This document shows, piece after piece, positions 1-64,000 of a stretch of DNA of 64,000 nt (positions within the stretch are counted from its first letter, which is position 1; each line of letters begins with the position of its first letter). This stretch comes from Sedimentisphaerales bacterium. GTDB lineage: Bacteria > Planctomycetota > Phycisphaerae > Sedimentisphaerales > Anaerobacaceae. The translations under genes and the position numbers were made by a program. The notes under the pieces are model-generated. The model ran no database searches. It saw only the letters and a list, made by a program, of their open reading frames with translations, and was not told the DNA's origin. The DNA lies in contig OY970194.1 in assembly GCA_963708075.1 (NCBI GenBank), forward strand, positions 2,112,001-2,176,000. The letters are read 5' to 3'.

Positions 1-537
1 ATGCCGCCATGCCTGCACGTGAAGTCGATAGTCCTGCACGGGGGTCGAGGGCGCCACCGGATGACCCCACGCACTGCCAAGCCACTCGACACAATGGCGG
101 TACCTCGGATCATTGGTAATCGTCCGCAGGCTGTCGAAGACATCCCGCAAACCCATGGCATGCAGGCCGTGGAGCAGCGTGCCGGAGTAGTCGAGCATGA
201 CGCGCGGCTGCCTGCCCTCCGCGACGAGCCGCGGGATGAACTCCCCCATTCGCTTATAACACCAGTGAAAGACCGCGGCATTGTGGTTGTCGCCCACGTT
301 TGGATGATCCATCATGTACTTGAGATTGCTGATGATCTCGGCACGTTCAAGCTCCTGGTCAGGGTTGGGGATCAGAGGCTGGTGCATGTGCAGTGCGACG
401 GCGTACGCGCTCTTGACACGTCCCCAATCAATCCCGCTCTGGTCGCACGGGCGTGCCACCCGCGACACGACCTCAGCGATCATTGCCTCCGAGCCACAGA
501 TGTTCGGCAGACCATCCACGTATTCAGGTAGGTTCAT
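1..537 (-). CDS. Glycoside hydrolase family 57-like protein, N-terminal part (runs off the left edge)
   Basis: Not in the ORF track. Manual translation from ATG 537 gives MNLPEYVDGLPNICGSE...YAVALHMHQP...MLDYSGTLL...EWLGSAWGHPVAP, containing the GH57 HxHQP motif. Frame is open to base 1. Confidence 0.85.
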   Translation of the reverse strand, partial: MNLPEYVDGLPNICGSEAMIAEVVSRVARPCDQSGIDWGRVKSAYAVALHMHQPLIPNPDQELERAEIISNLKYMMDHPNVGDNHNAAVFHWCYKRMGEFIPRLVAEGRQPRVMLDYSGTLLHGLHAMGLRDVFDSLRTITNDPRYRHCVEWLGSAWGHPVAPSTPVQDYRLHVQAWRH

Positions 538-727
538 TGAGTTACATACTACCGTCTCTTGAGGTGGTTCGGGAAGCATTCAGTAGAGGGAATCACTCGC
601 TATGCGCCTTTACCAACGCCTCTGTGATCGGTCGGAAAGACGCATCCCCCGCCAAAGACTCGTGCCAGAATGGCCCCAATGAGACTTCGTCCGTTTCTGC
701 GCATGGTGCAGACCTCAGTGGGATTAT

Positions 728-3265
728 TCATGGACCTCTTGTCTCGATCCGTCCGAGGATGATCCCGTCCATCGGTTCCAGGGTTACTCGTTGCACAGCC
801 TCGCCGTCGTTGTATCGCTCCGCCGAGAAGACGTGCAGTGCATCGGCCACCAGTACCCCGCCGCCGCCATTCTTGAGCCGAACACAAGGTTTATCTTGCG
901 GAGCCAGGCTCAGGTCCGCGGCGATGGTATGCCACTGATCTCCGGCCTGGCTCTGGTCCAGTGTTGCGCTGGTGACTACTTTTCCTGCGATCAGGACTTC
1001 ATAAGCCGCCTGCTTCGTCCACTCGTTCGCGTCCGGCGCCGCCGCCCACCAGACCTGAATCGTGTATTGTCCCGGACCGCGTAAATCAAGGTCCCACGTT
1101 GCCTCCCCTGTGCTGCCCGTCAACTCGTGGCAACGATTGTTCCAGGCATGGTAATACGGCGGAATCGCATGCCATTCCTTGGTGCCCAGCTCGATCTCTT
1201 GCCACGGGCCCGTGGTCTGGAATCCCTCGTTCCCACCGTCATCCAGGATGTATTGGTACTTGGGCGCCTGCTCGCCCTTGAGATGCGTGTAGCCATCCCC
1301 AACATCCACCGTCTGGCGCCGCCGGGTGCCGTTGAGCAACACCAGGCCATGCTGAAAGTCCCGGCGGAAGACCTCCTCTCCCCGCTCTTTCAAGGAGACT
1401 TCATCGATCCAGACCTGTCCGGTTTCTCCACCGAACAGGAACTGGATTCGCGCGTCCTGCACCGTCCTTCTGGCTTCGAAGGTCAGGGTCACAGACTGCC
1501 ACTGCGTCGTCAGCGGCACAGTCTGGCTCAAGCCATAGTTGTCCCAATTCGGCGAGCCCTTGGAGGAGATGACCAGGAGTTCCATCGGCCGGCTGGCCCT
1601 CGCCCAAAATGTTGAATTATAGCTCTTTCCCTGTTCCAACGAACGTCTGGATTGGGTGAACTCAATCCCGCCTTGGCGACCGGCCCCGGTGATCGTGATG
1701 CGAGCGGCCGCCTCACCGCTGTACTTGACGCGCGTGTCACGCTCGGCCTTCGCCGCACAGCCGTTCTTTGTATCGCACCAGAGGCTCCAAGTGCCCGCAA
1801 GCTCGTCTTCGAAGCCGCCGTTTTGCATCAACTCGTGATCAGCAGCCTGATTCATGGCAATTCGCTGCGCCGGCCCAAGGGGTGTTCCCAGCTTGTAGTC
1901 CAACTCGTCGTACCACCAGTCCTGGCCGTGGTCCGTATCGCCCAACTCATGGCTGAAATAACCGTCACTCATCAGGGTAAAAGCCAGTCCGAATCGCATG
2001 TAGGGATAGTAATCCCTGGCAAAGTCCCAAGTGGTGATCGGCGTGTGCTTCTGCGGGCTGTAATCATAGCCGTAGGCAATCTGGTCGGGCACCGCCGACT
2101 CCACCGACGTGATCGCCGGCTTTACGGTCACTGTGCACCACGCGCTGTAGTAATCCCAAAGCTCGTAGAATGCCTTCTTCCCCTCGATCACATCGGTGGT
2201 ATAGAAGCCGATCCCCTGGCCATTGAAGATCTCCGCGATTTCCGGATAGGGATAACCTTGACTGTGCCCGCTGGTCAGCGCCCAAGGCATCAACTTGCGC
2301 CATTCCTGCAATTCGCGGAAGACGCCGTCGCGCCACGCCTTGTCGAAGGCATCCTTGTCATCCGGCTTGCCGTCTCCGTCGGCGTCCAGTTGCACGGGCC
2401 GGTCGTAGATATCGTGAGTCAACCAGCGTTGCGACATCATGAAGTTGTCAAAGAAGCACCCATCGTACATCAGCCCGCTCTCGATCATCTTCTGGTACGC
2501 GTAGCGGGCCTGATACTGGGCCACCTCCGGCCGGGTGAGGTTGAGCCGATAGGCCCCGGGCCAGACCTCGATCTTCCGGCCGGTGGTGTCCCGCAGGAAA
2601 TACTCGTCCGGGACATCGTTATTTTCCACCGTGTTGATCGAGGTCAAGATGAAACAGTTGGGATTCAACCGGCGCAGCTCGCGGATTTGATCGGCGGTGA
2701 AGTGCGCGCCCAGCCAAAGGTCGATACGAGAGGCATACGCCATCCCCTTGAGGACAAAATGCCACGACCCCCAGAGATTGGCTACGCGTGGGAAGCCGGG
2801 CTTGGCCGCAGGCAGACAGCGGTACTGCAAATGCAGCACGGCATCAGGAGCCGCAGTGCAGCGGATGTACACGTCATTGACGATGGCAGGGTCGGGGTTG
2901 AGTCCGCGAAGGATCGTCTTGGGCGAAGTCGATGGCTGCTGATCGTCAAACGCAATCATCTGGTCCAGCGGCTGACTGCGTCCAAGGCTATACCGGCAGG
3001 AGGTGGGCACGGAGGCACGAAGGGTAAGCTCGACCGTGGTCGCGCCGGCATCCAGAAGCGTGCTCGGAGGTTGGGGATCGCTGAGGGGACCGGCCGTGAA
3101 CATCTGCTGGAAGTCGAGCGGCACAAAGACGCGCCGATTCGGACTGGTCCGTGGTCGCTTGCCGGCCTTGTCGTCCTGAGCAGCGGAGATCGGCACTCTC
3201 ATCAGGAGAAACACGACGGTGAATACAAGAATCGCCCTTTGATTCATACGAGTGACCTTCCCCAT
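728..3265 (-). CDS. Secreted putative glycoside hydrolase (GHL15-like TIM barrel, CBM4/9-like module, golvesin/xanthan-lyase C-terminal-like module)
   Basis: 845 aa; signal peptide; YDGCFFDN; MRFGLAFTLMSDGYF; WWYDE; NGGFE..W..IDEVSL CBM pattern; C-terminal DQS..GDQW..ADA module. Confidence 0.75.
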   Translation of the reverse strand: MGKVTRMNQRAILVFTVVFLLMRVPISAAQDDKAGKRPRTSPNRRVFVPLDFQQMFTAGPLSDPQPPSTLLDAGATTVELTLRASVPTSCRYSLGRSQPLDQMIAFDDQQPSTSPKTILRGLNPDPAIVNDVYIRCTAAPDAVLHLQYRCLPAAKPGFPRVANLWGSWHFVLKGMAYASRIDLWLGAHFTADQIRELRRLNPNCFILTSINTVENNDVPDEYFLRDTTGRKIEVWPGAYRLNLTRPEVAQYQARYAYQKMIESGLMYDGCFFDNFMMSQRWLTHDIYDRPVQLDADGDGKPDDKDAFDKAWRDGVFRELQEWRKLMPWALTSGHSQGYPYPEIAEIFNGQGIGFYTTDVIEGKKAFYELWDYYSAWCTVTVKPAITSVESAVPDQIAYGYDYSPQKHTPITTWDFARDYYPYMRFGLAFTLMSDGYFSHELGDTDHGQDWWYDELDYKLGTPLGPAQRIAMNQAADHELMQNGGFEDELAGTWSLWCDTKNGCAAKAERDTRVKYSGEAAARITITGAGRQGGIEFTQSRRSLEQGKSYNSTFWARASRPMELLVISSKGSPNWDNYGLSQTVPLTTQWQSVTLTFEARRTVQDARIQFLFGGETGQVWIDEVSLKERGEEVFRRDFQHGLVLLNGTRRRQTVDVGDGYTHLKGEQAPKYQYILDDGGNEGFQTTGPWQEIELGTKEWHAIPPYYHAWNNRCHELTGSTGEATWDLDLRGPGQYTIQVWWAAAPDANEWTKQAAYEVLIAGKVVTSATLDQSQAGDQWHTIAADLSLAPQDKPCVRLKNGGGGVLVADALHVFSAERYNDGEAVQRVTLEPMDGIILGRIETRGP

Positions 3266-3277
3266 TATACTTGACCT

Positions 3278-6199
3278 TCATATGGCCGAATCGTAGTACA
3301 GGACCGCCTCGAAGTCATCGTCGAGCGTATCGCTCAAGAAGAGACTCTTCAGTTGAGGATTCGCTTCACAGGTTCTCAAGGTTGAGCCGGCCGGACCAGC
3401 CGGGCTGGCGTGATGCCGGAGTTCTGGCGGCGCCGTCAAGCAGTGCCCAGTGAGCCACGCGCACGGTCTGAGTCTTCAGTTCTCCCTCCACCACTTGCTT
3501 CACCCGATACTCACCCAAAACAAGCGCCTCACGATAGGGAGCGATCTCCGCCAGGGTCGGAACTTTCGACAGTTTGATCAGTTCCGCGTCGATGACGAGG
3601 CGCGCTACGGTCGGACGCGGGGCGGCAATGCGCTGGTACGCTTGGTGCTCGCGTTTCACTTGCTCCTCATTCAGCGCCCGGGAAAACACCGCGACGCCTT
3701 CGAGAGTTCCCGACCAGTTGCGTTCGCCGTTCCATTCATCGCCGAACAGCAAGTGGTGCGGCGTCCAGTTGCTGAAATCGCCTTGAACGGCGGAAGTGTC
3801 GAGCACCTTCGCGCCATCCACATAGCACAAGAGATGTCCGCCGGAATAGGTGACGGTGACATGATAGGTGCGATTGGCTTGCACAGAACAAAGTTCTGTT
3901 TCCGGGTTTGTCCCGTTCGGTCCGGTCTGCGTGGTGCGCAGGCGCAGGATCAATTTGTCGCGCGTCTGGCCCAGGGTGAAATTCCTACTCGAAGGGTCCG
4001 AGGAGAAGGTCACGATACGCGCGGGGCCCTCCTGGGTGACGTTGGCGGGCGTGAGGGTGGCCTCGATGCTCAATGCATTCGACGCGCGACAGGCGTCGAG
4101 CAGACGCGCATCGGCATCTGCCGCGGCACAGGAACCACCGTTGAGCAGCAGAGCAGAATTGTGGTCCAGGCGGGCCGCGTTGCGCCGTGTGACTTTGATG
4201 ACGCCCGGTTTTCCGGTTGCCGGATCCACGGTGCTGACGGCGACGGCAGCCGTGCGCCAGGCAAAGAGCAGGCCATTGCGGTCGGTGGGCCATTCCGTTG
4301 GACGGACGACAATTTCTGTCGGGGGCATGGTATTTGGGTGCTGGGCCAGGTCGCGCACGCCGGTCAGTTCAAAGGCGGCGTCCTGCTTCAAGTCGGCTTT
4401 CAGTGTAAGGACAAGCCTCTGCTTGTCGATCCGCCGATCGGCGACCTCAATCCCATTCGGCGCACTAACGCGCAGCTCGGGAGTGCTGATCGGCTCATCG
4501 AACTCGACGACCACATCGCGGTCGCCTTGCAGATTCACGGACTGGACCTGCGGCGGCTTGGCCGGGCGGACCCGGACACGACCGCGCAGCGTTTGGCCTT
4601 CATGTGTTGTCTGCACGTCGTAGTCGCCTGGGGCGATGAAGGTATGCTCCGACCGGGGCGCCGGTCCGGAGTCGTCGCCGAAGTCCCAGGTCCACTGCCC
4701 GGAGGTCTTGTCGCCCTTGAGGTCCAGGGTGAAGGCGCTTCGCCGACGTGCGTTCCAAGCTCAAAGTCCGCCAGAAAGACATCAGGATAACGGTCGGTGG
4801 CCTTATGGAAGCTGTAGCGGACCGGATTTGCAGTCAGTTCCAGGGTCTCCGGATTGGCGGGAGCGACGAAGATGTCGTAGTCGGATGTGGCATGGTCGTG
4901 CTGGTCCGGTGATGCGCCGAACGTGAAAAGGCGCTGGCAGCGGGAGAACATGGGGAAGTAGAGATAGGCCCGGTCAGCAGGCAGGCGGCTATCATGTAGA
5001 TTGATAATGGGGCTGACCTGGCGGGTGCCGAGCCGAATGCGATTGATCGGGCCACCGCCACCGCCCATCCAGAATCCCCAGACGCCATCGGTGGTGAAAT
5101 ACGGCATGCAACCGCCGAGAGCGGCTTGCTCGTTGATCGTGCCGCTGGCCGCATCATAGGGACTGAACGTGGGGCTGCCGGTGGTGGCGCAGGTCATGGT
5201 CCGGTTGGGCAGCCAAAGTCCGCTCGGCGGCAGCCGCTCTTCCTTGCCGGTTCGAAGGTTCAGCTTCGTCGGGCCCTTGCCCGCCGGGAGGTAGATCAGG
5301 TTGTCCTCGTCAAGCCAGACAGCCGCGCGGTCGCCGCCATAGGTGCGGGCGTTTACGGCGATCTGCTTCAGGCCGGAACCATCGACATTGATCACATACA
5401 GAGGGATGCCGTCCGGGGCATCCTCACGCCAACTGATCATGAGGGCGTGAGGAACGCTCACGTATACCAGGCGGGTGCCGTCGGGGCTGATATGCGGAGC
5501 TATGTGGTCGCGGTCCGTTTCGTCGGGCGTGACCTGGCGCAGGTCGGAGCCGTCAAGGCGGCGATGCCAGATGCGCCAGTTCCCGGTACGGTTGGATTCC
5601 CAGACCACGAAGCCACGGCCGAGTTTGGCCATTCGCTTCCACTCTTCCGCGGTGCCTGGAGGAAGCTTGTCCTCGGCGGTCCCGCCCAGCTCCACGCCGG
5701 CATAATACATACCCCTCAGCCCGGTGCCCTTGGTGCCCTCCGGCCAGATGTCGGGAAAGAGGTACTGAGTTGGGATCACTTGTTTCTCGACGCCGGGACC
5801 CGCCCAGAGGAGTCTGGCGACAGCCGCGCCGGTGTTCTCGTAATACTCGATGCGAATGAAGTGAGGCCTCCCGCCCCACAGCTCAATCTGACCCTGGTTT
5901 TCGGTTGTGCCGTGGTCAGTCCAGTTGTCAATCACCGGAGAATCGTCCACCCAGAGCCGTATGCCGTCGTCGGAAACCGTGTAGAACGTGTACTTCCCAT
6001 CCTGCGGCAATCCGACTGACCCGGTCCAGCGGACGGAGAAGCCATCGGCGGGCACACCTTCACCGGGCGAACCGTCGCCCCAGTCAAAGTCGACCAAGCT
6101 GTCCGTTCGCGTAAGAGCGGGCACAGCCGCCTGCAGATCACACGGACAGAGGAGGGTGCACAAGGCTGACATAAAGATGATCGCGACGTGATACTTCAT
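3278..6199 (-). CDS. Secreted PA14 + TolB-like propeller + PKD + Ig-like + LamG-like protein, split by two single-base frameshifts (~4735 and ~3373)
   Basis: ORFs 4535-6205 and 3366-4616 join as GEAPFTLDLKGDKTSGQWTWDFGD (PKD). PA14 motifs FSVRWTG, SDDGIRLWVD, IRIEYYEN. A second shift restores LETCEANPQLKSLFLSDTL...SAI* ending at 3278. Confidence 0.8.
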
Positions 6200-6212
6200 G
6201 AACACAGACTCC

Positions 6213-7259
6213 TCACTTTTCGCCGATTACGGGAACGAGCCGCCAGCCGCCCGAGGCCTCGGTGAACTCGCGGGCGCTGAAGCACCAGATGACAAGTTTC
6301 TTGCCGGCCAGGCTGTCCTGGCGGCGCATCAGGTTGATCCGTGCGGGGGTGGCGCCGGAACCGCGCACGCCGATGACATCTACGGGGAAGCCGAGCTCCA
6401 GCGCAAGCTGGTCGGCCAGACCTGCGCCGGTCCCGTGCATATCCTCGCCGGCGTGAAAGACGAGCGTGTGACTGTCGCCCAGGAGAAGGACAGGGCTGTC
6501 TCGCCAATCGGCAGGCGGAGCGCCGGATTCGTCGGTGACAAAACGTTGCCGGAGCGTTTCCGCAGGCACATTGCCTCCCACAATCGCGGCGAGGTCACCG
6601 GTGATCTTCTGTTCGCGCTGCTCGCTCTTGAACTTGCGGGCGGAGACGCCGGCGAGCCATGGTCGTGCGCGAATGTCTTTGGCCAGCAGCTCAGCGGCCA
6701 CCTCGCAACCGCGACCGGACCAGTGCGAGTCGGTCATACAGTACAGGGGCACGGTTTCATCCGCGCGGGCGGCTTGAAAGGCAGGAGCAAGGTCGAGAAC
6801 ATTCACGCCATGCCGGACGCACAACTTGAGGAATTCATCGTCGGCGCCGGCTACGCCGGGATCCCCCGGCCTTGGAGCGTGTACGTCGAGCAGCTTGTCG
6901 GGATAAATGGCGGCCTTGGCCGGAACGGGCATGAGGATCAACTCGACACCGGCCTGTTTGAGCTGCGCCTGGAAGTCCAGAATGGCGGGCAGCGGGTCCG
7001 CAGCATCCTTACGCGCAGAACGGCTCACGGCGGTGGCCGTGTCGCCCCAGAAGGGCCCGACGCCGAGGTGGCGCAGCTCGGCGGTCAGGAAGAGCCAGCC
7101 CTCCTTGCCGGCGATGGTGGCACGCTGGCCGGCTTCGGCCTTGGCGGCGAGCGAGGCAAATTGCGCAGCAGCAGGCGACGTACTTCCGGAGGCTTCGGCT
7201 GCAAGGCAGCACGCGATAAGGTAGACACCGGCAATCGAGAGCGCGACTATCGTTTTCAT
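6213..7259 (-). CDS. AlgJ/AlgX-like SGNH O-acetyltransferase
   Basis: GKEGWLF, PVPAKAAIYPD, TDSHW, LLGDSH motifs; downstream of an MBOAT gene. Confidence 0.85.
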   Translation of the reverse strand: MKTIVALSIAGVYLIACCLAAEASGSTSPAAAQFASLAAKAEAGQRATIAGKEGWLFLTAELRHLGVGPFWGDTATAVSRSARKDAADPLPAILDFQAQLKQAGVELILMPVPAKAAIYPDKLLDVHAPRPGDPGVAGADDEFLKLCVRHGVNVLDLAPAFQAARADETVPLYCMTDSHWSGRGCEVAAELLAKDIRARPWLAGVSARKFKSEQREQKITGDLAAIVGGNVPAETLRQRFVTDESGAPPADWRDSPVLLLGDSHTLVFHAGEDMHGTGAGLADQLALELGFPVDVIGVRGSGATPARINLMRRQDSLAGKKLVIWCFSAREFTEASGGWRLVPVIGEK

Positions 7260-8916
7260 TGGGTCACCTCCTCGGCCCAGAACGTGGGCAGAAGTAACAG
7301 ATCCATGTCATCGAGTTCAGCGCGGTTGTAGGTTCCGTACTTGCCTTCAACCTCCGCCCAGGCGCGCAGGCGGCATTGTACCTCGCGGCCAGGCAGCAAG
7401 GAGGAAACGGGCAGCCATTTGTTGTCCTTCATTCCCATCGCGTAGACGAGCAACTCGTCGTGGCCGTCGCTTGGCGGCAGGCCGCGCACCTCGGTCAGGT
7501 GAATGGAGAGGACGCAATCCTTGTACGGCACGGAGCCAGGCTTGGGCAGGCGGCCAATGGCGCCGATTCGACCGCGAATGATGAGTTCACCGCCTGGTGC
7601 AGTAATCTGGGCAACCTGCAGTGCCCGCTGCGGAAGATCGAACAGCCTCCAGTCGCCAAAGGCCAGTTCTCGATTGGCGAACTCGTAGATCACCACGCGT
7701 TTGCCGGCCAGCCGATCGCGGCCGGCGGCCATTTCGCGCACCAGCTCCTGCTGGGTGGTATGGGCGCCGCCGGCGTTGATGACCAGGCGGTCCAGCGGGC
7801 GGCCCAGCGCGGCGCTGAGGTGCTCGGCAAAGCCGGCGCTATCGCCCCAGCCCATCTCCGCGAGGGAATAGATGTTGTTGAAGCTGTCGCCCATGACGAG
7901 GACATCGGCGTGCTCGTCCGGTTGCCACGGGCTACCGTCAGCCGCGACCACGCGTGTGATCGAAGCTGTTTCCGGCGGGAAGGATGACTGGTTGTTCGGC
8001 AGAGCGAGCATGACGGTGATATCGCCGCTGTTGCGAATCGTGGTGGGCAGGTATCGCGACGGCCTGGAGGCGATCGGCCGCAGCAGGTTCCTTTCGGTCA
8101 GCCACGCGGCCAGGCCGGCGGCGACGCGCTGCACGGCGGCAGGCGACCAGTGCGTGTCGGTCATCAGATAGGCCGGGGTCTCATGTTTCAGATCGGCGAG
8201 GATTGGCGCGGGTCGAAGACGAGGACGCCGGCGGCGGACAACTGGGACTTGAAAGCTTCGAACGAGGGATTCTGGACGACCTCGTCACCGGCCTGCGGCG
8301 GCGCGAGCCTCTCCGAATAGATGCTCTCCTTGCCGGGCACCGGCACGACGACCAGGACAATTCCACGCTCGGCCAACTGGTGATGGAACTGAAGGAGGGC
8401 TTTGAGCGGGTCAGGCTGGGGTGGCGGGAGCGACTTGTCGGCGTCACGCAGGCGGCGACGCTGCCACTGCTCGGTGAGGAAACCCGGGCCGGTGACACTG
8501 TCGACGCTGGCCCGGTAGAACAGCCAGCCCTCGCGTCCGAAGTACACCTGCTCGTCGCCGCCGTGCAGCAGGGCTTTGACCACCCAGCCCACCCAGGGTG
8601 TCAGGGTGCGTGAGACCAGTGAAGCGTCCTCCATGTTCTCTTCGAAGGCGCGGATCTGGTGGGCGGTAGGCACGAGTGCGAGAAGGTCCGCAGCGGAGTG
8701 AACTTGCTTCAGTCTGCTAATGGCTGTGGGCAAGGTGGAGAGGCTCTCTGTGGTTGGAGCAGACGCGATCCGATTCGCCAATGTCTGCACGCATGCCGGC
8801 AGCGCGGCGGTCACCAGGAAGATTGCCAGCAGCACGCGCGCCACGATCGGGTGAACCTCGGTGTGGCCGAGTTCGATCTTGGCGACCTCTTCACGCGTAA
8901 GCCTGGCATCACCCAT
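7256..8916 (-). CDS. AlgJ/AlgX-like O-acetyltransferase with an extra C-terminal domain; single-base frameshift at ~8209
   Basis: ORF 8188-8916 (GREGWLFY, PVPGKESIY) and ORF 7256-8164 (TDTHW, MGDSF) join as FDPAPILADLKHETPAYLMTDTHW. Confidence 0.85.
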
Positions 8917-8923
8917 CGTATCC

Positions 8924-10372
<1,449 letters not shown>

Positions 10373-10512
10373 ACTCTTCCTACTACGTGGATCCTTGCAA
10401 CACGAATTCCGCTCCTCAAGAGACTGAGCAAGCTGGTCGTCAATTCCAACTGAGCAAGCCTACGCAGGCAGTGAGCAGTAATAGCACGACGCGCCAGGAG
10501 TGTCAAGGCGAT

Positions 10513-10700
10513 TCAGCAGCTTCTTTCCGTCATGCTTGACCTTGTCCTCCCGCAACAACCAGTGATGAATGAGTCGTATGTCCTGTGTCTACTGTGGCGC
10601 ATGTAGATCCAGTATACCTTGCCCGGCTGGACCAGCGCTCTGGCAAACACATCGGGCGGCAATGGGCTTGTGATGGTCTCTTTCGCCGGCTTCATGTTCA
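10513..10700 (-). pseudogene. Probable short gene remnant
   Basis: MKPAKETITSPLPPDVFARALVQPGKVYWIYM reads like an internal piece of a glycosidase C-terminal domain, then degenerates. Confidence 0.3.
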
Positions 10701-10726
10701 GGTGTGGGCGTGACCAACGGTTGACC

Positions 10727-12289
10727 TCATTCCGGAATGGTGTCGCCGGCCAGTTCATTCAGATAATTCTCGACGTTGGTGTACCCGTTTGGCCCAACGG
10801 CTGCTCCGTCACGGGCATCGTCGGGATCGAGGCCGTGCGCTTTCTCCCAATCATCGGGCATCCCGTCATGATCCGAGTCAGCAGGAGGTGAAGGTGCCCC
10901 ACTTGCCAGATCAGGCCATGGCCCGGTGGTGGTAACACGGTAGGTGCCGGTCTTGTCGCGCACGCTCCTGATAATACGCTGATCAATGGCGTCGCGCGAA
11001 GGCTTGCATGCGCCCACGGAGGCCAGCACTTTGTCTAACAGGTCGGAAACGGGGTCCAAAGTAATCGAAGGTGTCGAAAACGGCTTGGCGGCGCCGTACT
11101 GCGCCTCGTCCACCAGATGTGTGCTGCCGTCGTGGTTAAGCTCGTAATAGTCCCACGTGTTGACGCCGTGTCCGATCCAGTCGTTCGCGCAGCCGGTCGG
11201 GCAGCGAGGCCCCCAGTTGCCGGCTAAGTACAACCTGGTTCCACCCTCCTTGGCGGGCGAGCCGTCGATGCGCACCGGGCCGCCGTTGCCCACGTTGAGA
11301 TAGGGGTATCCGCTTTCCGGTCCGGCCAGCCAGAGGTTGTTGACCACGTTGCCAAAGGCCGAAGTGTTGAGGGCGAACTGCCCGAAGACCGAGGCGTTGT
11401 TCCCGTTCCAGTTGTAGATGATGTTGTTCCGAAAATCGAACACGTCCGCGTGCTGCATCAACGGGGTTCGCGAGCCCAGGTTCGCGTACAAATTGTGGTG
11501 TAGGGTGACGTTTTTCGGGGCGACGCTGCCGCCGATATGACTGCCCATGTCCGCCTCGGCAATGATGTTCCACTGGAATGTCGCTCGATCCAGATAGGAG
11601 CCGTACCAATCCAGTTGCGTGTCCGAACCCCAGGAGACAGAGCAATGATCGACTATGACATCGTGGACGCCGGGTTCAGCCGTTCCGTAGAACAGGATGT
11701 TGTTGCCGGCGTCGTGCTTCATGTTGCCGCCCATGCGAACGCGCAGGTGGCGCAGAATGATGTCATGGGCGCCGTTGACGCACCAAACGCCCCAATCGCC
11801 GTCGGGCTGTCCCGTCCCCTTGATTTGCACACCGCCCGGGGAGGTTTGCCCGGCGACGGTGAGATAGGGCGTGCTCACCCTGATCGCGTCTTTCAATGTG
11901 ATCGTTCCACTCACTCGAAACACGCAAATGCGCGGTCCCGAAGCCTCCATCGCGCTGCGCAGGCTTCCCTCCCCCGCATCATTGAGATTGGTCACTTCGA
12001 TGACTCTTCCGCCGCGGCCGCCCACGGCATTGGCGCCAAACCCCTCGGCGGTCGGGAAAGCCCTTACGGGCAGTGCCGCCGCCACGGCCCCTGCGAAGAT
12101 CAAGGAGCAGAGCGCAGCGACAGGAACGAAAGGACCAACACACCTGAGCGATAGCAGGCGTTGCCAGGTGACCGCCAGTACTTCCCTTAGCGGAATGCGT
12201 AAGTATTGCCAACCGTTCATTCCCAGTTGCTGCGCTAAACACTTCTCGGTCATGGCTGAGATTGCGATCAAAAGCCGTCTGTTCTCCAT
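10727..12289 (-). CDS. Pectate lyase (PL1-like)
   Basis: AFPTAEGFG..GGRGG.VI.VTNLND.G.GSLR, AGQTSPG, VDHCSVSW, C-terminal DSDHDGMPDDWE...YTNVENYLN. Confidence 0.9.
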   Translation of the reverse strand: MENRRLLIAISAMTEKCLAQQLGMNGWQYLRIPLREVLAVTWQRLLSLRCVGPFVPVAALCSLIFAGAVAAALPVRAFPTAEGFGANAVGGRGGRVIEVTNLNDAGEGSLRSAMEASGPRICVFRVSGTITLKDAIRVSTPYLTVAGQTSPGGVQIKGTGQPDGDWGVWCVNGAHDIILRHLRVRMGGNMKHDAGNNILFYGTAEPGVHDVIVDHCSVSWGSDTQLDWYGSYLDRATFQWNIIAEADMGSHIGGSVAPKNVTLHHNLYANLGSRTPLMQHADVFDFRNNIIYNWNGNNASVFGQFALNTSAFGNVVNNLWLAGPESGYPYLNVGNGGPVRIDGSPAKEGGTRLYLAGNWGPRCPTGCANDWIGHGVNTWDYYELNHDGSTHLVDEAQYGAAKPFSTPSITLDPVSDLLDKVLASVGACKPSRDAIDQRIIRSVRDKTGTYRVTTTGPWPDLASGAPSPPADSDHDGMPDDWEKAHGLDPDDARDGAAVGPNGYTNVENYLNELAGDTIPE

Positions 12290-12311
12290 AGGAGTTTTCT
12301 CCTCTCTTCAC

Positions 12312-13985
12312 TCACTTATCCACCGGCTGCAGAAGAAGAACCCAGTCGCCCTTGGCCGGCGGCGAGAGGCGACTTGTGCCCTTGTTCTCGATGCGACCGG
12401 CAATCGTGGTGTATTCACCATGCACCGGATCGAACCAGCGGCCCTTCAGAGGTACGGGGAAGGCGGATACATCAATCTCGATGGCCTCATTGTTCGGCAA
12501 ATAGGCCACTGCAAGATCCGCTGCGGCGGTCTTCGCCAACACCATGCGGCGAGTCACGTCATCGGGTTGGTTGCGGACCAATTCGTGTGCCGGCTCCAAA
12601 CGCCACCATTCGATGGCGGCCAGAAAGTCGTGCAGGTACTGCATCTGGAAGGCGCTGTCCCACTGGAGCGCCTTTTTCCAATAGTCGTATTTCTCCGCAT
12701 CGGTCACCCATTTCCACACGGCGCCGCTGCCCTGCGGGACCTTGGGCGGCATATCGCCGGCACCGTAGGTATAGCCACAGGCACCCGATAGCCAACTCCG
12801 CCACCCCAGGGAGCGAGCATCGATCGCCCGCCATCCATTCTCGCCGTGGGCATCATACATGGCCTCCAGGTTGATGACGGGCTTGTGTGGCTCGTGACGG
12901 TAGAGATACAAGACCCACTCGATCGCGTGATGAGCACACCAGTCAAGATGCCCCGCATTGTGTCCGGTCTGCACGGCGGCGATATCCAGGTAGGACTCGT
13001 CGTAGTACTTGTCCGAAATCGTCGGTGTGGGCTGGTTCCAGGGTGTGCCAGGGTGCTGGGTGATCAGATGGACTATCGTGGCCTCGCGAGCGGCGCGGCC
13101 CACTTCGTTGGCCAAAGGCATGAACTCGCTGTCGAAACTCGGCGAGAAGATGACGAAGTTGCCAAACAGCCGTGCGACGATGTTCCGGGCGAACAGGCAA
13201 GCCTTGTCCGTCTCGGGATAGCGTCGGACGGGTTCCATCAAGCCGACCAGCAGCACAACCAGACCCGCCTCGTTGGCGCGTTGAATCTTCTGTTCGAAGG
13301 ACTGCCAGTAAGCGGGGTTCCACTGGGAGCATGCTTTATCAGTGAACGGCCTTTCACCTCGCCGGTCGGACGGGCCCGCCCACTCGGGCGCGGGCGCCAC
13401 CTGGATGAGCGTGAAATGTTTGGCCGTGCGGTCGGTGATGTAGGCCGCCCATTCCTCGTCGGTGGCCCTCTGCGGGACCGCCCAGGCGGTGTCTCCCATC
13501 CACAGGAATGGGGCGCCATCGTCGTGAATCAGGTAGCGGCGGTTCTCGCTCACCTTCAGAAAGCCATGCCGATAGAGCAGGCCGTCGCCCCGATATGGGG
13601 AAACCTCCACCGTCCCACGCTGCCTGTGCAGCCCTGTATTGGCGGCGTCAGAGCACTCCGTCTCCCATCGCCATGTTCCAGGCGACGGGAATGCGCAACG
13701 GATCCGGAAGATATCCCCGCCGTCCCAGAAGCCGCAGGCTTGGAGCGTATGGCCCGCGGGTCCGGTGTAGATCACTCGCAGAGTCACTTCGGCGTAGGGG
13801 TTCGCGTAGTTGCGCGTGCTGGTCAAGGCGTGTTCCCACCGCTGCCAGGTCTGCACGCGCGGGACCGCAGTGCCCGCACCGGCATCATCAGCGGAACCGC
13901 TGCGGGAAGAGATGTCCACATAAGAAGCGGCGGCGCGGGCACCCCCAGCCAGAAACAGAAGCAATATGGTAAGCCAGCTTCTCAT
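12312..13985 (-). CDS. DUF5060/DUF4038 (apiosidase/GH140-like) protein with C-terminal collagen-binding-like domain
   Basis: Signal peptide; GFWDGG..F.IR; PFLWMGDTAW; QTGH; KPVINLEAMYD; GYTYG; WFDP..G; DWVLLL. Confidence 0.85.
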   Translation of the reverse strand: MRSWLTILLLFLAGGARAAASYVDISSRSGSADDAGAGTAVPRVQTWQRWEHALTSTRNYANPYAEVTLRVIYTGPAGHTLQACGFWDGGDIFRIRCAFPSPGTWRWETECSDAANTGLHRQRGTVEVSPYRGDGLLYRHGFLKVSENRRYLIHDDGAPFLWMGDTAWAVPQRATDEEWAAYITDRTAKHFTLIQVAPAPEWAGPSDRRGERPFTDKACSQWNPAYWQSFEQKIQRANEAGLVVLLVGLMEPVRRYPETDKACLFARNIVARLFGNFVIFSPSFDSEFMPLANEVGRAAREATIVHLITQHPGTPWNQPTPTISDKYYDESYLDIAAVQTGHNAGHLDWCAHHAIEWVLYLYRHEPHKPVINLEAMYDAHGENGWRAIDARSLGWRSWLSGACGYTYGAGDMPPKVPQGSGAVWKWVTDAEKYDYWKKALQWDSAFQMQYLHDFLAAIEWWRLEPAHELVRNQPDDVTRRMVLAKTAAADLAVAYLPNNEAIEIDVSAFPVPLKGRWFDPVHGEYTTIAGRIENKGTSRLSPPAKGDWVLLLQPVDK

Positions 13986-14001
13986 GTCGAGCACGGGCAA
14001 G

Positions 14002-15384
14002 TCAATTTCTCTGGTACACCCTGATCACGTCGCACTCATAATAGCTCGGGAACGGAGTCGTCGCGTCGCACTGTCCCGGCCAGCCCGCGTCGATCCCGAA
14101 ATTGATCAGCAGGTACATCGGCTCGCTGACGATCACCCGGGCGTCGGTGAACCGCGACCTCTCTATGCCGTCGATGTACCACACGATCTTGTCCGGTTCC
14201 CACAGCAGCCCGTATGTGTGAAATTCCTTGCTATACGAAAAACTGTCCTCGGTCCAGTGCCTGCCGTGGGACTTGTGCCCCTGGTCGTCCCAGTGATAGG
14301 TCATGTAGATCTGCGGGTCGTCCTTGATCGTCTCGAAGATGTCGATCTCCGGGGGCCAGTGCTGCGGATACGGCAGCATCCAGAACGCCGGCCAGAATCC
14401 CTTGCCCGTCGGAATCCGGAACCGCCCTTCGAAATACCCGTATTTCTGCGAAAACTTGCCATAGCTCGTGATTACCGCCGAGGTGTACTTCTTGCCGTGC
14501 GAAGGTTTGTCCTCCACCTTCAGCCGCAGCAGGCCTTTTTCGACAAGGACATTGGCCGGATCGCAATAGGCGTTGTAGTTGTGCGTCTGACCCCATTCGT
14601 AGCTGGGGATCCACTTCGAGGAATCCAGTTTGTCACCGTCAAAGGTATCCTCGAAGACAAGCGTCCAGTTGCCCTCCACGGGCGGCACTGAAACAGGCTT
14701 CGTCGCCTTGGAAAACAACTCCTTCGGCAACTCGTCCCGATTGGCCACCGCTGGATCGCTGAGCATCTCTTTGACGTTCTGATTCGTCGCCAGGCTCCAT
14801 TTCGCATTCCAGCACATGAAGTAGCAGGTCTTCGGAAAATACTTCTTCACGCCTTCAATGAATCGCCGATAGTCATAATCGCCCGGTGGATTGCTCGAAC
14901 CATGCGGGCCATATTCCGAGAATCCGAAGGGCTTGTTCAGCGCGACGATCTCGTCATAACCCTGGATATGCTCGGGGTCGAGGAAGTCCGTATAGGCATC
15001 CAGCCCCAGCATGTCCACATACTCATCTCCCGCATAATAGGCGGCGGTCTTTTCGCCCTTGTTCGGCCCATAGACCCAGATCAGATTATCCAGCTTCTTG
15101 GTCGTTATGCTTCCCCGTCGAAAGTCGGCATAGTCGGCCCCCAGCAACGCAGGCCACTGGCCCGTCGATTCGTGTATCTGCTCCATGATCCTGAGGTTCG
15201 AACCGTTGCCGAAATTCGTGAACTGCCCGGAAACGATCCGGTTGTCGGTCTTGTCCGAGAGCGAATAGAAGTATTCCAGCACCGCCTTGACCTGCGGATT
15301 CGACTTGCGGTTGGCCGGTTCGACGGCCCATGCCGAAGATACGCACACCGCCGCAAAGATCCAACTCGTCACGACTCGTCTCAT
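14002..15384 (-). CDS. Fusion of an internally deleted GH26 domain and an intact GH16 domain
   Basis: Start MRRVVTSW after an AAGGGAGA RBS. GH26 termini present (TGQWPALLGADY; LDNLIWVY..YYAGDEYVD..GLDAY; KPFGFSEYG). GH16 motif WPAFWM..EIDIFE. Confidence 0.85.
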   Translation of the reverse strand: MRRVVTSWIFAAVCVSSAWAVEPANRKSNPQVKAVLEYFYSLSDKTDNRIVSGQFTNFGNGSNLRIMEQIHESTGQWPALLGADYADFRRGSITTKKLDNLIWVYGPNKGEKTAAYYAGDEYVDMLGLDAYTDFLDPEHIQGYDEIVALNKPFGFSEYGPHGSSNPPGDYDYRRFIEGVKKYFPKTCYFMCWNAKWSLATNQNVKEMLSDPAVANRDELPKELFSKATKPVSVPPVEGNWTLVFEDTFDGDKLDSSKWIPSYEWGQTHNYNAYCDPANVLVEKGLLRLKVEDKPSHGKKYTSAVITSYGKFSQKYGYFEGRFRIPTGKGFWPAFWMLPYPQHWPPEIDIFETIKDDPQIYMTYHWDDQGHKSHGRHWTEDSFSYSKEFHTYGLLWEPDKIVWYIDGIERSRFTDARVIVSEPMYLLINFGIDAGWPGQCDATTPFPSYYECDVIRVYQRN

Positions 15385-15434
15385 GGAGTCTCCCTTCATC
15401 CGAAACTCGGTTTCGACACAGATGATTCCAATCT

Positions 15435-15782
15435 TCACGGAGCCGGATAAGCAACATCCGGTATCGCACTGTCGCCCCGGCGCCACCAGATGTGGCTTCG
15501 TGAATACTCGTCTTCCCAAGTTACCAGGGCGCTCGAATGGAAGCCCGGCCAGTTGGAATGGCGGTCTCCCTGAATCTCCCAGGTCAGCCAGCAGTATGTC
15601 GCCGACCCCCCTTCCGGTTCTTCGGGGCCGTCCACCGGCCGGCGATCGGGGCCCCGCATGCAGACAAGGTCCGCCGCACCGTTGCGCAGGAGTTCGTCGC
15701 GCACTTCGAGAGCCGAGAGAGGGAGGCCCGAAATGAATACGACTGCAACGGCAAGAAGAGCTAGGATGTTCGTTGTGCCCAT
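15435..15782 (-). pseudogene. Short signal-peptide ORF, probably a truncated secreted protein
   Basis: 115 aa with an N-terminal signal peptide; lies among other remnants. Confidence 0.35.
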
Positions 15783-15813
15783 CCGGCCAAATTAGAGAAC
15801 TCACCCAGAATTG

Positions 15814-16170
15814 TCAAGAGGTTACCAAAGCCAGTCCACCGCATGAGTATGAGCCATTCACCTGGTCGTCGCTGAAGCACGCCTCCAGGGTTCCCTTATT
15901 GCTCCCTGCCAGCCCGCCCGCGCCGGACTCTCCGTGCACGTTGCTGCGTGACCAGCACCGCAGCGTCCCGCTTTGACAGAGGCCGATCAGCCCGCCCACA
16001 GTGCCGGCCGCCTGAACTTCGGCGGCGGCGTAGCAGTCCGTGACCGAGCCGCCGCTGCGGCCGAGCAGTCCCCCGGTAGTTACCTCGCCGGAAACACGAG
16101 CCGTCGACGAGCAGCGGGACATCTGGCCCTGGAGGTTGCCGACCAATCCGCCCACCTGCCGCCACGGATC
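15814..16170 (-). pseudogene. GLUG-repeat protein fragment
   Basis: Repeated VGGLVG/TGGLLG/VGGLIG/AGGLAG/CGGLA with Cys at ~26 aa spacing; no credible start or signal peptide. Confidence 0.7.
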
Positions 16171-16367
16171 CGCGTGCAAGCAGGACTGGGTTTCTCTGCT
16201 CTGGAACCTGAGGCCATGCCGGACTTCCCGGGCCACGATATCCCAAAGCAGACCCACACAGAGCCATGAAGGTGAGCATCGTATGAAAGGCGTTGAAATC
16301 ATGATATTATGGCGAGAATTATGATAATGACCTGCTGCCCGCCTTCGTTCCGCAATTTTCGATCATT

Positions 16368-16481
16368 CTAATGCCAAGCCGAGGACTTTGCAGGTGATTC
16401 TTCCAGCGAGATGTTGGCCATCGTCGGTACCCGGCAGGGTGTGCCCTTGCGAGTCCTGGCTCCGCATCGAGGGGCATTCAT
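16368..16481 (-). pseudogene. HGGxSTG-domain protein N-terminal remnant
   Basis: MNAPRCGARTRKGTPCRVPTMAN matches the family start; the GRCRxHGGxSTG part is missing. Confidence 0.6.
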
Positions 16482-16704
16482 CGGGTTACCCTGTTTGCCC
16501 CCGCACGCCCGGTCTCTCGAAACAGTGACTGCCCCCCCCACCCCAACCGCTGGAGGGCCGGAGAAGCTGCCACCCGGCTCAGCGTCCAAAAACCTGCGAA
16601 GACACGTGGCCCGGGTGATGGCGGATTCTCCGTTGCCGACCGGCGGCCGCGGGCGTACAATCCGCATTGGTTCTAACCGATTCGGAGTCACTGGAGGTCG
16701 CACA

Positions 16705-18021
16705 ATGAAACCGGGAGTAGTTCATCCAACGCGACGGAGCTTTCTCAAGGCCATCCTGGTGGCGAAGGTCGCGCCCATTTTCGTACCCGCTCGCCTGCTG
16801 GGGGCGGGCCAGGCGGCGCCATCGAACAAGATCACCCTCGGTGTCATCGGCGTCGGAGCCCAGGGCCAGTACGATATGCGGAACTTCCTGGGTTACAGCG
16901 ACGTCCGTGTGACGGCCATCTGCGACGTGAACAAGCGGAACATCGACGCCGCACGTGGGCTCATCGCCAAGGCTTACGGCAGCCCTGACGGGAAGGTCTT
17001 TGCGGACTTCCGCGAGCTGAACGCGGACCGCTCCATCGACGCCGTGCTGATGGCCCTGCCGGTCCACTGGCACAGTATCGTCGCGCAAGACACCATTCTC
17101 CAAGGCAAGCACATTTACCACGAAAAACCGATGGGGATGTCATTCGAGGAGGCACGCCGGGTGCGTGCGGCTGTGCATAAGACGGGCGTGGTGTTTCAGT
17201 TCGGCACGCAGCAGCGGTCGGACCTGTACTTCCGCTGGGCATGCGAACTGGCTCTCAACGGCCGGTTAGGCAAGCTCAAGGAGATTCATGTGTCGGTCCC
17301 CGGCGGCAAGAAAGGTCCGCTGTTTCCCGAGCAGCCCGTGCCGGAATACGTGGACTGGGACCGCTGGGTCGGGCCGGCTCCGATGACGCCCTTTCATGAG
17401 GCCAAACTCCAGCGCGACAACCATGAGAACATCACGAACTTCTCGCTCGGCATGATCTCCTGCTGGGGCATTCACCACCTGGACATCGCCCAGTGGGGGA
17501 ACGGCGCGGATGGAACCGGTCCGCGTTTCGTGGAAGGCGAAGGCGAGCTTCCGAAGGAAGGGGCATTCAATGCGATTCTGCGATGGAAGGTCCGCTTCGA
17601 GTACGCCGGGGCAGCGCCGGTGACCTTCGTCAATGACGGCACGGAGGGCTTCCAGCATGGCGTCCGCTTCATCGGCGAGTCCGGCTGGGCTCATGTCACA
17701 CGCGGAGCCCTGAACCTCCACGATCCCAACGTCCTGCGGGATCCGCAGAACAAATGTGGCGCCATGCCGATCAAGCTGCGGGCCAGCCGCGACCACGCAC
17801 GTGATTTCATCGATGCGATCCACAACCGCACTCGAGCGATCTGCGATATCGACACCGCCGTGCGGTCCGACACACTCTGCCAGATCGCCCTGATTGCCGT
17901 CAAGCGGGCCCGTCGGCTCGAGTGGGATCCGCAGGCCGAGCGATTTGTCGACAACGATGAGGCCGACGCTCTGCTGCGCAGCAGGGCTTTTCGCCGTGGC
18001 TGGAGGTTGAAAGAGGTGTGA
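16705..18021 (+). CDS. Tat-exported Gfo/Idh/MocA oxidoreductase
   Basis: GGAGG RBS; TRRSFLK Tat motif; GVIGVG; HWH; YHEKP; GTQQRS; WGIHHLD. Confidence 0.92.
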   Translation: MKPGVVHPTRRSFLKAILVAKVAPIFVPARLLGAGQAAPSNKITLGVIGVGAQGQYDMRNFLGYSDVRVTAICDVNKRNIDAARGLIAKAYGSPDGKVFADFRELNADRSIDAVLMALPVHWHSIVAQDTILQGKHIYHEKPMGMSFEEARRVRAAVHKTGVVFQFGTQQRSDLYFRWACELALNGRLGKLKEIHVSVPGGKKGPLFPEQPVPEYVDWDRWVGPAPMTPFHEAKLQRDNHENITNFSLGMISCWGIHHLDIAQWGNGADGTGPRFVEGEGELPKEGAFNAILRWKVRFEYAGAAPVTFVNDGTEGFQHGVRFIGESGWAHVTRGALNLHDPNVLRDPQNKCGAMPIKLRASRDHARDFIDAIHNRTRAICDIDTAVRSDTLCQIALIAVKRARRLEWDPQAERFVDNDEADALLRSRAFRRGWRLKEV

Positions 18022-18224
18022 GGGACAGTGTCTGTGAGAATAACCTGATAGTCGGGTGGCGGCGGCAAGCGGAGAGCAGCGGAGCCTGCCGATGGCGCTA
18101 CGCATCTGAGGAGCCATCGGCAAGCTGGCGCTTGCCGCTGCCACCCGGCACCGTGCCAGACTCTGCACATAAACGAGGAGCGGGGAGCAGTGGTAATCGA
18201 GTTGCTGAGGCAAAACACCGGACT

Positions 18225-19523
18225 ATGACAGTGAAACACCCATTTCACCGCTATTTGACTCTCTTGTTGTTACTCGTTCCAGCGTCATGGGTCCAGGCCC
18301 AGTGGCCCCAATTTCGGGGACCCTGGGGTAATGGCCTTGCCGCGTTGCCGGGCACGGAACCGCTTGGCCTGCCGATCCATTGGAGCGAGAAGGAAAACAT
18401 CCGATGGAAGACACCCATCCCCTACCGGGGCTGGTCCACTCCTGTCGTGATGGATGGGCAGGTGTGGCTGACGACCGCGACTCCCGACGGTCACGACTTC
18501 TTCGCTATTTGCGTCAATGCTGACTCCGGCCGGATACGCTTCCAGGAGAAGCTGTTTCACGCCGACCATCCCGAGCCCCTTGGCAATCCACTCAACTGCT
18601 ATGCGTCGCCTTCGCCGGTTGTCGAACCCGGCCGCGTGTACGTGCACTTCGGCAGCTATGGCACGGCAGCGCTGGATACAAAGACCTGCGAAGTGCTGTG
18701 GAGACGATCCGATCTGCCCTGTCGGCACTATCGCGGCCCGGGCTCTTCCCTCCTCTTGTTCGAGAACCTGCTCATCCTGACCATGGACGGCGTGGACGTC
18801 CAGTACCTCGTTGCGCTCGACAAGGAAACCGGCCGGACCGTCTGGAAGACCGAACGCACCGCACAGTGGGACGATCTGGACGCCGACGGCAAGCCAAAGG
18901 ACGAAGGAGATCTCCGCAAGGCATACTCCACGCCGCTGATTGTGACTGTCGGCGGAGACACGCAGATGCTCAGCGTGGGGGCCAAGGCCCTCTATGGCTA
19001 CGATCCCGCGAGCGGGCGCGAGCTCTGGAAGGTCTCCACGCCCGCTTTTTCCGGCGCCGCAAGCCCAGTCTATGGCCATGGGATCGCCTATATGATCACT
19101 GGATTCGGCAAGACGGAATTGCTCGCGATTCGCCTCGACGGTCGGGCAGATGTGACCGACGCAAACATCGCCTGGAGGACCGCACGCATGGTGCCGCAAA
19201 CGCCATCGCCGCTGCTTGTGGACGACTTGTTCTTCATGATCAATGACGCCGGGGTCGTCACGTGCCTGGAAGCCGCCTCCGGCAATCAGGTCTGGAGGGA
19301 GCGTCTCAAAGGGGACTTCGCCGCTTCATTGCTCTATGCGGATGGACACGTCTATTGCTTTAGCCGAGAAGGTGTGACGACGGTCCTCAAGGCGGCACGG
19401 GACTATGAAGTCCTGGCGACGAACGTACTCGATTCCGGTTTCATGGCCTCCCCGGCCGTTTCAGGACGAACGCTTTTCTTGAGAACAAAGGAAGCCCTCT
19501 ACAGGATCGAATCCAGCCAATAG
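18225..19523 (+). CDS. PQQ-binding-like beta-propeller repeat protein
   Basis: QWPQFRGP, WSTPVV, YASPSP, AYSTP, ASPAV..LFLRT. Confidence 0.9.
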   Translation: MTVKHPFHRYLTLLLLLVPASWVQAQWPQFRGPWGNGLAALPGTEPLGLPIHWSEKENIRWKTPIPYRGWSTPVVMDGQVWLTTATPDGHDFFAICVNADSGRIRFQEKLFHADHPEPLGNPLNCYASPSPVVEPGRVYVHFGSYGTAALDTKTCEVLWRRSDLPCRHYRGPGSSLLLFENLLILTMDGVDVQYLVALDKETGRTVWKTERTAQWDDLDADGKPKDEGDLRKAYSTPLIVTVGGDTQMLSVGAKALYGYDPASGRELWKVSTPAFSGAASPVYGHGIAYMITGFGKTELLAIRLDGRADVTDANIAWRTARMVPQTPSPLLVDDLFFMINDAGVVTCLEAASGNQVWRERLKGDFAASLLYADGHVYCFSREGVTTVLKAARDYEVLATNVLDSGFMASPAVSGRTLFLRTKEALYRIESSQ

Positions 19524-19843
19524 CACCGCGGGATAGGCTCAAAGCCCCTTTATCTCCTTGCGAGCCTGTAACGCGGCGGTGTATGACTCATTGAGCATAT
19601 GGGGAGGAGATCGGACCTCCTGGAGTAGCCGCCCACAGATACCGGCGACTGTCTGCGGGTGTGCTGTCCAGCTATGGGATGCGGTCTCGGTCCTTCACTT
19701 ACTCAGATAACGGGCCGGGCACCGCGTCTCGCAACGCACAGATCCGCCATAGAATCCCGGTGCCCGGCGCTTGCGCTGGTCCAACTCCACACGGCGTCGC
19801 CGGCTATACTCCCGTCAGGCCATGAGGCAATGGGTGACCGCGT

Positions 19844-20368
19844 CTACTTCATGGCCAGCTCCGCCGTATGGCGCGGGCCCGATGACCCATCCGTGACCAG
19901 GCCGGCGTTCTTCCTGAGGATGTAGAGCGCGACAGGAGGTAAAAGCCGCGTCTTCATCGCCTCAGAAGGGGCCATCCAGCCGGCCCAGATGATCTTGCGG
20001 CCATCGAACCATGTCCGAGGCGGACTCTCGACGCACATTTCCCAGATGTCCATGGTGTCAAGCCGCGACTCGAACCGAAGCGTCTTGTGCCAAACCAGCC
20101 ACAGCCCCCCGGCCGACAGATCAACACCCAGTCCATTGAGCAACTTCCGGCGTGCCGTCTTGTCCGACATCTCGCCCGGCTTGACGAAACCACCCGGCAA
20201 CGAGAGAGCAGACCGGGAACTTGTACGAACCAGCAGTATCTTGTCCGTGTACCACAGGGCAACGCCAGTGCTGTATGTGGCAGGCCGACATACAAACCAC
20301 CATGCCCGAGACATCAGGTATGCGAGCCGATACTTCAGACGCACCATCGAATCGAGTGAATACCGCAT
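19844..20368 (-). CDS. NUDIX-fold protein with a degenerate Nudix box
   Basis: ILLVR..SLPGGFVKPGE..TARRKLLNGLG (canonical RELxEExG lost); start uncertain. Confidence 0.65.
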   Translation of the reverse strand: MRYSLDSMVRLKYRLAYLMSRAWWFVCRPATYSTGVALWYTDKILLVRTSSRSALSLPGGFVKPGEMSDKTARRKLLNGLGVDLSAGGLWLVWHKTLRFESRLDTMDIWEMCVESPPRTWFDGRKIIWAGWMAPSEAMKTRLLPPVALYILRKNAGLVTDGSSGPRHTAELAMK

Positions 20369-20951
20369 GTTTGTACCCGACAAAGCACCTCGAAATCGCG
20401 GTACGCCTGTCAGGCCGCACAGCAACATGCGGCCTGACAGGTGCAGGCACACACCGCCCGCTCTACGCTACGCTAAAGAGGCTGGATGCGTGTGGGTGCC
20501 GAAGCCGATGCAGCAAAAGGCAGATCATCCAACCGCAGAATCTTTCATGCCGTGTTGTTGTTTTCTTCGAGGCGTTCTCTGTGGGCCTGCTACTTCTATC
20601 TAGATTATGCTATTCCAGCGGCCACTCTCAAAGAACAATCATGTTCGATATTCGCACAGCACGATTCTCAATCATCCGGCTCCACGGTCCCGACCGGACT
20701 GAGATCGAAGAACAGGCCGGCGGCCCGTTGAGGGCCTCAGCAGACCCCAGAAGCAACGATCACCCCCGCAAGGGTCAACCGACCGAATTCAGGCCATAGG
20801 CGTCCCAGAAAATGGGCATTTGTCTCGTGGTGAATTTGGATTTTACATCAGGGGTGTTATATTTTACATGAGGGCGGCAATCCGAAGTAAGGCTGTTCGG
20901 ATGGACCATCAGGGCGCGGTATAATGCCGCTCACTCGAATCAAGATGTCCC

Positions 20952-21299
20952 ATGGCTCTTCACAATCTCTCTGAGAGCGTCCTTCTCATCACTCTGCCCC
21001 AGGAGCCCGACCGGAGCAGTGAGTTGGAGACTGCCGCACGACTGACCACCCCCAGGGTAAGCCGCCACGTCATCGTGGATTTCACACGGGTTGAAACCAT
21101 GTTTTCGCTGACGGTCTGCGGCCTGATCATCCTGGACCGTCTGCTCAGCACGGCGGGACGGCAACTGATCCTGTGTTCCGTTTCGCCCGATATCATGGCT
21201 ATCTTCAGGCGGGTGGGACTTCACAAGCTTTTTCTGTTCGTCGCGGACAAGGCCGCCGCCCAGGAGTCTCTCGATCACGAAACCTTCATCTACACATAG
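20952..21299 (+). CDS. STAS-domain anti-sigma factor antagonist
   Basis: VIVDFTRVE...QLILCSV...IFRRVGLHKLF; TATAAT at ~20920. Confidence 0.85.
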   Translation: MALHNLSESVLLITLPQEPDRSSELETAARLTTPRVSRHVIVDFTRVETMFSLTVCGLIILDRLLSTAGRQLILCSVSPDIMAIFRRVGLHKLFLFVADKAAAQESLDHETFIYT

Positions 21300-21431
21300 T
21301 GGATGTTTGCCGTCATTCGTCTGAGGCGTGATGAACTCGATGTTGGGAGAATCGGTGTCTCTTCCGAGGCTGCTTGACGGGGACACCAAAAACCGTTTCT
21401 CTCAATGACACTCACGTGTCGGGAGGATGAG

Positions 21432-22307
21432 ATGAAGATGCTAAGCAAGCGGATGTGGGCGATGGTAGTCGCAGCCTTGCTGGCCACGTTTCCGATGTCG
21501 GCAGCCGCGGTCCCTACTCTCATGCACACCATCAACAGAGATCCGGATACCTACTCTGCTGAGCACGTCGGAACCTTCGGGACCAACGTCCCTGTCAACC
21601 ATGATGCGGGTGTGCGCAGACAGACCGAGCCGGCCATCGGCGTGGATGCTGCGGGCAATCCGTACGTCGTCTGGGTGGACAATAGAAGTGGTAAAAACGA
21701 AATCTATTACGCCGGCGCGACCACAATTCGGCCTCCTTTGCCCACTACGGTTGTCCCGGGTGAAGGAGGCGCAGTCACCGTCCGGAGCGCGACGGTGGAG
21801 AACCTCCAGGTACAGATTCCGGCTGACGCTCTACCCGAGGGTATTGCGGCCACGGATATCTCCGTGGCTGAAGTCTCTAATCCGCGGGAACCACCGGCGG
21901 GCGGCTTTGGTATGGCCTATAGTCTCGGGCCGAGCGGGGTCGTGTTCAATTCGCCGGTGACGATCAGGATACCGCTGGCGGATGATGCTCCTGTCCGTAG
22001 TAGCTACCTCGTCTACCGTTACGATGCCGGTATCGGTTGCTGGACTCAGGAAGGGATTCATAACCCTGCCACGAAGGTTGCCGACGGCTCGTACCTGGAG
22101 GTCCAGGTCGACCACTTCACGGTTTTGATGGCAGGCGGTGGGACGGTGAATGGTGATGGCGCCGGCGGCGGTGGGTGCGCGTTGTCGCCGTGGACCAACA
22201 CCGGGCCGATGGAAGTCGTCCTGCCGTTTGTTGCGTTCGTCCTGGTCCTGCTTACATGCAGCATCGTGAGCGGGTTACGGCGTCGCTCCGGCGGTACCCG
22301 GGACTGA
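21432..22307 (+). CDS. Secreted surface protein with a C-terminal GGGGC-TM-basic sorting tail
   Basis: GGAGGA RBS; signal peptide; GPSG..F..PVTI.IP and VDHFT (ZU5/Ig-like); GAGGGGCAL + TM helix + RRRS. Confidence 0.75.
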   Translation: MKMLSKRMWAMVVAALLATFPMSAAAVPTLMHTINRDPDTYSAEHVGTFGTNVPVNHDAGVRRQTEPAIGVDAAGNPYVVWVDNRSGKNEIYYAGATTIRPPLPTTVVPGEGGAVTVRSATVENLQVQIPADALPEGIAATDISVAEVSNPREPPAGGFGMAYSLGPSGVVFNSPVTIRIPLADDAPVRSSYLVYRYDAGIGCWTQEGIHNPATKVADGSYLEVQVDHFTVLMAGGGTVNGDGAGGGGCALSPWTNTGPMEVVLPFVAFVLVLLTCSIVSGLRRRSGGTRD

Positions 22308-22907
22308 TTATTTCTTTTTCTTGTTTTCTGCCGAAACGCCGGCCGTCAGAACGAACTGCATTGCCTGGTCGATTCTCATATCGACGGGCGTGATCTTGGC
22401 TTTGGGAACCATGACGGTGAAACCGCCCATCTGGTAGCTCATGGGCAAATAGACCGCGACGGTTTGCTCATCACCAATTCCTTCAGGCAGGTCTCCAAAG
22501 CTCTCTCGCGTCACCAGGCCCATCAAGCGTATGTTCCCATCGGCGAGAGTGACCATGACGGTCTTGTCGAACTCTCTCTGTTTCGAGGCGTCGAAGAGCC
22601 CCACCATGTCGCGAATGGAGCCGTACAGAGACTTGATGCCCGGGATTCTCTGCAGCAGTGTCTCGCCCAGAGAGAACACCTTGCGAAACAACCATATCCT
22701 CAGGAGCACGCCGATGCCCAGGGTGATCAGGAATCCGGCCAACACGCCCGACCCGGGAACATAGAAGTCGTCGCCGATGACGAACCTCATGGCTTTGCCG
22801 AGGACGGATTCCGCGAACGCCGCCAGCCAATAGACGAGATAAACGGTCAGTGCGATGGGGAGGATCGCAATAAGCCCCTGTAGAAACAGTGTGCCGAGCT
22901 TCTTCAC
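22308..22907 (-). CDS. DUF502 family membrane protein
   Basis: GTG start after GGAGA; FLQGLIAILPIALT; RIPGIKSLYGSIRD; VYLPMSYQMGG. Confidence 0.88.
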   Translation of the reverse strand: MKKLGTLFLQGLIAILPIALTVYLVYWLAAFAESVLGKAMRFVIGDDFYVPGSGVLAGFLITLGIGVLLRIWLFRKVFSLGETLLQRIPGIKSLYGSIRDMVGLFDASKQREFDKTVMVTLADGNIRLMGLVTRESFGDLPEGIGDEQTVAVYLPMSYQMGGFTVMVPKAKITPVDMRIDQAMQFVLTAGVSAENKKKK

Positions 22908-23181
22908 AGTTCGTTCTCCATATTGACCGCCTCTGCTGTGGCAATCACGTGGTACTCCGATAAGCGAACATCGTACCGGGCCCTCAATGGGTGCACAAGT
23001 GCCCTCACATGGTGAACCAACTCCATTTTCATAGCGGTCTCCTCGTCTTGCGGGTACACTACATTCGGCAGAGTCACAGGACGTATCTACTTCGATAGAG
23101 GGTGAACCTTCCTGTCCTCGGCCTCGGTAGACCCAACTGGGAAGACCCGGAACAAGTGACAACCTATTTTGGGAACACGCC

Positions 23182-25629
23182 ATGCTTCTTCGAACTGTGA
23201 CAGTCCTTTTCATCGTATGGGTCGTCTCATCGCCTGTCATTGCTGAGGAGATACCGCCGATCCCCGCGGCCACGTGGGAGGTCGCGGACGACCTGTCCTA
23301 CTCTCAGCAGACGGCCCAATCACTCTGGGAGCCCATGGGCCAAACCAAGCCCGTCTCTATCGTAGACGTTCATGGCGGAAAAACATTGCGAATGCCGTGT
23401 GATTTCCAGGATAACAGAATCGATCGCGCTTCCTGGGATCGCCGTCTCAACCTGGATCTCGCCTGGCGTACGGGTTTGCAGTTTCTCTTTTACTGCCGCG
23501 ATGCAACGCCCGTGTCCAGCTTCAGCGTCTACCTGCACAGCGGCGACGGGTGGTACCGGGGCAACTTCGATGCCTCGTCCACGACCACGTGGACACCCGT
23601 CCAGATTCACAAGAAGGATATGTCCGTCGAGGGCCATCCGGCAGGATGGGGGAAAGTTGATACCTTGCGCATCTCCGCATGGCGCGGCCAGGATGTAGAT
23701 ACGGAGTTCTATATTGCCGCGATTGGCCTGTTTGGCCAAGGCGGAAAGATCGTCATCGTGCACAACGACTCAGTAGCCGGCAGTGCCCCCGGGGAACTCG
23801 ACTCTGTAAAGCAGTACACGGATGTCATGGCACAGTTCCTGGACCGCGTGGGCCTTTCCTATGTGGTTGTGAGCGACCTCGATGTCACCGCAGAGAAGCT
23901 CAAGGGCACAAAACTCGTCATCCTCCCTCATAACCCGAAAATGTCAGACGGAGCTATTGACGGGATCGCCAAGTTCCTCACAGAGGGCGGGAAGCTGATC
24001 GCCTGTTACCACCTCCCCAAGGCTCTTGAGCCGGTTGTGGGCATCCGCAACAGCGGGCACGTTCCCCAGAAGTACGCAGGTTATTTCTCCTCCATCCGGC
24101 CGGCCGAGAAATCTCTCGAGGGAATGCCGTCGGTCACCCAGCAGAGTTCATGGAACATAAACGAGATGTCACCCGTCGAAGGAAGAAGCTACATAGCGGC
24201 GTGGTGGCACGCGGGCGACGGGCAGTCAACCGGCAAGCCCGCCATCATCGCCAGCGACAACTGCATCTGCCTGACGCACGTCCTGATCCCGGACGATCGA
24301 GTCAATAAATTGCATCTACTCCTGGCTATGGTCGGTTATCTGGTCCCGGAACTATGGCGCGACGCAGCCAATGGAGCCATAGAACGTATCGGCAGGTTCG
24401 GTCCCTACGAGGGCTATGACGCCGCTTACCAAGGCATACAGGGACTTGTCTCTACGCCAGGTGAGGCCTCATCGGCTCTGCAGGCAGCGGACACATGGCG
24501 TAAATTGGGGTTGACCCTGTTCTCTGAGGGCCAGTTCTCCAAGGCCGTCGGTGCCGCCGAGGAAGCGCAGCGGTCCCTGATCAACGCATACTGTCTGGCC
24601 CAAACCCCTTCCCCTGGAGAACATCGGGCCTTCTGGTGCCATAGTGCCTTCGGAGTGGAAGGCCTGGATTGGGACCATGCCATCAAGGTCCTGGCGGACA
24701 ATGGCTTCACCGCCGTCTTGCCGAATATGCTATGGGGCGGCGTGGCCTTCTATAAGAGCGACGTGCTGCCCGTGTCGGCCACGGTGAGCGAAAGAGGCGA
24801 TCAAATCGAGCTTTGCGTGGCCGCGTGCAGGAAGTACGGCGTCCAATGCCACGTCTGGAAAGTCAACTACAATATGGGTTGGGCCACAGACAACGCGTTC
24901 GTCGCTCAGAAGAAGGCGGAGGGTCGGACCCAGGTGAACTACGATGGTTCGCCGAATGACCGGTGGCTATGCCCTTCGCACCCCGAAAACCAGAAGCTTG
25001 AGATTGAATCCATGCTGGAAGTCGCGAGGAAATACGATGTAGATGGTTTGCACTTTGACTATATACGTTACCCGGATAGCCAGGGCTGTTTCTGTCAGGG
25101 ATGCCGGACAAGGTTTGAGACGGCGATTGGAGGGAAGGTCAGAAACTGGCCGGCAAACGTGCGCAACGACGACGATCTGGCCCCAAAGTGGCTGGACTTT
25201 CGCCGCCAACAGATCACGACCGTCGTGGCGGCTGTAGCCGAACGAGCAAGACAGATGCGACCGGGCATCAAGATCTCGGCGGCGGTCTTTCCGAACTGGC
25301 TGACGGACCGCGACTCCGTAGGGCAGGACTGGAAACTCTGGTGCCGGCAGGGGTATCTCGACTTTGTCTGTCCCATGGACTACACGGCCTCCGGCAGCCA
25401 TTTTCAGCACATGATTGAGCAGCAACTCGCATGGGCCGGCAAGGTTCCCTGCTATCCCGGGATCGGCTTGAGCACCTGGAGCGATCCCACCGATATCTGC
25501 AGATTGATTGAACAGATCAACATCACCCGCCAACTGAAGACAGGCGGCTTCACTGTCTTCAACTATGGCCCCACCGAAGCGACCCAGGTCCTCCCCCTGC
25601 TGGGAGAAGGCATGACGCGAAGGAAATGA
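23182..25629 (+). CDS. GHL10 (DUF187) family glycoside hydrolase with N-terminal CBM-like and GATase-like domains
   Basis: HRAFWCH; WLCPSHP; YDVDGLHFDYIRYP; QDWKLW..GYLDFVCPMDY. Confidence 0.85.
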   Translation: MLLRTVTVLFIVWVVSSPVIAEEIPPIPAATWEVADDLSYSQQTAQSLWEPMGQTKPVSIVDVHGGKTLRMPCDFQDNRIDRASWDRRLNLDLAWRTGLQFLFYCRDATPVSSFSVYLHSGDGWYRGNFDASSTTTWTPVQIHKKDMSVEGHPAGWGKVDTLRISAWRGQDVDTEFYIAAIGLFGQGGKIVIVHNDSVAGSAPGELDSVKQYTDVMAQFLDRVGLSYVVVSDLDVTAEKLKGTKLVILPHNPKMSDGAIDGIAKFLTEGGKLIACYHLPKALEPVVGIRNSGHVPQKYAGYFSSIRPAEKSLEGMPSVTQQSSWNINEMSPVEGRSYIAAWWHAGDGQSTGKPAIIASDNCICLTHVLIPDDRVNKLHLLLAMVGYLVPELWRDAANGAIERIGRFGPYEGYDAAYQGIQGLVSTPGEASSALQAADTWRKLGLTLFSEGQFSKAVGAAEEAQRSLINAYCLAQTPSPGEHRAFWCHSAFGVEGLDWDHAIKVLADNGFTAVLPNMLWGGVAFYKSDVLPVSATVSERGDQIELCVAACRKYGVQCHVWKVNYNMGWATDNAFVAQKKAEGRTQVNYDGSPNDRWLCPSHPENQKLEIESMLEVARKYDVDGLHFDYIRYPDSQGCFCQGCRTRFETAIGGKVRNWPANVRNDDDLAPKWLDFRRQQITTVVAAVAERARQMRPGIKISAAVFPNWLTDRDSVGQDWKLWCRQGYLDFVCPMDYTASGSHFQHMIEQQLAWAGKVPCYPGIGLSTWSDPTDICRLIEQINITRQLKTGGFTVFNYGPTEATQVLPLLGEGMTRRK

Positions 25630-25831
25630 TGCGGGCCTGTCGACGAGCATTCCTGAGCCCGCTTGCGTGAGGGTTTTCACGCACGGGCAGCACAATCTCC
25701 CTGTCATCTCCTAAGAAACTACCTCAAGACGGTGAATGTCATTGCGAGTCGGTGTGTGGTTTTGAGATCGTTTCTAAGTGATTTCCCCGACGGAGATTCC
25801 GGGAACTCCTGCAAGACACGCGTCCGACGGG

Positions 25832-25904
25832 CCGGTAGAACCGAATCAGGCAGAGGATTTCCGTCTATCGCCGTACCGAGCACTGCCTGTATCGGTTCGA
25901 CCGG
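25832..25904. repeat. 22-bp imperfect inverted repeat upstream of the aldo/keto reductase pair
   Basis: CCGGTAGAACCGAATCAGGCAG (25832-53) pairs with CTGCCTGTATCGGTTCGACCGG (25883-904), 3 mismatches. Confidence 0.7.
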
Positions 25905-26005
25905 ATACGGATTGACAGTCAGCATGTTCGGGGGATGGAGACTACGGTGATGGCGACCGTACATGCCGGTCCTGCGAAGACGCTGCCTGCCGATGAACTG
26001 CACCC

Positions 26006-26902
26006 ATGAGGCAAATGGCTATGGCAAGCACAATGATCGACACAACGGCTCGCCCGGCTTTGGCCAGTGGCACATTCCGTATCGGCAGGAATCTGCCCGT
26101 GGTCCGGCTTGGTTACGGCGCCATGCAAATCACCGGCCCCGGCACCTGGGGCCCACCGCGCGACCCTGACGAGGCGATCCGGGTGTTACGCCGCGCTGTA
26201 GAGTTGGGCGTGACCTTGATCGATACCGCTGACTCCTACGGACCCTACGTCAGCGAGGAATTGATCCACGCGGCCCTCCATCCCTATCCCGAGAACCTGG
26301 TCATTGCCACCAAGGCCGGCCTGGTCCGCACCGGACCGGACTCGTGGCACCCGCTCGCCCGGCCCGAGTATCTGCGACAGGAGGCCGAGATGAGCCTGCG
26401 CCGGCTGGGACTGGAACGCATTGACCTGTTCCAACTACACAGCATCGATCCGCAGGTACCATTGGAGGACCAGATCGGCGCACTCGTGGAGTTGCAGCGC
26501 GAGGGGAAGATCCGCCACATCGGGCTGTCCAACGTCTCGGTAGCACAGATCCGGGCAGCTCGCCAGATCGCAACGGTGGTTACCGTGCAGAACCGTTACA
26601 ACCTGGTCGACCGCGGTTCTGAAGCCGTGCTCGAGTTCTGCGAAAGGGAGGACCTCGGGTTCATTCCATGGTTCCCAATCGCCACCGGCAAGCTGGCCCG
26701 CCCAGGCGGACCACTGGACAGCATCGCCCGGCAGCTCGGAGCCACCGCCGCTCAGCTCGCGCTGGCATGGCTGCTTCGTCGATCACCGGTCATGCTGCCG
26801 ATCCCCGGCACCGCTTCGGTAGCTCATCTGGAGGAGAATGTGGCTGCCGCCGGCTTGCAGCTTACCGACGCGCAGTTCGAGGCACTGGCCCAAGCGGCCT
26901 GA
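26006..26902 (+). CDS. Aldo/keto reductase
   Basis: [36 protein letters not shown]. Confidence 0.93.
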
Positions 26903-26958
26903 TAGACGACGTGCTGCTGATTCGTCAACGCACCATTACTTCGAACGAGGAAAGAGAG

Positions 26959-27945
<987 letters not shown>

Positions 27946-28007
27946 GGACCGCTCATGGACGCCACACGCCAAGCCTATGACATCACGGGCTCGTCGCCGG
28001 CATCTGC

Positions 28008-29692
28008 CCTGATCCCTCCCTATGGCGTTCTGCCGGGGGTGGGGGCGGCGGTTTGCCAGTTGGTGGAGTCGCTGCCGCTGTGAGTTTCGTCCGCGTGCTG
28101 CCTTTGCAGGCAGTCGCCGGTGGCGTCTGTGCCGGATGGCCAAGGGGCGATGGGACTGTAGATCACTTCATCCAGGATTACCCAGCCGATGTCAACAGGA
28201 TCGGTACCCACCTGCGGCTTGTCCAATGCCACTCGCTCGCCCTGGTTTGATAGATTGCCCTGCCAGGGGCCGAAGAGATTCACATTCGCTGTGAGTTGTC
28301 CGCCGTAGGCGGCGGCGAACTCTGTCACGCGAGCGGGCTCCGTCTGCGGGTCGAAGCCGACCACCACGATCCGGCCGCCGGCGGCAATCGAGGCACTCGC
28401 GGGGAAGTTGTAGTCCACCGCGCCATCCAGACGCCAAGGAATGGTCTGCGTGGTCAAGGCGACTGCTTGTGATGTTGGATTGTATAGCTCGATGTATTCT
28501 TCATTCGGATCAATGGGACTGTACATGATCTCATCAATGACCACCGACAGCAGCGGCGTTGTGTTGGCTTTGGCTTGTGAGGGCGTCATTCGGAACCAGT
28601 AGGCTCCGCCGTCGGGATAGCGGCCGAGCGAGATACCTGCTTCCTGAGCTTTGAACGAGACTGCATCCACGATCCGGTCCTGGGCTGTGCCGGGCAGATA
28701 CGACAGCAACAGGTCCTCGCCGTTACTGCCCAGGCCAAAGCCCTGGAGATTGTCGAAGCGGACGTATCCCAGAGAAGGTACCGACACCGCCGGAAGCTTG
28801 TACTTCTTCGGTTCGGCCACATCATCACTGAGATACCAGTTCGCAAGACTTACACTGGCTGCCGTGGGGTTGTACAACTCCACCCAATCATCCTCTGTCG
28901 GTGTGGCGCCATTGGCGAGGAACTCATTGAGCACCACCGTCTGCACAACAGCCGGATCATCCTGGCCCGGCGAGCCGCCCATGTTCGTGCTCGCGCGCCA
29001 GTTGCCGGGATAGTTCAACGAGCCCTGTGGCTGGCCCAGCAGTGCTGTATCCAAGGGCACCAGGGAGTGCCCGCCTCCATCGGCCGCCAGAGGCCAGCCT
29101 CGGCCGTCGCCATACTCGAACTCGGCGACCGTGCCATTCCAGAAGTCCACGAGAGCGACCTTCTCGCCATTATTCGCCAGCTTGCCCTGATACTGGCCGG
29201 CGATGATCGAAGACAATGCCGAGCCATAGCGGGAGGTGAACGCCGCTTTGTTCCGGACCACCAGCACGAACTTGCCCGGGCCAAGACTCGTAACGGCACC
29301 GCCCTGGAAATCGAAAGTAACGCCGTTCGTAAGCGAGACGCTGCCCAGATCCAGCGTATCATCGCCTGTGTTCTTGAGCTCGATGTACTCGTATTCTTCG
29401 CTATCAAAGGCATCGCCGGCCAGAACAGCGGGATTGTACATCACTTCCGTCACTCGCAGGTCCTCTAAGATTCCTGCGGCAATGGGCTCACCGGCCACGA
29501 ACTGCACCGGGGCCGACCAGTGGCTCCAGCGGCCGGAGGTATCTTTCATCCGGCAGCGGACCCGATACGTTCGCCCCTCGCGAACCACCGAGGCGGGAAT
29601 CTTCGCATCCGCATTGAACGTCGTCAACTCCGCGCTCTCCCAGAGAGGCTCGATCTCATACCTGCCCGCCTCGCGCTGGTACACCTGCGTCA
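28008..29692 (-). repeat. 1685-bp near-identical inverted repeat, copy A (partner 43784-45468)
   Basis: Same length, from TGACGCAGGTGTACCAG to GGAGGGATCAGG (12 nt past the stop); about 19 aa differences in ~555. Confidence 0.93.
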
Positions 29693-32600
29693 TGCCCGGC
29701 TCAGTTGTGCCGTTGCCGCCATTGGACTTCTCTGCGGTCAGTCGCACATCAATGAAGCAGTCCGAGCTGCTGTTGAGAGAAATGTTGAGCAACTGCACGG
29801 CGACCACGTTCGTGCCCCGCACCAGCCATGTGGCGGGCGCGCCCAGGTCACGCCGGTCAAAGGCGGAATCCTCCCTGGTCGCGATCGCGACCGAGTTGTA
29901 TGGCGCGTCGGCGGAAGGCACGTAGTCACTGTACGCAAGCTTGCCGTTAAGCCAGATGTTGACGCCGTCGTCATATTTGACCTCAAGGATCAGCTTGGCG
30001 AGGCCATTGAGGCTGGCGACATCAAAGGTATTGCGAAGGTAGACGGTGGTGTAATTGCCCCACATGTCCGTGAGCGGCGTCACGATGAATGTCTCGCCAT
30101 AGCCGATGGCTGTATTGCCCGCCAGCCATTGGGAATCGTCGAAGTCGATCCGTCGCCATGCCCCGGACACTGCCGAAGGCTCGCTTCTGCCCTTGAAGTA
30201 CTTCCACGTCGCTCCATCCGGCAGCAACGTAACGCTGGTGTCGGAGCCCGTGGGAACCTGCGACCCGGCGGCCACCTCCGCAATGCGCCATTTCACGGCG
30301 CCAAACGTGGCGGCCCCCTGCGGGTCGCTGAATGCGCTCGTCCTGAAAGACAAGGCATTGGCGGGGAAGCCCTGCGGCCCCGTGCTTGTGACAACGGGCG
30401 TATTCGGGATCGCGGCGTCGGCGGCCTTGCTATTCATGTGCGGCACGCGCTCTGCGATGTAATCCTTCATCACCTTGACCATGCCCTCGAAGCTTCGCTC
30501 GTAGCGGCGGTCCACCGCCTCCTGGTAGAACCGTCCCTGACCCGCCTTGTCGCTGCCGCAATTGGTGCGATAGCGACTGCATGCGGCGTCCGCCATGACC
30601 CAGTGGTAGTCCCACATGGCACGATCCGCGTCCACGATGGACAGCCCGCCGGCGGGGTCGTTGATGATCGCCGCGTAGTCGTCGATAAGTTGGCCGGTCT
30701 GCTCCACGTTGAAGAGCAGGTCCACCACCTCGCGAATCCGGTTCCGTTTCTCCAGGTCAAGCGCCGCGTTGTAGAAGATGCCCGCCCTGCTGAACGGATC
30801 GCTCGGGTCGTTGTTGCCATAGTAGGTGGTCCAGGTCAGGTCGAGGTCCCAGGGCAGTTGCCACCACTGGTCGGTCTGCGGGTGGTGGTAGAGGAACCAG
30901 TTCTTGCTGGTGATGTCGCCGTGATGGACGGCCTGGTAGATGGCAACGTAGGCATAATATGCATCGAGGTTGACGTTCTGGCTCCACCATTGGGCGGAGG
31001 GGTTGGACGAGTACATGCCTCGGAAGATCTCGAGGTCCGAATCATCGGCGGGCTGGGTCGGCCCCTGGTTGTTCTTGTCGAACCCGCCGGGATAGGCGTT
31101 ATCCATCTTGAACAGGTTGCCGTCGGGCAGACCGTGCTCATCGAGGAATCGCCCGTCTATCTGCTCGATGGTCATGTACAGACCCCAGAAGTCGCCGTCA
31201 TACTGGGTCCCCTTTGTCGTTAGCGGCACATGGGCGGCGTTGCGCTCGCCGTCCTCGTATGGCTCGTCGATGATCCGGAACTGCAGGTAGTTCGTCTTTG
31301 AGGCGGGGCAGCCGGCCAGGTTGAACATCCGGAACGAGAGGGCCTCGAACATGCCCTGCTCCCCGCGCTGCCCGAAGCTGCCCTGCTGGATGCAGGCGGA
31401 GAAGTCCAGCCGATTCCACTTCGTCGCGTACTTGTTCCCGTAGTCGTCCCGTGCCTGGAAGTAATGTCCCCTGTTGAAATCGAACTTGAACATGTCCTTC
31501 CCCATGGAGTAACGCCAGACACCGCCGCGCATGCGGTAGCGGATGTGGTCATACACTTCGCCATCGTAGACGAGCGTGCCCCACCAGCGAAACAGGTCGC
31601 TGCCGTCCTTGGAGAACCACGTGCAGTCCTCGACGTCGGCTTTCTTGCTGATGAGGTGATAGACGGGCAGACTGCGCATCACCTCGGCGGGGTACTCGAT
31701 AACCGGGGTGACGCCAGGCTGCACGGCGCCGCGCCAGGCGGGCACGCCGTCATACACGAAGTAGGCGAAATTCGGCTGCGGGTCGTCGGGATATGGCACG
31801 AACGCGGCGGCGCCGGGATCATCCATTGCGAAGATCTTGTAGCGGATGAGCCGGCGGTGGATCTGCAGCGAGGCCGGAAGCTGGACGGTGAAGATGCCGT
31901 CCTGGAGGAGGGCGTCGCCGCCGAGCCCGTCGTCGTGCATCGCGACGGAGGTCCAGGTCGTGCCGTACTGAGGATCCAGACGAGCAATGTAGTTGCCCGG
32001 GTTCACCAACTGATACATCAACGTGACCGTCTTCACGCCATCCGGATCGGTCACCTTGGCGGTGATGGTCACGGCCTCCCCGGACCTCGGTTCCTTCGGC
32101 GAGTGCTTCACCTGCCGGACCTGGGGCGGGATGTTCGCGGCGGGAGCCCCCTTATTCACCGCCGCGGGCGTCGGCAATCCCGACCGCCAACTGCCCCCGA
32201 GATCATTATCGAACAAAGGATTGGTCAACTGCATGGAGCATCCCGCCCCCGGCTGATCCGCAGGCACCGGGTCGCCCACCGTGGGCCAGGGGAAGCCGAG
32301 CTGGTACTCGACCTCATCTACCACCTGCCCCTGGGCGTCACACAGGACGACGCGGTCGCCTTCGTTGTCCAGCTTGCCCTCGTACGGGCCAAAGACGAGA
32401 CTGGCCGGGATAGGGAACCGGCCCGCGCTCCACTTGGCGTGGATATGGCTCGGGTCCTGGGCCACGATCACGTACTCTCCTGCCGCTATTTTGGCTCCGG
32501 CCGGGAACGTGTAGAGAATGCCCGACGTGAAGCGCCACCCGCTCAGGTCCAACTCGGAGGTCCCCGGGTTGTGCAGCTCAACGAACTCGACCAGCTCCGT

Positions 32601-32750
32601 TTTCACATCCGGATCGACGTGCAGCTCGTTGATGACCACCTGGGGGAAATTCGAAATTCGAATATCGAAATCCGAAGGGACGGCTGCAACCAGACCCGTC
32701 ATCGCCGAGAGAAACAAAACGACCGACGCAGACTTCTTTGGTGCTAACAC
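28020..32750 (-). CDS. Secreted CotH kinase + multiple lamin-tail-domain (LTD) protein, paralogue A
   Basis: VVINELH..EFVELHN LTD; RMRGG, GNLFK, KNWFLY, LPWDLDLTW (CotH); three C-terminal LTDs; GTG start after GGAAGAGG. Confidence 0.9.
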   Translation of the reverse strand: MLAPKKSASVVLFLSAMTGLVAAVPSDFDIRISNFPQVVINELHVDPDVKTELVEFVELHNPGTSELDLSGWRFTSGILYTFPAGAKIAAGEYVIVAQDPSHIHAKWSAGRFPIPASLVFGPYEGKLDNEGDRVVLCDAQGQVVDEVEYQLGFPWPTVGDPVPADQPGAGCSMQLTNPLFDNDLGGSWRSGLPTPAAVNKGAPAANIPPQVRQVKHSPKEPRSGEAVTITAKVTDPDGVKTVTLMYQLVNPGNYIARLDPQYGTTWTSVAMHDDGLGGDALLQDGIFTVQLPASLQIHRRLIRYKIFAMDDPGAAAFVPYPDDPQPNFAYFVYDGVPAWRGAVQPGVTPVIEYPAEVMRSLPVYHLISKKADVEDCTWFSKDGSDLFRWWGTLVYDGEVYDHIRYRMRGGVWRYSMGKDMFKFDFNRGHYFQARDDYGNKYATKWNRLDFSACIQQGSFGQRGEQGMFEALSFRMFNLAGCPASKTNYLQFRIIDEPYEDGERNAAHVPLTTKGTQYDGDFWGLYMTIEQIDGRFLDEHGLPDGNLFKMDNAYPGGFDKNNQGPTQPADDSDLEIFRGMYSSNPSAQWWSQNVNLDAYYAYVAIYQAVHHGDITSKNWFLYHHPQTDQWWQLPWDLDLTWTTYYGNNDPSDPFSRAGIFYNAALDLEKRNRIREVVDLLFNVEQTGQLIDDYAAIINDPAGGLSIVDADRAMWDYHWVMADAACSRYRTNCGSDKAGQGRFYQEAVDRRYERSFEGMVKVMKDYIAERVPHMNSKAADAAIPNTPVVTSTGPQGFPANALSFRTSAFSDPQGAATFGAVKWRIAEVAAGSQVPTGSDTSVTLLPDGATWKYFKGRSEPSAVSGAWRRIDFDDSQWLAGNTAIGYGETFIVTPLTDMWGNYTTVYLRNTFDVASLNGLAKLILEVKYDDGVNIWLNGKLAYSDYVPSADAPYNSVAIATREDSAFDRRDLGAPATWLVRGTNVVAVQLLNISLNSSSDCFIDVRLTAEKSNGGNGTTEPGMTQVYQREAGRYEIEPLWESAELTTFNADAKIPASVVREGRTYRVRCRMKDTSGRWSHWSAPVQFVAGEPIAAGILEDLRVTEVMYNPAVLAGDAFDSEEYEYIELKNTGDDTLDLGSVSLTNGVTFDFQGGAVTSLGPGKFVLVVRNKAAFTSRYGSALSSIIAGQYQGKLANNGEKVALVDFWNGTVAEFEYGDGRGWPLAADGGGHSLVPLDTALLGQPQGSLNYPGNWRASTNMGGSPGQDDPAVVQTVVLNEFLANGATPTEDDWVELYNPTAASVSLANWYLSDDVAEPKKYKLPAVSVPSLGYVRFDNLQGFGLGSNGEDLLLSYLPGTAQDRIVDAVSFKAQEAGISLGRYPDGGAYWFRMTPSQAKANTTPLLSVVIDEIMYSPIDPNEEYIELYNPTSQAVALTTQTIPWRLDGAVDYNFPASASIAAGGRIVVVGFDPQTEPARVTEFAAAYGGQLTANVNLFGPWQGNLSNQGERVALDKPQVGTDPVDIGWVILDEVIYSPIAPWPSGTDATGDCLQRQHADETHSGSDSTNWQTAAPTPGRTP

Positions 32751-32770
32751 GTTTCGTCCTCTTCCATATA

Positions 32771-32795
32771 GTAGGGGCGGGTTTCAAACCCGCCC
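32771..32795 (+). repeat. REP-like palindrome family B (GTAGGGGCGGGTTTCAAACCCGCCC); other copies at 40363-40386 and 40692-40715
   Basis: GTAG-led hairpin GGGCGGGTTT/AAACCCGCCC; three copies in the window. Confidence 0.85.
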
Positions 32796-32846
32796 GGGCG
32801 CGGGCCGCTCCACGCATGCCCGGCCATGCGCCCCCGCCACCCGTAT

Positions 32847-32876
32847 ATTGTACCCGATTTCACATCCGCGAGTCAA
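32847..32876 (-). promoter_or_regulatory. Sigma70-like promoter of CotH-LTD paralogue A
   Basis: TTGACT-N18-TACAAT; homologous to the paralogue B promoter (shared AAATCGGGTA). Confidence 0.65.
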
Positions 32877-33046
32877 GGCAGCGTCTGCCTTCCAAGTCCT
32901 GGCTTTTCCGCGGAAGCCACGGTTTTCCTGGGGTACGGCGGCTCCGGTTGTCGCACTGTATAATGGGATCATGGCGTGGTCCATATTCCCTGTAAGGCAG
33001 GACCGCCGTAGAATAGCAATCGGTTGACTGTTTGTGGAGAGCGGAA

Positions 33047-34138
33047 ATGGCTGCAATGATTCATCTTGGTTTGCTGCTGCCGTTGGCGCTGGCCGGGGCA
33101 GGAAGTGGTCCGGGGGAGTTCATCACCATCGAGAGACTCTCGCCGCGCGTAATCCTGGCCTACTGGCCTGGGATTGACCGGCGATGCAATCTCACGGCCA
33201 TCCAGTCCGAGAAAGGCCTGGTGATCATCGATACGGAGGCATCGCCGCGGGTCATGGCCCCCATCAAGGCGAAGATCGAGCAGGCATTTCACCGCACCGA
33301 CTGGGCCTACGTCATCAATACGCACGCCCACGACAACCATTGCAGCGGCAACAGCCTCTTCAAGGGCGCGACGATCATTGGCCACGACAACCTTGCCGCC
33401 GACATGCAGTGGCTGATCGACCGGCAGGCCATGCCGGAACGGAAACGCCAGTCGATCGACCAGTTCACGACGATCATCCGCGACCTGCACGCCGCCCTGC
33501 CCCGATACGCCGCCAACCCCGGATACACGAGACTGATCCGCAGCGACCTCGTCTTCTACGGTCTGTTCGTGCAGGACCTGCAGGAGGGTTACGAGGTCGT
33601 CAAGCCGACGCTCACATTTCCCGATAAACACACGCTGGATTTGGGCGACCTGACCCTGGAGTTGACCTTCTTCGGCAAAGGCCACAGCAACTCCGACATC
33701 CTGATCTACGTTCCCCAGGAGCGGATCCTGGTCACCGGCGCCATCGCCTACCAGCAGTACCGCGTCCCTGAAATCGGCGAAGAGTCGCATCTTGAAGACG
33801 TCCACCGTTTCATCGCCGTCCTGGACGGTCTCCTCGCCGACAATGTGAAGATCGATCACGTGATCCCGGGACACAGCGTCCGGCTGACTCGCGCCGTCCT
33901 TCCACCGATCCGCGATTACTACCGGAGAATGCTCACGGAAGTCCAGGCCGCTCGCAAGCAGGGCCTGACCCTGGACGAGACGACCAGGCTTCTGACCCTC
34001 CGCGCCAAATTCCCCGCCTTCCGCGACCCGCCCTCCCGCACGTATGGCTACGACCACCAGGAGCGCAGCGTGAGGAACCTCTGGCGCATCCTGGACGAGG
34101 AGCAACCGCAGCCGAAAGCAGAGAAAGCACGGAATTGA
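33047..34138 (+). CDS. Secreted MBL-fold metallo-hydrolase
   Basis: LVIIDT, INTHAHDNHCSGN (variant HxHxDH), GHSNSD, VIPGH. Confidence 0.88.
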   Translation: MAAMIHLGLLLPLALAGAGSGPGEFITIERLSPRVILAYWPGIDRRCNLTAIQSEKGLVIIDTEASPRVMAPIKAKIEQAFHRTDWAYVINTHAHDNHCSGNSLFKGATIIGHDNLAADMQWLIDRQAMPERKRQSIDQFTTIIRDLHAALPRYAANPGYTRLIRSDLVFYGLFVQDLQEGYEVVKPTLTFPDKHTLDLGDLTLELTFFGKGHSNSDILIYVPQERILVTGAIAYQQYRVPEIGEESHLEDVHRFIAVLDGLLADNVKIDHVIPGHSVRLTRAVLPPIRDYYRRMLTEVQAARKQGLTLDETTRLLTLRAKFPAFRDPPSRTYGYDHQERSVRNLWRILDEEQPQPKAEKARN

Positions 34139-34155
34139 GTGCGCCACAATGCTTC

Positions 34156-34184
34156 TTGACTCCGCGCCTCCAAATGGATAGGAT
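34156..34184 (+). promoter_or_regulatory. Sigma70-like promoter of the toxin-antitoxin operon
   Basis: TTGACT-N17-TAGGAT; GAGGTG RBS before 34207. Confidence 0.6.
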
Positions 34185-34206
34185 GGAGTGAAGAATGAGG
34201 TGAAGC

Positions 34207-34422
34207 ATGAAGGACTACAGAGTAAAAACGAAAATTGAAAGAGACGGCTCACTGACGATCAAAGGTCTGCCCTTTCAGGCGGGAGAGCAAGTCGAGGTCG
34301 TTGTCCGAAGCCAAAAGGCGGGTGCCGGAAACGGTGATCGCTATCCGCTGCGAGGAAAGCCGATTCGATATACCGATCCCTTTGGCAGTGTGGCTGAAAA
34401 GGACTGGGAAGTCCTGAGATGA
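34207..34422 (+). CDS. VapB-like antitoxin (AbrB-like fold)
   Basis: 71 aa; DGSLTIKGLPF..GEQVEVVV; YPLRG..Y.DPF.SVAE.DW; ATGA overlap with a PIN-type start. Confidence 0.75.
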   Translation: MKDYRVKTKIERDGSLTIKGLPFQAGEQVEVVVRSQKAGAGNGDRYPLRGKPIRYTDPFGSVAEKDWEVLR

Positions 34423-34523
34423 TCGTTCTCGATACCCACATCTGGCTCTGGTGGGCACACTGTCCGCTCATCACATCTGACAGCAGAATTCTAACCTACC
34501 CCCACGTGAAGACGGTGGCATAG
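34419..34523 (+). pseudogene. vapC: VapC/PIN toxin with a large in-frame internal deletion
   Basis: 34 aa MIVLDTHIWLWWAH-CPLITSDSRILTYPHVKTVA: PIN N-terminus joined directly to the PIN C-terminus. Confidence 0.85.
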
Positions 34524-34842
34524 GGACCAAGCCGGATGCCGTGAGGCGTTTTCGTGGCGAGGCCGTCCCGGTCTTGCGTCTCGCCGGCATCTTGCCGGTG
34601 CTCCCTTGGCCCATCTTGGCCGACGAACAGCCCGACCTCCGCGTTCTCCGCACGTCGAATAATGAATAATGGATTCCGCTGAAGAAGCCTCGCAAATGGC
34701 AAAACTACCCGCGTTTTCGGGCCCACAAATGAGGGTAAGGAGGCCAAAAACAGGGCTTTCTCAGCGGAATCAACAATGAAGACACGGCCCCCTGATTTGC
34801 TTGAGGAGAATGTCTCACGCACCCTGGCCCGTCGTCGGGCTA

Positions 34843-35484
34843 TCACACTTGCCGGCGTAGTCTCAAACCGGCAGCCCCCAGCCCGAGCAACCCCAACAGG
34901 ACGGCGCCCGGAAGAGGGACGACAGAGCCAAACTGGGCGTTGTCGATTCCGGTGTTCTGGGTTTGCCCGCCCACGGCCGTCCAGCGAATGGAATCGATGA
35001 AGCTGCTCGAAGTCACTCCGAAGAAACCGATCGTGGTGTAGTTGACATTACTTAGAGTCGTGGTGGTCCACCCGTCACTGTTGTGGATCTGGAGTGTGAC
35101 GGGCCCCCAGCTATTGAGATACGTATCGAACCCCACCGCTGTGATGGACAGGCCAAGGGGGATGCTCACCACGAAGTCCTCGTTCCCGGTGGCCGTCATG
35201 ACATTGGCGCCCGCCGGAACAAGGGGGACGCCGAAGTTGGTGTAGGCGTTGTCCGTGACCCAGATGTTGCCCGTGGCATACGGCGCATAGGTGATTCCCT
35301 GGTTGGTGAACGAAGCCAATGCCGAGTCCTTGGGAGTCGCCGAGCTGAAGTTTTCCATGAAACTGATGGTTGTGTTCGCGGCGAACGAAGCACCATCCGC
35401 ATAGAACGTAAGGCCCGCGTGGGCCATGGCGGCAAACAGCAACAGTGCCGCAGAAGCGAAAACGCATCTTCTCATCACACTCAT
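34843..35484 (-). CDS. PEP-CTERM/VPLPA-CTERM exosortase-target protein
   Basis: Signal peptide; C-terminal VVPLPGAVLLGLLGLGAAGLRLRRQV; GGAGG RBS. Confidence 0.88.
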   Translation of the reverse strand: MSVMRRCVFASAALLLFAAMAHAGLTFYADGASFAANTTISFMENFSSATPKDSALASFTNQGITYAPYATGNIWVTDNAYTNFGVPLVPAGANVMTATGNEDFVVSIPLGLSITAVGFDTYLNSWGPVTLQIHNSDGWTTTTLSNVNYTTIGFFGVTSSSFIDSIRWTAVGGQTQNTGIDNAQFGSVVPLPGAVLLGLLGLGAAGLRLRRQV

Positions 35485-35579
35485 CCTCCACCCCCAGCGT
35501 TCAACTGATTGTCATACGGCTATCAGGAGAACTTGCACACTCTCCAACGGGCAGCGCCAAAAGGGCCGCGCTCTTATTA

Positions 35580-35609
35580 ATTCTACGCGTCACAAGGGGG
35601 GAATGTCAA
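35580..35609 (-). promoter_or_regulatory. Sigma70-like promoter of the PEP-CTERM gene
   Basis: TTGACA-N18-TAGAAT. Confidence 0.6.
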
Positions 35610-35800
35610 AGATTTTTTACGACGCGATTACACTTTTTTGGGTAATAACAGGCCCGGCCGCAAACGGCGGTTCCATAGCCGGTTGTTCGTGTCGGCAAAC
35701 CGCATTCCTGCCTCAAAAACGCGGATTTGGACGTCACCCGCAAAGGTCCATCATCTGCCTACGCATGTTATCGAGCCTCCTGCTACGGTCAAGCAGAGCG

Positions 35801-36023
35801 TGTAGGGTGGGTTCTCAACCCACGCGTCAAGAGACACTTCGCTCGAGTAACCACGTGGGTCAAGGACCCACCCTACGAGCTCATCCTCTCACGCCAGTTT
35901 GTACGCGATCTGTTCGTCGAGGATGTCTTTGACGGTCAGGGCGATGACGCTCTTGCCGGTCTTCTTGAAGAATGCTCCGATCTCGTGCAATGCATCCGTG
36001 CTGTAGTCGAACGCGACAAAGAA
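35801..36023. repeat. 223-bp direct repeat of 37174-37396 (REPIN plus the last 45 codons of the MTase gene)
   Basis: Offset 1373 bp; 6 mismatches, of which the 5 in coding sequence are all synonymous. Confidence 0.92.
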
Positions 36024-36279
36024 TTGCGGCCGAAAGCAGAGAAAGCACGGGACTGAGCAAGCCACCGGTTTTCACGGCAGGCACATGGAATCATCAAGAC
36101 ACAGACGCTTACGCCCAGGCGATCCAAGCAAAACAATTATTTGACTAAAGATGCGACCTCACAGTCCCCACGTTCTCCACACCTCGAATAATGAATAATG
36201 AAGACACGGCCCCATCATTTCGCCCATCCCCGTGTCGATGGCATGTAGGGTGGGTTCTCAACCCACGCGTAGAGGTCCA

Positions 36280-36831
36280 TTATTCTCCAGCCCCGAGATC
36301 GTCAAATTCATCTCTTCTGCTGAGCAGGGTTTGCGGACCATAGTAGCCTTCCCGCAGGTACCGGTGGTAGGTTGACCAAGGCCAGTCGCCTGGGTCCGTG
36401 ACCAAGGCGTGTTTGACCGGGTTGAAATGAATGTAGTTGACGTGCCTGCTGAGGTCGAGCTCGTCACGGATTCGGTGCTCCCAGAATCGACGTTGCCAGA
36501 TGGCAGCCTCATTTCGGTGTACGTGGGATGGATTGCGAATGGCGTCACGACCTCCGGCGCGGAGGTACTCGCGTGTGAAGACGGCCTTGATGGCCGCCCA
36601 ACGGCTGGAGAAATCGGCATCGTCGGGCGGCAGCTTCCAGATACAGTGCAGGTGTTCCGGAAGAAGATACCGAGCGACGATCTCAAATGGCTTGCGTTCC
36701 TGCACCGTCTGCCACGCATGACGTAGACAGGCTCTCGCCGCCTCCTCGGAGAAGATCCGATGCCTGTCGTAGGTCACGACGGTAAAGAAATAACAGCCGC
36801 CTGGAGAGTCGGCGCGCCGGTAGTGAGACAT
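36280..36831 (-). mobile_element. rayT: REP-associated tyrosine transposase (RAYT, HUH Y1)
   Basis: MSHYRR..PGGCYFFTVVT; LPEHLHCIW (HUH); IWQRRFWEH.IRDE; YIHFNPVKH; DWPWST; inverted REPs on both sides. Confidence 0.95.
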
Positions 36832-36879
36832 CTCGTGATCCTGCCGCAAAGTCACGCGTGGGTTGAGAACCCACCCTAC

Positions 36880-37249
36880 GAAGAACGCATGGGTGAAGAC
36901 TCATTCTGCACGCCTAATGACATCATCCGAAATGCTATCTATGTGAATGCAGGAACGCAAGCAATTCAGGTTGCGTGCCCCGCAGCCTTGTAGGGTGGGT
37001 TCTCAACCCACGCGTCAAGAGACACTTCGCTCGAGTAACCGCGTGGGTCAAGGACCCACCCTACGAAGAACGCATGGGTGAAGACTCATTCTGCACGCCT
37101 AATGACATCATCCGAAATGCTATCTATGTGAATGCAGGAACGCAAGCAATTCAGGTTGCGTGCCCCGCAGCCTTGTAGGGTGGGTTCTCAACCCACGCGT
37201 CAAGAGACACTTCGCTCGAGTAACCGCGTGGGTCAAGGACCCACCCTAC
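36880..37249. repeat. 185-bp tandem duplication (36880-37064 and 37065-37249): 110-bp spacer plus REPIN
   Basis: Units identical by eye; each spacer carries TTGCGT-N17-TAGCAT on the minus strand, pointing at rayT. Confidence 0.92.
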
Positions 37250-37261
37250 GAGCTCATCCTC

Positions 37262-38773
37262 TCACGCCAGTTTGTACGCGATCTGTTCGTCAAGGATGTC
37301 TTTGACGGTCAGGGCGATGACGCTCTTGCCGGTCTTCTTGAAGAATGCTCCGATCTCGTGCAGAGCGTCCGTGCTATAGTCGAACGCGACAAAGAACCCC
37401 TTCGTGCGGTCCTCGCGCATCATCACCGCTTCGAAGGAGTCAATGTCGGGCCGGCCGACCTTGTCTTTCTGCTTGACCTGGATGGGGTACCAGACGTCCA
37501 TGAAGTCGAGTTGGCCCTCGCTCTTCTTCGGCGTCGCTGAGACCGGGTAGATTCGCCCGTCGATGCCCATGTCTCCGACCTGGGCCTTGTTGGGAATGCC
37601 GCCCAGCGCGATGACGGCCCAGTTCTCAAATTCAAACGGCGGAATCTTGCGCAACTGCTCTTCGCTCCACGGCAGGTCACGAACCACAAAGCCCCGCCCA
37701 AGCCGCCAGAGCTTCTCATCCTCTTTCACGCCACAGATGTCCCGCAGCCGCTTAGCCATTACCCGGCAGGCGGTTGGCGAGATGTCAATACCGATCCATT
37801 GACGCCCCAGGTTCTCTGACGCCACCAATGCGGTGCCACAGCCACAGAACGCATCCAAGAGGACATCGTTGGGTCTGGAACTCGTGTTGATGATGCGCTC
37901 AAGCAATTGGAGAGGCTTCTGTGTCGGATACCCAAGCGACTCCTTAGCCTGTGAGTTTATGGGGTTGATATCATCCCAGACACTTCCAACCGGAAGGCCC
38001 TTGGATTCATCGAGATATCGCTTATATCGGGGAGTTCTGCCACCTGGTGGAATCGCGACTCGTCCCTCCTTAATGAATTGCTCCATCTTCTCCTGACTGT
38101 ATCGCCAGTAGCCGTCAACTCCGAGAACTACGTAATGAGGATTGCCCTTGGAGGGCGCGGCACCACCGGGTGCGCGGAGGTCACCCCATTGAAAGCGTCG
38201 CCCATTTTCATCCGTCTGCGAGTAATGCGATTCGATGTAGGATGGGTCCAGCGGAGAGTATTGCTGGTTCCAGGTATAGTCGTCCGATTTGGTGTAAAGA
38301 AACAATGTGTCGTGAAGGCGACCGAAGTGTCGGCTTCCTTGCTTGGCGTCGTTGTGGGAGGTTTGTCGCTTCCAGACGACCTCGTTTATAAACGCGTTCT
38401 CTCCGAAGATCTGGTCGAGCATGACTTTGACGTAGTGGCTCGCGTGCCAGTCACAGTGGTAGTAGAAGGAGCCGGTCTTCTTGAGGACGCGGTGGAGCTC
38501 GACGCAGCGCGGACGCATGAAGTCGATGTAGGCGGCGGTGGAGGCGTGGCGGTCCTCGAAGGCGCGTTTCTCCTTCGTCTCGCCCCAGAAGACCTCGTAG
38601 TTGCGATTGGAGTTGAAGGGCGGGTCGATGTAGACCAGGTCCACGCATTCATCGGGCAGCTTGCTCAACTGGTCGAGATTGTCGCCGCAGTAGATGACTC
38701 GGGTATCGACCAGCGCCGAGGGCTTGCCGCCCGCCGGGACTTTTTCAGACTCTCGCGCATCTTTCTTTGTCAT
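37262..38773 (-). CDS. Beta-class N4/N6 DNA methyltransferase fused to a C-terminal Mrr-like PD-(D/E)xK nuclease domain
   Basis: LVYIDPPF; YPTQKP..LLERII; DAFCGCGT; C-terminal FEFENWA..GDMGIDG..IQVKQ. Confidence 0.9.
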   Translation of the reverse strand: MTKKDARESEKVPAGGKPSALVDTRVIYCGDNLDQLSKLPDECVDLVYIDPPFNSNRNYEVFWGETKEKRAFEDRHASTAAYIDFMRPRCVELHRVLKKTGSFYYHCDWHASHYVKVMLDQIFGENAFINEVVWKRQTSHNDAKQGSRHFGRLHDTLFLYTKSDDYTWNQQYSPLDPSYIESHYSQTDENGRRFQWGDLRAPGGAAPSKGNPHYVVLGVDGYWRYSQEKMEQFIKEGRVAIPPGGRTPRYKRYLDESKGLPVGSVWDDINPINSQAKESLGYPTQKPLQLLERIINTSSRPNDVLLDAFCGCGTALVASENLGRQWIGIDISPTACRVMAKRLRDICGVKEDEKLWRLGRGFVVRDLPWSEEQLRKIPPFEFENWAVIALGGIPNKAQVGDMGIDGRIYPVSATPKKSEGQLDFMDVWYPIQVKQKDKVGRPDIDSFEAVMMREDRTKGFFVAFDYSTDALHEIGAFFKKTGKSVIALTVKDILDEQIAYKLA

Positions 38774-38853
38774 AGTGCACCAGTGTAAACCCGGGTGGGC
38801 GTTTTGCAAGCCCTATGCGGATTCCGGCGGCCCTCAGGCGCCATCAAATCATC

Positions 38854-38933
38854 TCGCGCAGAGACGCAGAGACGCGGAGAACGGCAGGATGGAATCACGT
38901 TTCTTTACTCTGCGTCCCTGCGCCTCTGCGCGA
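38854..38933. repeat. 26-bp inverted repeat of CGCAGAGA units, followed by a ~98-bp tandem REP-bearing unit (to 39106)
   Basis: TCGCGCAGAGACGCAGAGACGCGGAG pairs with CTCTGCGTCCCTGCGCCTCTGCGCGA (3 mismatches). Confidence 0.8.
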
Positions 38934-39377
38934 TACATAATTCTCCCCGGACTACGCGTGGGTTGAGAACCCACCCTACGGGGAGTCGGTGTGCGATGCA
39001 CACCCTACGTCCTCTCTGCGTCCCTGCGCGATCCATAATTCTTCCTGGGCTACGCGTGGGTTGAGAACCCACCCTACGGGGAGTCGGTGTGCGGTGCACA
39101 CCCTACGCGGGTTCGGGCTTCCTTGGGACCGGCAATTGGGCGCCGGGAGCCCGGTCGGAGGGGTGTCTCACTTTCGGTCGAATTTCGCACGATTTGCGCG
39201 CCGGTTTAGTTGGGGAAATGGGTGCTGCGCGAGATTTTTTTTATTTCATTTGGGGCAAGGGGTTACGGGAATCCGGAGGAGGCGGGCGGATCACTTTTTT
39301 CGACCAAAGCGCACACTTTCGTCCCATTGTGGAGGGACGCATTTGTGCGCCGGCGTCCCTTCGAGCCCGGCCAGTTT

Positions 39378-39481
39378 GTAGTGTGCCCGTAAGGGCATTC
39401 GGTAGCGTGGGCATCTTGCCCGTGATCCTTGGTCATGGGCGCTCGCGCCCATGCTACTCAAACGCCTTACGGCGTCACTAC
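39378..39481. repeat. Nested REPIN-like element (family C)
   Basis: Outer GTAGTG..CCGTAAGG / CCTTACGG..CACTAC; inner GTAGCGTGGGCATCTTGCCCGTG / CATGGGCGCTCGCGCCCATGCTAC. Confidence 0.7.
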
Positions 39482-39551
39482 GAACGGGCTTGGCATTGCC
39501 AACTGAGATGAAAACGGGTGAAGGTTGAGAAAGGCGAGAGGGAATGACGGT

Positions 39552-40391
39552 ATGAGACCAAGAAGCAGAGTGCAGCAAGGCGCCGCGCAGAATCCGGACA
39601 TCGCTGACCGGCAACCAACAACCAGGGACGAACAACCAGCAGCCGACCCGCCGGTGATGCCATGTTGCGGGAGTTGCGTTTATGCGGTGGCGTTGCAGGA
39701 TGCCGAGCGACAACTGCTGGTGTGCACGGATCGGCCGGGGGTGCCGGGACAATTGTCGATTGTCCAGCCGTGCGAGGTGTGCCGGAGGTTCAGAAAGAGG
39801 CGAGAGAAGATCGTTCGGCTGGAGCCGCCTGAGCCGCCGAGTGACGATGTCCGCTATATCCCGCTGACGCGGGGCAGGTTCGCCATTATCGATGCGGCCG
39901 ACTATGAGCGGGTCAGCCGGCACAAGTGGTGCGTGACAGGCTCCGGGCGACGGGTGTATGCGTGCCGCAGTGTCAACGGCAAGCAGGTCTCCATGCACCG
40001 GTTCCTCATGAATCCGCCGAAGGGGATGGTCGTGGACCACATCGACGGCGACCCCCTGAACAACCGCCGGAGCAATCTGCGCATTTGCACGGTGCAGCAG
40101 AATATCTGGAACAGCCAGCCCAAGGGCAAAAGCTCGCAGTACAAGGGCGTGTGCAGGGACAAGGACAAGAGGAAATGGGTGGTGCACGTTTGCCACAACG
40201 GGCACAACTGGTATATGGGCCGGTTCGAGCTGGAGATCGACGCCGCCCGGGCCTACGACCGCAAGGCCTTCGAGCTCTTCCGCGAGTACGCATGGCTGAA
40301 CTTCCCGGAGGAATATGGAATGTTTCCGCTTCGATCGCGTCTATGTAGGGGAACAGATGCCCGTAGGGGCGGGTTTGAAACCCGCCTGTAG
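39552..40391 (+). CDS. HNH endonuclease + AP2 domain protein with an N-terminal Cys-rich module (start may be 39657)
   Basis: IPLTRG.FAIIDAADYE; MHR..VVDHIDGDPLNNRRSNLR; SSQYKGV..G.F..E.DAARAYD..A.LNFP; CCGSC...C...CEVC. Confidence 0.88.
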   Translation: MRPRSRVQQGAAQNPDIADRQPTTRDEQPAADPPVMPCCGSCVYAVALQDAERQLLVCTDRPGVPGQLSIVQPCEVCRRFRKRREKIVRLEPPEPPSDDVRYIPLTRGRFAIIDAADYERVSRHKWCVTGSGRRVYACRSVNGKQVSMHRFLMNPPKGMVVDHIDGDPLNNRRSNLRICTVQQNIWNSQPKGKSSQYKGVCRDKDKRKWVVHVCHNGHNWYMGRFELEIDAARAYDRKAFELFREYAWLNFPEEYGMFPLRSRLCRGTDARRGGFETRL

Positions 40392-40409
40392 GAAACGCAC
40401 AGGGTCGGC

Positions 40410-40493
40410 GATTGCAGATTTCAGATTTGAGATTTGAGATTTTAGATGTGAGATGTGAGACGTGAGACGTGAGATTTGAGATTTGAGATTTCA
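40410..40493. repeat. Heptamer tandem repeat (GATTTGA-like, 12 units)
   Basis: GATTGCA GATTTCA GATTTGA GATTTGA GATTTTA GATGTGA GATGTGA GACGTGA GACGTGA GATTTGA GATTTGA GATTTCA. Confidence 0.9.
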
Positions 40494-40592
40494 GTTTTGG
40501 AGTTTTCGAGGGGGAGGGTGACTGGCATACGCAGTGCCGGATCCAAAGGGTGGGCCGAAGGTCCGAGAAGGCGTGACGAATTGGGTTTCACC

Positions 40593-40622
40593 TTGACGGG
40601 AGGGTGTCAAATCGGGTAAAAT
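40593..40622 (+). promoter_or_regulatory. Sigma70-like promoter of CotH-LTD paralogue B
   Basis: TTGACG-N18-TAAAAT; homologous to the paralogue A promoter. Confidence 0.65.
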
Positions 40623-40737
40623 GAGCGAAAAGCGGGTGCGGATGGGTCTGTCGGCCGCGTGGGACGGGCATGCATTGAGCAGCCCGCATACGGCGGGTTT
40701 CAAGCCCGCCTCTACTTCATATGGAAGAGGATGTAGC

Positions 40738-43700
40738 GTGGTGGCATCAAAGAGGTTTCCGTCGGTCGTCGTAACCATCGTGATATTCTGGCTTTGCGGA
40801 TGTCCCCTGGGACGCGTGGGGGATTGTACGGCGAGGGCGGCAGACTTGGCTGGGCCCATGGTCGTCATCAACGAGCTGCACGTCAATCCGGACGTCAAGA
40901 CCGAACTTGTGGAGTATGTCGAGTTGCATAACCCGGGGACGGCTAGTGTGGACCTGAGCGGATGGCGGCTGGATGGCGGGGTGTTCTACACGTTTGCGGC
41001 CGGGAAGGTACTGCCGGCGGGAGGCTACGTGATTGTGGCTGAGAATCCGACCCATATCCGCACCAAGTGGGGCGCGGGGCGGTTTCCCCTGTCATCGGGG
41101 CTCTTGTTCGGGCCGTACGGGGGCAAGCTGGGCAGCGATGGGGATCGGGTCGTGCTGTACGATGCGGCCGGGCAGGTCGTTGATGAGGTCGAGTACCAGC
41201 TCGGCTTCCCCTGGCCGACGGTGGGCGACCCGGTGCCCGAGACCAGCACGGGCACCGGATACTCGATGCAGTTGACGAATCCGCTGTTTGACAACAACCT
41301 CGGGGGCAGTTGGCGGTCCGCGCCGCCCACACCTGCGGCGGTCAATAGCCTGGTCTTTGCGGAGAACATTCCCCCGCAGATCCGGCAGGTGAGGCACTCG
41401 CCCAAGCAGCCGCAGGCCAACGAGGCTGTGACTGTCACGGCAAAAGTGACCGACCCGGATGGCGTCAAGACTGTCACGCTCATGTACCAGGTGGTGACGC
41501 CCGGCGCGTATATCAGCCGGCAGGACGCCCAGTACATCTCCAACTGGACCTCGATCAATATGCACGACGACGGGTTGGCCGGCGACATTGAGATGCTGGA
41601 TGGAATCTACACGGTCCAAGTGCCCGCGTCGGCCCAGAAACACCGGAACCTGGTCCGCTACAGGATTTCCGCGGCCGACAGCACCGGCAAGAGCGTGACC
41701 GTGCCATACGCCGACGACCCCCAGCCAAACTTTGCCTACTTCGTCTATGACGGCGTCCACGGCTGGAAAGGGGCCGCCAGACCGGGTGACACGGGGCAAC
41801 TCGGCCAGGTTGTGGAATACGGCCCGGAGGTGATGAACAGCCTGCCCATCTATCACCTCATCAGCAAGAAGTCGGACGTCGAGGCATGCATGTGGAAAGA
41901 GCAAATCCCGTACAACAGCCTGCAAGCGACCGTCTTCAAGTGGTACGGCACGCTCGTCTATGACGGCGAGGTCTACGACCACATCCGCTACCGCCTCCGC
42001 GGCGGCGTCTGGCGCTACGCCATGGGGAAGAACATGCTGAAGACGTCCCTGCAGAGGGGACATTATTTTCAGGCGAGGGATGATTACGGCAGGAAGTACG
42101 ATACAAAATGGGACACGATCAATTTCTCGGCGTGCATCCAGCAGGGCGACTATCAGCACCGGGGCGAACAGGGGATGTTCGAGGCTGCGGGGTTCAAGCT
42201 GTTCAACCTGATGGGCTGCCCCGCCGCCACGACGAACTGGGTGCACTTCCGCATCATCGACGAGGCCGCCGAGACCGGAGCGACCCAGTACGACGGCGAC
42301 TTCTGGGGCCTGTACATGACGATCGAGCAGATGGACGGCCGATTCCTGGACGAGCACAGCCTGCCCGACGGCAACCTGTACAAGATGGACAGCGGCGCTC
42401 CCGATGCCGGCCCCGGCGGCGGCTCGCTCAACAACCAGGGCCCCACCCAACCCAGCGACCACTCCGATCTCCTGGCGTTCGCCGGCGGCTACCGCAGCCG
42501 GCCGCAGGAGCCCTGGTGGCGGCAGAATGTCAGTCTCTCCCCTTACTACGGCTTCCGCTGCGTCGTCGAGGGCGTGCATCACGGCGACATGGAGAGCGGC
42601 AAAAACTGGTTCTTCTATCACGACCCCGTGACGAACCGCTGGACGATCATGCCCTGGGACCTCGACCTGACCTGGGCCAACAACATGTACGGCACCGGCG
42701 CGGATGAATTCACAAGGAGCAGCATCTTCTCCAACGCCAGTCTCCAGATCGAGTACCAGAACCGCCAGCGGGAGTTCATGGACCTGCTCTACAACAAGGA
42801 CCAGGGGTATCAGGTCCTCGACGATCTCGCGAGCATCATCGATCCCCCGACCGGCGGCCCGACCTTCGTCGGCGCCGATCGCGCCATGTGGGACTATAAC
42901 CCGATCATGAGGTCGAGCTACGTGGACCCGAGCAAGTCCGGACAGGGCCGCTTCTACCAGCGGGCCGCCACGAGGGACTTCCGCGGCATGGTGCAGATCA
43001 TGAAGGATTATATCACGTCGAGCAATCGCGAGTTCAACACGTACTCCGAGGACGCGCAGGCTCCGCAGACGCCCGTGGTCACGGCTACGGGCCCGGCGGG
43101 CTTCCCGCTGAATACCCTGGCATTCCGTGTAAACCCCTTCGCCGACCCGCAGGGAGCCGGCACATTCGCGGCCATGAAGTGGCGCATCGGCGAGGTGGCG
43201 GCCGGCTCGCAGGTCACAGCGCCCCCGCAGGGTTCCGGCGTCCTGCTCCTGCCCGACGGCGCCGCGTGGAAATACTTCAAAGGTCTGAGCGAGCCGTCTG
43301 CCACGCAGGGCGCATGGCGCGGCCTCAATTTCGACGACTCGCAATGGTTGACGGGCAAAACGGCTATCGGCTTCGGCACCAACGAGAACTTCATCGCGAC
43401 TACGCTCAGCGACATGCGAGGCAAATACAGCACAATCTACCTCAGAAATACCTTTGAGGTGGCCAGCCTCACCACCTTCGGCAACCTCATCCTTGAGGTC
43501 AGGCTCGACGACGGCGTCAACGTCTGGATCAATGGCAAGCTCGCTTACCAGGAGAACGTATCCTCGGCTGAAATACCTTACAACGGCCTTGCGACCGCCA
43601 ACATCGAGGAATGGACTTTTGGCCGACACGACCTCGGCGCACCCGCCACGTGGCTGGTGCGGGGCACGAACGTGATCGCCGTGCAGTTGCTCAACGGGTC

Positions 43701-45456
43701 GCTCAGTGGCAGCTCGGATTGCTTCGTCGATATCCGGCTGAGTGGGGAGAAGACTCAAAACGGTGGCACGGAGCAGCCGCCTGTGACGCAGGTGTACCAG
43801 CGCGAGGCGGGCAGGTATGAGATTGAGCCTCTCTGGGAGAGCGCGGAGTTGACGACGTTCAACGCGGATGCGAAGATTCCTGCCTCGGTGGTTCGCGAGG
43901 GGCGAACGTATCGGGTCCGCTGCCGGATGAAAGATACCTCCGGCCGCTGGAGCCACTGGTCGGCCCCGGTGCAGTTCGTGGCCGGTGAGCCCATTGCCGC
44001 AGGGATCCTGGCGGACCTGCGAGTGACGGAACTGATGTACAATCCCGCCGTTCTGGCGAGTGATGCGTTCGACAGCGAGGAATACGAGTACATCGAACTC
44101 AAGAACACAGGCGATGATACGCTCGATCTGGGCAGCGTCTCGCTTACGAATGGCGTTACTTTCGATTTCCAGGGCAGTGCCGTTACGAGTCTTGGCCCGG
44201 GCAAGTTCGTGCTGGTAGTCCGGAACAAAGCGGCGTTCACCTCCCGTTATGGCTCGGCATTGTCTTCGATCATCGCCGGCCAGTACCAGGGCAAGCTGGC
44301 GAATAATGGCGAGAAGGTCGCTCTCGTGGACTTCTGGAATGGCACGGTCGCCGAGTTCGAGTATGGCGACGGCCGAGGCTGGCCCCTGGCGGCCGATGGA
44401 GGCGGGCACTCCCTGGTGCCGCTGGAGACAGCGTTACTGGGCCAGCCACAGGGCTCGTTGAACTATCCCGGCAACTGGCGCGCGAGCACGAATATGGGCG
44501 GCTCGCCGGGCCAGGATGATCCGGCACTCCCGCAGACAGTGGTGATCAATGAGTTTGTAGCCAACGGCGCCACACCGACAGCCGATGACTGGGTGGAGTT
44601 GTACAACCCCACGGCAGCCAGTGTAAGTCTTGCGAATTGGTATCTCAGCGATGATGTGGCCGAGCCCGGCAAGTACAAACTTCCGGCGGTGTCGGTACCT
44701 TCTCTGGGATACGTCCGATTCGACAATCTCCAGGGCTTTGGCCTGGGCAGTGATGGCGAGGACCTGCTGCTGTCGTATCTGCCGGGCACAGCCCAGGACC
44801 GGATCGCCGATGCAGTCTCGTTCAAAGCCCAGGAGGCAGGCATCTCGCTCGGCCGCTATCCGGATGGCGGAGCCTACTGGTTCCGAATGACGCCCTCACA
44901 AGCCAAAGCCAACACAACGCCGCTGCTGTCGGTGGTCATTGATGAGATCATGTACAGTCCCATTGATCCGAATGAAGAATACATCGAGCTATACAATCCA
45001 ACATCACAAGCAGTCGCCTTGACCACGCAGACCATTCCTTGGCGTCTGGATGGCGCGGTGGACTACAACTTCCCCGCGAGTGCCTCGATTGCCGCCGGCG
45101 GCCGGATCGTGGTAGTCGGCTTCGACCCGCAGACGGAGCCCGCTCGCGTGACAGAGTTCGCCGCCGCCTACGGCGGACAACTCACAGCGAATGTGAATCT
45201 CTTCGGCCCCTGGCAGGGCAATCTGTCGAATGAGGGCGAGCGAGTGGCATTGGACAAGCCGCAGGTGGGTACCGATCCTGTTGACATCGGCTGGGTGGTC
45301 CTGGATGAAGTGATCTACAGTCCCGTCGCTCCCTGGCCCGCCGGCACAGACGCCACCGGCGACTGCCTCCAAAGGCAGCACGCGGACGAAACTCACAGCG
45401 GCAGCGACCCCGCCAACTGGCAAACCGCCGCCCCCACCCCCGGCAGAACGCCATAG
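40738..45456 (+). CDS. Secreted CotH kinase + multiple LTD protein, paralogue B
   Basis: Same architecture as paralogue A; GTG 40738 follows the same ATATGGAAGAGGA leader (MVASKR vs MLAPKK). Confidence 0.9.
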   Translation: MVASKRFPSVVVTIVIFWLCGCPLGRVGDCTARAADLAGPMVVINELHVNPDVKTELVEYVELHNPGTASVDLSGWRLDGGVFYTFAAGKVLPAGGYVIVAENPTHIRTKWGAGRFPLSSGLLFGPYGGKLGSDGDRVVLYDAAGQVVDEVEYQLGFPWPTVGDPVPETSTGTGYSMQLTNPLFDNNLGGSWRSAPPTPAAVNSLVFAENIPPQIRQVRHSPKQPQANEAVTVTAKVTDPDGVKTVTLMYQVVTPGAYISRQDAQYISNWTSINMHDDGLAGDIEMLDGIYTVQVPASAQKHRNLVRYRISAADSTGKSVTVPYADDPQPNFAYFVYDGVHGWKGAARPGDTGQLGQVVEYGPEVMNSLPIYHLISKKSDVEACMWKEQIPYNSLQATVFKWYGTLVYDGEVYDHIRYRLRGGVWRYAMGKNMLKTSLQRGHYFQARDDYGRKYDTKWDTINFSACIQQGDYQHRGEQGMFEAAGFKLFNLMGCPAATTNWVHFRIIDEAAETGATQYDGDFWGLYMTIEQMDGRFLDEHSLPDGNLYKMDSGAPDAGPGGGSLNNQGPTQPSDHSDLLAFAGGYRSRPQEPWWRQNVSLSPYYGFRCVVEGVHHGDMESGKNWFFYHDPVTNRWTIMPWDLDLTWANNMYGTGADEFTRSSIFSNASLQIEYQNRQREFMDLLYNKDQGYQVLDDLASIIDPPTGGPTFVGADRAMWDYNPIMRSSYVDPSKSGQGRFYQRAATRDFRGMVQIMKDYITSSNREFNTYSEDAQAPQTPVVTATGPAGFPLNTLAFRVNPFADPQGAGTFAAMKWRIGEVAAGSQVTAPPQGSGVLLLPDGAAWKYFKGLSEPSATQGAWRGLNFDDSQWLTGKTAIGFGTNENFIATTLSDMRGKYSTIYLRNTFEVASLTTFGNLILEVRLDDGVNVWINGKLAYQENVSSAEIPYNGLATANIEEWTFGRHDLGAPATWLVRGTNVIAVQLLNGSLSGSSDCFVDIRLSGEKTQNGGTEQPPVTQVYQREAGRYEIEPLWESAELTTFNADAKIPASVVREGRTYRVRCRMKDTSGRWSHWSAPVQFVAGEPIAAGILADLRVTELMYNPAVLASDAFDSEEYEYIELKNTGDDTLDLGSVSLTNGVTFDFQGSAVTSLGPGKFVLVVRNKAAFTSRYGSALSSIIAGQYQGKLANNGEKVALVDFWNGTVAEFEYGDGRGWPLAADGGGHSLVPLETALLGQPQGSLNYPGNWRASTNMGGSPGQDDPALPQTVVINEFVANGATPTADDWVELYNPTAASVSLANWYLSDDVAEPGKYKLPAVSVPSLGYVRFDNLQGFGLGSDGEDLLLSYLPGTAQDRIADAVSFKAQEAGISLGRYPDGGAYWFRMTPSQAKANTTPLLSVVIDEIMYSPIDPNEEYIELYNPTSQAVALTTQTIPWRLDGAVDYNFPASASIAAGGRIVVVGFDPQTEPARVTEFAAAYGGQLTANVNLFGPWQGNLSNEGERVALDKPQVGTDPVDIGWVVLDEVIYSPVAPWPAGTDATGDCLQRQHADETHSGSDPANWQTAAPTPGRTP

Positions 45457-45468
45457 GGAGGGATCAGG
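43784..45468 (+). repeat. 1685-bp near-identical inverted repeat, copy B (partner 28008-29692)
   Basis: See copy A. Confidence 0.93.
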
Positions 45469-45495
45469 TTCTCAGGGATCAGTACGTCCTGAGGC

Positions 45496-45665
45496 CAAAT
45501 TCGAAATCCGAATATCGAAACCCGAAACAAGCACGAAGGACCGAAATCCCAAATTCAAAACGGGGCGGGTGCCGGGTGCCATGCCTGCGCTCGCGCAGGC
45601 ATGTTCTATATGCACAAATCAAATCGCGAAGAGTCCGAAGAGTACGAGGAACGCCAAGGACGATA
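45496..45665. repeat. Cluster of short repeats: GAAATCC-type heptamers, CATGCCTGCG/CGCAGGCATG hairpin, CGCGAAGAG-type nonamers
   Basis: Seen directly between the convergent CotH-B and DUF1080 genes; the hairpin may act as a terminator. Confidence 0.65.
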
Positions 45666-45758
45666 GAAACAGGAAATTATGGTCTGTGCATGTCCTGTAT
45701 AGCCAATGTGAAATGTGTAGGTGCGACCCCCGGCTCTGATGCCCCTTACTCCCAGCAA

Positions 45759-46559
45759 TCAGTTGGCGCGTTCCAGGGGCCGCACGCTGACCTCCTTGAA
45801 CCAAACCACATCGCCGGGATCGTGATTCTGGAGTCCGATGTAACCGTGCGTCGGGCGTTTCAATTCGCGGATCGGCTCCGTCCAGTTCTTGCGGGGCGGA
45901 TTGTCCGGTGCAGTTGGATCGAATGAACTGAGCCGTTTGGCGTCCACGTCCACGGTGATGCGTTCACCGTCGAGGGTGATTATCATCGTGCGCCAGTCTG
46001 ACAGCGGCTTCTCAGGAACCGGTGCGGCTTTGGCCAGAGAGTAGATCGCCCCGGTGCGATGCCATGCGTCGGTGTCATCGAGGATCTGCACTTCGTAGCC
46101 GTGATGGACCGGGTACCAGCCGCCGAGATGCTTCTCGGATGCTTCTTTCAGCTTCTCGATCATCTCCGGGGACAGCTTGCCCTTGGCATCGCGATGTACC
46201 TCGGGCGATTTCTCGCCGACCTTCGCGAGCACGCCATCGTCGATGCGCACGAAGACACCTGCATTAGACTTGAGCTTCTCACACCGATAGACGATGCGAA
46301 TCTGGCAATCGCCGAACTTCCGGGGTCTGTAGAGCAGCAAGCCCATGCCGCGATCATCGCATTCGGTGCATAGCGCCCCGCCGTCAATGACAAATCCACC
46401 CCAACCTACCTGCGCCCACGCCGCGTCGATCTTGCCATCGGTGATGAGCGGCAGGACACGCCATTGGCTATCAGCCGGAACCACGCGATCGCCGGCACAC
46501 ACGAAGGTCGCCGGAATGCACAATAGCGCCAAGATGACGCAGGAGAATCGCGATTTCAT
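45759..46559 (-). CDS. DUF1080 (3-keto-disaccharide hydrolase) family protein
   Basis: SNAGVFVR, GYEVQI, TGAIYS, GYIGLQNHD..V.FKEVSVRPL; signal peptide. Confidence 0.88.
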   Translation of the reverse strand: MKSRFSCVILALLCIPATFVCAGDRVVPADSQWRVLPLITDGKIDAAWAQVGWGGFVIDGGALCTECDDRGMGLLLYRPRKFGDCQIRIVYRCEKLKSNAGVFVRIDDGVLAKVGEKSPEVHRDAKGKLSPEMIEKLKEASEKHLGGWYPVHHGYEVQILDDTDAWHRTGAIYSLAKAAPVPEKPLSDWRTMIITLDGERITVDVDAKRLSSFDPTAPDNPPRKNWTEPIRELKRPTHGYIGLQNHDPGDVVWFKEVSVRPLERAN

Positions 46560-46748
46560 CGACTCACAGAAGCTCTTATCCATACCGCACTCCACAATTA
46601 CCAAGTAGACAATCATCTCAGAAGCCAGTATTCCATTGTAGGGGCATGGCTATGCACGGGCAAATGGGAAACGGGTAAAACGGCCTCGTTCAAAAGCGGG
46701 TCACACTCTCGATGGTGCTGTCTTGATCGGGGCGGACCATCCGACACC

Positions 46749-46941
46749 CACGGGCAAGCGAGTTGGCTTCGTCCCATTCCCTTGAGATGAGTCCGATGCA
46801 GACTCCCCAGCCGGATGGCATCGGCAAAGCCGAAGGCTTTGCCGATGGCGAATGGGCAAACCATCGGCAAGCTCGCGCTTGCCGCTGCCACCCAGAACTC
46901 GAAAACCTGGGACGAACCCAACGAGTTTGCTCGTGTCACCC
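46749..46941. repeat. MITE/REPIN-like element with 28-bp imperfect terminal inverted repeats and internal hairpins; partial copy at 49890-49974
   Basis: CACGGGCAAGCGAGTTGGCTTCGTCCCA vs TGGGACGAACCCAACGAGTTTGCTCGTG; perfect 13-bp stem at 46819-46847. Confidence 0.7.
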
Positions 46942-47128
46942 ATCCTATGCCCGGGGGTGTTACCAAAGAACGAACGAAACTGAACCAAGCCAATTTGCAG
47001 AAAGTCAGAGGAACGTCAACTGCTGTTTGGAGGAGAGCTTATGAGAGAGACTGTGGGTTATGCATGTGCAAAAATAACCCATTCCCAGAATTTGGGTTGG
47101 GGCCGGATAATATGAGTCGCGTGGTGTC

Positions 47129-47156
47129 TTGACGGGGCGGTGCGGGGGTGTATACT
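47129..47156 (+). promoter_or_regulatory. Sigma70-like promoter of aroA-aroC
   Basis: TTGACG-N16-TATACT. Confidence 0.6.
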
Positions 47157-47196
47157 GTCGGCACGATTGGTCTGGCAGTTTCAAAGAGAGGTCATA

Positions 47197-48475
47197 ATGC
47201 AGCTTATATCAAGGAAATCCCGGCTTAAAGGAACTGTAGCGATCCCCGCGTCGAAGTCGCATACGATTCGTGCGGTGGCGATTGCGTCGCTGGCAAGTGG
47301 GCAGAGTATCATCCGCGAGCCGCTGTGGTCGGGCGACACGGAGGCGGCGGTCCTGTGCTACGGCGCCTTCGGCGCCAGGATCGACCGGAGCAATCCCGCT
47401 GCCTGGAAGGTGAATGGCATCGGCGGGCGGGTCGTGCCGCCCCAGGAGACGATTGACGTGCTCAATTCGGGCACTACGCTCCGTGTGGCGATGGGATCAG
47501 CCGCCCTGGCTGAGCCGGGGCAGGTGACGAGCTTCACCGGCGACGAGCAGATCCAGAGCCGGCCGATCGCCCCGCTGATGCAGTCCCTGGAGGAACTCGG
47601 GGCCAAGTGCGTCAGCGTGAAGAACAACGGCAAGGCCCCGGTCAAGATCTGGGGCAGGCTCAAGGGTGGGCGGACCTCCATCGAGGCGTTCACGAGCCAG
47701 TACCTGTCCAGCCTCCTGCTGTGCACGCCGCTGGCGCTGGGCGACACCGATATCGACGTGACTCTGCTCAACGAGCCGGGCTATGTGCAGATGACCCTGG
47801 ACTGGCTGGACAAGCAAGGGATCAAGTATGAGCACGATGGTCTGCGCCGGTTCCACATGCGAGGCGGCCAGAGCTACAAGTCGTACGATCTGCCCGTGCC
47901 CGCCGATTTCTCCAGCGCTACGTTCTTCCTCTGCGCCGCAGCGATGTTCGGGGATGGGGTCACGCTGAAAGGCCTTGATTTCTCCGACAGCCAGCCGGAC
48001 AAGAAGGTGGTCGATTACCTCCGCGCCATGGGCGCCGACATCACGACTTCACCCGACAGCATCACGGTGAAAGCGTCGCATCTCAGGGGCGTGACCATCG
48101 ACATGAACGAGACTCCCGACGCCCTGCCGGCGATGGCCGTCACGGCCGCATTTGCGGAGGGCACGACCAGGCTCGTCAATGTCCCTCAGGCCCGATCCAA
48201 GGAGACCGACCGGATCAAGTGCATGGCGGAAGAGCTGACGAAGATGGGCGGGAAAGTGGAGGAGTTGGCCGACGGCCTCGTCGTGCATCACAGCAAGCTC
48301 AAGGCCGCCCACCTGGACGGGCGGGCCGATCATCGGATCGTGATGGCACTATCGCTGGCGGCCATGGGATTGAAGGAGCCGTGCACGATCGAGAACCGCC
48401 GAGGCGATCAAGGTCACGTTCCCCGAGTTCGTGACGCTCATGCAATTCCTCGGCGCCGATATGGAACTTCGATGA
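47197..48475 (+). CDS. aroA: 3-phosphoshikimate 1-carboxyvinyltransferase (EPSP synthase); +1 frameshift at ~48394
   Basis: PASKSHTIR, NSGTTLR, SQYLSSLL, DFSSA, KETDRI, DHRIVM; removing one A restores IETAEAIKVTFPEF...ELR*. Confidence 0.93.
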
Positions 48476-48541
48476 AACCGACGATTCGCCGTTTAGATCG
48501 TAATTCGTAAATCATAAATCGTAAATTCAAGGGTACCTCAA

Positions 48542-49870
48542 ATGCTTGGATGTCATCTTGGGCGTTTGTTTCAGGTTACGATAGCGGGCGGGTCGTATCA
48601 GGAGGGGCTCACGAGCGTTCTGCAGGGCGTGCCGCCGGGAATCCTGCTGACGGAGCAGGAGATTTACGGCGATCTGCTGCTGAGGAAGCCGGGGGCGGAT
48701 GAGCTGTCGAGCCCTCGCAAGGAGCCCGATCTGCCGATCATCTACACAGGGATCAACGCGGCGGATACCATTGAGAACGCGGGGAACGTAAACCACACGA
48801 ACGGCACGCCGCTGACGATCCTCATCCCCAACCTGGACCGCCATTTCATCCATATCAAGCAGTACCAGGACACGAACCGCACACCCCGGCCGGGCCACGC
48901 GTCCTATGCTAGCTTCGTGAAGTACGGCCCGGACGACGACGCCATCGGCGCGGGTTTTTTCAGCGGCCGATACACATCCACCATCGTGGCCGCCGGCTGC
49001 GTGGCCAAGAAGGTGCTGCGCAAGTGCGGTATCGAGGTCTTCGCCTACGCCAAGGAGATCGCCGGCGTGCGATGTCCCGACCTGCCGCACGACAAGGCCC
49101 TGCAGCGCACCGACGCCTACAAGACGATGCGGCACGATCTCGACCCATTCTACCAGGAGCTGTACGTCAAGGGGCGCCTGCACATGGGCATGCGATTCCT
49201 GGAGAAGACCGCGGTAATGGCCCAGGTGGAAAAGGAGATTGACCAAATCCGCGACAAGGCGCCAAGAGTGGCGCCGGAGCAGGTCCGCGAGAAATACAAC
49301 GTCCATCCCGTGCTGAACTGCCCGGATATTGACGCGGCACAGGCGATGGTCGAGGCCTGCAACCGGATCTGTGCCACAGGCGATTCGGCCGGCGGGGTCG
49401 TCGAGGTCGTGGTGCTCGGAGTCCCGACGGGCTTGGGCGAACCCATGTTCTACAAGCTCGACGCCGAGCTGGGAAAGATGCTGGGCATCGGGGCCGTCAA
49501 GGGCGTCGAAGTCGGCGCGGGGTTCGCCGTCAAGGACATGACGGGCTACCAGAACAACGACCAGATGTACGCCAGGGACGGCAAGGTCGTGTTTCAGTCG
49601 AACAATGCCGGCGGGATCACAGGCGGCCTGGCAACCGGGCAGCCGATCATCGTCCGCCTGGCCGTCAAGCCCACGCCAACCATCGCCAGGCCTCAGCATA
49701 CGGTCGACAAGTACACGCTGGAGAACAGGGACCTGGCCGCCATCACGCGGCGCGACCCGACGATCGTCGCCCGGGTCTGGCCCGTCGCCGAGAACTACAC
49801 GGCGCTGGTGATCCTGGACCATTTGATGATGCACTACGGTTACCAGGCGATCAAAGACCGCATGGCGTAG
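48542..49870 (+). CDS. aroC: Chorismate synthase (divergent)
   Basis: NGTPL, PRPGHA, GDSAGGVVEV, GLGEP..KLDA, AVKGVEVGAGF, SNNAGGITGG, KPTPTI, RRDP; directly downstream of aroA. Confidence 0.88.
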   Translation: MLGCHLGRLFQVTIAGGSYQEGLTSVLQGVPPGILLTEQEIYGDLLLRKPGADELSSPRKEPDLPIIYTGINAADTIENAGNVNHTNGTPLTILIPNLDRHFIHIKQYQDTNRTPRPGHASYASFVKYGPDDDAIGAGFFSGRYTSTIVAAGCVAKKVLRKCGIEVFAYAKEIAGVRCPDLPHDKALQRTDAYKTMRHDLDPFYQELYVKGRLHMGMRFLEKTAVMAQVEKEIDQIRDKAPRVAPEQVREKYNVHPVLNCPDIDAAQAMVEACNRICATGDSAGGVVEVVVLGVPTGLGEPMFYKLDAELGKMLGIGAVKGVEVGAGFAVKDMTGYQNNDQMYARDGKVVFQSNNAGGITGGLATGQPIIVRLAVKPTPTIARPQHTVDKYTLENRDLAAITRRDPTIVARVWPVAENYTALVILDHLMMHYGYQAIKDRMA

Positions 49871-50035
49871 AATCGCAACTCATGCCAAGCCATCGGCAAG
49901 CTGCGTATAGTACCTGTTTGGCCTGAAAAGACCCAATCTTGGGTGGCACGGGCAGACTCGTTGGATGCGTCCCAAGTTGTTGAGATTGGACTGTCGGCAA
50001 TGAACGCCGCGAACGCAGGTTCTGACAGTCCCCCC

Positions 50036-50244
50036 GGGTGCGCTGCCCCCAGACCCCCGGCATTTTCCGCTTTGAGCCAGCAGCATGGAACGCAGAGCAA
50101 GCTTCTCCCACGGCCGGGGCTAAGCGATCCGGCTGTACGAAGACCCTGGATTCCTCAGCGCAATCGCCTCGGCGGAAGGCCTCTCGGCCCTACCATGCGA
50201 TTGGCCCAACGCGCCAAATGCCGGGGTTTCAGGGGCAGAACCCC
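50036..50244. repeat. MITE-like element with ~30-bp imperfect terminal inverted repeats
   Basis: GGGTGCGCTGCCCCCAGACCCCCGGCATTT ... AAATGCCGGGGTTTCAGGGGCAGAACCCC. Confidence 0.6.
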
Positions 50245-50529
50245 TGACATCGTCAGACGAGGCCACACCATCAATGGACCTGCGACCATGAAGGCGTTCC
50301 TCCTGCGAGAGTCCAGATCTCAAGAAAATGGGACGTTGCCAACAAGTCTGGCGGTGCCACCCGGCGAGCAGGAAGCCTCAGGCTATACACGTACTACGCT
50401 TGCTGCTGCCACCCGTCGCCGGCAGGCTGTCCCCTGCCCTGCGGCGTCCTTCACTCGCGCAAGAACTTGGCCCCGGACGGGTCCGGGGCCAAGTCACAAT
50501 TCCCTATGTCAGGCTGCTGGCTGTGAGGC

Positions 50530-53500
50530 CTACGGGGCGATGACGCGAACGAAACCAGCACCCAGAGCCGGCTGAGTCGGCCGCTCCCGTTGCTGCTCCG
50601 GCAGGGACGGGACGGTCGTGTTGTTCGATGGGTCACGAGTCCTCACAGTCCACGTCCAACCACGGCCCTTGTTGGGCCCGATGTTTACCCGGTAGATCGG
50701 TTGATCGGTCCAGCCGCTGTTGTAGCGACTATCGGAGCACTCGAAGGAGTACTCCACGACGCCGCCGCTGTCATCCGTCGCCACCACGGCCGCCATTTCG
50801 ACCAAGTACTGGCCGATATCGAAACCGAAGTACTCCTTCGGCAGGCCATTCGGGTCCCACTGCGCCGGGTTCGGCAGCGGGGCATTCGCATCTGCTCCGG
50901 CGCCCGTTGTGCCGCACACCCAGTCGGACCAGACGGTTTCATTCAGCGAGGCCGACATATCCCTGGCCTTGACGCGGTAGCAGTACTGCGTGGTCGCAGC
51001 CAGGTTCACATCCGTGTAGACCGTCGTTCTGATCCAGCCGCTGTCGTGACCGTCGGGCGTATCCACCTCATTGACGTCGAAGTAGTACTCCACGCCATTC
51101 GGATCGAAGGACGGTTCGTCGAGTGTTACGATAAGCGCCCTGGGGTCATTCGGATCCGGAGCGACGCTCTCGATCTCCGGAGCCGGCACCGGCGGTGTCC
51201 CGTCCTGCTTGCCCGCGTAGCGGATATCGGACCACTCCGTCTCATTCTTTCGAGGCGACGTATCCCTGGCCTTCACACGATATCCGTACGCCATGCCGGG
51301 TTTCAGGCCGGTATCGATGTAGCTTGGCTTGCTCTGCCAACCGCTACTGTGGCAGTCACCGTGGACGCACTCGAAGGAGTACTCGACGGGCCAGCCCCAG
51401 CCGTCCACAACTTCCTCGACGCTCATGGTCGTCCCGAGGCCGCCGATGGTCAATCGCGGTACGAGATCCCACTCAGGCGGGTTCGGCATGGGCGCCGTGG
51501 TGTCCTGCACCAGCCAGCAGTCCGCGAAGATGGCCAGGTCGATGGCGTTCACCCTGGAATCGAACGTGAAGTCGGCGCCCTCGCACCAGCCATTGGCGTC
51601 CTTGCAGCCTTCGTGGAGCCATTGCTGCGCGAACTTCACGAAGTCGTTGAACTGGATGGCGCCGTCGCGCTCGAGGTCGCAGACTCTGCACGGCTCGAGC
51701 AATCGATAGTGGAAACCGATATCGACAGTGCCAAGGTCCGGCGCGTTGTCCGTCCGCGTCGTGTATTGCGACATGCCGATGCTGCCGGCCAAGGTACTGC
51801 CCGCGTCCACACACGGGCTCTGGCCCACCTGTCCGACGCCGGCAAACATCTGTTCCAGATAGTAGTCGCCCAGCGGTCCGCTGACAAACAGCGGGTCCTC
51901 GTGGATGACGCCCGTGCCGTATGCGAACTGGCAGCCGTCGCTGACCCAGACGTCGTTCGGCCCGGCCCAGATATTGCTGTACGAAACGTTGAGCTTGCCG
52001 CAGCGTCGATCCAGGCTGAAGCCGCTGGCCAGCGCCAGCTCGCTGCCCGCCCGGGCAAGGTTCCGCCACAGGATCGAGTCGATGATGGTGCATTCGCTCT
52101 CGTAGCTGCAGAAGACGGCGCCGCCGAGAACCGGTGATGTTGGGCTCGTTGGCCACGCCCGGTGACACGTTGCCGACAAGCGTGCAGTTCTGTACGGTCG
52201 GCTTGGCATACCACACGGTCGTCAGACCGCCGCCGTCGCGGTAAGCGACGTTATTGACAATCAGGCAGTTGTCGATCGTCATGGCATTTTCGCCGCGCAG
52301 GTAGATGCCGCCGCCCGAACCGAGGGAGGAGTTGCTCGCGACGTTGCAGTCGAGAATCTGGGCGTCCGAGGACAGGCAGAAGATACCGCCGCCCGCCGGT
52401 GTAACCGTGTTGTCGGTCGCATCGTTGGGGTCGTCCGCGGCATCGTTATCCCGGATGTCGCTGTGCTCGATCCGGATGGAGCCGCCGACGCCGGCGAAAC
52501 CGCCGCCCCGCAGCGCCCTATTGGATGTGACGTTGCAGTCCTCAACCGTGCTGGCCACGGCGTCAGCGATGTAGAGTCCGCCGCCGGTGTCCGCCAGGTT
52601 GTCCACGAAATTGCAGTCGAGGATCTGGACGAGCGCACTGCCTTCGGCGCAGACACCGCCGCCGTAACCGATATACGGGTCCAGGCGATGGTTCGGATCG
52701 GTGCCAGCGGTGGACACCGAGGTCATGTTGTCCTCGAACGTGCAGCCACGGAACCTCACCTGGGCATCCGCAGCGCAGTACACGCCGGCGCCAAAGCTGG
52801 GCAGCTCGAAGGGCACCAGGGGTTCCCAGGTCCTTCCGCCGGGCCCAATCGTACCGCCCTGTCCGCTCATGCCGCCGAAGACGCGGTTGCCGCGGATCTC
52901 GCAATGCTCGAAGACCACGTTGCTGTGGATATCGCAGAATGCGCCGCCGCCGTAACCCGAGTACCAGCGATAGTCGCCGATGTACGAGGTCTTGGAGATC
53001 GCCTCCTGGTAGGCATTCGGGTCCCTGATGATGAGATTCATCAGGGAAGACGTTACGGTTCCGCCCACGGTGATCCAGCCCTGGGACAGGTACGCCCAGT
53101 AGCTGGCATAGTCCCAGTCCCAGACCTCCCAGAGGTTCCCGGCCACAAGCTCCTGGGTGACGCCCGTGGAGCTGATGTTGTACGCGCCGGTGGTGCTCCA
53201 GTTGCCGCCGTAGTTGCCTGTGCCGCCGTTCGTGGCGTAGTTGCCGCCGGTGCCGCCGTTGCCGCCGCTGGCCCTGTTGTTCTCGATGCGGCAGTTGACA
53301 ATCCGGGGGGCACTGTAGGGGGCGCAGTACAGGCCGGCGCCATGCGCCCAGCCGCCCCAGCCGCCGCGGCCGCCGTTGTTGTTATCGTCGGCATTGACGC
53401 CGTTGCCGCCGTCGCCGGCCTCGACGATATTGTTCCTGATGAGGCAGTTCTTGATCGTCGGGCGTGCATCGGCCATCACGAGGATGCCGGCGCCTTCCAG

Positions 53501-56500
53501 CGGCACACCGTCCTCGCCATTGGGATGACCCTGGTCGCGATCTCCATCGTCCCCGTCGCCGCCCCGTCCGCCGCAATTCTGGATGGTGAAGCCATTGAAC
53601 ACGGTGCCGGCATCGGCGTTGGACGTGAAGACCACACCAAGGTTGGTGTACCCATTTGTCGTCAGGTAGCCATCGATGATGGTGGACTCGACAGTGCACG
53701 GGTCGTGCGGCGCCCTCGACGTGACGATGATCGATTTATCGATGACCAGCGCCTGAGCATTGTAGCCGCCGAAGTACCGGCCCGGATCTACGATGACCGT
53801 ATCGCCTTCACGAGCCGCATTCACCGCGTCCTGGATTGTCGAATACGCGCCCGGGCCCACGGCAAGCGTTCGGGCTATCTTCTTCTCGAAGGAGACGACC
53901 ACGACCTTGTCGGTACTCATACTGACGATGTTCTGCCTGGCCGTGCTGGCATCGGCGTCCGTGCCCACCCACTGGAACAGGCGGTAGCCCGGATCGGCCA
54001 TCGCATTGACATCGACGACTGTGCCGGGCGAGAGGAGATGCACTACCGTTTGGCCCGGCTCGACCGTGTAGATCCTCCTCGCATAGGCGTTGGGATCGTT
54101 CATGTCGATGACATCAGCGAAATCTGGATAGTAGGCGAACGTCGCCTTTCCATTGCCGACCACGCTCATCGTCAGCTTATAGCGGATGGCTTGACCGACA
54201 TAGAACGGATAGTGATAGCCCATGTCTGCAAAGCCGGTATCCGGCAGGCTCCGGATGTTCGTCGTGATCTGATTCACATCATACGTATCTTCCAGGTTCT
54301 GGAGCACGAACTGCTCGCCGGCGTTGATGCACGGGCTCTGTTGGGGCTGGCCGCCCCCGGCCTGGCTGAGGTAGAACTGGCCCATCGGGCCGCCGACCCA
54401 CAGCGGATCGCCGTTGATGTTGCTGTCGCCGTCGTCGCCATTCTCGATGTCCGAGAAGCTGGCGTCGCATCCGTAGAGGTCATCGCCCTGCCCGTTCAAA
54501 TCGCCCCACCGCCCGTAGAGAGGATCCATGGACAGCGAGCCGTTCCGGCCGATGATACAATCGGTGATCGTCGGGCTCGCATCGCGGCAGGCAACACCAC
54601 CCTTGGGCAGATTGTCGCCGGTGTCGCCGCCGGTCCCGCCATAGGATAGACCCCAGTTGTACGCGATCGTGCACAGGGTGATCGTGGCATCCGAATCGCG
54701 CAGGAAGATGGAGCCGCCGATGTCGCCCGACTGGTTCAGTGTGATCAGGCAGTTGATGATCGCGGCGGTCGCCCCGTTTTCGCCATAGAAACCGCCGCCG
54801 TAGCCGCCGGCGACGTTCCCGCTGATCCAGGTAGTCTTGATGATCGGCGAGCCGTTGGCGCACCAGATGCCGCCGCCGTTGCCGGAGGCGCGGCTGTTGA
54901 GAATCCTGCAGTTGTCAATCGTCGGCGAAGCCTCGTTGATGAGGATGGCGCCGCCGTTGTCCGCGCGGCCGTTGCGAATGGTCAGACCGCGGATGATATA
55001 GTTCGGGTCCTCGTTGCTGTCGAAGATGAAGCCGCGTCCGAGACCCATGACATCGATAATGCAGTCGTTTGGCCCATTCTCGCTGCGAATCGTCAGCCAC
55101 CGGACCTCATTGACGTCGAGGCCGGCGCGCAGATTCAGGTTGTAGTTGCCCGCGCCGGTGTAGATGCCATCGGACAGCACGATCAGGTTGTTGGGCCCGG
55201 CCGCATCGATCGCCGACTGGATCGTCAGGAACGGATTGCGAGGATGCGGGGTTCCAAACTCGTTGTAGAGACTGATCACGTTCTGGCCGATCCGCCCAAA
55301 CTCCACGGCGACCCGGACATCGTTGCCGTCGATCGTCACGGTGTTGTTCGGCTCGCGCGACAGGTCGTTATCGGTTCCGATCCACTGCCGCACACGGTAA
55401 TTCGGGTCGGGGATCGCCTTCAGTTGGATCTTCGTCCCGTCGTAGAACTGATCGCTGGCCGGTTCGAGCGTTCCGTGCGGCCCATCGCCCTTGTCAATCA
55501 CGATTCCCGTGTAGTTGAACAGTTGGGCCGGCCCAAACTCGACGATGACCTCGGTGTCCTTCTCGACGGTCACGTCGTTCTCCGACTTCGTGGAATTGTC
55601 ATCATCTGTGTTCGTCCACTGGCGCACCTTATATCCTTTGTCCGGCGTGGCGATCAGATGTACGACTTGACTGCCGAAGCCCGGATAGACGGTGGCCGTC
55701 ATCGGATCGACGGTGCCGTGAGTCAGACCCGTATTGGGATCAGGCTTGATTGTGACGGTCAGGCGGTACTGGACCAGGCCTTGTGCGTAATGATAGCCCA
55801 TGTCCACGATGTCGGCATCGCCTACTCCGTCGGTCCGCGTCGTGCGATCGGCCAGACCGATGGCACTGGCCGTATCGCTGCCGGCATCCACCGCCGGGCT
55901 TTGCTCGAGCTGCCCGGAGGCCGTCTGGCTCAGGTAGTGGCCCGCGATGAACAGCGGGTCCAAGCCAATGTTGTGGGTCTCCGGATCCCAGGTACGGGTC
56001 ACCGGATCCCAGCCGGGAATCTCGGACTGGCCTTCGATGTGGATCGAGGGAGCGATGCCGGAAATCAGGTTGATGCCGCTCATGATGGCGTCCACAACAC
56101 CATTGGCGTCCGCCACCTGCAGCATCGGCGCGCCTGTGCCGGCAGCCAGGTTCCGGAAGAACGCACTCGTCACAGGATCGCCGGCGATCTGCACCGGGAG
56201 GATCCGTTTCTCCGGGGTCTGGGACGCCGCCTGCACAATCTGCAGCAACGTGTAGTTCGTCTGCGGCTCGGGATCATGCGGCGGGGCATCGCCCATCAAC
56301 AGAATCAGGCGATCCACCTTGCCGGGGCGCCAACCGACGCCGTTGACATCCTCCAGGATACTGCCGTCGATGACTCGCATCAGGGCACTGTACACCGCCT
56401 CGGCGAAATTGAGGCCGCCGCCGACCTGAATCGCGTTGGCGGCCCCGGTCACGTCCCCGGGCACCTCGGTAAACGGCGTTCTGACGCGGAATACATAGTC

Positions 56501-59500
56501 CGTGGTCTCGCCGTTTGTGCCATCGTTGAAATCGCGGTAGTCCACGACGGCCACACGATAGTCCGGATGCGTCTGGGCAATCTGGGCCATGATGTCGTCG
56601 GCGGAAGCCCGGACGGCATTGATGTCGTCGAACATGCTGCCCGTGGAATCGATCAGGAACACGAGATCGAGCGGCCTGGAGACCTCGTTCGGGTCGCGAT
56701 CCGGCTGAATGTCGCTGTATGTGACACCGAGCCTGGAAGGCCTGGCCCCGTAGGGATTGCCACTGGCCAGAGCGATCTGGGAGCCATAGTAGTTGCTGGT
56801 ATTGCCCCAGAGAATGGAGTCGGTCATGACGGCGTTGGCGTCATAGGAGACGTAGAGACCGCCGCCGAGGGCAGACTCGAACGCGCCGGAGACGAAGTTG
56901 TCCACGATGGTGCAGTTGGAGATGGTCGGCTCATTGTACCAGTTGACGGACACGCCGCCGCCGTCGCGGCCCGCGTTGTTGCCGCGGATCAGACAGTTGA
57001 ACAGGATGGGGGCGACATTGACGTCCTGGTCGGAGCCTCCGAAGTACAGACCGCCACCGGAGGCCGCCGCGGTATTGCCGAGGAACTGACTGTCCCGAAT
57101 CGTCATCGGCGAAGCGATCCCGCAGAAGCCGCCGCCCCAGCTCATAAGGCCCGCCAGTCCGTTATTCGGGTCCAGGACGACGTTCGGGTCGATGTTGGAC
57201 ATCAAGGCGCGGTTCTTCGATACGACCGTCCCCTCGATAACGCCGGTGGACTCCACACTATACATGCCGCCGCCGTGATATGCGGTGTTCTGGGCGATGT
57301 TGCAGTCCGTGATCGTCGGGGAGGATCGCGACCACCACATACCGCCGCCGATGGCGGCGTTGCTGTCTTCAATGGTGCAGCGGATGAACTTCGGCGAGCA
57401 CTCGTTCTCGAAGGCGATGGACCCGCCGTAGCTGATGTACACGCTGTCCGGAATGGTGACCATGTTGATGTCGGCGGAGTTGTCACGGAAATTGCAGCTT
57501 TCGAATACCGGATCGCTGCCGCCGCCGATGTACACGGCGCCGCCGAAGTTCCTGATGTTCAACCGCCGGTCCGGAAGCGGATCCGGGCTGCCGCCTATGC
57601 CACACAGTCCGGCATAGGAGTGGTTGTCGATGAAATTGCAGTCGACGAATCGCGGGGAGCTGTAGTATTCGATGTATACGGCTCCGCCGTGGCCGCTGTA
57701 CTTCCAGAAATCGTCGAAGTAGCCAAAGACGCTGGAAGACGGACCACCGTAGTAGGATCGCAGGACGCCAGCGGCATCCCACGGGCCCCACTCCCAGCCG
57801 TCCCACCAGAGTCGAATCGTCTGCTCGATGGACTCCGACAGCATCCAGTTGCCGCCTCGTCCGCCGTTGGCGCCCTGGACACCGCCGCCGCCGTCGCCGC
57901 CGTTGCCGCCGTAGACGGCGCAGTTTCGGAACAGGCAGTTCTCAAAGGTCGGACTGCTGCGGAAACCGATGTACACAGCGCCGCCGTAAGCGTATCCGGC
58001 GTAGCCGCCGTCAAAGCCAACGGGGTGCACATCGTTCTGGCCGCCGTCGCCGTTGCCGCCGTTGCCGCCTCGTACGCTGCAGTCGACGAACTGGCAATTG
58101 CGGATCGTCGGCGAGGCGTCGTAAATCGTCATGGCTCCGCCCCACAGGGGTGAGCCGGGGTAGCCATCGTGATTGCCGCCGTCAATGTCGCTGCCGTCAT
58201 CACCATCCGCCCCGACCCAGTGGACATCCCCGATGCTGAGACCGTCGATGACAGTCTCGGGGCCGACCCCGCGAATTTCGAAGATGTAGCGATGCAGCCG
58301 GGTCGCCGCGACAGTACAAGGATCGTCCGGGTTACTGCCGGTCAACGTGATATTCTTGTCGTGGATTCTGATGTAGTTCCAAGGATACTCACTCGTCGCG
58401 ATGGCGGTATAGGTCCCCGTCGGAACGACGACCACGTCGCCGTCTTCGGCCGCGTCAATCCCGTGCTGAATCGAGATATAATCGCCGTTCGACCCGACAA
58501 AGATCGTCCTGGGCTGCTTGAACTCCACCGTGACGTGTCTGTCGGGACCGATGATGACGACACTGTCCGACTTGGTCGCTGTATCATCGGTGGTTCCGGA
58601 CCACTGGCCGACGCGCCATCCTTTCTCCGGGGACGCCTTGACCGCCACAGCCGTGCCTGCATAGTAGGTGCCGCTCAGCGGGCTGATCGTGCCGTGGCCC
58701 CCGATCACCTCGGTCGTCAGGGTGTACTTGGGCAGGTCCGTATGATTCGGGAAGTGATAGCCCAAATCCACCAGGCCCAAATCGCCGACGCCGTCGGTAC
58801 GCGTAGTCAGGCCTGCCAATGAGGAATCCGCCGCGAAAGTACTTCCGGCGTCCACGGCCGGGCTGTTGACGTCCTGGCCGGATCCCTCCTGACTCAGATA
58901 GAATTCGCCTAGCGGACCATCGACAAACAACGGATCTGCGTTGATGTTGGTGATATTCAGATCCGCGCCCGAAAGGGTTTCGATCTGCTGCCTCTCAGGG
59001 CTGACGTACCCGAAATCGCCATCCGGGTTCTCGTAGAACAGGCTGTGCGTGACGGAGGAGTTCGGGGGGCTGTCTTCGGCGATCGCATGTTTGGTGTTCT
59101 TGGTCAGGATGCAATCGCGAACCGTGACGTCCGAGTCCCAGTCGCAGTAGATGGCGCCGCCGAGCCTGTCGGCCATGTTCTCCGAGAACGTGCTGTTCGT
59201 GATGGTGGGCGTCGCAAAGAGCCCGGCCGCAATGGCGCCGCCGTTGCGCCGGGCGGAGTTGTTCATGAACAAGCAGTTCTTCACGCGATGGTCGACATAC
59301 CCGCCGTAGAAGCTGATGGCTCCGCCGGTGCCTTTGAGGCCGCCGGCTTTGTTGTAACCGAAGCTGCAATTTTCAATGTTGGCGTTGGTTCCCACGACGA
59401 CCATACCGCCGCCGACATCGACGCCCTTGCCCAGATACACAGTCCGCACGAAATCGCCACGATTCATGAGCCAGATATCGTAGATGAGACTGAGCCCGGC

Positions 59501-62500
59501 GTCGCCTAATATGCCAATATCGAGGACGTTCGTGCCCACGTCAGCCGGAGGCGCAATACCGCTCTCGCCCGTGGAACTGTTGTCGCTGATCGCGCCTCCT
59601 GTAAGTCTCACGGTTCCGGCGGTCAGGAACAATCCACCGCCGTTCTTGCCCTTGTTGCTCAGGAAATAGCAGTCCGTGAAGACCGCATTGAAGTCCTCGA
59701 AATGCACGCCGCCGCCCTGGCCATAGAAGCCGTCGGTGGCATCGTTGCCGCCGAAGATGCAGGACTTGAGGTTCAGGTCCAGGATGATCGGGGTGTTCGG
59801 ATCGCCGCTGTCATAGAAGGCATCGATTCCACCGCCGCTCTCACCCGTACGGTTGCCCGAGAAGGAGCAGCCTGTAATAGTGGCGTTGCTCTTGAGGCGC
59901 ATGGCTCCGCCGGAGCCGGTCGCGTCGTTGCTCTGGAAATCGCACTTATTGAGGTTCACCTCGGAGCAGAACGGACCGATGTACAACGCACCGCCCTCTT
60001 CCACAAAACTGTTGTCATAGTTGGGGATCGCTCTGGTGGTGGCTGCGTCGTCGGGAGCGGGCGCCTGGTTCCTGCTGAACAAGCACTCGTTGGCATCGAA
60101 GACACTCGATCCTTCCATGTGGACGGCGTCGCTCCTGTTGCGCGTCAGCGTGCAGCCCTGGAGGGATAGATCGCTGCCCTGCGTCGCGTAGATGGCGCCG
60201 CCGGGCGAGAACATGATGAGTTGATCTTCGAGGTTCATGGCCAGGCCGGTGATCAGCACGAATGTGAACGACACATAGGTGCTGTTCTCGTTAAAGGTGC
60301 AGTCGATGAACTTCAGGCTGGAGCCGTTCTGGTACACCGCACCGCCGGCGATCGTGCCGTATGTGGTCACGCTGCCGCTGGCGCCGGGACCGGCCGGGTT
60401 CGGATAAGGATCGGCCAATGCATTTCCAGGGCCATCCGCCCCGGGGGCGCCGACAATACCTGTCGTGGCCACGTTGTTGGCAAAGACGCAACGTTCGAAC
60501 ACAGCGTCACTGCCGGCTTCGCAGTACGCGGCGCCGCCATGGCCGTCGCCAATGGCGTTGCCGGCGTCGCCGCCCCAGCTCTCGCGCCCGTTGCCGTCGT
60601 TCGGATTGCTTCCGTTTCCACCGTCGCCGCCCATACCGCCCTGCGCCAGGCAGTTGCGGATGACGCAATCGACGAATCTCGGTTTGCTGGCGCTCAGACA
60701 GGCGATAGCTCCGCCGTAACTGTTCCCAGAGGCGTGACCGCCGTGGCCGCCCCAGTATCCATCGATATCTGAACCCTGGGGAATCATCGGGCCGTTCAAG
60801 CCGTTGCCGCCCTGGGCCGCGACGACCCTGCAGCTTTCAATCACGCATTTCGAGAAGGTCGGCGAGCTGCCATTCTCGCACAGGATGGCGCCGCCGTAAC
60901 CCGTGCCGGTTTCATCTGTACCACTCGGCATTCGCATGGGACGCGGGATGCTCGTATCCTCGCCGCCGTACTCATCCGGAATGATGAAATGCATCCCCCA
61001 GCCGCCGCCCGTGATGCCGACGGTGCCGATCCAGTAGCCGTTGCGAATCGTCAGACCTTCAATGAGGCAGTCGGATGTCTCTCCACGATAGAAGTGGAAT
61101 GCGCGCTTGCGGGTGAAGCGAGCGCCCTGGCAGTCGATGATCGTGTTGGCCACCGTATTCGGGTCATTCGGGTCCTTGGACATGATCCGGATATTCTTCT
61201 TCTGCAGATCGATGCCCGTCGGATCCGAGATATAGTGGACGCCTTCACTGATGATGATGTTCGTGTCGCCCGGGCTGGCGGCGGAAACCGCCTCTTCGAT
61301 CGTGCGGAACGCCTCCGGCACGTGCAGGTTCCGGGTCTTGTTCAGCTCGAACTCCACAGTGACGAACTTGAAGCTGCTGTCCATCGTCACGGAGTTCGTG
61401 TTGACGTTCCAGGCGGGATCGTTGTTGGTGCCGATCCATTGCCTGACACGGTAGTTGGGGTCGGGAATCGCCAGGAGCGGGATCACCTGGAATTCGTGGT
61501 AGTTGCCGCCCATCGGCTCGACCGAGCCGTGACCGCCGATCACCTGGATCACCAGTTGATACCGGCCCTCGCCCACATAGTGGAAGCCCATATCGACGGT
61601 GTCGGCATCGCCGACCTTATCCGTGCGGGTAGTGTGCTGATCCATCCCGCGGCTGGCGGCCGATGCGCTACCGGTATCCACAGCCGGGCTGGTCTCGGCC
61701 TGGCCGGCCGCCACCTGGCTGAGGTAGTAGGACTCCGTAAAGAGCGGATCTGCCGAGATGTTGCCCTGGAGCCAATTCAACGTGCGGCCCGCCTGGACGG
61801 AGATGCCGCTGCGGCCGCCCTGGATGTCACTGTATTTCACGGTCAGCGACGCCGGCCACTGCAGATGGATCGGATCGCTGGAACTGCCGACCGCCGCCTG
61901 CCTGCCCACCCGCGCGTTGTTACCCCAAAGAATGCTGTCCATCAGCGTGGTCTCACTGCTGTACGAGCAGAGCAGACCGCCGCCCTCGCCGCGACTGGAG
62001 TTGTTCGGATCGCTTGCCGTGTTCTCGACAATCGTGCAATTCGCGATCGTGGGCGCGGCAAACCAGTACGAGGTGACACCGCCGCCGCCGATCAGGGCCG
62101 AGTTGCTCTTGATCAGGCAGTTCTTGAGCATCGGGTTGCACGGATCGCCGCTGAAGTAGACGCCGCCGCCGGTGCCCCGCACGGTGTTCTCGCCGATGAT
62201 GCAGTTCTCGATCAGCGCCCCGGACGAGAAGGCAAATACGCCGCCGCCGGAACCCAGATCCAGATTCCTGGTCTGCGTCACCCGAGGGGGTACAAACCCA
62301 AAATTGGGATCCCACTGAGAGTTCGGATCGTTCGGATCGGGCCACAGGTAACTCGGGGCCCACGTGTTCGGGTCGAATGGAACCGGCGTGATACCGGGAA
62401 GGCTCACCGTCTCCGTCGGTCCGTTGGCCGCGTTGCCCCGGATGCTGCACTGGCGGATGGTGGGCGCACCGTTGCTCCAGTACATGCCGCCGCCGAACTG

Positions 62501-64000
62501 GGCCGTGTTGTTCTGAACCACGGTATTGAACACATCGACCGTGGCGCCTCGCCCGTACCAGTACAGGCCGCCGCCGAACGGCGCGTTGTTGTTCTCGAAG
62601 AAGCTGTTGCGCACGCACACCGTGCTGCCGTTGTACCAGTCGCCGATGACATCGTCGAGGATTCCACCGCCATAGAGACCGCCGCCGGCGCCGATCGTGC
62701 TGATCGCCCGGTTACTCACGAATGTAGTCTCGTTGATGTCGAGCCGGCAGTCGTGCCAGACATAGAGACCGCCGCCGTCGCCGACGTAGAGGGCATTGTT
62801 GGCATCGTATCCTGCGGTGTTGCCGAAATACGCGCCGCCGGTGATCTTGATGGTGCAGAAGGGGTCAAAAGCCTGACCGCCGCCGTGGGTTCCCGCCGAG
62901 TTGCCATTGATCGTGCAGGCAATGAGCTCGGTCTCGCAGCCCTGGGAATAGAACTCGCCGCCGCCGCTGTTGTCTGTGACCAGGTTGTTGCTGATCGTGC
63001 AGTTCGTCAGCTTGGCCTTGCAGTTCGGCATGTAGGCGATGGCGCCGCCGAAGTTCGTCGGAATGCTCCGAATCCCGGTTCCGGGGTCGCCCTGGCTGCC
63101 ACCCGAGCCACCCTGGCCGCCGGCGCCCAGGCTACCGCCTGAACCGCTCGGGCCGCCGTCGCCGCCCGTGCCGCCGCTGCCGCCGGCCCCGCCGTCATTA
63201 CCGCCTGCGCCGCCGCTGCCGCCGGCGCCGCCGGCATAAGAGGGCACAAGGTTCGCCCCGACGTCCTCAACGCGGGCGATACTTCCTGAGATCTCCGTAT
63301 CGGATATCTCGATCTGGCAGTCGTCGCCGAAGAAGATGGCGCCGCCCCAGGACCTGGCTCCGTTCTTGCCCATGTGGCCGCCGTCACCACCGCGGCCGCC
63401 GGGACCGCCGACGCCCGCAGCACCCTCCTGACCATCCGCGCCATCCTCCGCATCTCCGGGACCTTCACCGCCGGTGCCACCCGCACCGCCAGCGCCGGCG
63501 TCACCACCGGCCCCGCCCGCGCCGCCGGGACCGCCGTAGTTACCTGTCCCTTGCTGGATCCGGCTGTCTCTCACTATGCAGAACTTGATCACAGGACGGC
63601 AATTCGGTCCGAAATACATCGTGCCGCCCAGGGCTTCGCCGCCGTCGCCACCGTCGCCGCCGCGACCGCCGTCGCCGCCTATTCCGCCTGGTCCACCGGG
63701 ACCACCCGCGCCACCGGCGCCGCCGGCGCCGCCGGGCCCGTCATTGAAGCCCTCGCTGCCGGGTTGACCATCCTGACCCGCCTGACCGGTCCCGCCCGCC
63801 TGGCCTGCCTGACCATCCTGACCCTGACCGCCAAAACCACCGTCACCGCCGATAGCACGGTTATAGACAAACGTGCAATGCAGGATCAGCGGTGCACTAT
63901 TCGCGTCGAAATAGAAGGCGCCGCCATAGCCATGACCGCCGCGACCACCCTTGGCAGCGGGCGCACCCGGCGCCCGGGAGCACCATCGGCGCCCGGCTGA
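50530..64000 (-). CDS. Giant (>4400 aa) surface protein: collagen/Gly-rich N-terminal part, parallel beta-helix (GGA/GGG) blocks, InlB-B-like repeats, vWA, dockerin-like and FN3-like domains; 5' end outside the window; frameshifts at ~52130 and probably ~63975
   Basis: ORF 51473-63619 is open upstream to 64000; it joins ORF 50530-52209 as EPNITGLGGAVFCSY; vWA LVFLIDSTGSM; dockerin CDLERDGAIQFNDF..ADFTFDSRVNAIDL. Confidence 0.9.

Follow-up and report, generated by a model that had tools for sequence, protein, structure and literature searches.

RAYT genes are typically single-copy and held at a fixed locus (10.1101/2021.07.10.451892), and in the yafL-fhiA slot of E. coli a rayT and a toxin-antitoxin pair occur as alternative alleles (PMC3333891). 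Incoming DNA that is re-circularised and integrated by a single crossover, with no transposase involved, produced duplications of 109-950 bp in 56 of 60 clones (PMC3240628), while homology-facilitated illegitimate recombination (HFIR) has been proposed for the allele arrays with 3' remnants seen in T6SS/Rhs effector-immunity loci (PMC5361080).

We analyzed a 64,000-nt stretch of a Sedimentisphaerales bacterium genome (GCA_963708075.1, OY970194.1:2112001-2176000; hereafter the window, with positions counted from its first letter), in which a tandem of two units fused at 36023/36024 lies between an MBL-fold hydrolase gene and a DNA methyltransferase (MTase) gene (Table 1). Like described REPtrons, the locus has an intact gene for a Y1 HUH protein with GTAG REPs in inverted orientation on either side, dispersed REPINs and locally amplified REP units (PMC3333891, PMC6006769); unlike them, it shares the genome with a second cognate rayT and a rayT remnant, and rayT is not tied to one position within the genus. 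As in the E. coli slot, a rayT and a toxin-antitoxin pair are alternatives of one slot, but there the alleles replace each other across strains, whereas here both sit in one chromosome (PMC3333891). Like the single-crossover clones, it combines a single homologous anchor, of which part is duplicated (40 and 223 nt in this locus), with a single joint that shows little if any homology. In this case, however, the insert would be an allele orthologous to the resident one, two gene ends, one from each flank, are present twice and meet at the joint, and the event is natural rather than selected; classical HFIR, in addition, deletes resident DNA (PMC3240628). T6SS/Rhs arrays likewise add alleles, leave 3' remnants and have been likened to integrons without an integrase, although they hold many modules under immunity selection as opposed to two units with no known benefit (PMC5361080). 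Merodiploids of S. pneumoniae are tandem heteroallelic duplications formed after uptake and include a 3.3-kb case without flanking repeats, but most span 100-900 kb and have a repeat at their joint, which is lacking here (PMC3784515). At icd/icdC, a 3' gene remnant with mainly synonymous differences flanks the e14 prophage; that system involves one gene end and a prophage integrase, unlike the two gene ends found here (PMC13626634), where no tyrosine recombinase match lies near the locus and the duplication of both ends departs from an att-site arrangement. In the open-access PMC and bioRxiv excerpts covered, allele stacking at a rayT locus is undescribed in the RAYT/REPIN literature.

Two units fused at a single joint

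The first-pass annotation had read the locus as two units, one carrying vapBC and the other rayT. This order was recovered (unit 1: MBL end, vapB-like gene, broken vapC, PEP-CTERM gene, REPIN, MTase end; unit 2: MBL end, rayT, REPINs, MTase), with the exception of an intact vapC, which encodes 130 aa in relatives and is reduced here to 34 aa by an internal deletion. The vapB-like product has no Pfam or NCBIfam match, but a PIN-domain gene lies directly 3' of its homologs in relatives, and one 130-aa vapC homolog is a PF01850 PIN protein. The MBL-fold hydrolase scores under every listed beta-lactamase cut-off. A search for structured RNAs (Rfam) returned four matches, all to miRNA models far under their cut-offs, and a promoter and terminator scan gave counts near those of shuffled sequence.

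Table 1 Features of the tandem locus (window coordinates)
Feature	Position	Strand	Evidence
MBL-fold hydrolase gene, intact, 368 aa, left anchor of slot	33032..34138	+	PF00753 E 7e-12; 95% nt to L041
a1: MBL 3' end and tail of unit 1	34108..34147	+	Repeat comparison
vapB-like antitoxin gene, 71 aa, intact	34207..34422	+	Neighbour context of homologs in relatives
vapC remnant, 34 aa, in-frame internal deletion of ~96 codons	34419..34523	+	Comparison with relatives
b1: dispersed 24-nt repeat, interrupted by palindromic insert	34639..34798	+	Repeat comparison
PEP-CTERM protein gene, 213 aa, unit 1 cargo	34843..35484	-	PF07589 E 0.0026, under cut-off
c1: REPIN and last 44 codons and stop of MTase	35801..36023	-	Repeat and frame comparison
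Joint of MTase remnant and MBL tail, sole novel joint	36021..36025	.	Microhomology AA
a2: MBL 3' end and downstream DNA, displaced or incoming	36022..36103	+	97.6% over 82 nt to intact MBL end of L041
b2: dispersed repeat, uninterrupted	36165..36220	+	Repeat comparison
REPtron: rayT between inverted GTAG REPs	36245..36879	-	NF047646 and REP search
185-nt tandem duplication (REP, 110-nt spacer, REPIN)	36855..37224	.	Repeat comparison
c2: REPIN and 3' end of intact MTase	37174..37396	-	Repeat comparison
DNA methyltransferase gene, intact, C-terminal Mrr-type nuclease domain, right anchor	37262..38809	-	PF01555 E 4e-48, PF04471 E 1.5e-4

Both gene-end copies that had been reported from the sequence were confirmed. 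The c1 and c2 segments align over 223 nt at 97.3%, with six differences (35853 in the REPIN; 35919, 35990, 35991, 35994 and 36003 in the MTase frame), and the REPs of c1 lie at 35802-35826 (+) and 35852-35876 (-). Four of the six differences are concentrated in the 34 nt nearest the joint (P 0.006). Positions 36026-36057 copy the MBL end at 34108-34139 with three mismatches and the stop retained; extended to 40 nt, this match has 85% identity (E 7e-6 in a whole-genome search, which found no other copies). The MTase remnant and the MBL tail are directly fused, with 2 nt between 36023 and 36026, and share a microhomology of 2-3 nt (AA, or AAC, which is present in all three known parent sequences), while the product base at 36024 is a T, unlike all three parents. 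This joint falls within coding remnants and not at a repeat, the nearest REPs being 147 and 220 nt away. Genome-wide, the locus is one of 67 fused-repeat pairs, the other 66 of which resemble paralog or repeat arrays by their coordinates (one was inspected). A further match, of b2 (36165-36212) to unit 1 at 34639-34671 (91%) and 34768-34798 (87%), had also been reported and is real, but it is built on a 24-nt repeat dispersed in 13 genome copies; it is therefore weak evidence of allelism by itself, and we rejected it as proof.

Alternative alleles of one slot

A single contig (L041), the only one recovered from one metagenome scan, matches the locus at 95.2% over the 3685 nt upstream. It carries an intact MBL gene ending in the a2 tail of unit 2, followed by the PEP-CTERM gene of unit 1 (88% nt), within which the contig ends, before any MTase side. 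Because L041 joins the MBL tail of one unit to the cargo of the other, the two units are true alleles of a single slot, as the first-pass annotation had proposed, and a2 is a genuine MBL end, closer to that of L041 (97.6%) than to a1 (85%). A 22-nt identical core (34111-34132) is common to a1, a2 and L041, and a1 diverges immediately after it. With L041, the MBL-MTase slot has three alleles, each with different cargo, so that the predicted variability of the interval between strains is borne out by L041. This would repeat, in a planctomycete, the rayT versus toxin-antitoxin polymorphism of E. coli.

The MBL-MTase order is not kept in 40 relatives and 23 other genus members (genes 70-91% identical): no adjacent MTase ortholog was found at any of 32 MBL loci, where two weak and distant MTase matches were seen, and MBL and MTase homologs are not neighbours in the 20 regions compared. 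None of 20 relatives' rayT loci has MBL or PEP-CTERM neighbours. A fused double gene-end joint is absent from 19 of these 20 rayT loci, with the matches of the 20th lying in a repeat of 150-nt period, and from all 20 of the relatives' MBL/MTase loci searched.

All five c1/c2 differences in the MTase frame are synonymous, as had been noted, so that the 44 codons encode identical residues. With a synonymous share of possible changes of 0.22-0.29 in this remnant, such a pattern has a probability of 0.006-0.018 under duplication followed by decay. Selection on a new fusion ORF was considered as a cause and ruled out by a stop 16 codons upstream, which leaves only a 58-codon GTG frame; selection on the remnant itself is likewise unlikely because its frame is closed upstream. 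The pattern thus favours a working MTase allele from another strain over a decayed self-copy, and together with L041 it upholds the earlier suggestion to that effect. The c1/c2 divergence (five synonymous differences in 44 codons) is of the order of the MBL divergence to L041, which amounts to 19 synonymous and 21 non-synonymous codons in 369 and is patchy across windows (81-100%).

Origin of the tandem and the role of rayT

Taken together, this locus is most likely a one-off insertion-duplication that stacked two alleles at a REPtron. We give a probability of about 0.5 to the reading that a single event produced a tandem of diverged alleles: a related strain's version of the locus, as a piece of 1.4-1.9 kb, entered and was added through one homologous crossover and one microhomology joint instead of replacing the resident allele, with rayT a likely passenger. 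The foreign origin of one unit is inferred from the synonymous pattern, and the crossover would probably have relied on host RecA and the joint on end-joining or HFIR. Two routes would yield an identical product: the fragment may have circularised, with the crossover in one of the shared segments (223 nt or 22 nt), or it may have stayed linear and been anchored on one side (HFIR), its joint falling back inside the anchor. The circularised fragment of the first-pass annotation is therefore one of two equivalent routes, and one with a precedent that needs no transposase (PMC3240628). A homologous anchor is available (the 223 nt at 97.3%, or MBL at ~95% between strains), the joint lies within the 0-10 nt of microhomology expected of a non-homologous one, and the genome carries a ComEC gene. 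Insertion is not coupled to deletion of resident DNA, as strict HFIR would have it; both anchors are duplicated, in line with the single-crossover products in PMC3240628. That a1 diverges abruptly past the 22-nt core would favour unit 1 as the incomer, while the longer homology would favour unit 2, and no donor was found among the relatives and metagenome contigs compared. Several points nevertheless weigh against this origin: classical HFIR yields deletions and not duplications, and its frequency is 100 to 10^6 times below that of ordinary recombination (PMC3240628); homology on both sides made a clean replacement easier; and the joint base is unlike the three known parents. If the event was a one-off, it offers a clean natural case, useful if not surprising, of horizontal transfer that added an orthologous allele and so left rayT, an antitoxin gene and a surface-protein gene side by side.

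The genomic context of rayT bears on its passenger role. The gene (ATG 36831 to stop 36280, minus strand; 183 aa) is intact, including its HLH and Y-x-x-x-NP motifs, scores 184.5 bits against the RAYT family model NF047646 (cut-off 80), and is flanked by inverted REPs at 36245-36269 (+) and 36855-36879 (-). The genome holds 122 REP copies at ≤4 mismatches, dispersed and often arranged as REPINs (predicted folding energies of -7.8 kcal/mol for the REP hairpin and -21.5 kcal/mol for the REPIN). Nor is rayT single-copy: two genes have the same REP (82% aa), a third has a different one, and a remnant is also present. The second cognate locus (C1:2262792-2265009) likewise consists of diverged tandem copies, with 147-149 nt of a gene end left 5' of a REP; apart from the 185-nt tandem, these two loci supply the only two pairs among the 122 REPs that share >100 nt on that side. 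The 147-nt extent is equal at both loci, to the left of one joint and to the right of the other. After a test for repeats of at least 50 nt proved to have a background of 26/60, a stricter one for at least 100 nt detected local repeats at six of ten other Y1-transposase loci, compared to 18 of 250 random windows (binomial P 2e-5). As controls, HNH loci, the sole plastic-region set since the IS21, IS481 and PIN sets are empty in this genome, gave 4/34. The share of Y1 loci with such repeats is higher than a passenger model would lead one to expect.

These observations raise the alternative, which we consider rather doubtful, that RAYT made the non-homologous joint of the same foreign-allele product, through a nick placed in single-stranded DNA at a C|T close to the REPs, with ligation of a 3'-C end, or through an excised rayT circle carrying 147-220 nt of flanking gene ends and then integrated by RecA. 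The E. coli enzyme TnpA-REP cuts at C|T sites along a stretch that extends more than 400 nt away from a BIME, with capture of flanking genes proposed (PMC3333891), and the attacking end requires a 3' C only (PMC8266576). Here, in the MBL of L041, a C|T marks the right-hand end of the reconstructed microhomology, on the strand carrying a REP 220 nt downstream, and at the second rayT locus a CC|T lies inside the microhomology, 140 nt 5' of the GTAG. However, such compatibility is near chance level (C|T within 7 positions, P 0.32 per strand), the MTase side has no matching C|T, and the product reads T-T and not C-T at the joint, which would require a later change. Most repeats at other Y1 loci duplicate the Y1 gene itself or its termini rather than captured host genes; just 4 of 20 relatives' rayT loci pass the same repeat threshold, a count that fragmented assemblies may depress; and one E. 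coli study reports no circles from rayT/REP regions (10.1101/2024.07.17.603846). A RAYT-made joint would bear on the host role of domesticated transposases. In a stronger and improbable form, RAYT would act in cis as a catch for incoming DNA, such that alleles are added and not swapped at rayT loci: RAYT bound to a REP next to its gene would nick the chromosome 140-220 nt away, at a C|T, and join it to the free 3' C of a foreign strand that RecA pairs at the opposite end, and both cognate rayT loci would be products. This would give RAYT a host-level role in gene acquisition.

A self tandem duplication, after which each copy gained and lost cargo and the MTase end was later altered by gene conversion or replaced in part by another allele, is also improbable. 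Conversion would leave a pattern such as that observed, with the first 189 nt of c1/c2 at 99% against 85-91% for a1/a2 and b1/b2; small duplications without flanking repeats are known (PMC3784515), and the genome has 87 near-tandem high-identity repeats of 80-450 nt. Yet the 44-codon dead remnant shows no non-synonymous change and no indel, a2 is nearer to another strain's MBL end than to a1, and at least two later events would be required.

An assembly artefact, in which a chimeric read joined two co-occurring strain haplotypes in tandem, is very unlikely. Among the five runs compared of 10 (X1, X2, X3, X4 and X7, setting aside the small-share X5, X6 and X8-X10), X1, which may be the source sample, has both units at 100% identity and at depths (5.9, 5.0; 3.7, 4.1) like those of the flanks (3.2-5.8). 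Positions 36024-36160 are uncovered by contigs of all five, and X1 is also gapped at 33301-33834 and 37573-37839, making these contigs uninformative on the joint. Pieces of both units at 97-99% in X2 and X4, other runs of the same study, indicate that the alleles may share one habitat, and the novel joint base and a contamination estimate of 3.8% also speak for an artefact; however, the genome is one 7.5-Mb contig, and with 2-3 nt shared at the jump an overlap assembler would presumably need a read. The MTase-end contig of X1 differs from c1 at five of the six sites and from c2 at one, thus carrying one c1 state, a weak counter-indication that could be a strain SNP.

The dedicated, repeatedly acting REP/RAYT cassette system with integron-like stacking put forward in the first-pass annotation is barely credible and was not sustained. 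Integrons combine an IntI integrase, a repeated folded recombination site at each cassette joint and a multi-cassette array. Small variable cargo in tandem is shared with them, the cargo differs in all three alleles and is cassette-like (a toxin-antitoxin pair, a surface protein), and a second rayT locus is stacked; but there are two units only, ending in anchor-gene ends and not at defined sites, one joint lying off any REP or other repeated site, and no IntI (TIGR02249, none of six matches over cut-off, the nearest ~240 kb away). No such joint was found at the 20 rayT loci of relatives, MBL and MTase homologs lie apart in relatives (20 regions, 32 loci), and local repeats are no more frequent at REP clusters that lack rayT than in random windows (3/66 versus 18/250). 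Equally hard to credit is an IS21-type element formerly at the MTase site that mediated the rearrangement and was later lost: in relative G004, the MTase homolog is interrupted by an element with IS21-type ends (the same ends flank an istA-like gene in L021), whose 5-nt target repeat falls at the equivalent of 37391-37395, inside the 3-nt breakpoint interval, but this is one case in 10 MTase loci viewed, noticed after the fact, with no IS remnant at the joint, no istA homolog by tblastn and at most one weak end-like match in the genome.

Smaller rearrangements are also visible within each unit. The two copies of the 185-nt tandem in unit 2 (36855-37039 and 37040-37224) are nearly exact and differ in REP type only. 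In unit 1, the insert in b1 is a 100-nt palindromic segment (34672-34771) with a 7-nt flanking repeat, and it is also present in another copy of the dispersed repeat, at C1:6279762-6279897.

Organization of the stacked units

The host genome (G000) is a single 7.52-Mb contig, C1, with 60% G+C, of which the window occupies positions 2112001-2176000. Pfam-type profile matches identified an MBL fold, a Y1 transposase, and an MTase with an Mrr-type domain at the locus; the transposase gene, rayT, scored above the RAYT model cut-off, and the PEP-CTERM assignment of the unit 1 cargo gene had a profile score under its cut-off. rayT is a RAYT family member, atypical in copy number. Between the MBL and MTase genes, unit 1 comprises an MBL 3' end (a1), a vapB-like gene, a vapC remnant, segment b1, the PEP-CTERM gene, and segment c1, whereas unit 2 comprises a2, b2, rayT with its GTAG-footed hairpin repeats (REPs), c2, and the intact MTase. 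As the first-pass annotation had proposed, c1 and c2 are copies (97.3% identity), a2 is a copy of a1 with three mismatches, a1 being its sole match elsewhere in the genome, and c1 and a2 are directly fused in sequence. The REPIN accounts for one c1/c2 difference; the other five are synonymous changes within the final 44 codons of the MTase.

Two other elements of that description stood only in part. For the vapBC pair, a vapB-like gene is present, but vapC is not intact, with 34 aa left of a 130-aa PIN protein. Similarly, the match between the b segments is real, but it is weakened by b being a 13-copy dispersed repeat, which a 100-nt palindrome interrupts in unit 1. A second copy of this palindromic insert occurs on C1, and since the same 24-nt repeat was hit at both places, the insert may target that repeat. 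Unit 2 also carries its own 185-nt tandem duplication, which is separate from the allele tandem and probably arose by recombination between two REPs; duplication joints at REP-REP pairs are known from older literature. The locus is flanked by two inverted lamin-tail/CotH genes (78% identical), and HNH genes were found upstream of rayT at three loci of relatives (L054, L055, L065).

Features at the locus and at related sites (bare coordinates are window positions)
Feature	Coordinates	Remarks
Lamin-tail/CotH gene	28008-32825	1576 aa
Low-identity patches vs L041	33500-33599, 31500, 32100	81-88%, inside 95-100% alignment
Palindromic MITE-like insert, 100 nt	34672-34771; C1:6279762-6279897	both inside the 24-nt dispersed repeat; 7-nt flanking repeat
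c1	35801-36023	REPIN and MTase end
REP	35852-35876	147 nt from joint
Joint (c1/a2)	36023/36024	
a2	36026-36057	
b2	36165-36220	
24-nt dispersed repeat	36190-36213	12 other genome sites; some copies paired, 1.1-1.3 kb apart
REP	36245	220 nt from joint
c2	37174-37396	
Another repeat family	38827-38945	adjoins 95-nt pair
95-nt tandem pair	38915-39107	upstream of MTase; one REP in each
HNH_3/AP2 gene	39525-40391	family with about 34 further genome loci
Lamin-tail/CotH gene	40662-45468	1611 aa
Gene-end duplication around cargo	C1:232655-235545	118-nt repeat of a gene start (97.5%), enclosing about 700 nt with remnants of small genes; no REP
Second rayT locus	C1:2262792-2265009	HNH, REP, rayT remnant, REP, prepilin-type (presumed), 147-149 nt HNH 3' remnant, REP, full-length intact-frame rayT
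Second rayT	C1:2264421-2264966	same REP; 82% aa
Other Y1 (PF01797) loci	C1 478 kb, 482 kb, 4660 kb, 5284 kb, 6907-6910 kb	direct repeats nearby, in many cases stacked Y1 copies or ends
IS21-type-ended element (relative G004)	L040:6738; L039:55	interrupts MTase homolog at nucleotide equivalent to joint

Alternative states of the slot

A metagenome collection was scanned with the 22-nt core common to a1 and a2, and one contig was returned (L041). Over 3685 nt upstream, this contig shares 95.2% identity with G000. It encodes an intact 368-aa MBL protein; the end of that gene and the following 60 nt resemble a2 (97.6% identity in 82 nt), and the PEP-CTERM gene of unit 1 (88%) comes directly after. 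This arrangement indicates that a2 represents a true MBL 3' end and that no fewer than three forms of the slot exist (a2-PEP, a1-vapB-vapC'-PEP, and a2-rayT), read from the MBL side as L041 stops before the MTase. The slot varies across strains. At the genus level the slot is absent, with MBL and MTase homologs non-adjacent in 20 relatives' regions and in 32 MBL loci; in one relative (G021), vapB-like, MTase, and HNH genes lie within 8 kb of each other.

The earlier proposal of a functional allele from another strain, rather than a decayed self-copy, is favoured by the sequence patterns. Synonymous changes represent 22-29% of those possible in the 44-codon MTase remnant, so that five of five would have P = 0.006-0.018 under duplication then decay; the remnant frame is closed by a stop 16 codons upstream; and c1/c2 divergence is of about the same order as that between G000 and L041. 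From these sequence comparisons, we infer that the donor of one unit was a strain roughly as distant as L041 is from G000, in which the locus was functional. Among 87 near-tandem high-identity repeats, 28 overlapped an ORF end by crude ORF calls, and no 3' remnant except the one at this locus had several changes that were synonymous throughout. Four of the six c1/c2 differences are concentrated in the terminal 34 nt (P = 0.006 under a uniform distribution), but this clustering can be explained without gene conversion because strain divergence is itself patchy (81-100% identity per 100 nt between G000 and L041), the short low-identity patches pointing to frequent small recombination tracts. The MBL body and the a2 tail are both L041-like and a1 diverges directly past the 22-nt core, as if unit 1 were the newcomer and had entered at the core. 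Unit 2 would instead be the newcomer if the crossover took place in the 223-nt c segment, a better RecA substrate.

Formation of the joint

We consider the locus best explained, with a probability of roughly one half, as a single foreign-allele insertion-duplication made by host recombination, which would involve one homologous crossover and one microhomology joint on the incoming DNA. The structure is comparable in its working to an insertion-duplication merodiploid (see also PMC3784515), and the MTase remnant resembles that of icd/icdC (PMC13626634). Among 60 Lac-minus clones from E. coli conjugation, 56 had arisen by a single crossover of DNA that had been trimmed and re-circularised, leaving duplications of 109-950 bp, and joints of homology-facilitated illegitimate recombination (HFIR) had 0-10 nt of homology (PMC3240628); HFIR was also proposed for Vibrio allele arrays with 3' remnants, where integron likeness was noted (PMC5361080). 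G000 carries a ComEC gene. Elsewhere on C1, a gene-end duplication surrounds cargo without RAYT (C1:232655-235545).

It is unlikely, by comparison, that RAYT helped make the joint. In favour of such help, the second cognate rayT locus likewise consists of a diverged tandem, in which the HNH remnant ends 147-149 nt 5' of GTAG, an extent as at the window locus; we take the gene in between to be prepilin-type from its N-terminal motif. Among 122 REPs, more than 100 nt are common 5' of GTAG in only these two pairs, both ending at 147 nt, and in the 185-nt tandem. Local repeats were detected in 8 of 12 Y1 windows (6 of 10 after merging one pair and dropping the window locus), against 7% of random windows and 4 of 34 HNH loci. 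However, most of the repeats at Y1 loci duplicate the Y1 gene itself or parts from its ends, and just 4 of 20 relatives' rayT loci had such local repeats. The Y1 genes at 478.7 kb and 6909 kb are 100% identical in protein. Cleavage at C|T by E. coli TnpA-REP extends over more than 400 nt from a BIME, with capture of flanking genes proposed (PMC3333891), and strand transfer requires a 3' C (PMC8266576). The sequence at each of the two joints would allow for a C|T on the strand that carries GTAG. Yet a C|T of this kind would arise by chance in roughly one case in three, and the window joint, with AAC in all three known parents and AAT in the product, requires a later C-to-T change. Moreover, a study of E. 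coli saw no circles from rayT or REPs (10.1101/2024.07.17.603846). The second rayT reads Y-L-H at the HUH position and may be inactive. That RAYT acts as a catch for incoming DNA appears more doubtful still. An assembly chimera is very improbable, as sequencing run X1 contained both units without differences at flank-like depth, although the depth of a contig does not equate to copy number and the assembly may itself derive from the X1 sample. The MTase-end contig of X1, which differs from c1 at 5 and from c2 at 1 of the six sites and so carries one c1 state, hints weakly in the same direction.

Cassette stacking and comparison with known slots

A REP hotspot with integron-like cassette stacking, as first suggested, is not supported because no integron integrase scored over the cut-off, no comparable joint was found at the relatives' loci scanned, and REP clusters without rayT showed no excess of repeats. 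The locus is not an integron, with no integron integrase match over cut-off in the genome. Of 67 pairs of fused double-end duplications genome-wide, one is the locus and the others lie in multi-copy arrays by coordinates (one of them inspected). None occurred at 19 of the 20 relatives' rayT loci scanned (out of 25 matches), the other having matches inside a periodic repeat, nor at 20 of 20 relatives' MBL/MTase loci or 31 of 32 MBL loci, in assemblies that are mostly fragmented and may lose repeats. REP clusters without rayT had a local repeat of at least 100 nt at 3 of 66, compared to 18 of 250 random windows. We found no description of allele stacking at a rayT locus in the open-access PMC and bioRxiv literature searched. 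The yafL-fhiA slot of E. coli is occupied by either rayT or hicAB (PMC3333891); the corresponding alternatives in G000, rayT and a vapBC-type pair, are stacked in one chromosome.

What the first reader, a model, noticed from the sequence alone, without database searches (positions are those of the whole stretch)
50530..64000. Strong enrichment of D/E-P-N (and D-P-C, D-[AVC]-N) in the giant protein: candidate novel modification sequon
Seen: about 22 DPN by manual count (e.g. WPDPNDPNSQWDPNF, NIDPNVVLDPNN), where rough composition predicts about one, plus many DAN/DVN/DCN/EPN. At homologous repeat positions Asn and Cys interchange (KDPNDPNTV, PDDPCTV, PHDPCTV). Most occur in linkers or loops. 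DPN also occurs in the CotH LTD region. Known: the PglB sequon is D/E-X-N-X-S/T with X not Pro, so this differs. Inference: a lineage-specific N-/S-linked glycosylation or other PTM signal on exported proteins.
Basis: partly seen in the sequence, partly recalled or inferred. Interest (0 to 1): 0.75.

Follow-up and report, generated by a model that had tools for sequence, protein, structure and literature searches.

The report
Asp-Pro-Asn: candidate new glycosylation signal
Exported proteins of this sediment bacterium and most of its order carry the tripeptide Asp-Pro-Asn about six times more often than chance, and it is likely an untested sugar-attachment signal, possibly read by a lineage-specific membrane enzyme predicted to resemble the known asparagine-glycosylating enzymes but lacking their usual Ser/Thr pocket.

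Summary
Observation confirmed: 22 DPN in the window's part of a ~5,700-aa exported protein, against 1.1 by shuffling. The signal is genome-wide: DPN is 6.2x enriched in signal-peptide proteins, 1.7x in a strict cytoplasm-like set, 7.5x in proteins without paralogues, in frame only and on all codons. The fuller motif is [D>E]-[P>>A,V]-N-x(not P), best with Pro at +2 (DPNxP 19x, EPNxP 11x); Ser/Thr at +2 is not favoured. The genome has no STT3/PglB, but has a single-copy GT-C gene in a GT2/GT4 operon; its model ranks STT3/AglB first (Z 24.0 against ArnT 21.9) and has WGWxPG where WWDYG sits. It occurs in 25 of 26 order genomes; the closed genome lacking it also lacks its GT2 partner and the enrichment (0 against 12 DPN in aligned exported homologues). 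Against: some genomes without it are DPN-rich, one with it is weak, no TIXE motif, and nothing shows a modification. The Cys/S-linked idea is unsupported. The scan reported the same motif and a similar enzyme on two other genomes (e1-8569366, e1-9967321).

The parts
50530..64000 (-). C-terminal ~4,480 aa of one ~5,700-aa exported protein (signal peptide and subtilase-like domain lie beyond the window, to about 67,610): right-handed beta-helix repeats, InlB-B-like repeats, vWA domain, C-terminal FN3-like part
   Evidence: ORFs; Pfam PF13229 x7, PF18998 x5, weak PF25106; frame breaks contradicted by public contigs; subtilase read from D-T-G/H-G-T/G-T-S motifs and PF00082 on homologues
62303..62374 (-). 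four DPN in one inserted loop (FDPNTW...WPDPNDPNSQWDPNF)
   Evidence: aligned to gaps in 8 to 11 homologue alignments per site
62003..62011 (-). DPN site
61454..61462 (-). DPN site in an InlB-B-like repeat (IPDPNY)
   Evidence: most homologues have other residues here
61157..61174 (-). tandem DPNDPN (KDPNDPNTV)
   Evidence: the second slot takes N, D, E, C, A, T in homologues
59795..59803 (-). DPN-x-P site (GDPNTP)
57164..57190 (-). two DPN (NIDPNVVLDPNN)
55001..56695 (-). four DPN sites (56687, 55733, 55400, 55001) and one EPN (55346)
52424..54097 (-). four DPN sites (54089, 53015, 52691, 52424)
50848..51156 (-). three DPN sites in the C-terminal part (51148, 51097, 50848)
53696..62146 (-). 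three DPC (62138, 58316, 53696); not enriched genome-wide, not treated as part of the signal
52129..52129 (.). extra base in the assembly that breaks the frame
   Evidence: left out in contigs of 3 of 3 runs
63972..63972 (.). missing base in the assembly that breaks the frame
   Evidence: put in by one contig of run X1, depth 4.8
28503..28511 (-). single DPN in an LTD-CotH protein, same site as in its paralogue
44965..44973 (+). single DPN in the second LTD-CotH protein

Best explanation
D-P-N, most strongly as [D/E]-P-N-x-P, is enriched in the surface loops of this lineage's exported proteins and is likely a sequon at which a periplasmic GT-C enzyme (G000:C1:3033801-3035747, 649 aa) would transfer a lipid-linked sugar or short glycan to the Asn. 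Shown: the motif, its restriction to exported proteins, its rapid gain and loss between homologues, the avoidance of Pro at +1 and preference for Pro at +2, and the enzyme's single-copy conservation behind a GT2 gene and ahead of GT4 genes. Predicted: a GT-C fold closest to STT3/AglB with a conserved acidic pair (D66, E165). Inferred: the GT2 primes a polyprenyl phosphate, GT4 enzymes and methyl-/amidotransferases extend and decorate it, the glycan is flipped, and the GT-C reads an acidic residue at -2 as PglB does, while its WGWxPG segment replaces the WWD Ser/Thr pocket and would suit a Pro at +2. Cells would have gained DPN in loops because each gain adds a glycan. Other Phycisphaerae with DPN-rich exports would use more distant GT-C enzymes.
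For: Exported 482/78 (6.2x) against 82/47 (1.7x) in 1,936 proteins without signal peptide or exported paralogue; 186 of 838 against 40 of 1,042 length-matched proteins carry DPN, OR 7.1; 217/28.8 in 765 paralogue-free exported proteins, 223 of 896 families. Neighbouring tripeptides stay near chance given DP (DPD 1.07, DPS 0.76, DPT 0.90; DPN 4.58). Pro at +1: 10 of 504 against 136 of 2,388 other DP-x sites (p 2e-4), the position that OSTs bar (PMC8342417, passages); Pro at +2: 91 of 504 and 44 of 138 EPN; DPNxP 19x, EPNxP 10.7x, N-x-P elsewhere 0.98x. Sites turn over: none of 10 G000 DPN is shared with G356 homologues although those hold 5 of their own; many align to gaps. G259 (closed, 99% complete): no GT-C match, no GT2 partner at E<=1e-30, DPN 6/7.6 in exported-type proteins, 0 against 12 in 48 aligned exported homologues and 1 against 2 in 67 cytoplasm-like pairs. 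Four enzyme-bearing genomes pooled 41/10.8 (p 4e-5 against G259); same-family, same-GC G356+G363 17/6.3 (p 0.006). Orthologue in 25 of 26 order genomes, one copy; GT2 directly upstream in 12 of 14 orthologue loci of the order read in relatives, not in G356 and G363. Model pLDDT 91.6; Foldseek ranks 1-13 all STT3/AglB/PglB; VIA Z 24.0 (rmsd 4.8, 450 aligned) for yeast STT3; isolated periplasmic domain best matches AglB-S2 in two searches. Two other transferase candidates do not track the trait.
Against: No modification is observed. The fold ranking is narrow: ALG12 22.3, Pmt2 22.2, ArnT 21.9; domain Z 6.1 against ArnT 5.0 is in the tool's 'common arrangement' range. The family lacks WWDYG and any TIXE/SVSE, whose Glu is part of the proposed amide activation; Pfam calls it PMT_2, with a weak AglS-type hit for a distant member, and a GT2 + GT-C + LPG_synthase_TM set could equally decorate a cell-envelope polymer or an existing glycan. 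G280 and G296 are enriched (22/5.1) with no or only a 44-position match; 23 of 141 class genomes without a full match have >=120 DPN-codon patterns per Mb. G363 has the enzyme but 3/2.6 in a 200-kb sample. Four other enzyme-less samples pooled give 9/4.1 (2.2x), not separable from the enzyme-bearing pool (p 0.15; one of them, G270, has the gene on a 3.5-kb contig), so G259 may be unusually poor rather than typical. The loss is a single event. Inside/outside loops of membrane proteins differ little with a crude predictor (3.2x against 4.8x).
Confidence: 0.5

Rival explanations
1. DPN is a real recognition signal on exported proteins, but another enzyme or chemistry reads it (another GT-C, or a periplasmic kinase, acyl- or peptide-transferase acting on Asp or Asn); the candidate GT-C merely shares the order's ancestry and decorates lipid or glycan, like AglS or ArnT.
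For: DPN-rich G280 and G296 lack the family but hold 14-15 PMT_2-type genes each; no TIXE or WWDYG; fold scores for ArnT, Pmt and ALG12 within about 2 Z of STT3; co-loss rests on one genome.
Against: Of three transferase families tested, only this one separates G259 from G356/G363; its GT2 partner is lost with it; the +1 Pro bar and -2 acid mirror OST rules.
Confidence: 0.22
2. No modification: D-P-N is a favourable Asx-Pro turn or cap in loops and Pro-rich linkers of secreted proteins, about 2x enriched in many bacteria, amplified here by repeat families and tandem DPNDPN slippage; G259 is just poor in it.
For: DP-x is mildly enriched everywhere and DPN is 1.6-1.7x in cytoplasm-like proteins; enzyme-less samples pool at 2.2x; tandem DPNDPN is common; sites lie in loops.
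Against: 7.5x in paralogue-free proteins; DPD, DPS, DPT, which make the same turn (recalled), are not enriched given DP; 0 against 12 in the same aligned folds; EPN, DAN, DVN and EVN rise only in exported proteins (1.8, 1.4, 1.3, 1.5 against 1.0, 0.8, 0.8, 0.7); only 49 of 505 are DPNG.
Confidence: 0.2
3. DPN is a metal (Ca2+) binding loop element of extracellular proteins.
For: Asp and Asn are common Ca ligands in exported proteins (recalled).
Against: Only 2 of 505 sites are followed by a D-x-[DN]-x-D-G pattern; flanks show no acidic enrichment; sites are not conserved between homologues.
Confidence: 0.04
4. The enzyme accepts Cys as well as Asn (S-linked glycosylation at DPC).
For: DPCxP 7/1.3 in exported proteins and 0/1.0 in cytoplasm-like ones; DPC faces DPN 6 times among 109 DP-x substitutions in paralogue alignments.
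Against: DPC overall 39 against 31 (p 0.09); EPC, DAC, DVC at or below chance; 3 against 8 in close homologues; the shared slot accepts many residues.
Confidence: 0.03
5. A DNA-level motif (such as GATCC) drives the excess.
For: GAT is used at 49% of DPN Asp codons against 38% overall.
Against: 907 in-frame against 13 and 48 in the other sense frames; all synonymous codons used; the excess follows export signals.
Confidence: 0.01

Closest known systems
Campylobacter PglB general N-glycosylation (sequon D/E-X-N-X-S/T; PDB 3RCE, 5OGL, 6GXC)
   Same: Acidic residue at -2 of an Asn, no Pro at +1, exported substrates, single-subunit GT-C fold (Foldseek E 1e-6, VIA Z 17-18). R331 reads the -2 Asp (PMC4894442, passages).
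   Different: Pro is favoured at -1 and +2, Ser/Thr at +2 is not; no PF02516 match in the genome; WWDYG replaced by WGWxPG; no TIXE.
Archaeal AglB / eukaryotic STT3 (PDB 8AGB, 3WAJ, 3VU0)
   Same: Best structural matches for the whole model (Z 24.0, 23.4) and for the periplasmic domain (3VU0, Z 6.1, rmsd 5.0, 113 aligned); a GT2 upstream recalls polyprenyl-monophosphate priming by AglJ/AglD (recalled).
   Different: 8-13% identity; Ser/Thr-pocket and TIXE/SVSE motifs absent; N-x-S/T is not enriched in exported proteins (1.07x).
ArnT / PMT / AglS-type GT-C transferases (Pfam PMT_2; PDB 5F15, 6P25)
   Same: PMT_2 hit E 1.7e-7; FKxTG and YxxYxLP segments; Z 21.9-22.2; operon with GT2 and, in the own family, LPG_synthase_TM.
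   Different: Forms a discrete single-copy family (127 representatives at E<=1e-30) apart from the genome's ArnT operon at 2,587,750-2,598,389; known acceptors of these enzymes are lipid A, Ser/Thr or glycans (recalled).
Bacteroidota general O-glycosylation (D-S/T-A/I/L/V/M/T; motif recalled and named)
   Same: A three-residue, Asp-led, phylum-type signal enriched in exported proteins.
   Different: That motif is 0.85x here; the acceptor would be Asn, not Ser/Thr.

Membership tests
STT3/AglB/PglB oligosaccharyltransferases (enzyme) | Match to Pfam STT3 (PF02516) | tested here: not met
   0 matches in G000 with controls ringing in 4 archaea; none over the cut-off in 10 relatives
STT3/AglB/PglB oligosaccharyltransferases (enzyme) | GT-C membrane domain plus C-terminal periplasmic alpha/beta core | tested here: met
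   AlphaFold model pLDDT 91.6; STT3 Z 24.0, 450 aligned over residues 30-649; shared with ArnT and DPY19
STT3/AglB/PglB oligosaccharyltransferases (enzyme) | WWDYG Ser/Thr pocket | tested here: not met
   Invariant W512-G513-W514-x-P516 at the start of the periplasmic core in 79 sequences; equivalence to WWDYG inferred from position and context, no residue-level superposition available
STT3/AglB/PglB oligosaccharyltransferases (enzyme) | TIXE/SVSE in external loop 5 | tested here: not met
   The loop is variable; only Y315 is invariant, no conserved Glu
STT3/AglB/PglB oligosaccharyltransferases (enzyme) | Conserved acidic metal ligands in EL1 and EL2 | tested here: inconclusive
   D66 99% and E165 95% conserved at the expected loops, but not as two DXD motifs
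STT3/AglB/PglB oligosaccharyltransferases (enzyme) | Transfer of a lipid-linked glycan to an Asn amide | not testable with these tools
   needs biochemistry
PglB sequon D/E-X-N-X-S/T | Ser/Thr at +2 | tested here: not met
   48 of 505 DPN (9.5%) against 12.2% background; D/E-x-N-x-S/T 0.84x
PglB sequon D/E-X-N-X-S/T | Acidic residue at -2, no Pro at +1 | tested here: met
   xPN: D 5.8, E 1.9, others 0.6-1.5; +1 Pro 2% against 5.7%
PglB sequon D/E-X-N-X-S/T | No Pro at -1 | tested here: not met
   Pro is the preferred -1 residue (DxN: P 5.8, A 1.4, V 1.3)
ArnT / PMT / AglS-type GT-C | PMT_2 membrane domain | tested here: met
   PF13231 32.1 bits, cut-off 26.1; 10 of 11 A2 members
ArnT / PMT / AglS-type GT-C | Lipid A, Ser/Thr or glycan acceptor; arn-type operon | tested here: inconclusive
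   A separate arn-like operon exists elsewhere; the acceptor cannot be tested
Bacteroidota O-glycosylation motif | Excess of D-S/T-A/I/L/V/M/T in exported proteins | tested here: not met
   1,566 against 1,835 expected

The most novel reading that the evidence does not exclude
Sedimentisphaerales run a general protein N-glycosylation system with a new rule: an STT3-related but motif-rewired GT-C glycosylates Asn in D/E-P-N-x-(P), reading a -2 acid and a +2 Pro instead of Ser/Thr, on about a quarter of all exported proteins.
Probability: 0.45. Interest if true: 0.85.

Novelty: new variant of a known kind. Interest (0 to 1): 0.66.

Why it matters
Asn-X-Ser/Thr is treated as the rule for lipid-donor N-glycosylation in all three domains. 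A natural system that needs no hydroxy residue and prefers Pro on both sides of the Asn would change how bacterial glycoproteomes are predicted, test the accepted amide-activation mechanism (this enzyme has no TIXE Glu), and offer an orthogonal three-residue glycosylation tag. It is directly testable: 331 of 1,275 signal-peptide proteins here carry DPN, the order has cultured members (recalled), and closed genomes with and without the enzyme exist in one family.

Tried and rejected
STT3 (PF02516) search of the genome and 10 relatives: nothing over the cut-off. WWDxG scan: only oxidoreductases and two non-membrane proteins. Rfam on the window: 0. Only 20 hand-picked membrane proteins of 185 with >=6 predicted helices were scanned for GT-C families, so other candidates may remain. 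The LPG_synthase_TM gene was not found in 5 relatives with this query, so it is not a core part. DNA-pattern profiles (DPN against NPD over 261 phylum genomes; against DPY over 181 class genomes) are confounded by GC and off-frame hits; only coarse use was made of them. The profile of the enzyme found no solved relative by sequence at E<0.1 and none in plasmids; the ESM Atlas gave only PMT_2 clusters. No RNA holder listed. No complex prediction was sent (enzyme-substrate pairs are poorly served). More DNA from G356 and G363 and larger outgroup samples could not be had, so those counts stay small. Paper searches without a relevant hit: Sedimentisphaerales+DPN 0; Planctomycetes+N-glycosylation+oligosaccharyltransferase+sequon 0; Asp-Pro-Asn+glycosylation 1, on plant invertases; searches listed nothing on this motif (listings only). 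The library is open-access only; supplements were not read.
Full report
1. The observation. The minus strand at 50530-64000 encodes most of one very large exported protein: seven beta-helix stretches, five InlB-B-like repeats and a weak vWA hit. It is broken in the assembly at 52129 and 63972; public contigs lack the extra base in 3 of 3 runs and one contig supplies the missing base, so it is most likely a single ORF of about 5,700 aa whose signal peptide and subtilase-like domain lie beyond the window. The 4,470 in-frame residues in the window hold 22 DPN; 300 shuffles give 1.14 on average, 6 at most. DAN (7), DVN (8), DCN (5) and DPC (3) also exceed all shuffles; EPN (2) does not. In 29 close homologues DPN is 152 against 9.9 expected, and many sites face gaps, so they sit in insertion-prone loops.

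2. It is a property of the exported proteome. With a self-trained gene caller (5,356 genes, 1.98 million residues) DPN is the second most enriched tripeptide, 907 against 191. By a simple signal-peptide rule it is 6.2x in 1,275 exported proteins and 2.7x in 2,248 without a hydrophobic N-terminus; removing those with exported paralogues leaves 1.7x, like DPD, DPQ and NPD. Length-matched, 186 of 838 exported and 40 of 1,042 cytoplasm-like proteins carry it; it is 7.5x in 765 paralogue-free exported proteins and present in 223 of 896 families, so repeats do not explain it. Lipoproteins give 46/6.3, Tat-pattern proteins 6/2.6. Predicted outside loops give 4.8x and inside loops 3.2x, a weak contrast from a crude predictor. 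The excess is in frame only (907 against 13 and 48) and uses all codons. These classes come from my own heuristics, not SignalP.

3. The motif. At -2, D 5.8x and E 1.9x; at -1, P 5.8x, A 1.4x, V 1.3x, T 0.5x. Given DP, only N stands out (4.58x; D 1.07, S 0.76, T 0.90). Pro is avoided at +1 (10 of 504 against 136 of 2,388) and favoured at +2 (91 of 504; 44 of 138 for EPN): DPNxP 19x, EPNxP 10.7x, D[AV]NxP 3.7x (2.7x in cytoplasm-like proteins, so weak), other N-x-P 0.98x; tandem DPNDPN and Pro-rich linkers inflate this by perhaps 1.5-2x. Ser/Thr at +2 is 9.5% against 12.2%; N-x-S/T is 1.07x, the PglB sequon 0.84x, the Bacteroidota motif 0.85x. Cys is not a convincing alternative: DPC 39 against 31, 3 against 8 in homologues, and the slot shared with DPN takes N 9, D 7, A 5, C 5 and others; a small excess of DPCxP (7/1.3) remains.

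4. Lineage. Names on homologues point to Sedimentisphaerales, Phycisphaerae. In 400 kb of G259, a closed genome of the same order, DPN is 3/5.2 in signal-peptide proteins; in 48 aligned exported homologue pairs G259 has 0 and G000 12, in 67 cytoplasm-like pairs 1 and 2. G356, same family and GC, has 9/2.5; G417 9/1.3; G349 6/2.2 (15/2.8 with ambiguous proteins, 9 of them in one protein); G363 only 3/1.8. No DPN of G000 is shared with G356 homologues although both have them, the turnover expected of a sequon. Outside the order, samples of G280, G296, G277 and G383 are enriched 3-4x, and G001, G008, G140 and G270 pool at 2.2x on nine sites. So G000's level is high and G259's low, but the outside baseline is not pinned down.

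5. A candidate enzyme. The genome has no STT3. An earlier scan note (e1-8569366) suggested an OST-shaped enzyme without its pocket; I searched independently among 20 hand-picked membrane proteins. One, G000:C1:3033801-3035747 (649 aa, PMT_2), matched the four DPN-rich order genomes of the first sample and not G259. Its family is tight, single-copy in 25 of 26 order genomes, absent from G259, and otherwise seen only on a 3.5-kb contig of G270 among 181 class and 261 phylum genomes. It follows a GT2 and precedes GT4 and methyltransferase genes in 12 of 14 relatives' loci within the order, with an asparagine-synthase-type amidotransferase in some and an LPG_synthase_TM gene in the own family. G356 and G363 keep the GT2 elsewhere at 57% identity; G259 has no match at E<=1e-30. 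G363 has just two PMT_2 genes and G259 one. The model (pLDDT 91.6) ranks STT3, AglB and PglB first by Foldseek; VIA gives STT3 24.0, AglB 23.4, ALG12 22.3, Pmt2 22.2, ArnT 21.9. The periplasmic domain alone best matches AglB-S2 (E 2.4e-3; Z 6.1 against ArnT 5.0), which is weak. D66 and E165 are conserved in the catalytic loops; W-G-W-x-P-G stands where WWDYG does; there is no TIXE. WWDYG forms the Ser/Thr pocket and TIXE both bars Pro at +1 and supplies a Glu for amide activation (PMC8342417, passages), so this is not an STT3-family member, though it may work like one. Whether it is the enzyme meant in the earlier notes I could not check (one search found no look-alike).

6. How far the link holds. 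Genomes with the orthologue have a median of 141 DPN-codon patterns per Mb (27 genomes) against 86 (141 genomes without a full match); G259 is lowest in its order and second lowest of 181 by DPN/DPY ratio (counts hand-copied, kin not independent, GC confounded). Distant full-length relatives occur in 13 genomes, mostly families f101 and f103, which have the highest ratio (median 2.78). But 23 of the 141 are DPN-rich, all four f99 genomes lack any match, and G324 has a distant match with a ratio of 0.87. Two other transferases do not track the trait.

7. Reading. The motif behaves like a recognition signal under selection in exported loops (about 0.75 for some periplasmic modification). The most economical mechanism is transfer of a polyprenyl-linked glycan to the Asn by this GT-C, with -2 acid read as in PglB (PMC4894442, passages) and the rewired pocket suiting +2 Pro (0.5 overall; every enzymatic step is inferred). 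Rivals: another enzyme or chemistry (0.22), a structural turn preference (0.2), Ca binding, Cys acceptor, DNA motif (under 0.05 each).

8. Novelty. Ten searches of the open-access library found no report of a DPN sequon or of glycoproteins in this order (listings and abstracts only, except passages of PMC4894442, PMC8342417 and 10.64898/2026.04.15.718822; no supplements read). Among planctomycetes the listings show glycosylation work for anammox bacteria only (PMC5088730, abstract start). The scan itself noted the motif and an OST-shaped enzyme on two other genomes; those notes are not independent support. Verdict: real, new variant of a known kind if the mechanism holds; interest 0.66.

Noticed in passing
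window 50530-64000 and on to about 67,610: The giant gene itself: ~5,700 aa, signal peptide, subtilase-like domain, many beta-helix and InlB-B repeats, vWA, Gly-rich inserts; split by two assembly indels.
   Followed up: partly
whole genome: YYW is the only tripeptide more enriched than DPN (176 against 32); YWR is also high, suggesting one large repeat family in exported proteins.
   Followed up: no
G259, L030-L049: DPN and EPN look depleted rather than neutral (10/15.8 given DP; EPN 3/13), while P-E-x tripeptides are high in its exported proteins.
   Followed up: no
G000:C1:4961378-4963873 (L018) and 679704-681719 (L002): Two GT-C membrane proteins fused to a DUF5648 domain; L018 carries it as an insertion in a periplasmic loop.
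   Followed up: partly
G270:C87 (L070): GT2-GT-C-methyltransferase operon 64-77% identical to G000's on a 3.5-kb contig of a genome from another order: transfer or mis-binning.
   Followed up: partly
G356:C1:2872400-2874400 (L059), G363:C1:12200-14200 (L191): In this genus the GT-C is separated from its GT2, which lies elsewhere; in G356 a reverse-transcriptase-like ORF sits just upstream.
   Followed up: partly
window 28020-32750 and 40621-45456: Two paralogous LTD x4 + CotH proteins on opposite strands, flanking a DNA methylase and an HNH-AP2 gene.
   Followed up: no
window 6213-10372: MBOAT gene followed by three AlgX-like SGNH ORFs, an alginate-type acetylation set; the pieces at 7256-8916 may be one gene broken by an indel.
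   Followed up: no
six short PEP-CTERM-like proteins among 11 pattern hits: None carries DPN here (0 in 2,920 aa), unlike what note e1-9967321 reports for another genome.
   Followed up: partly
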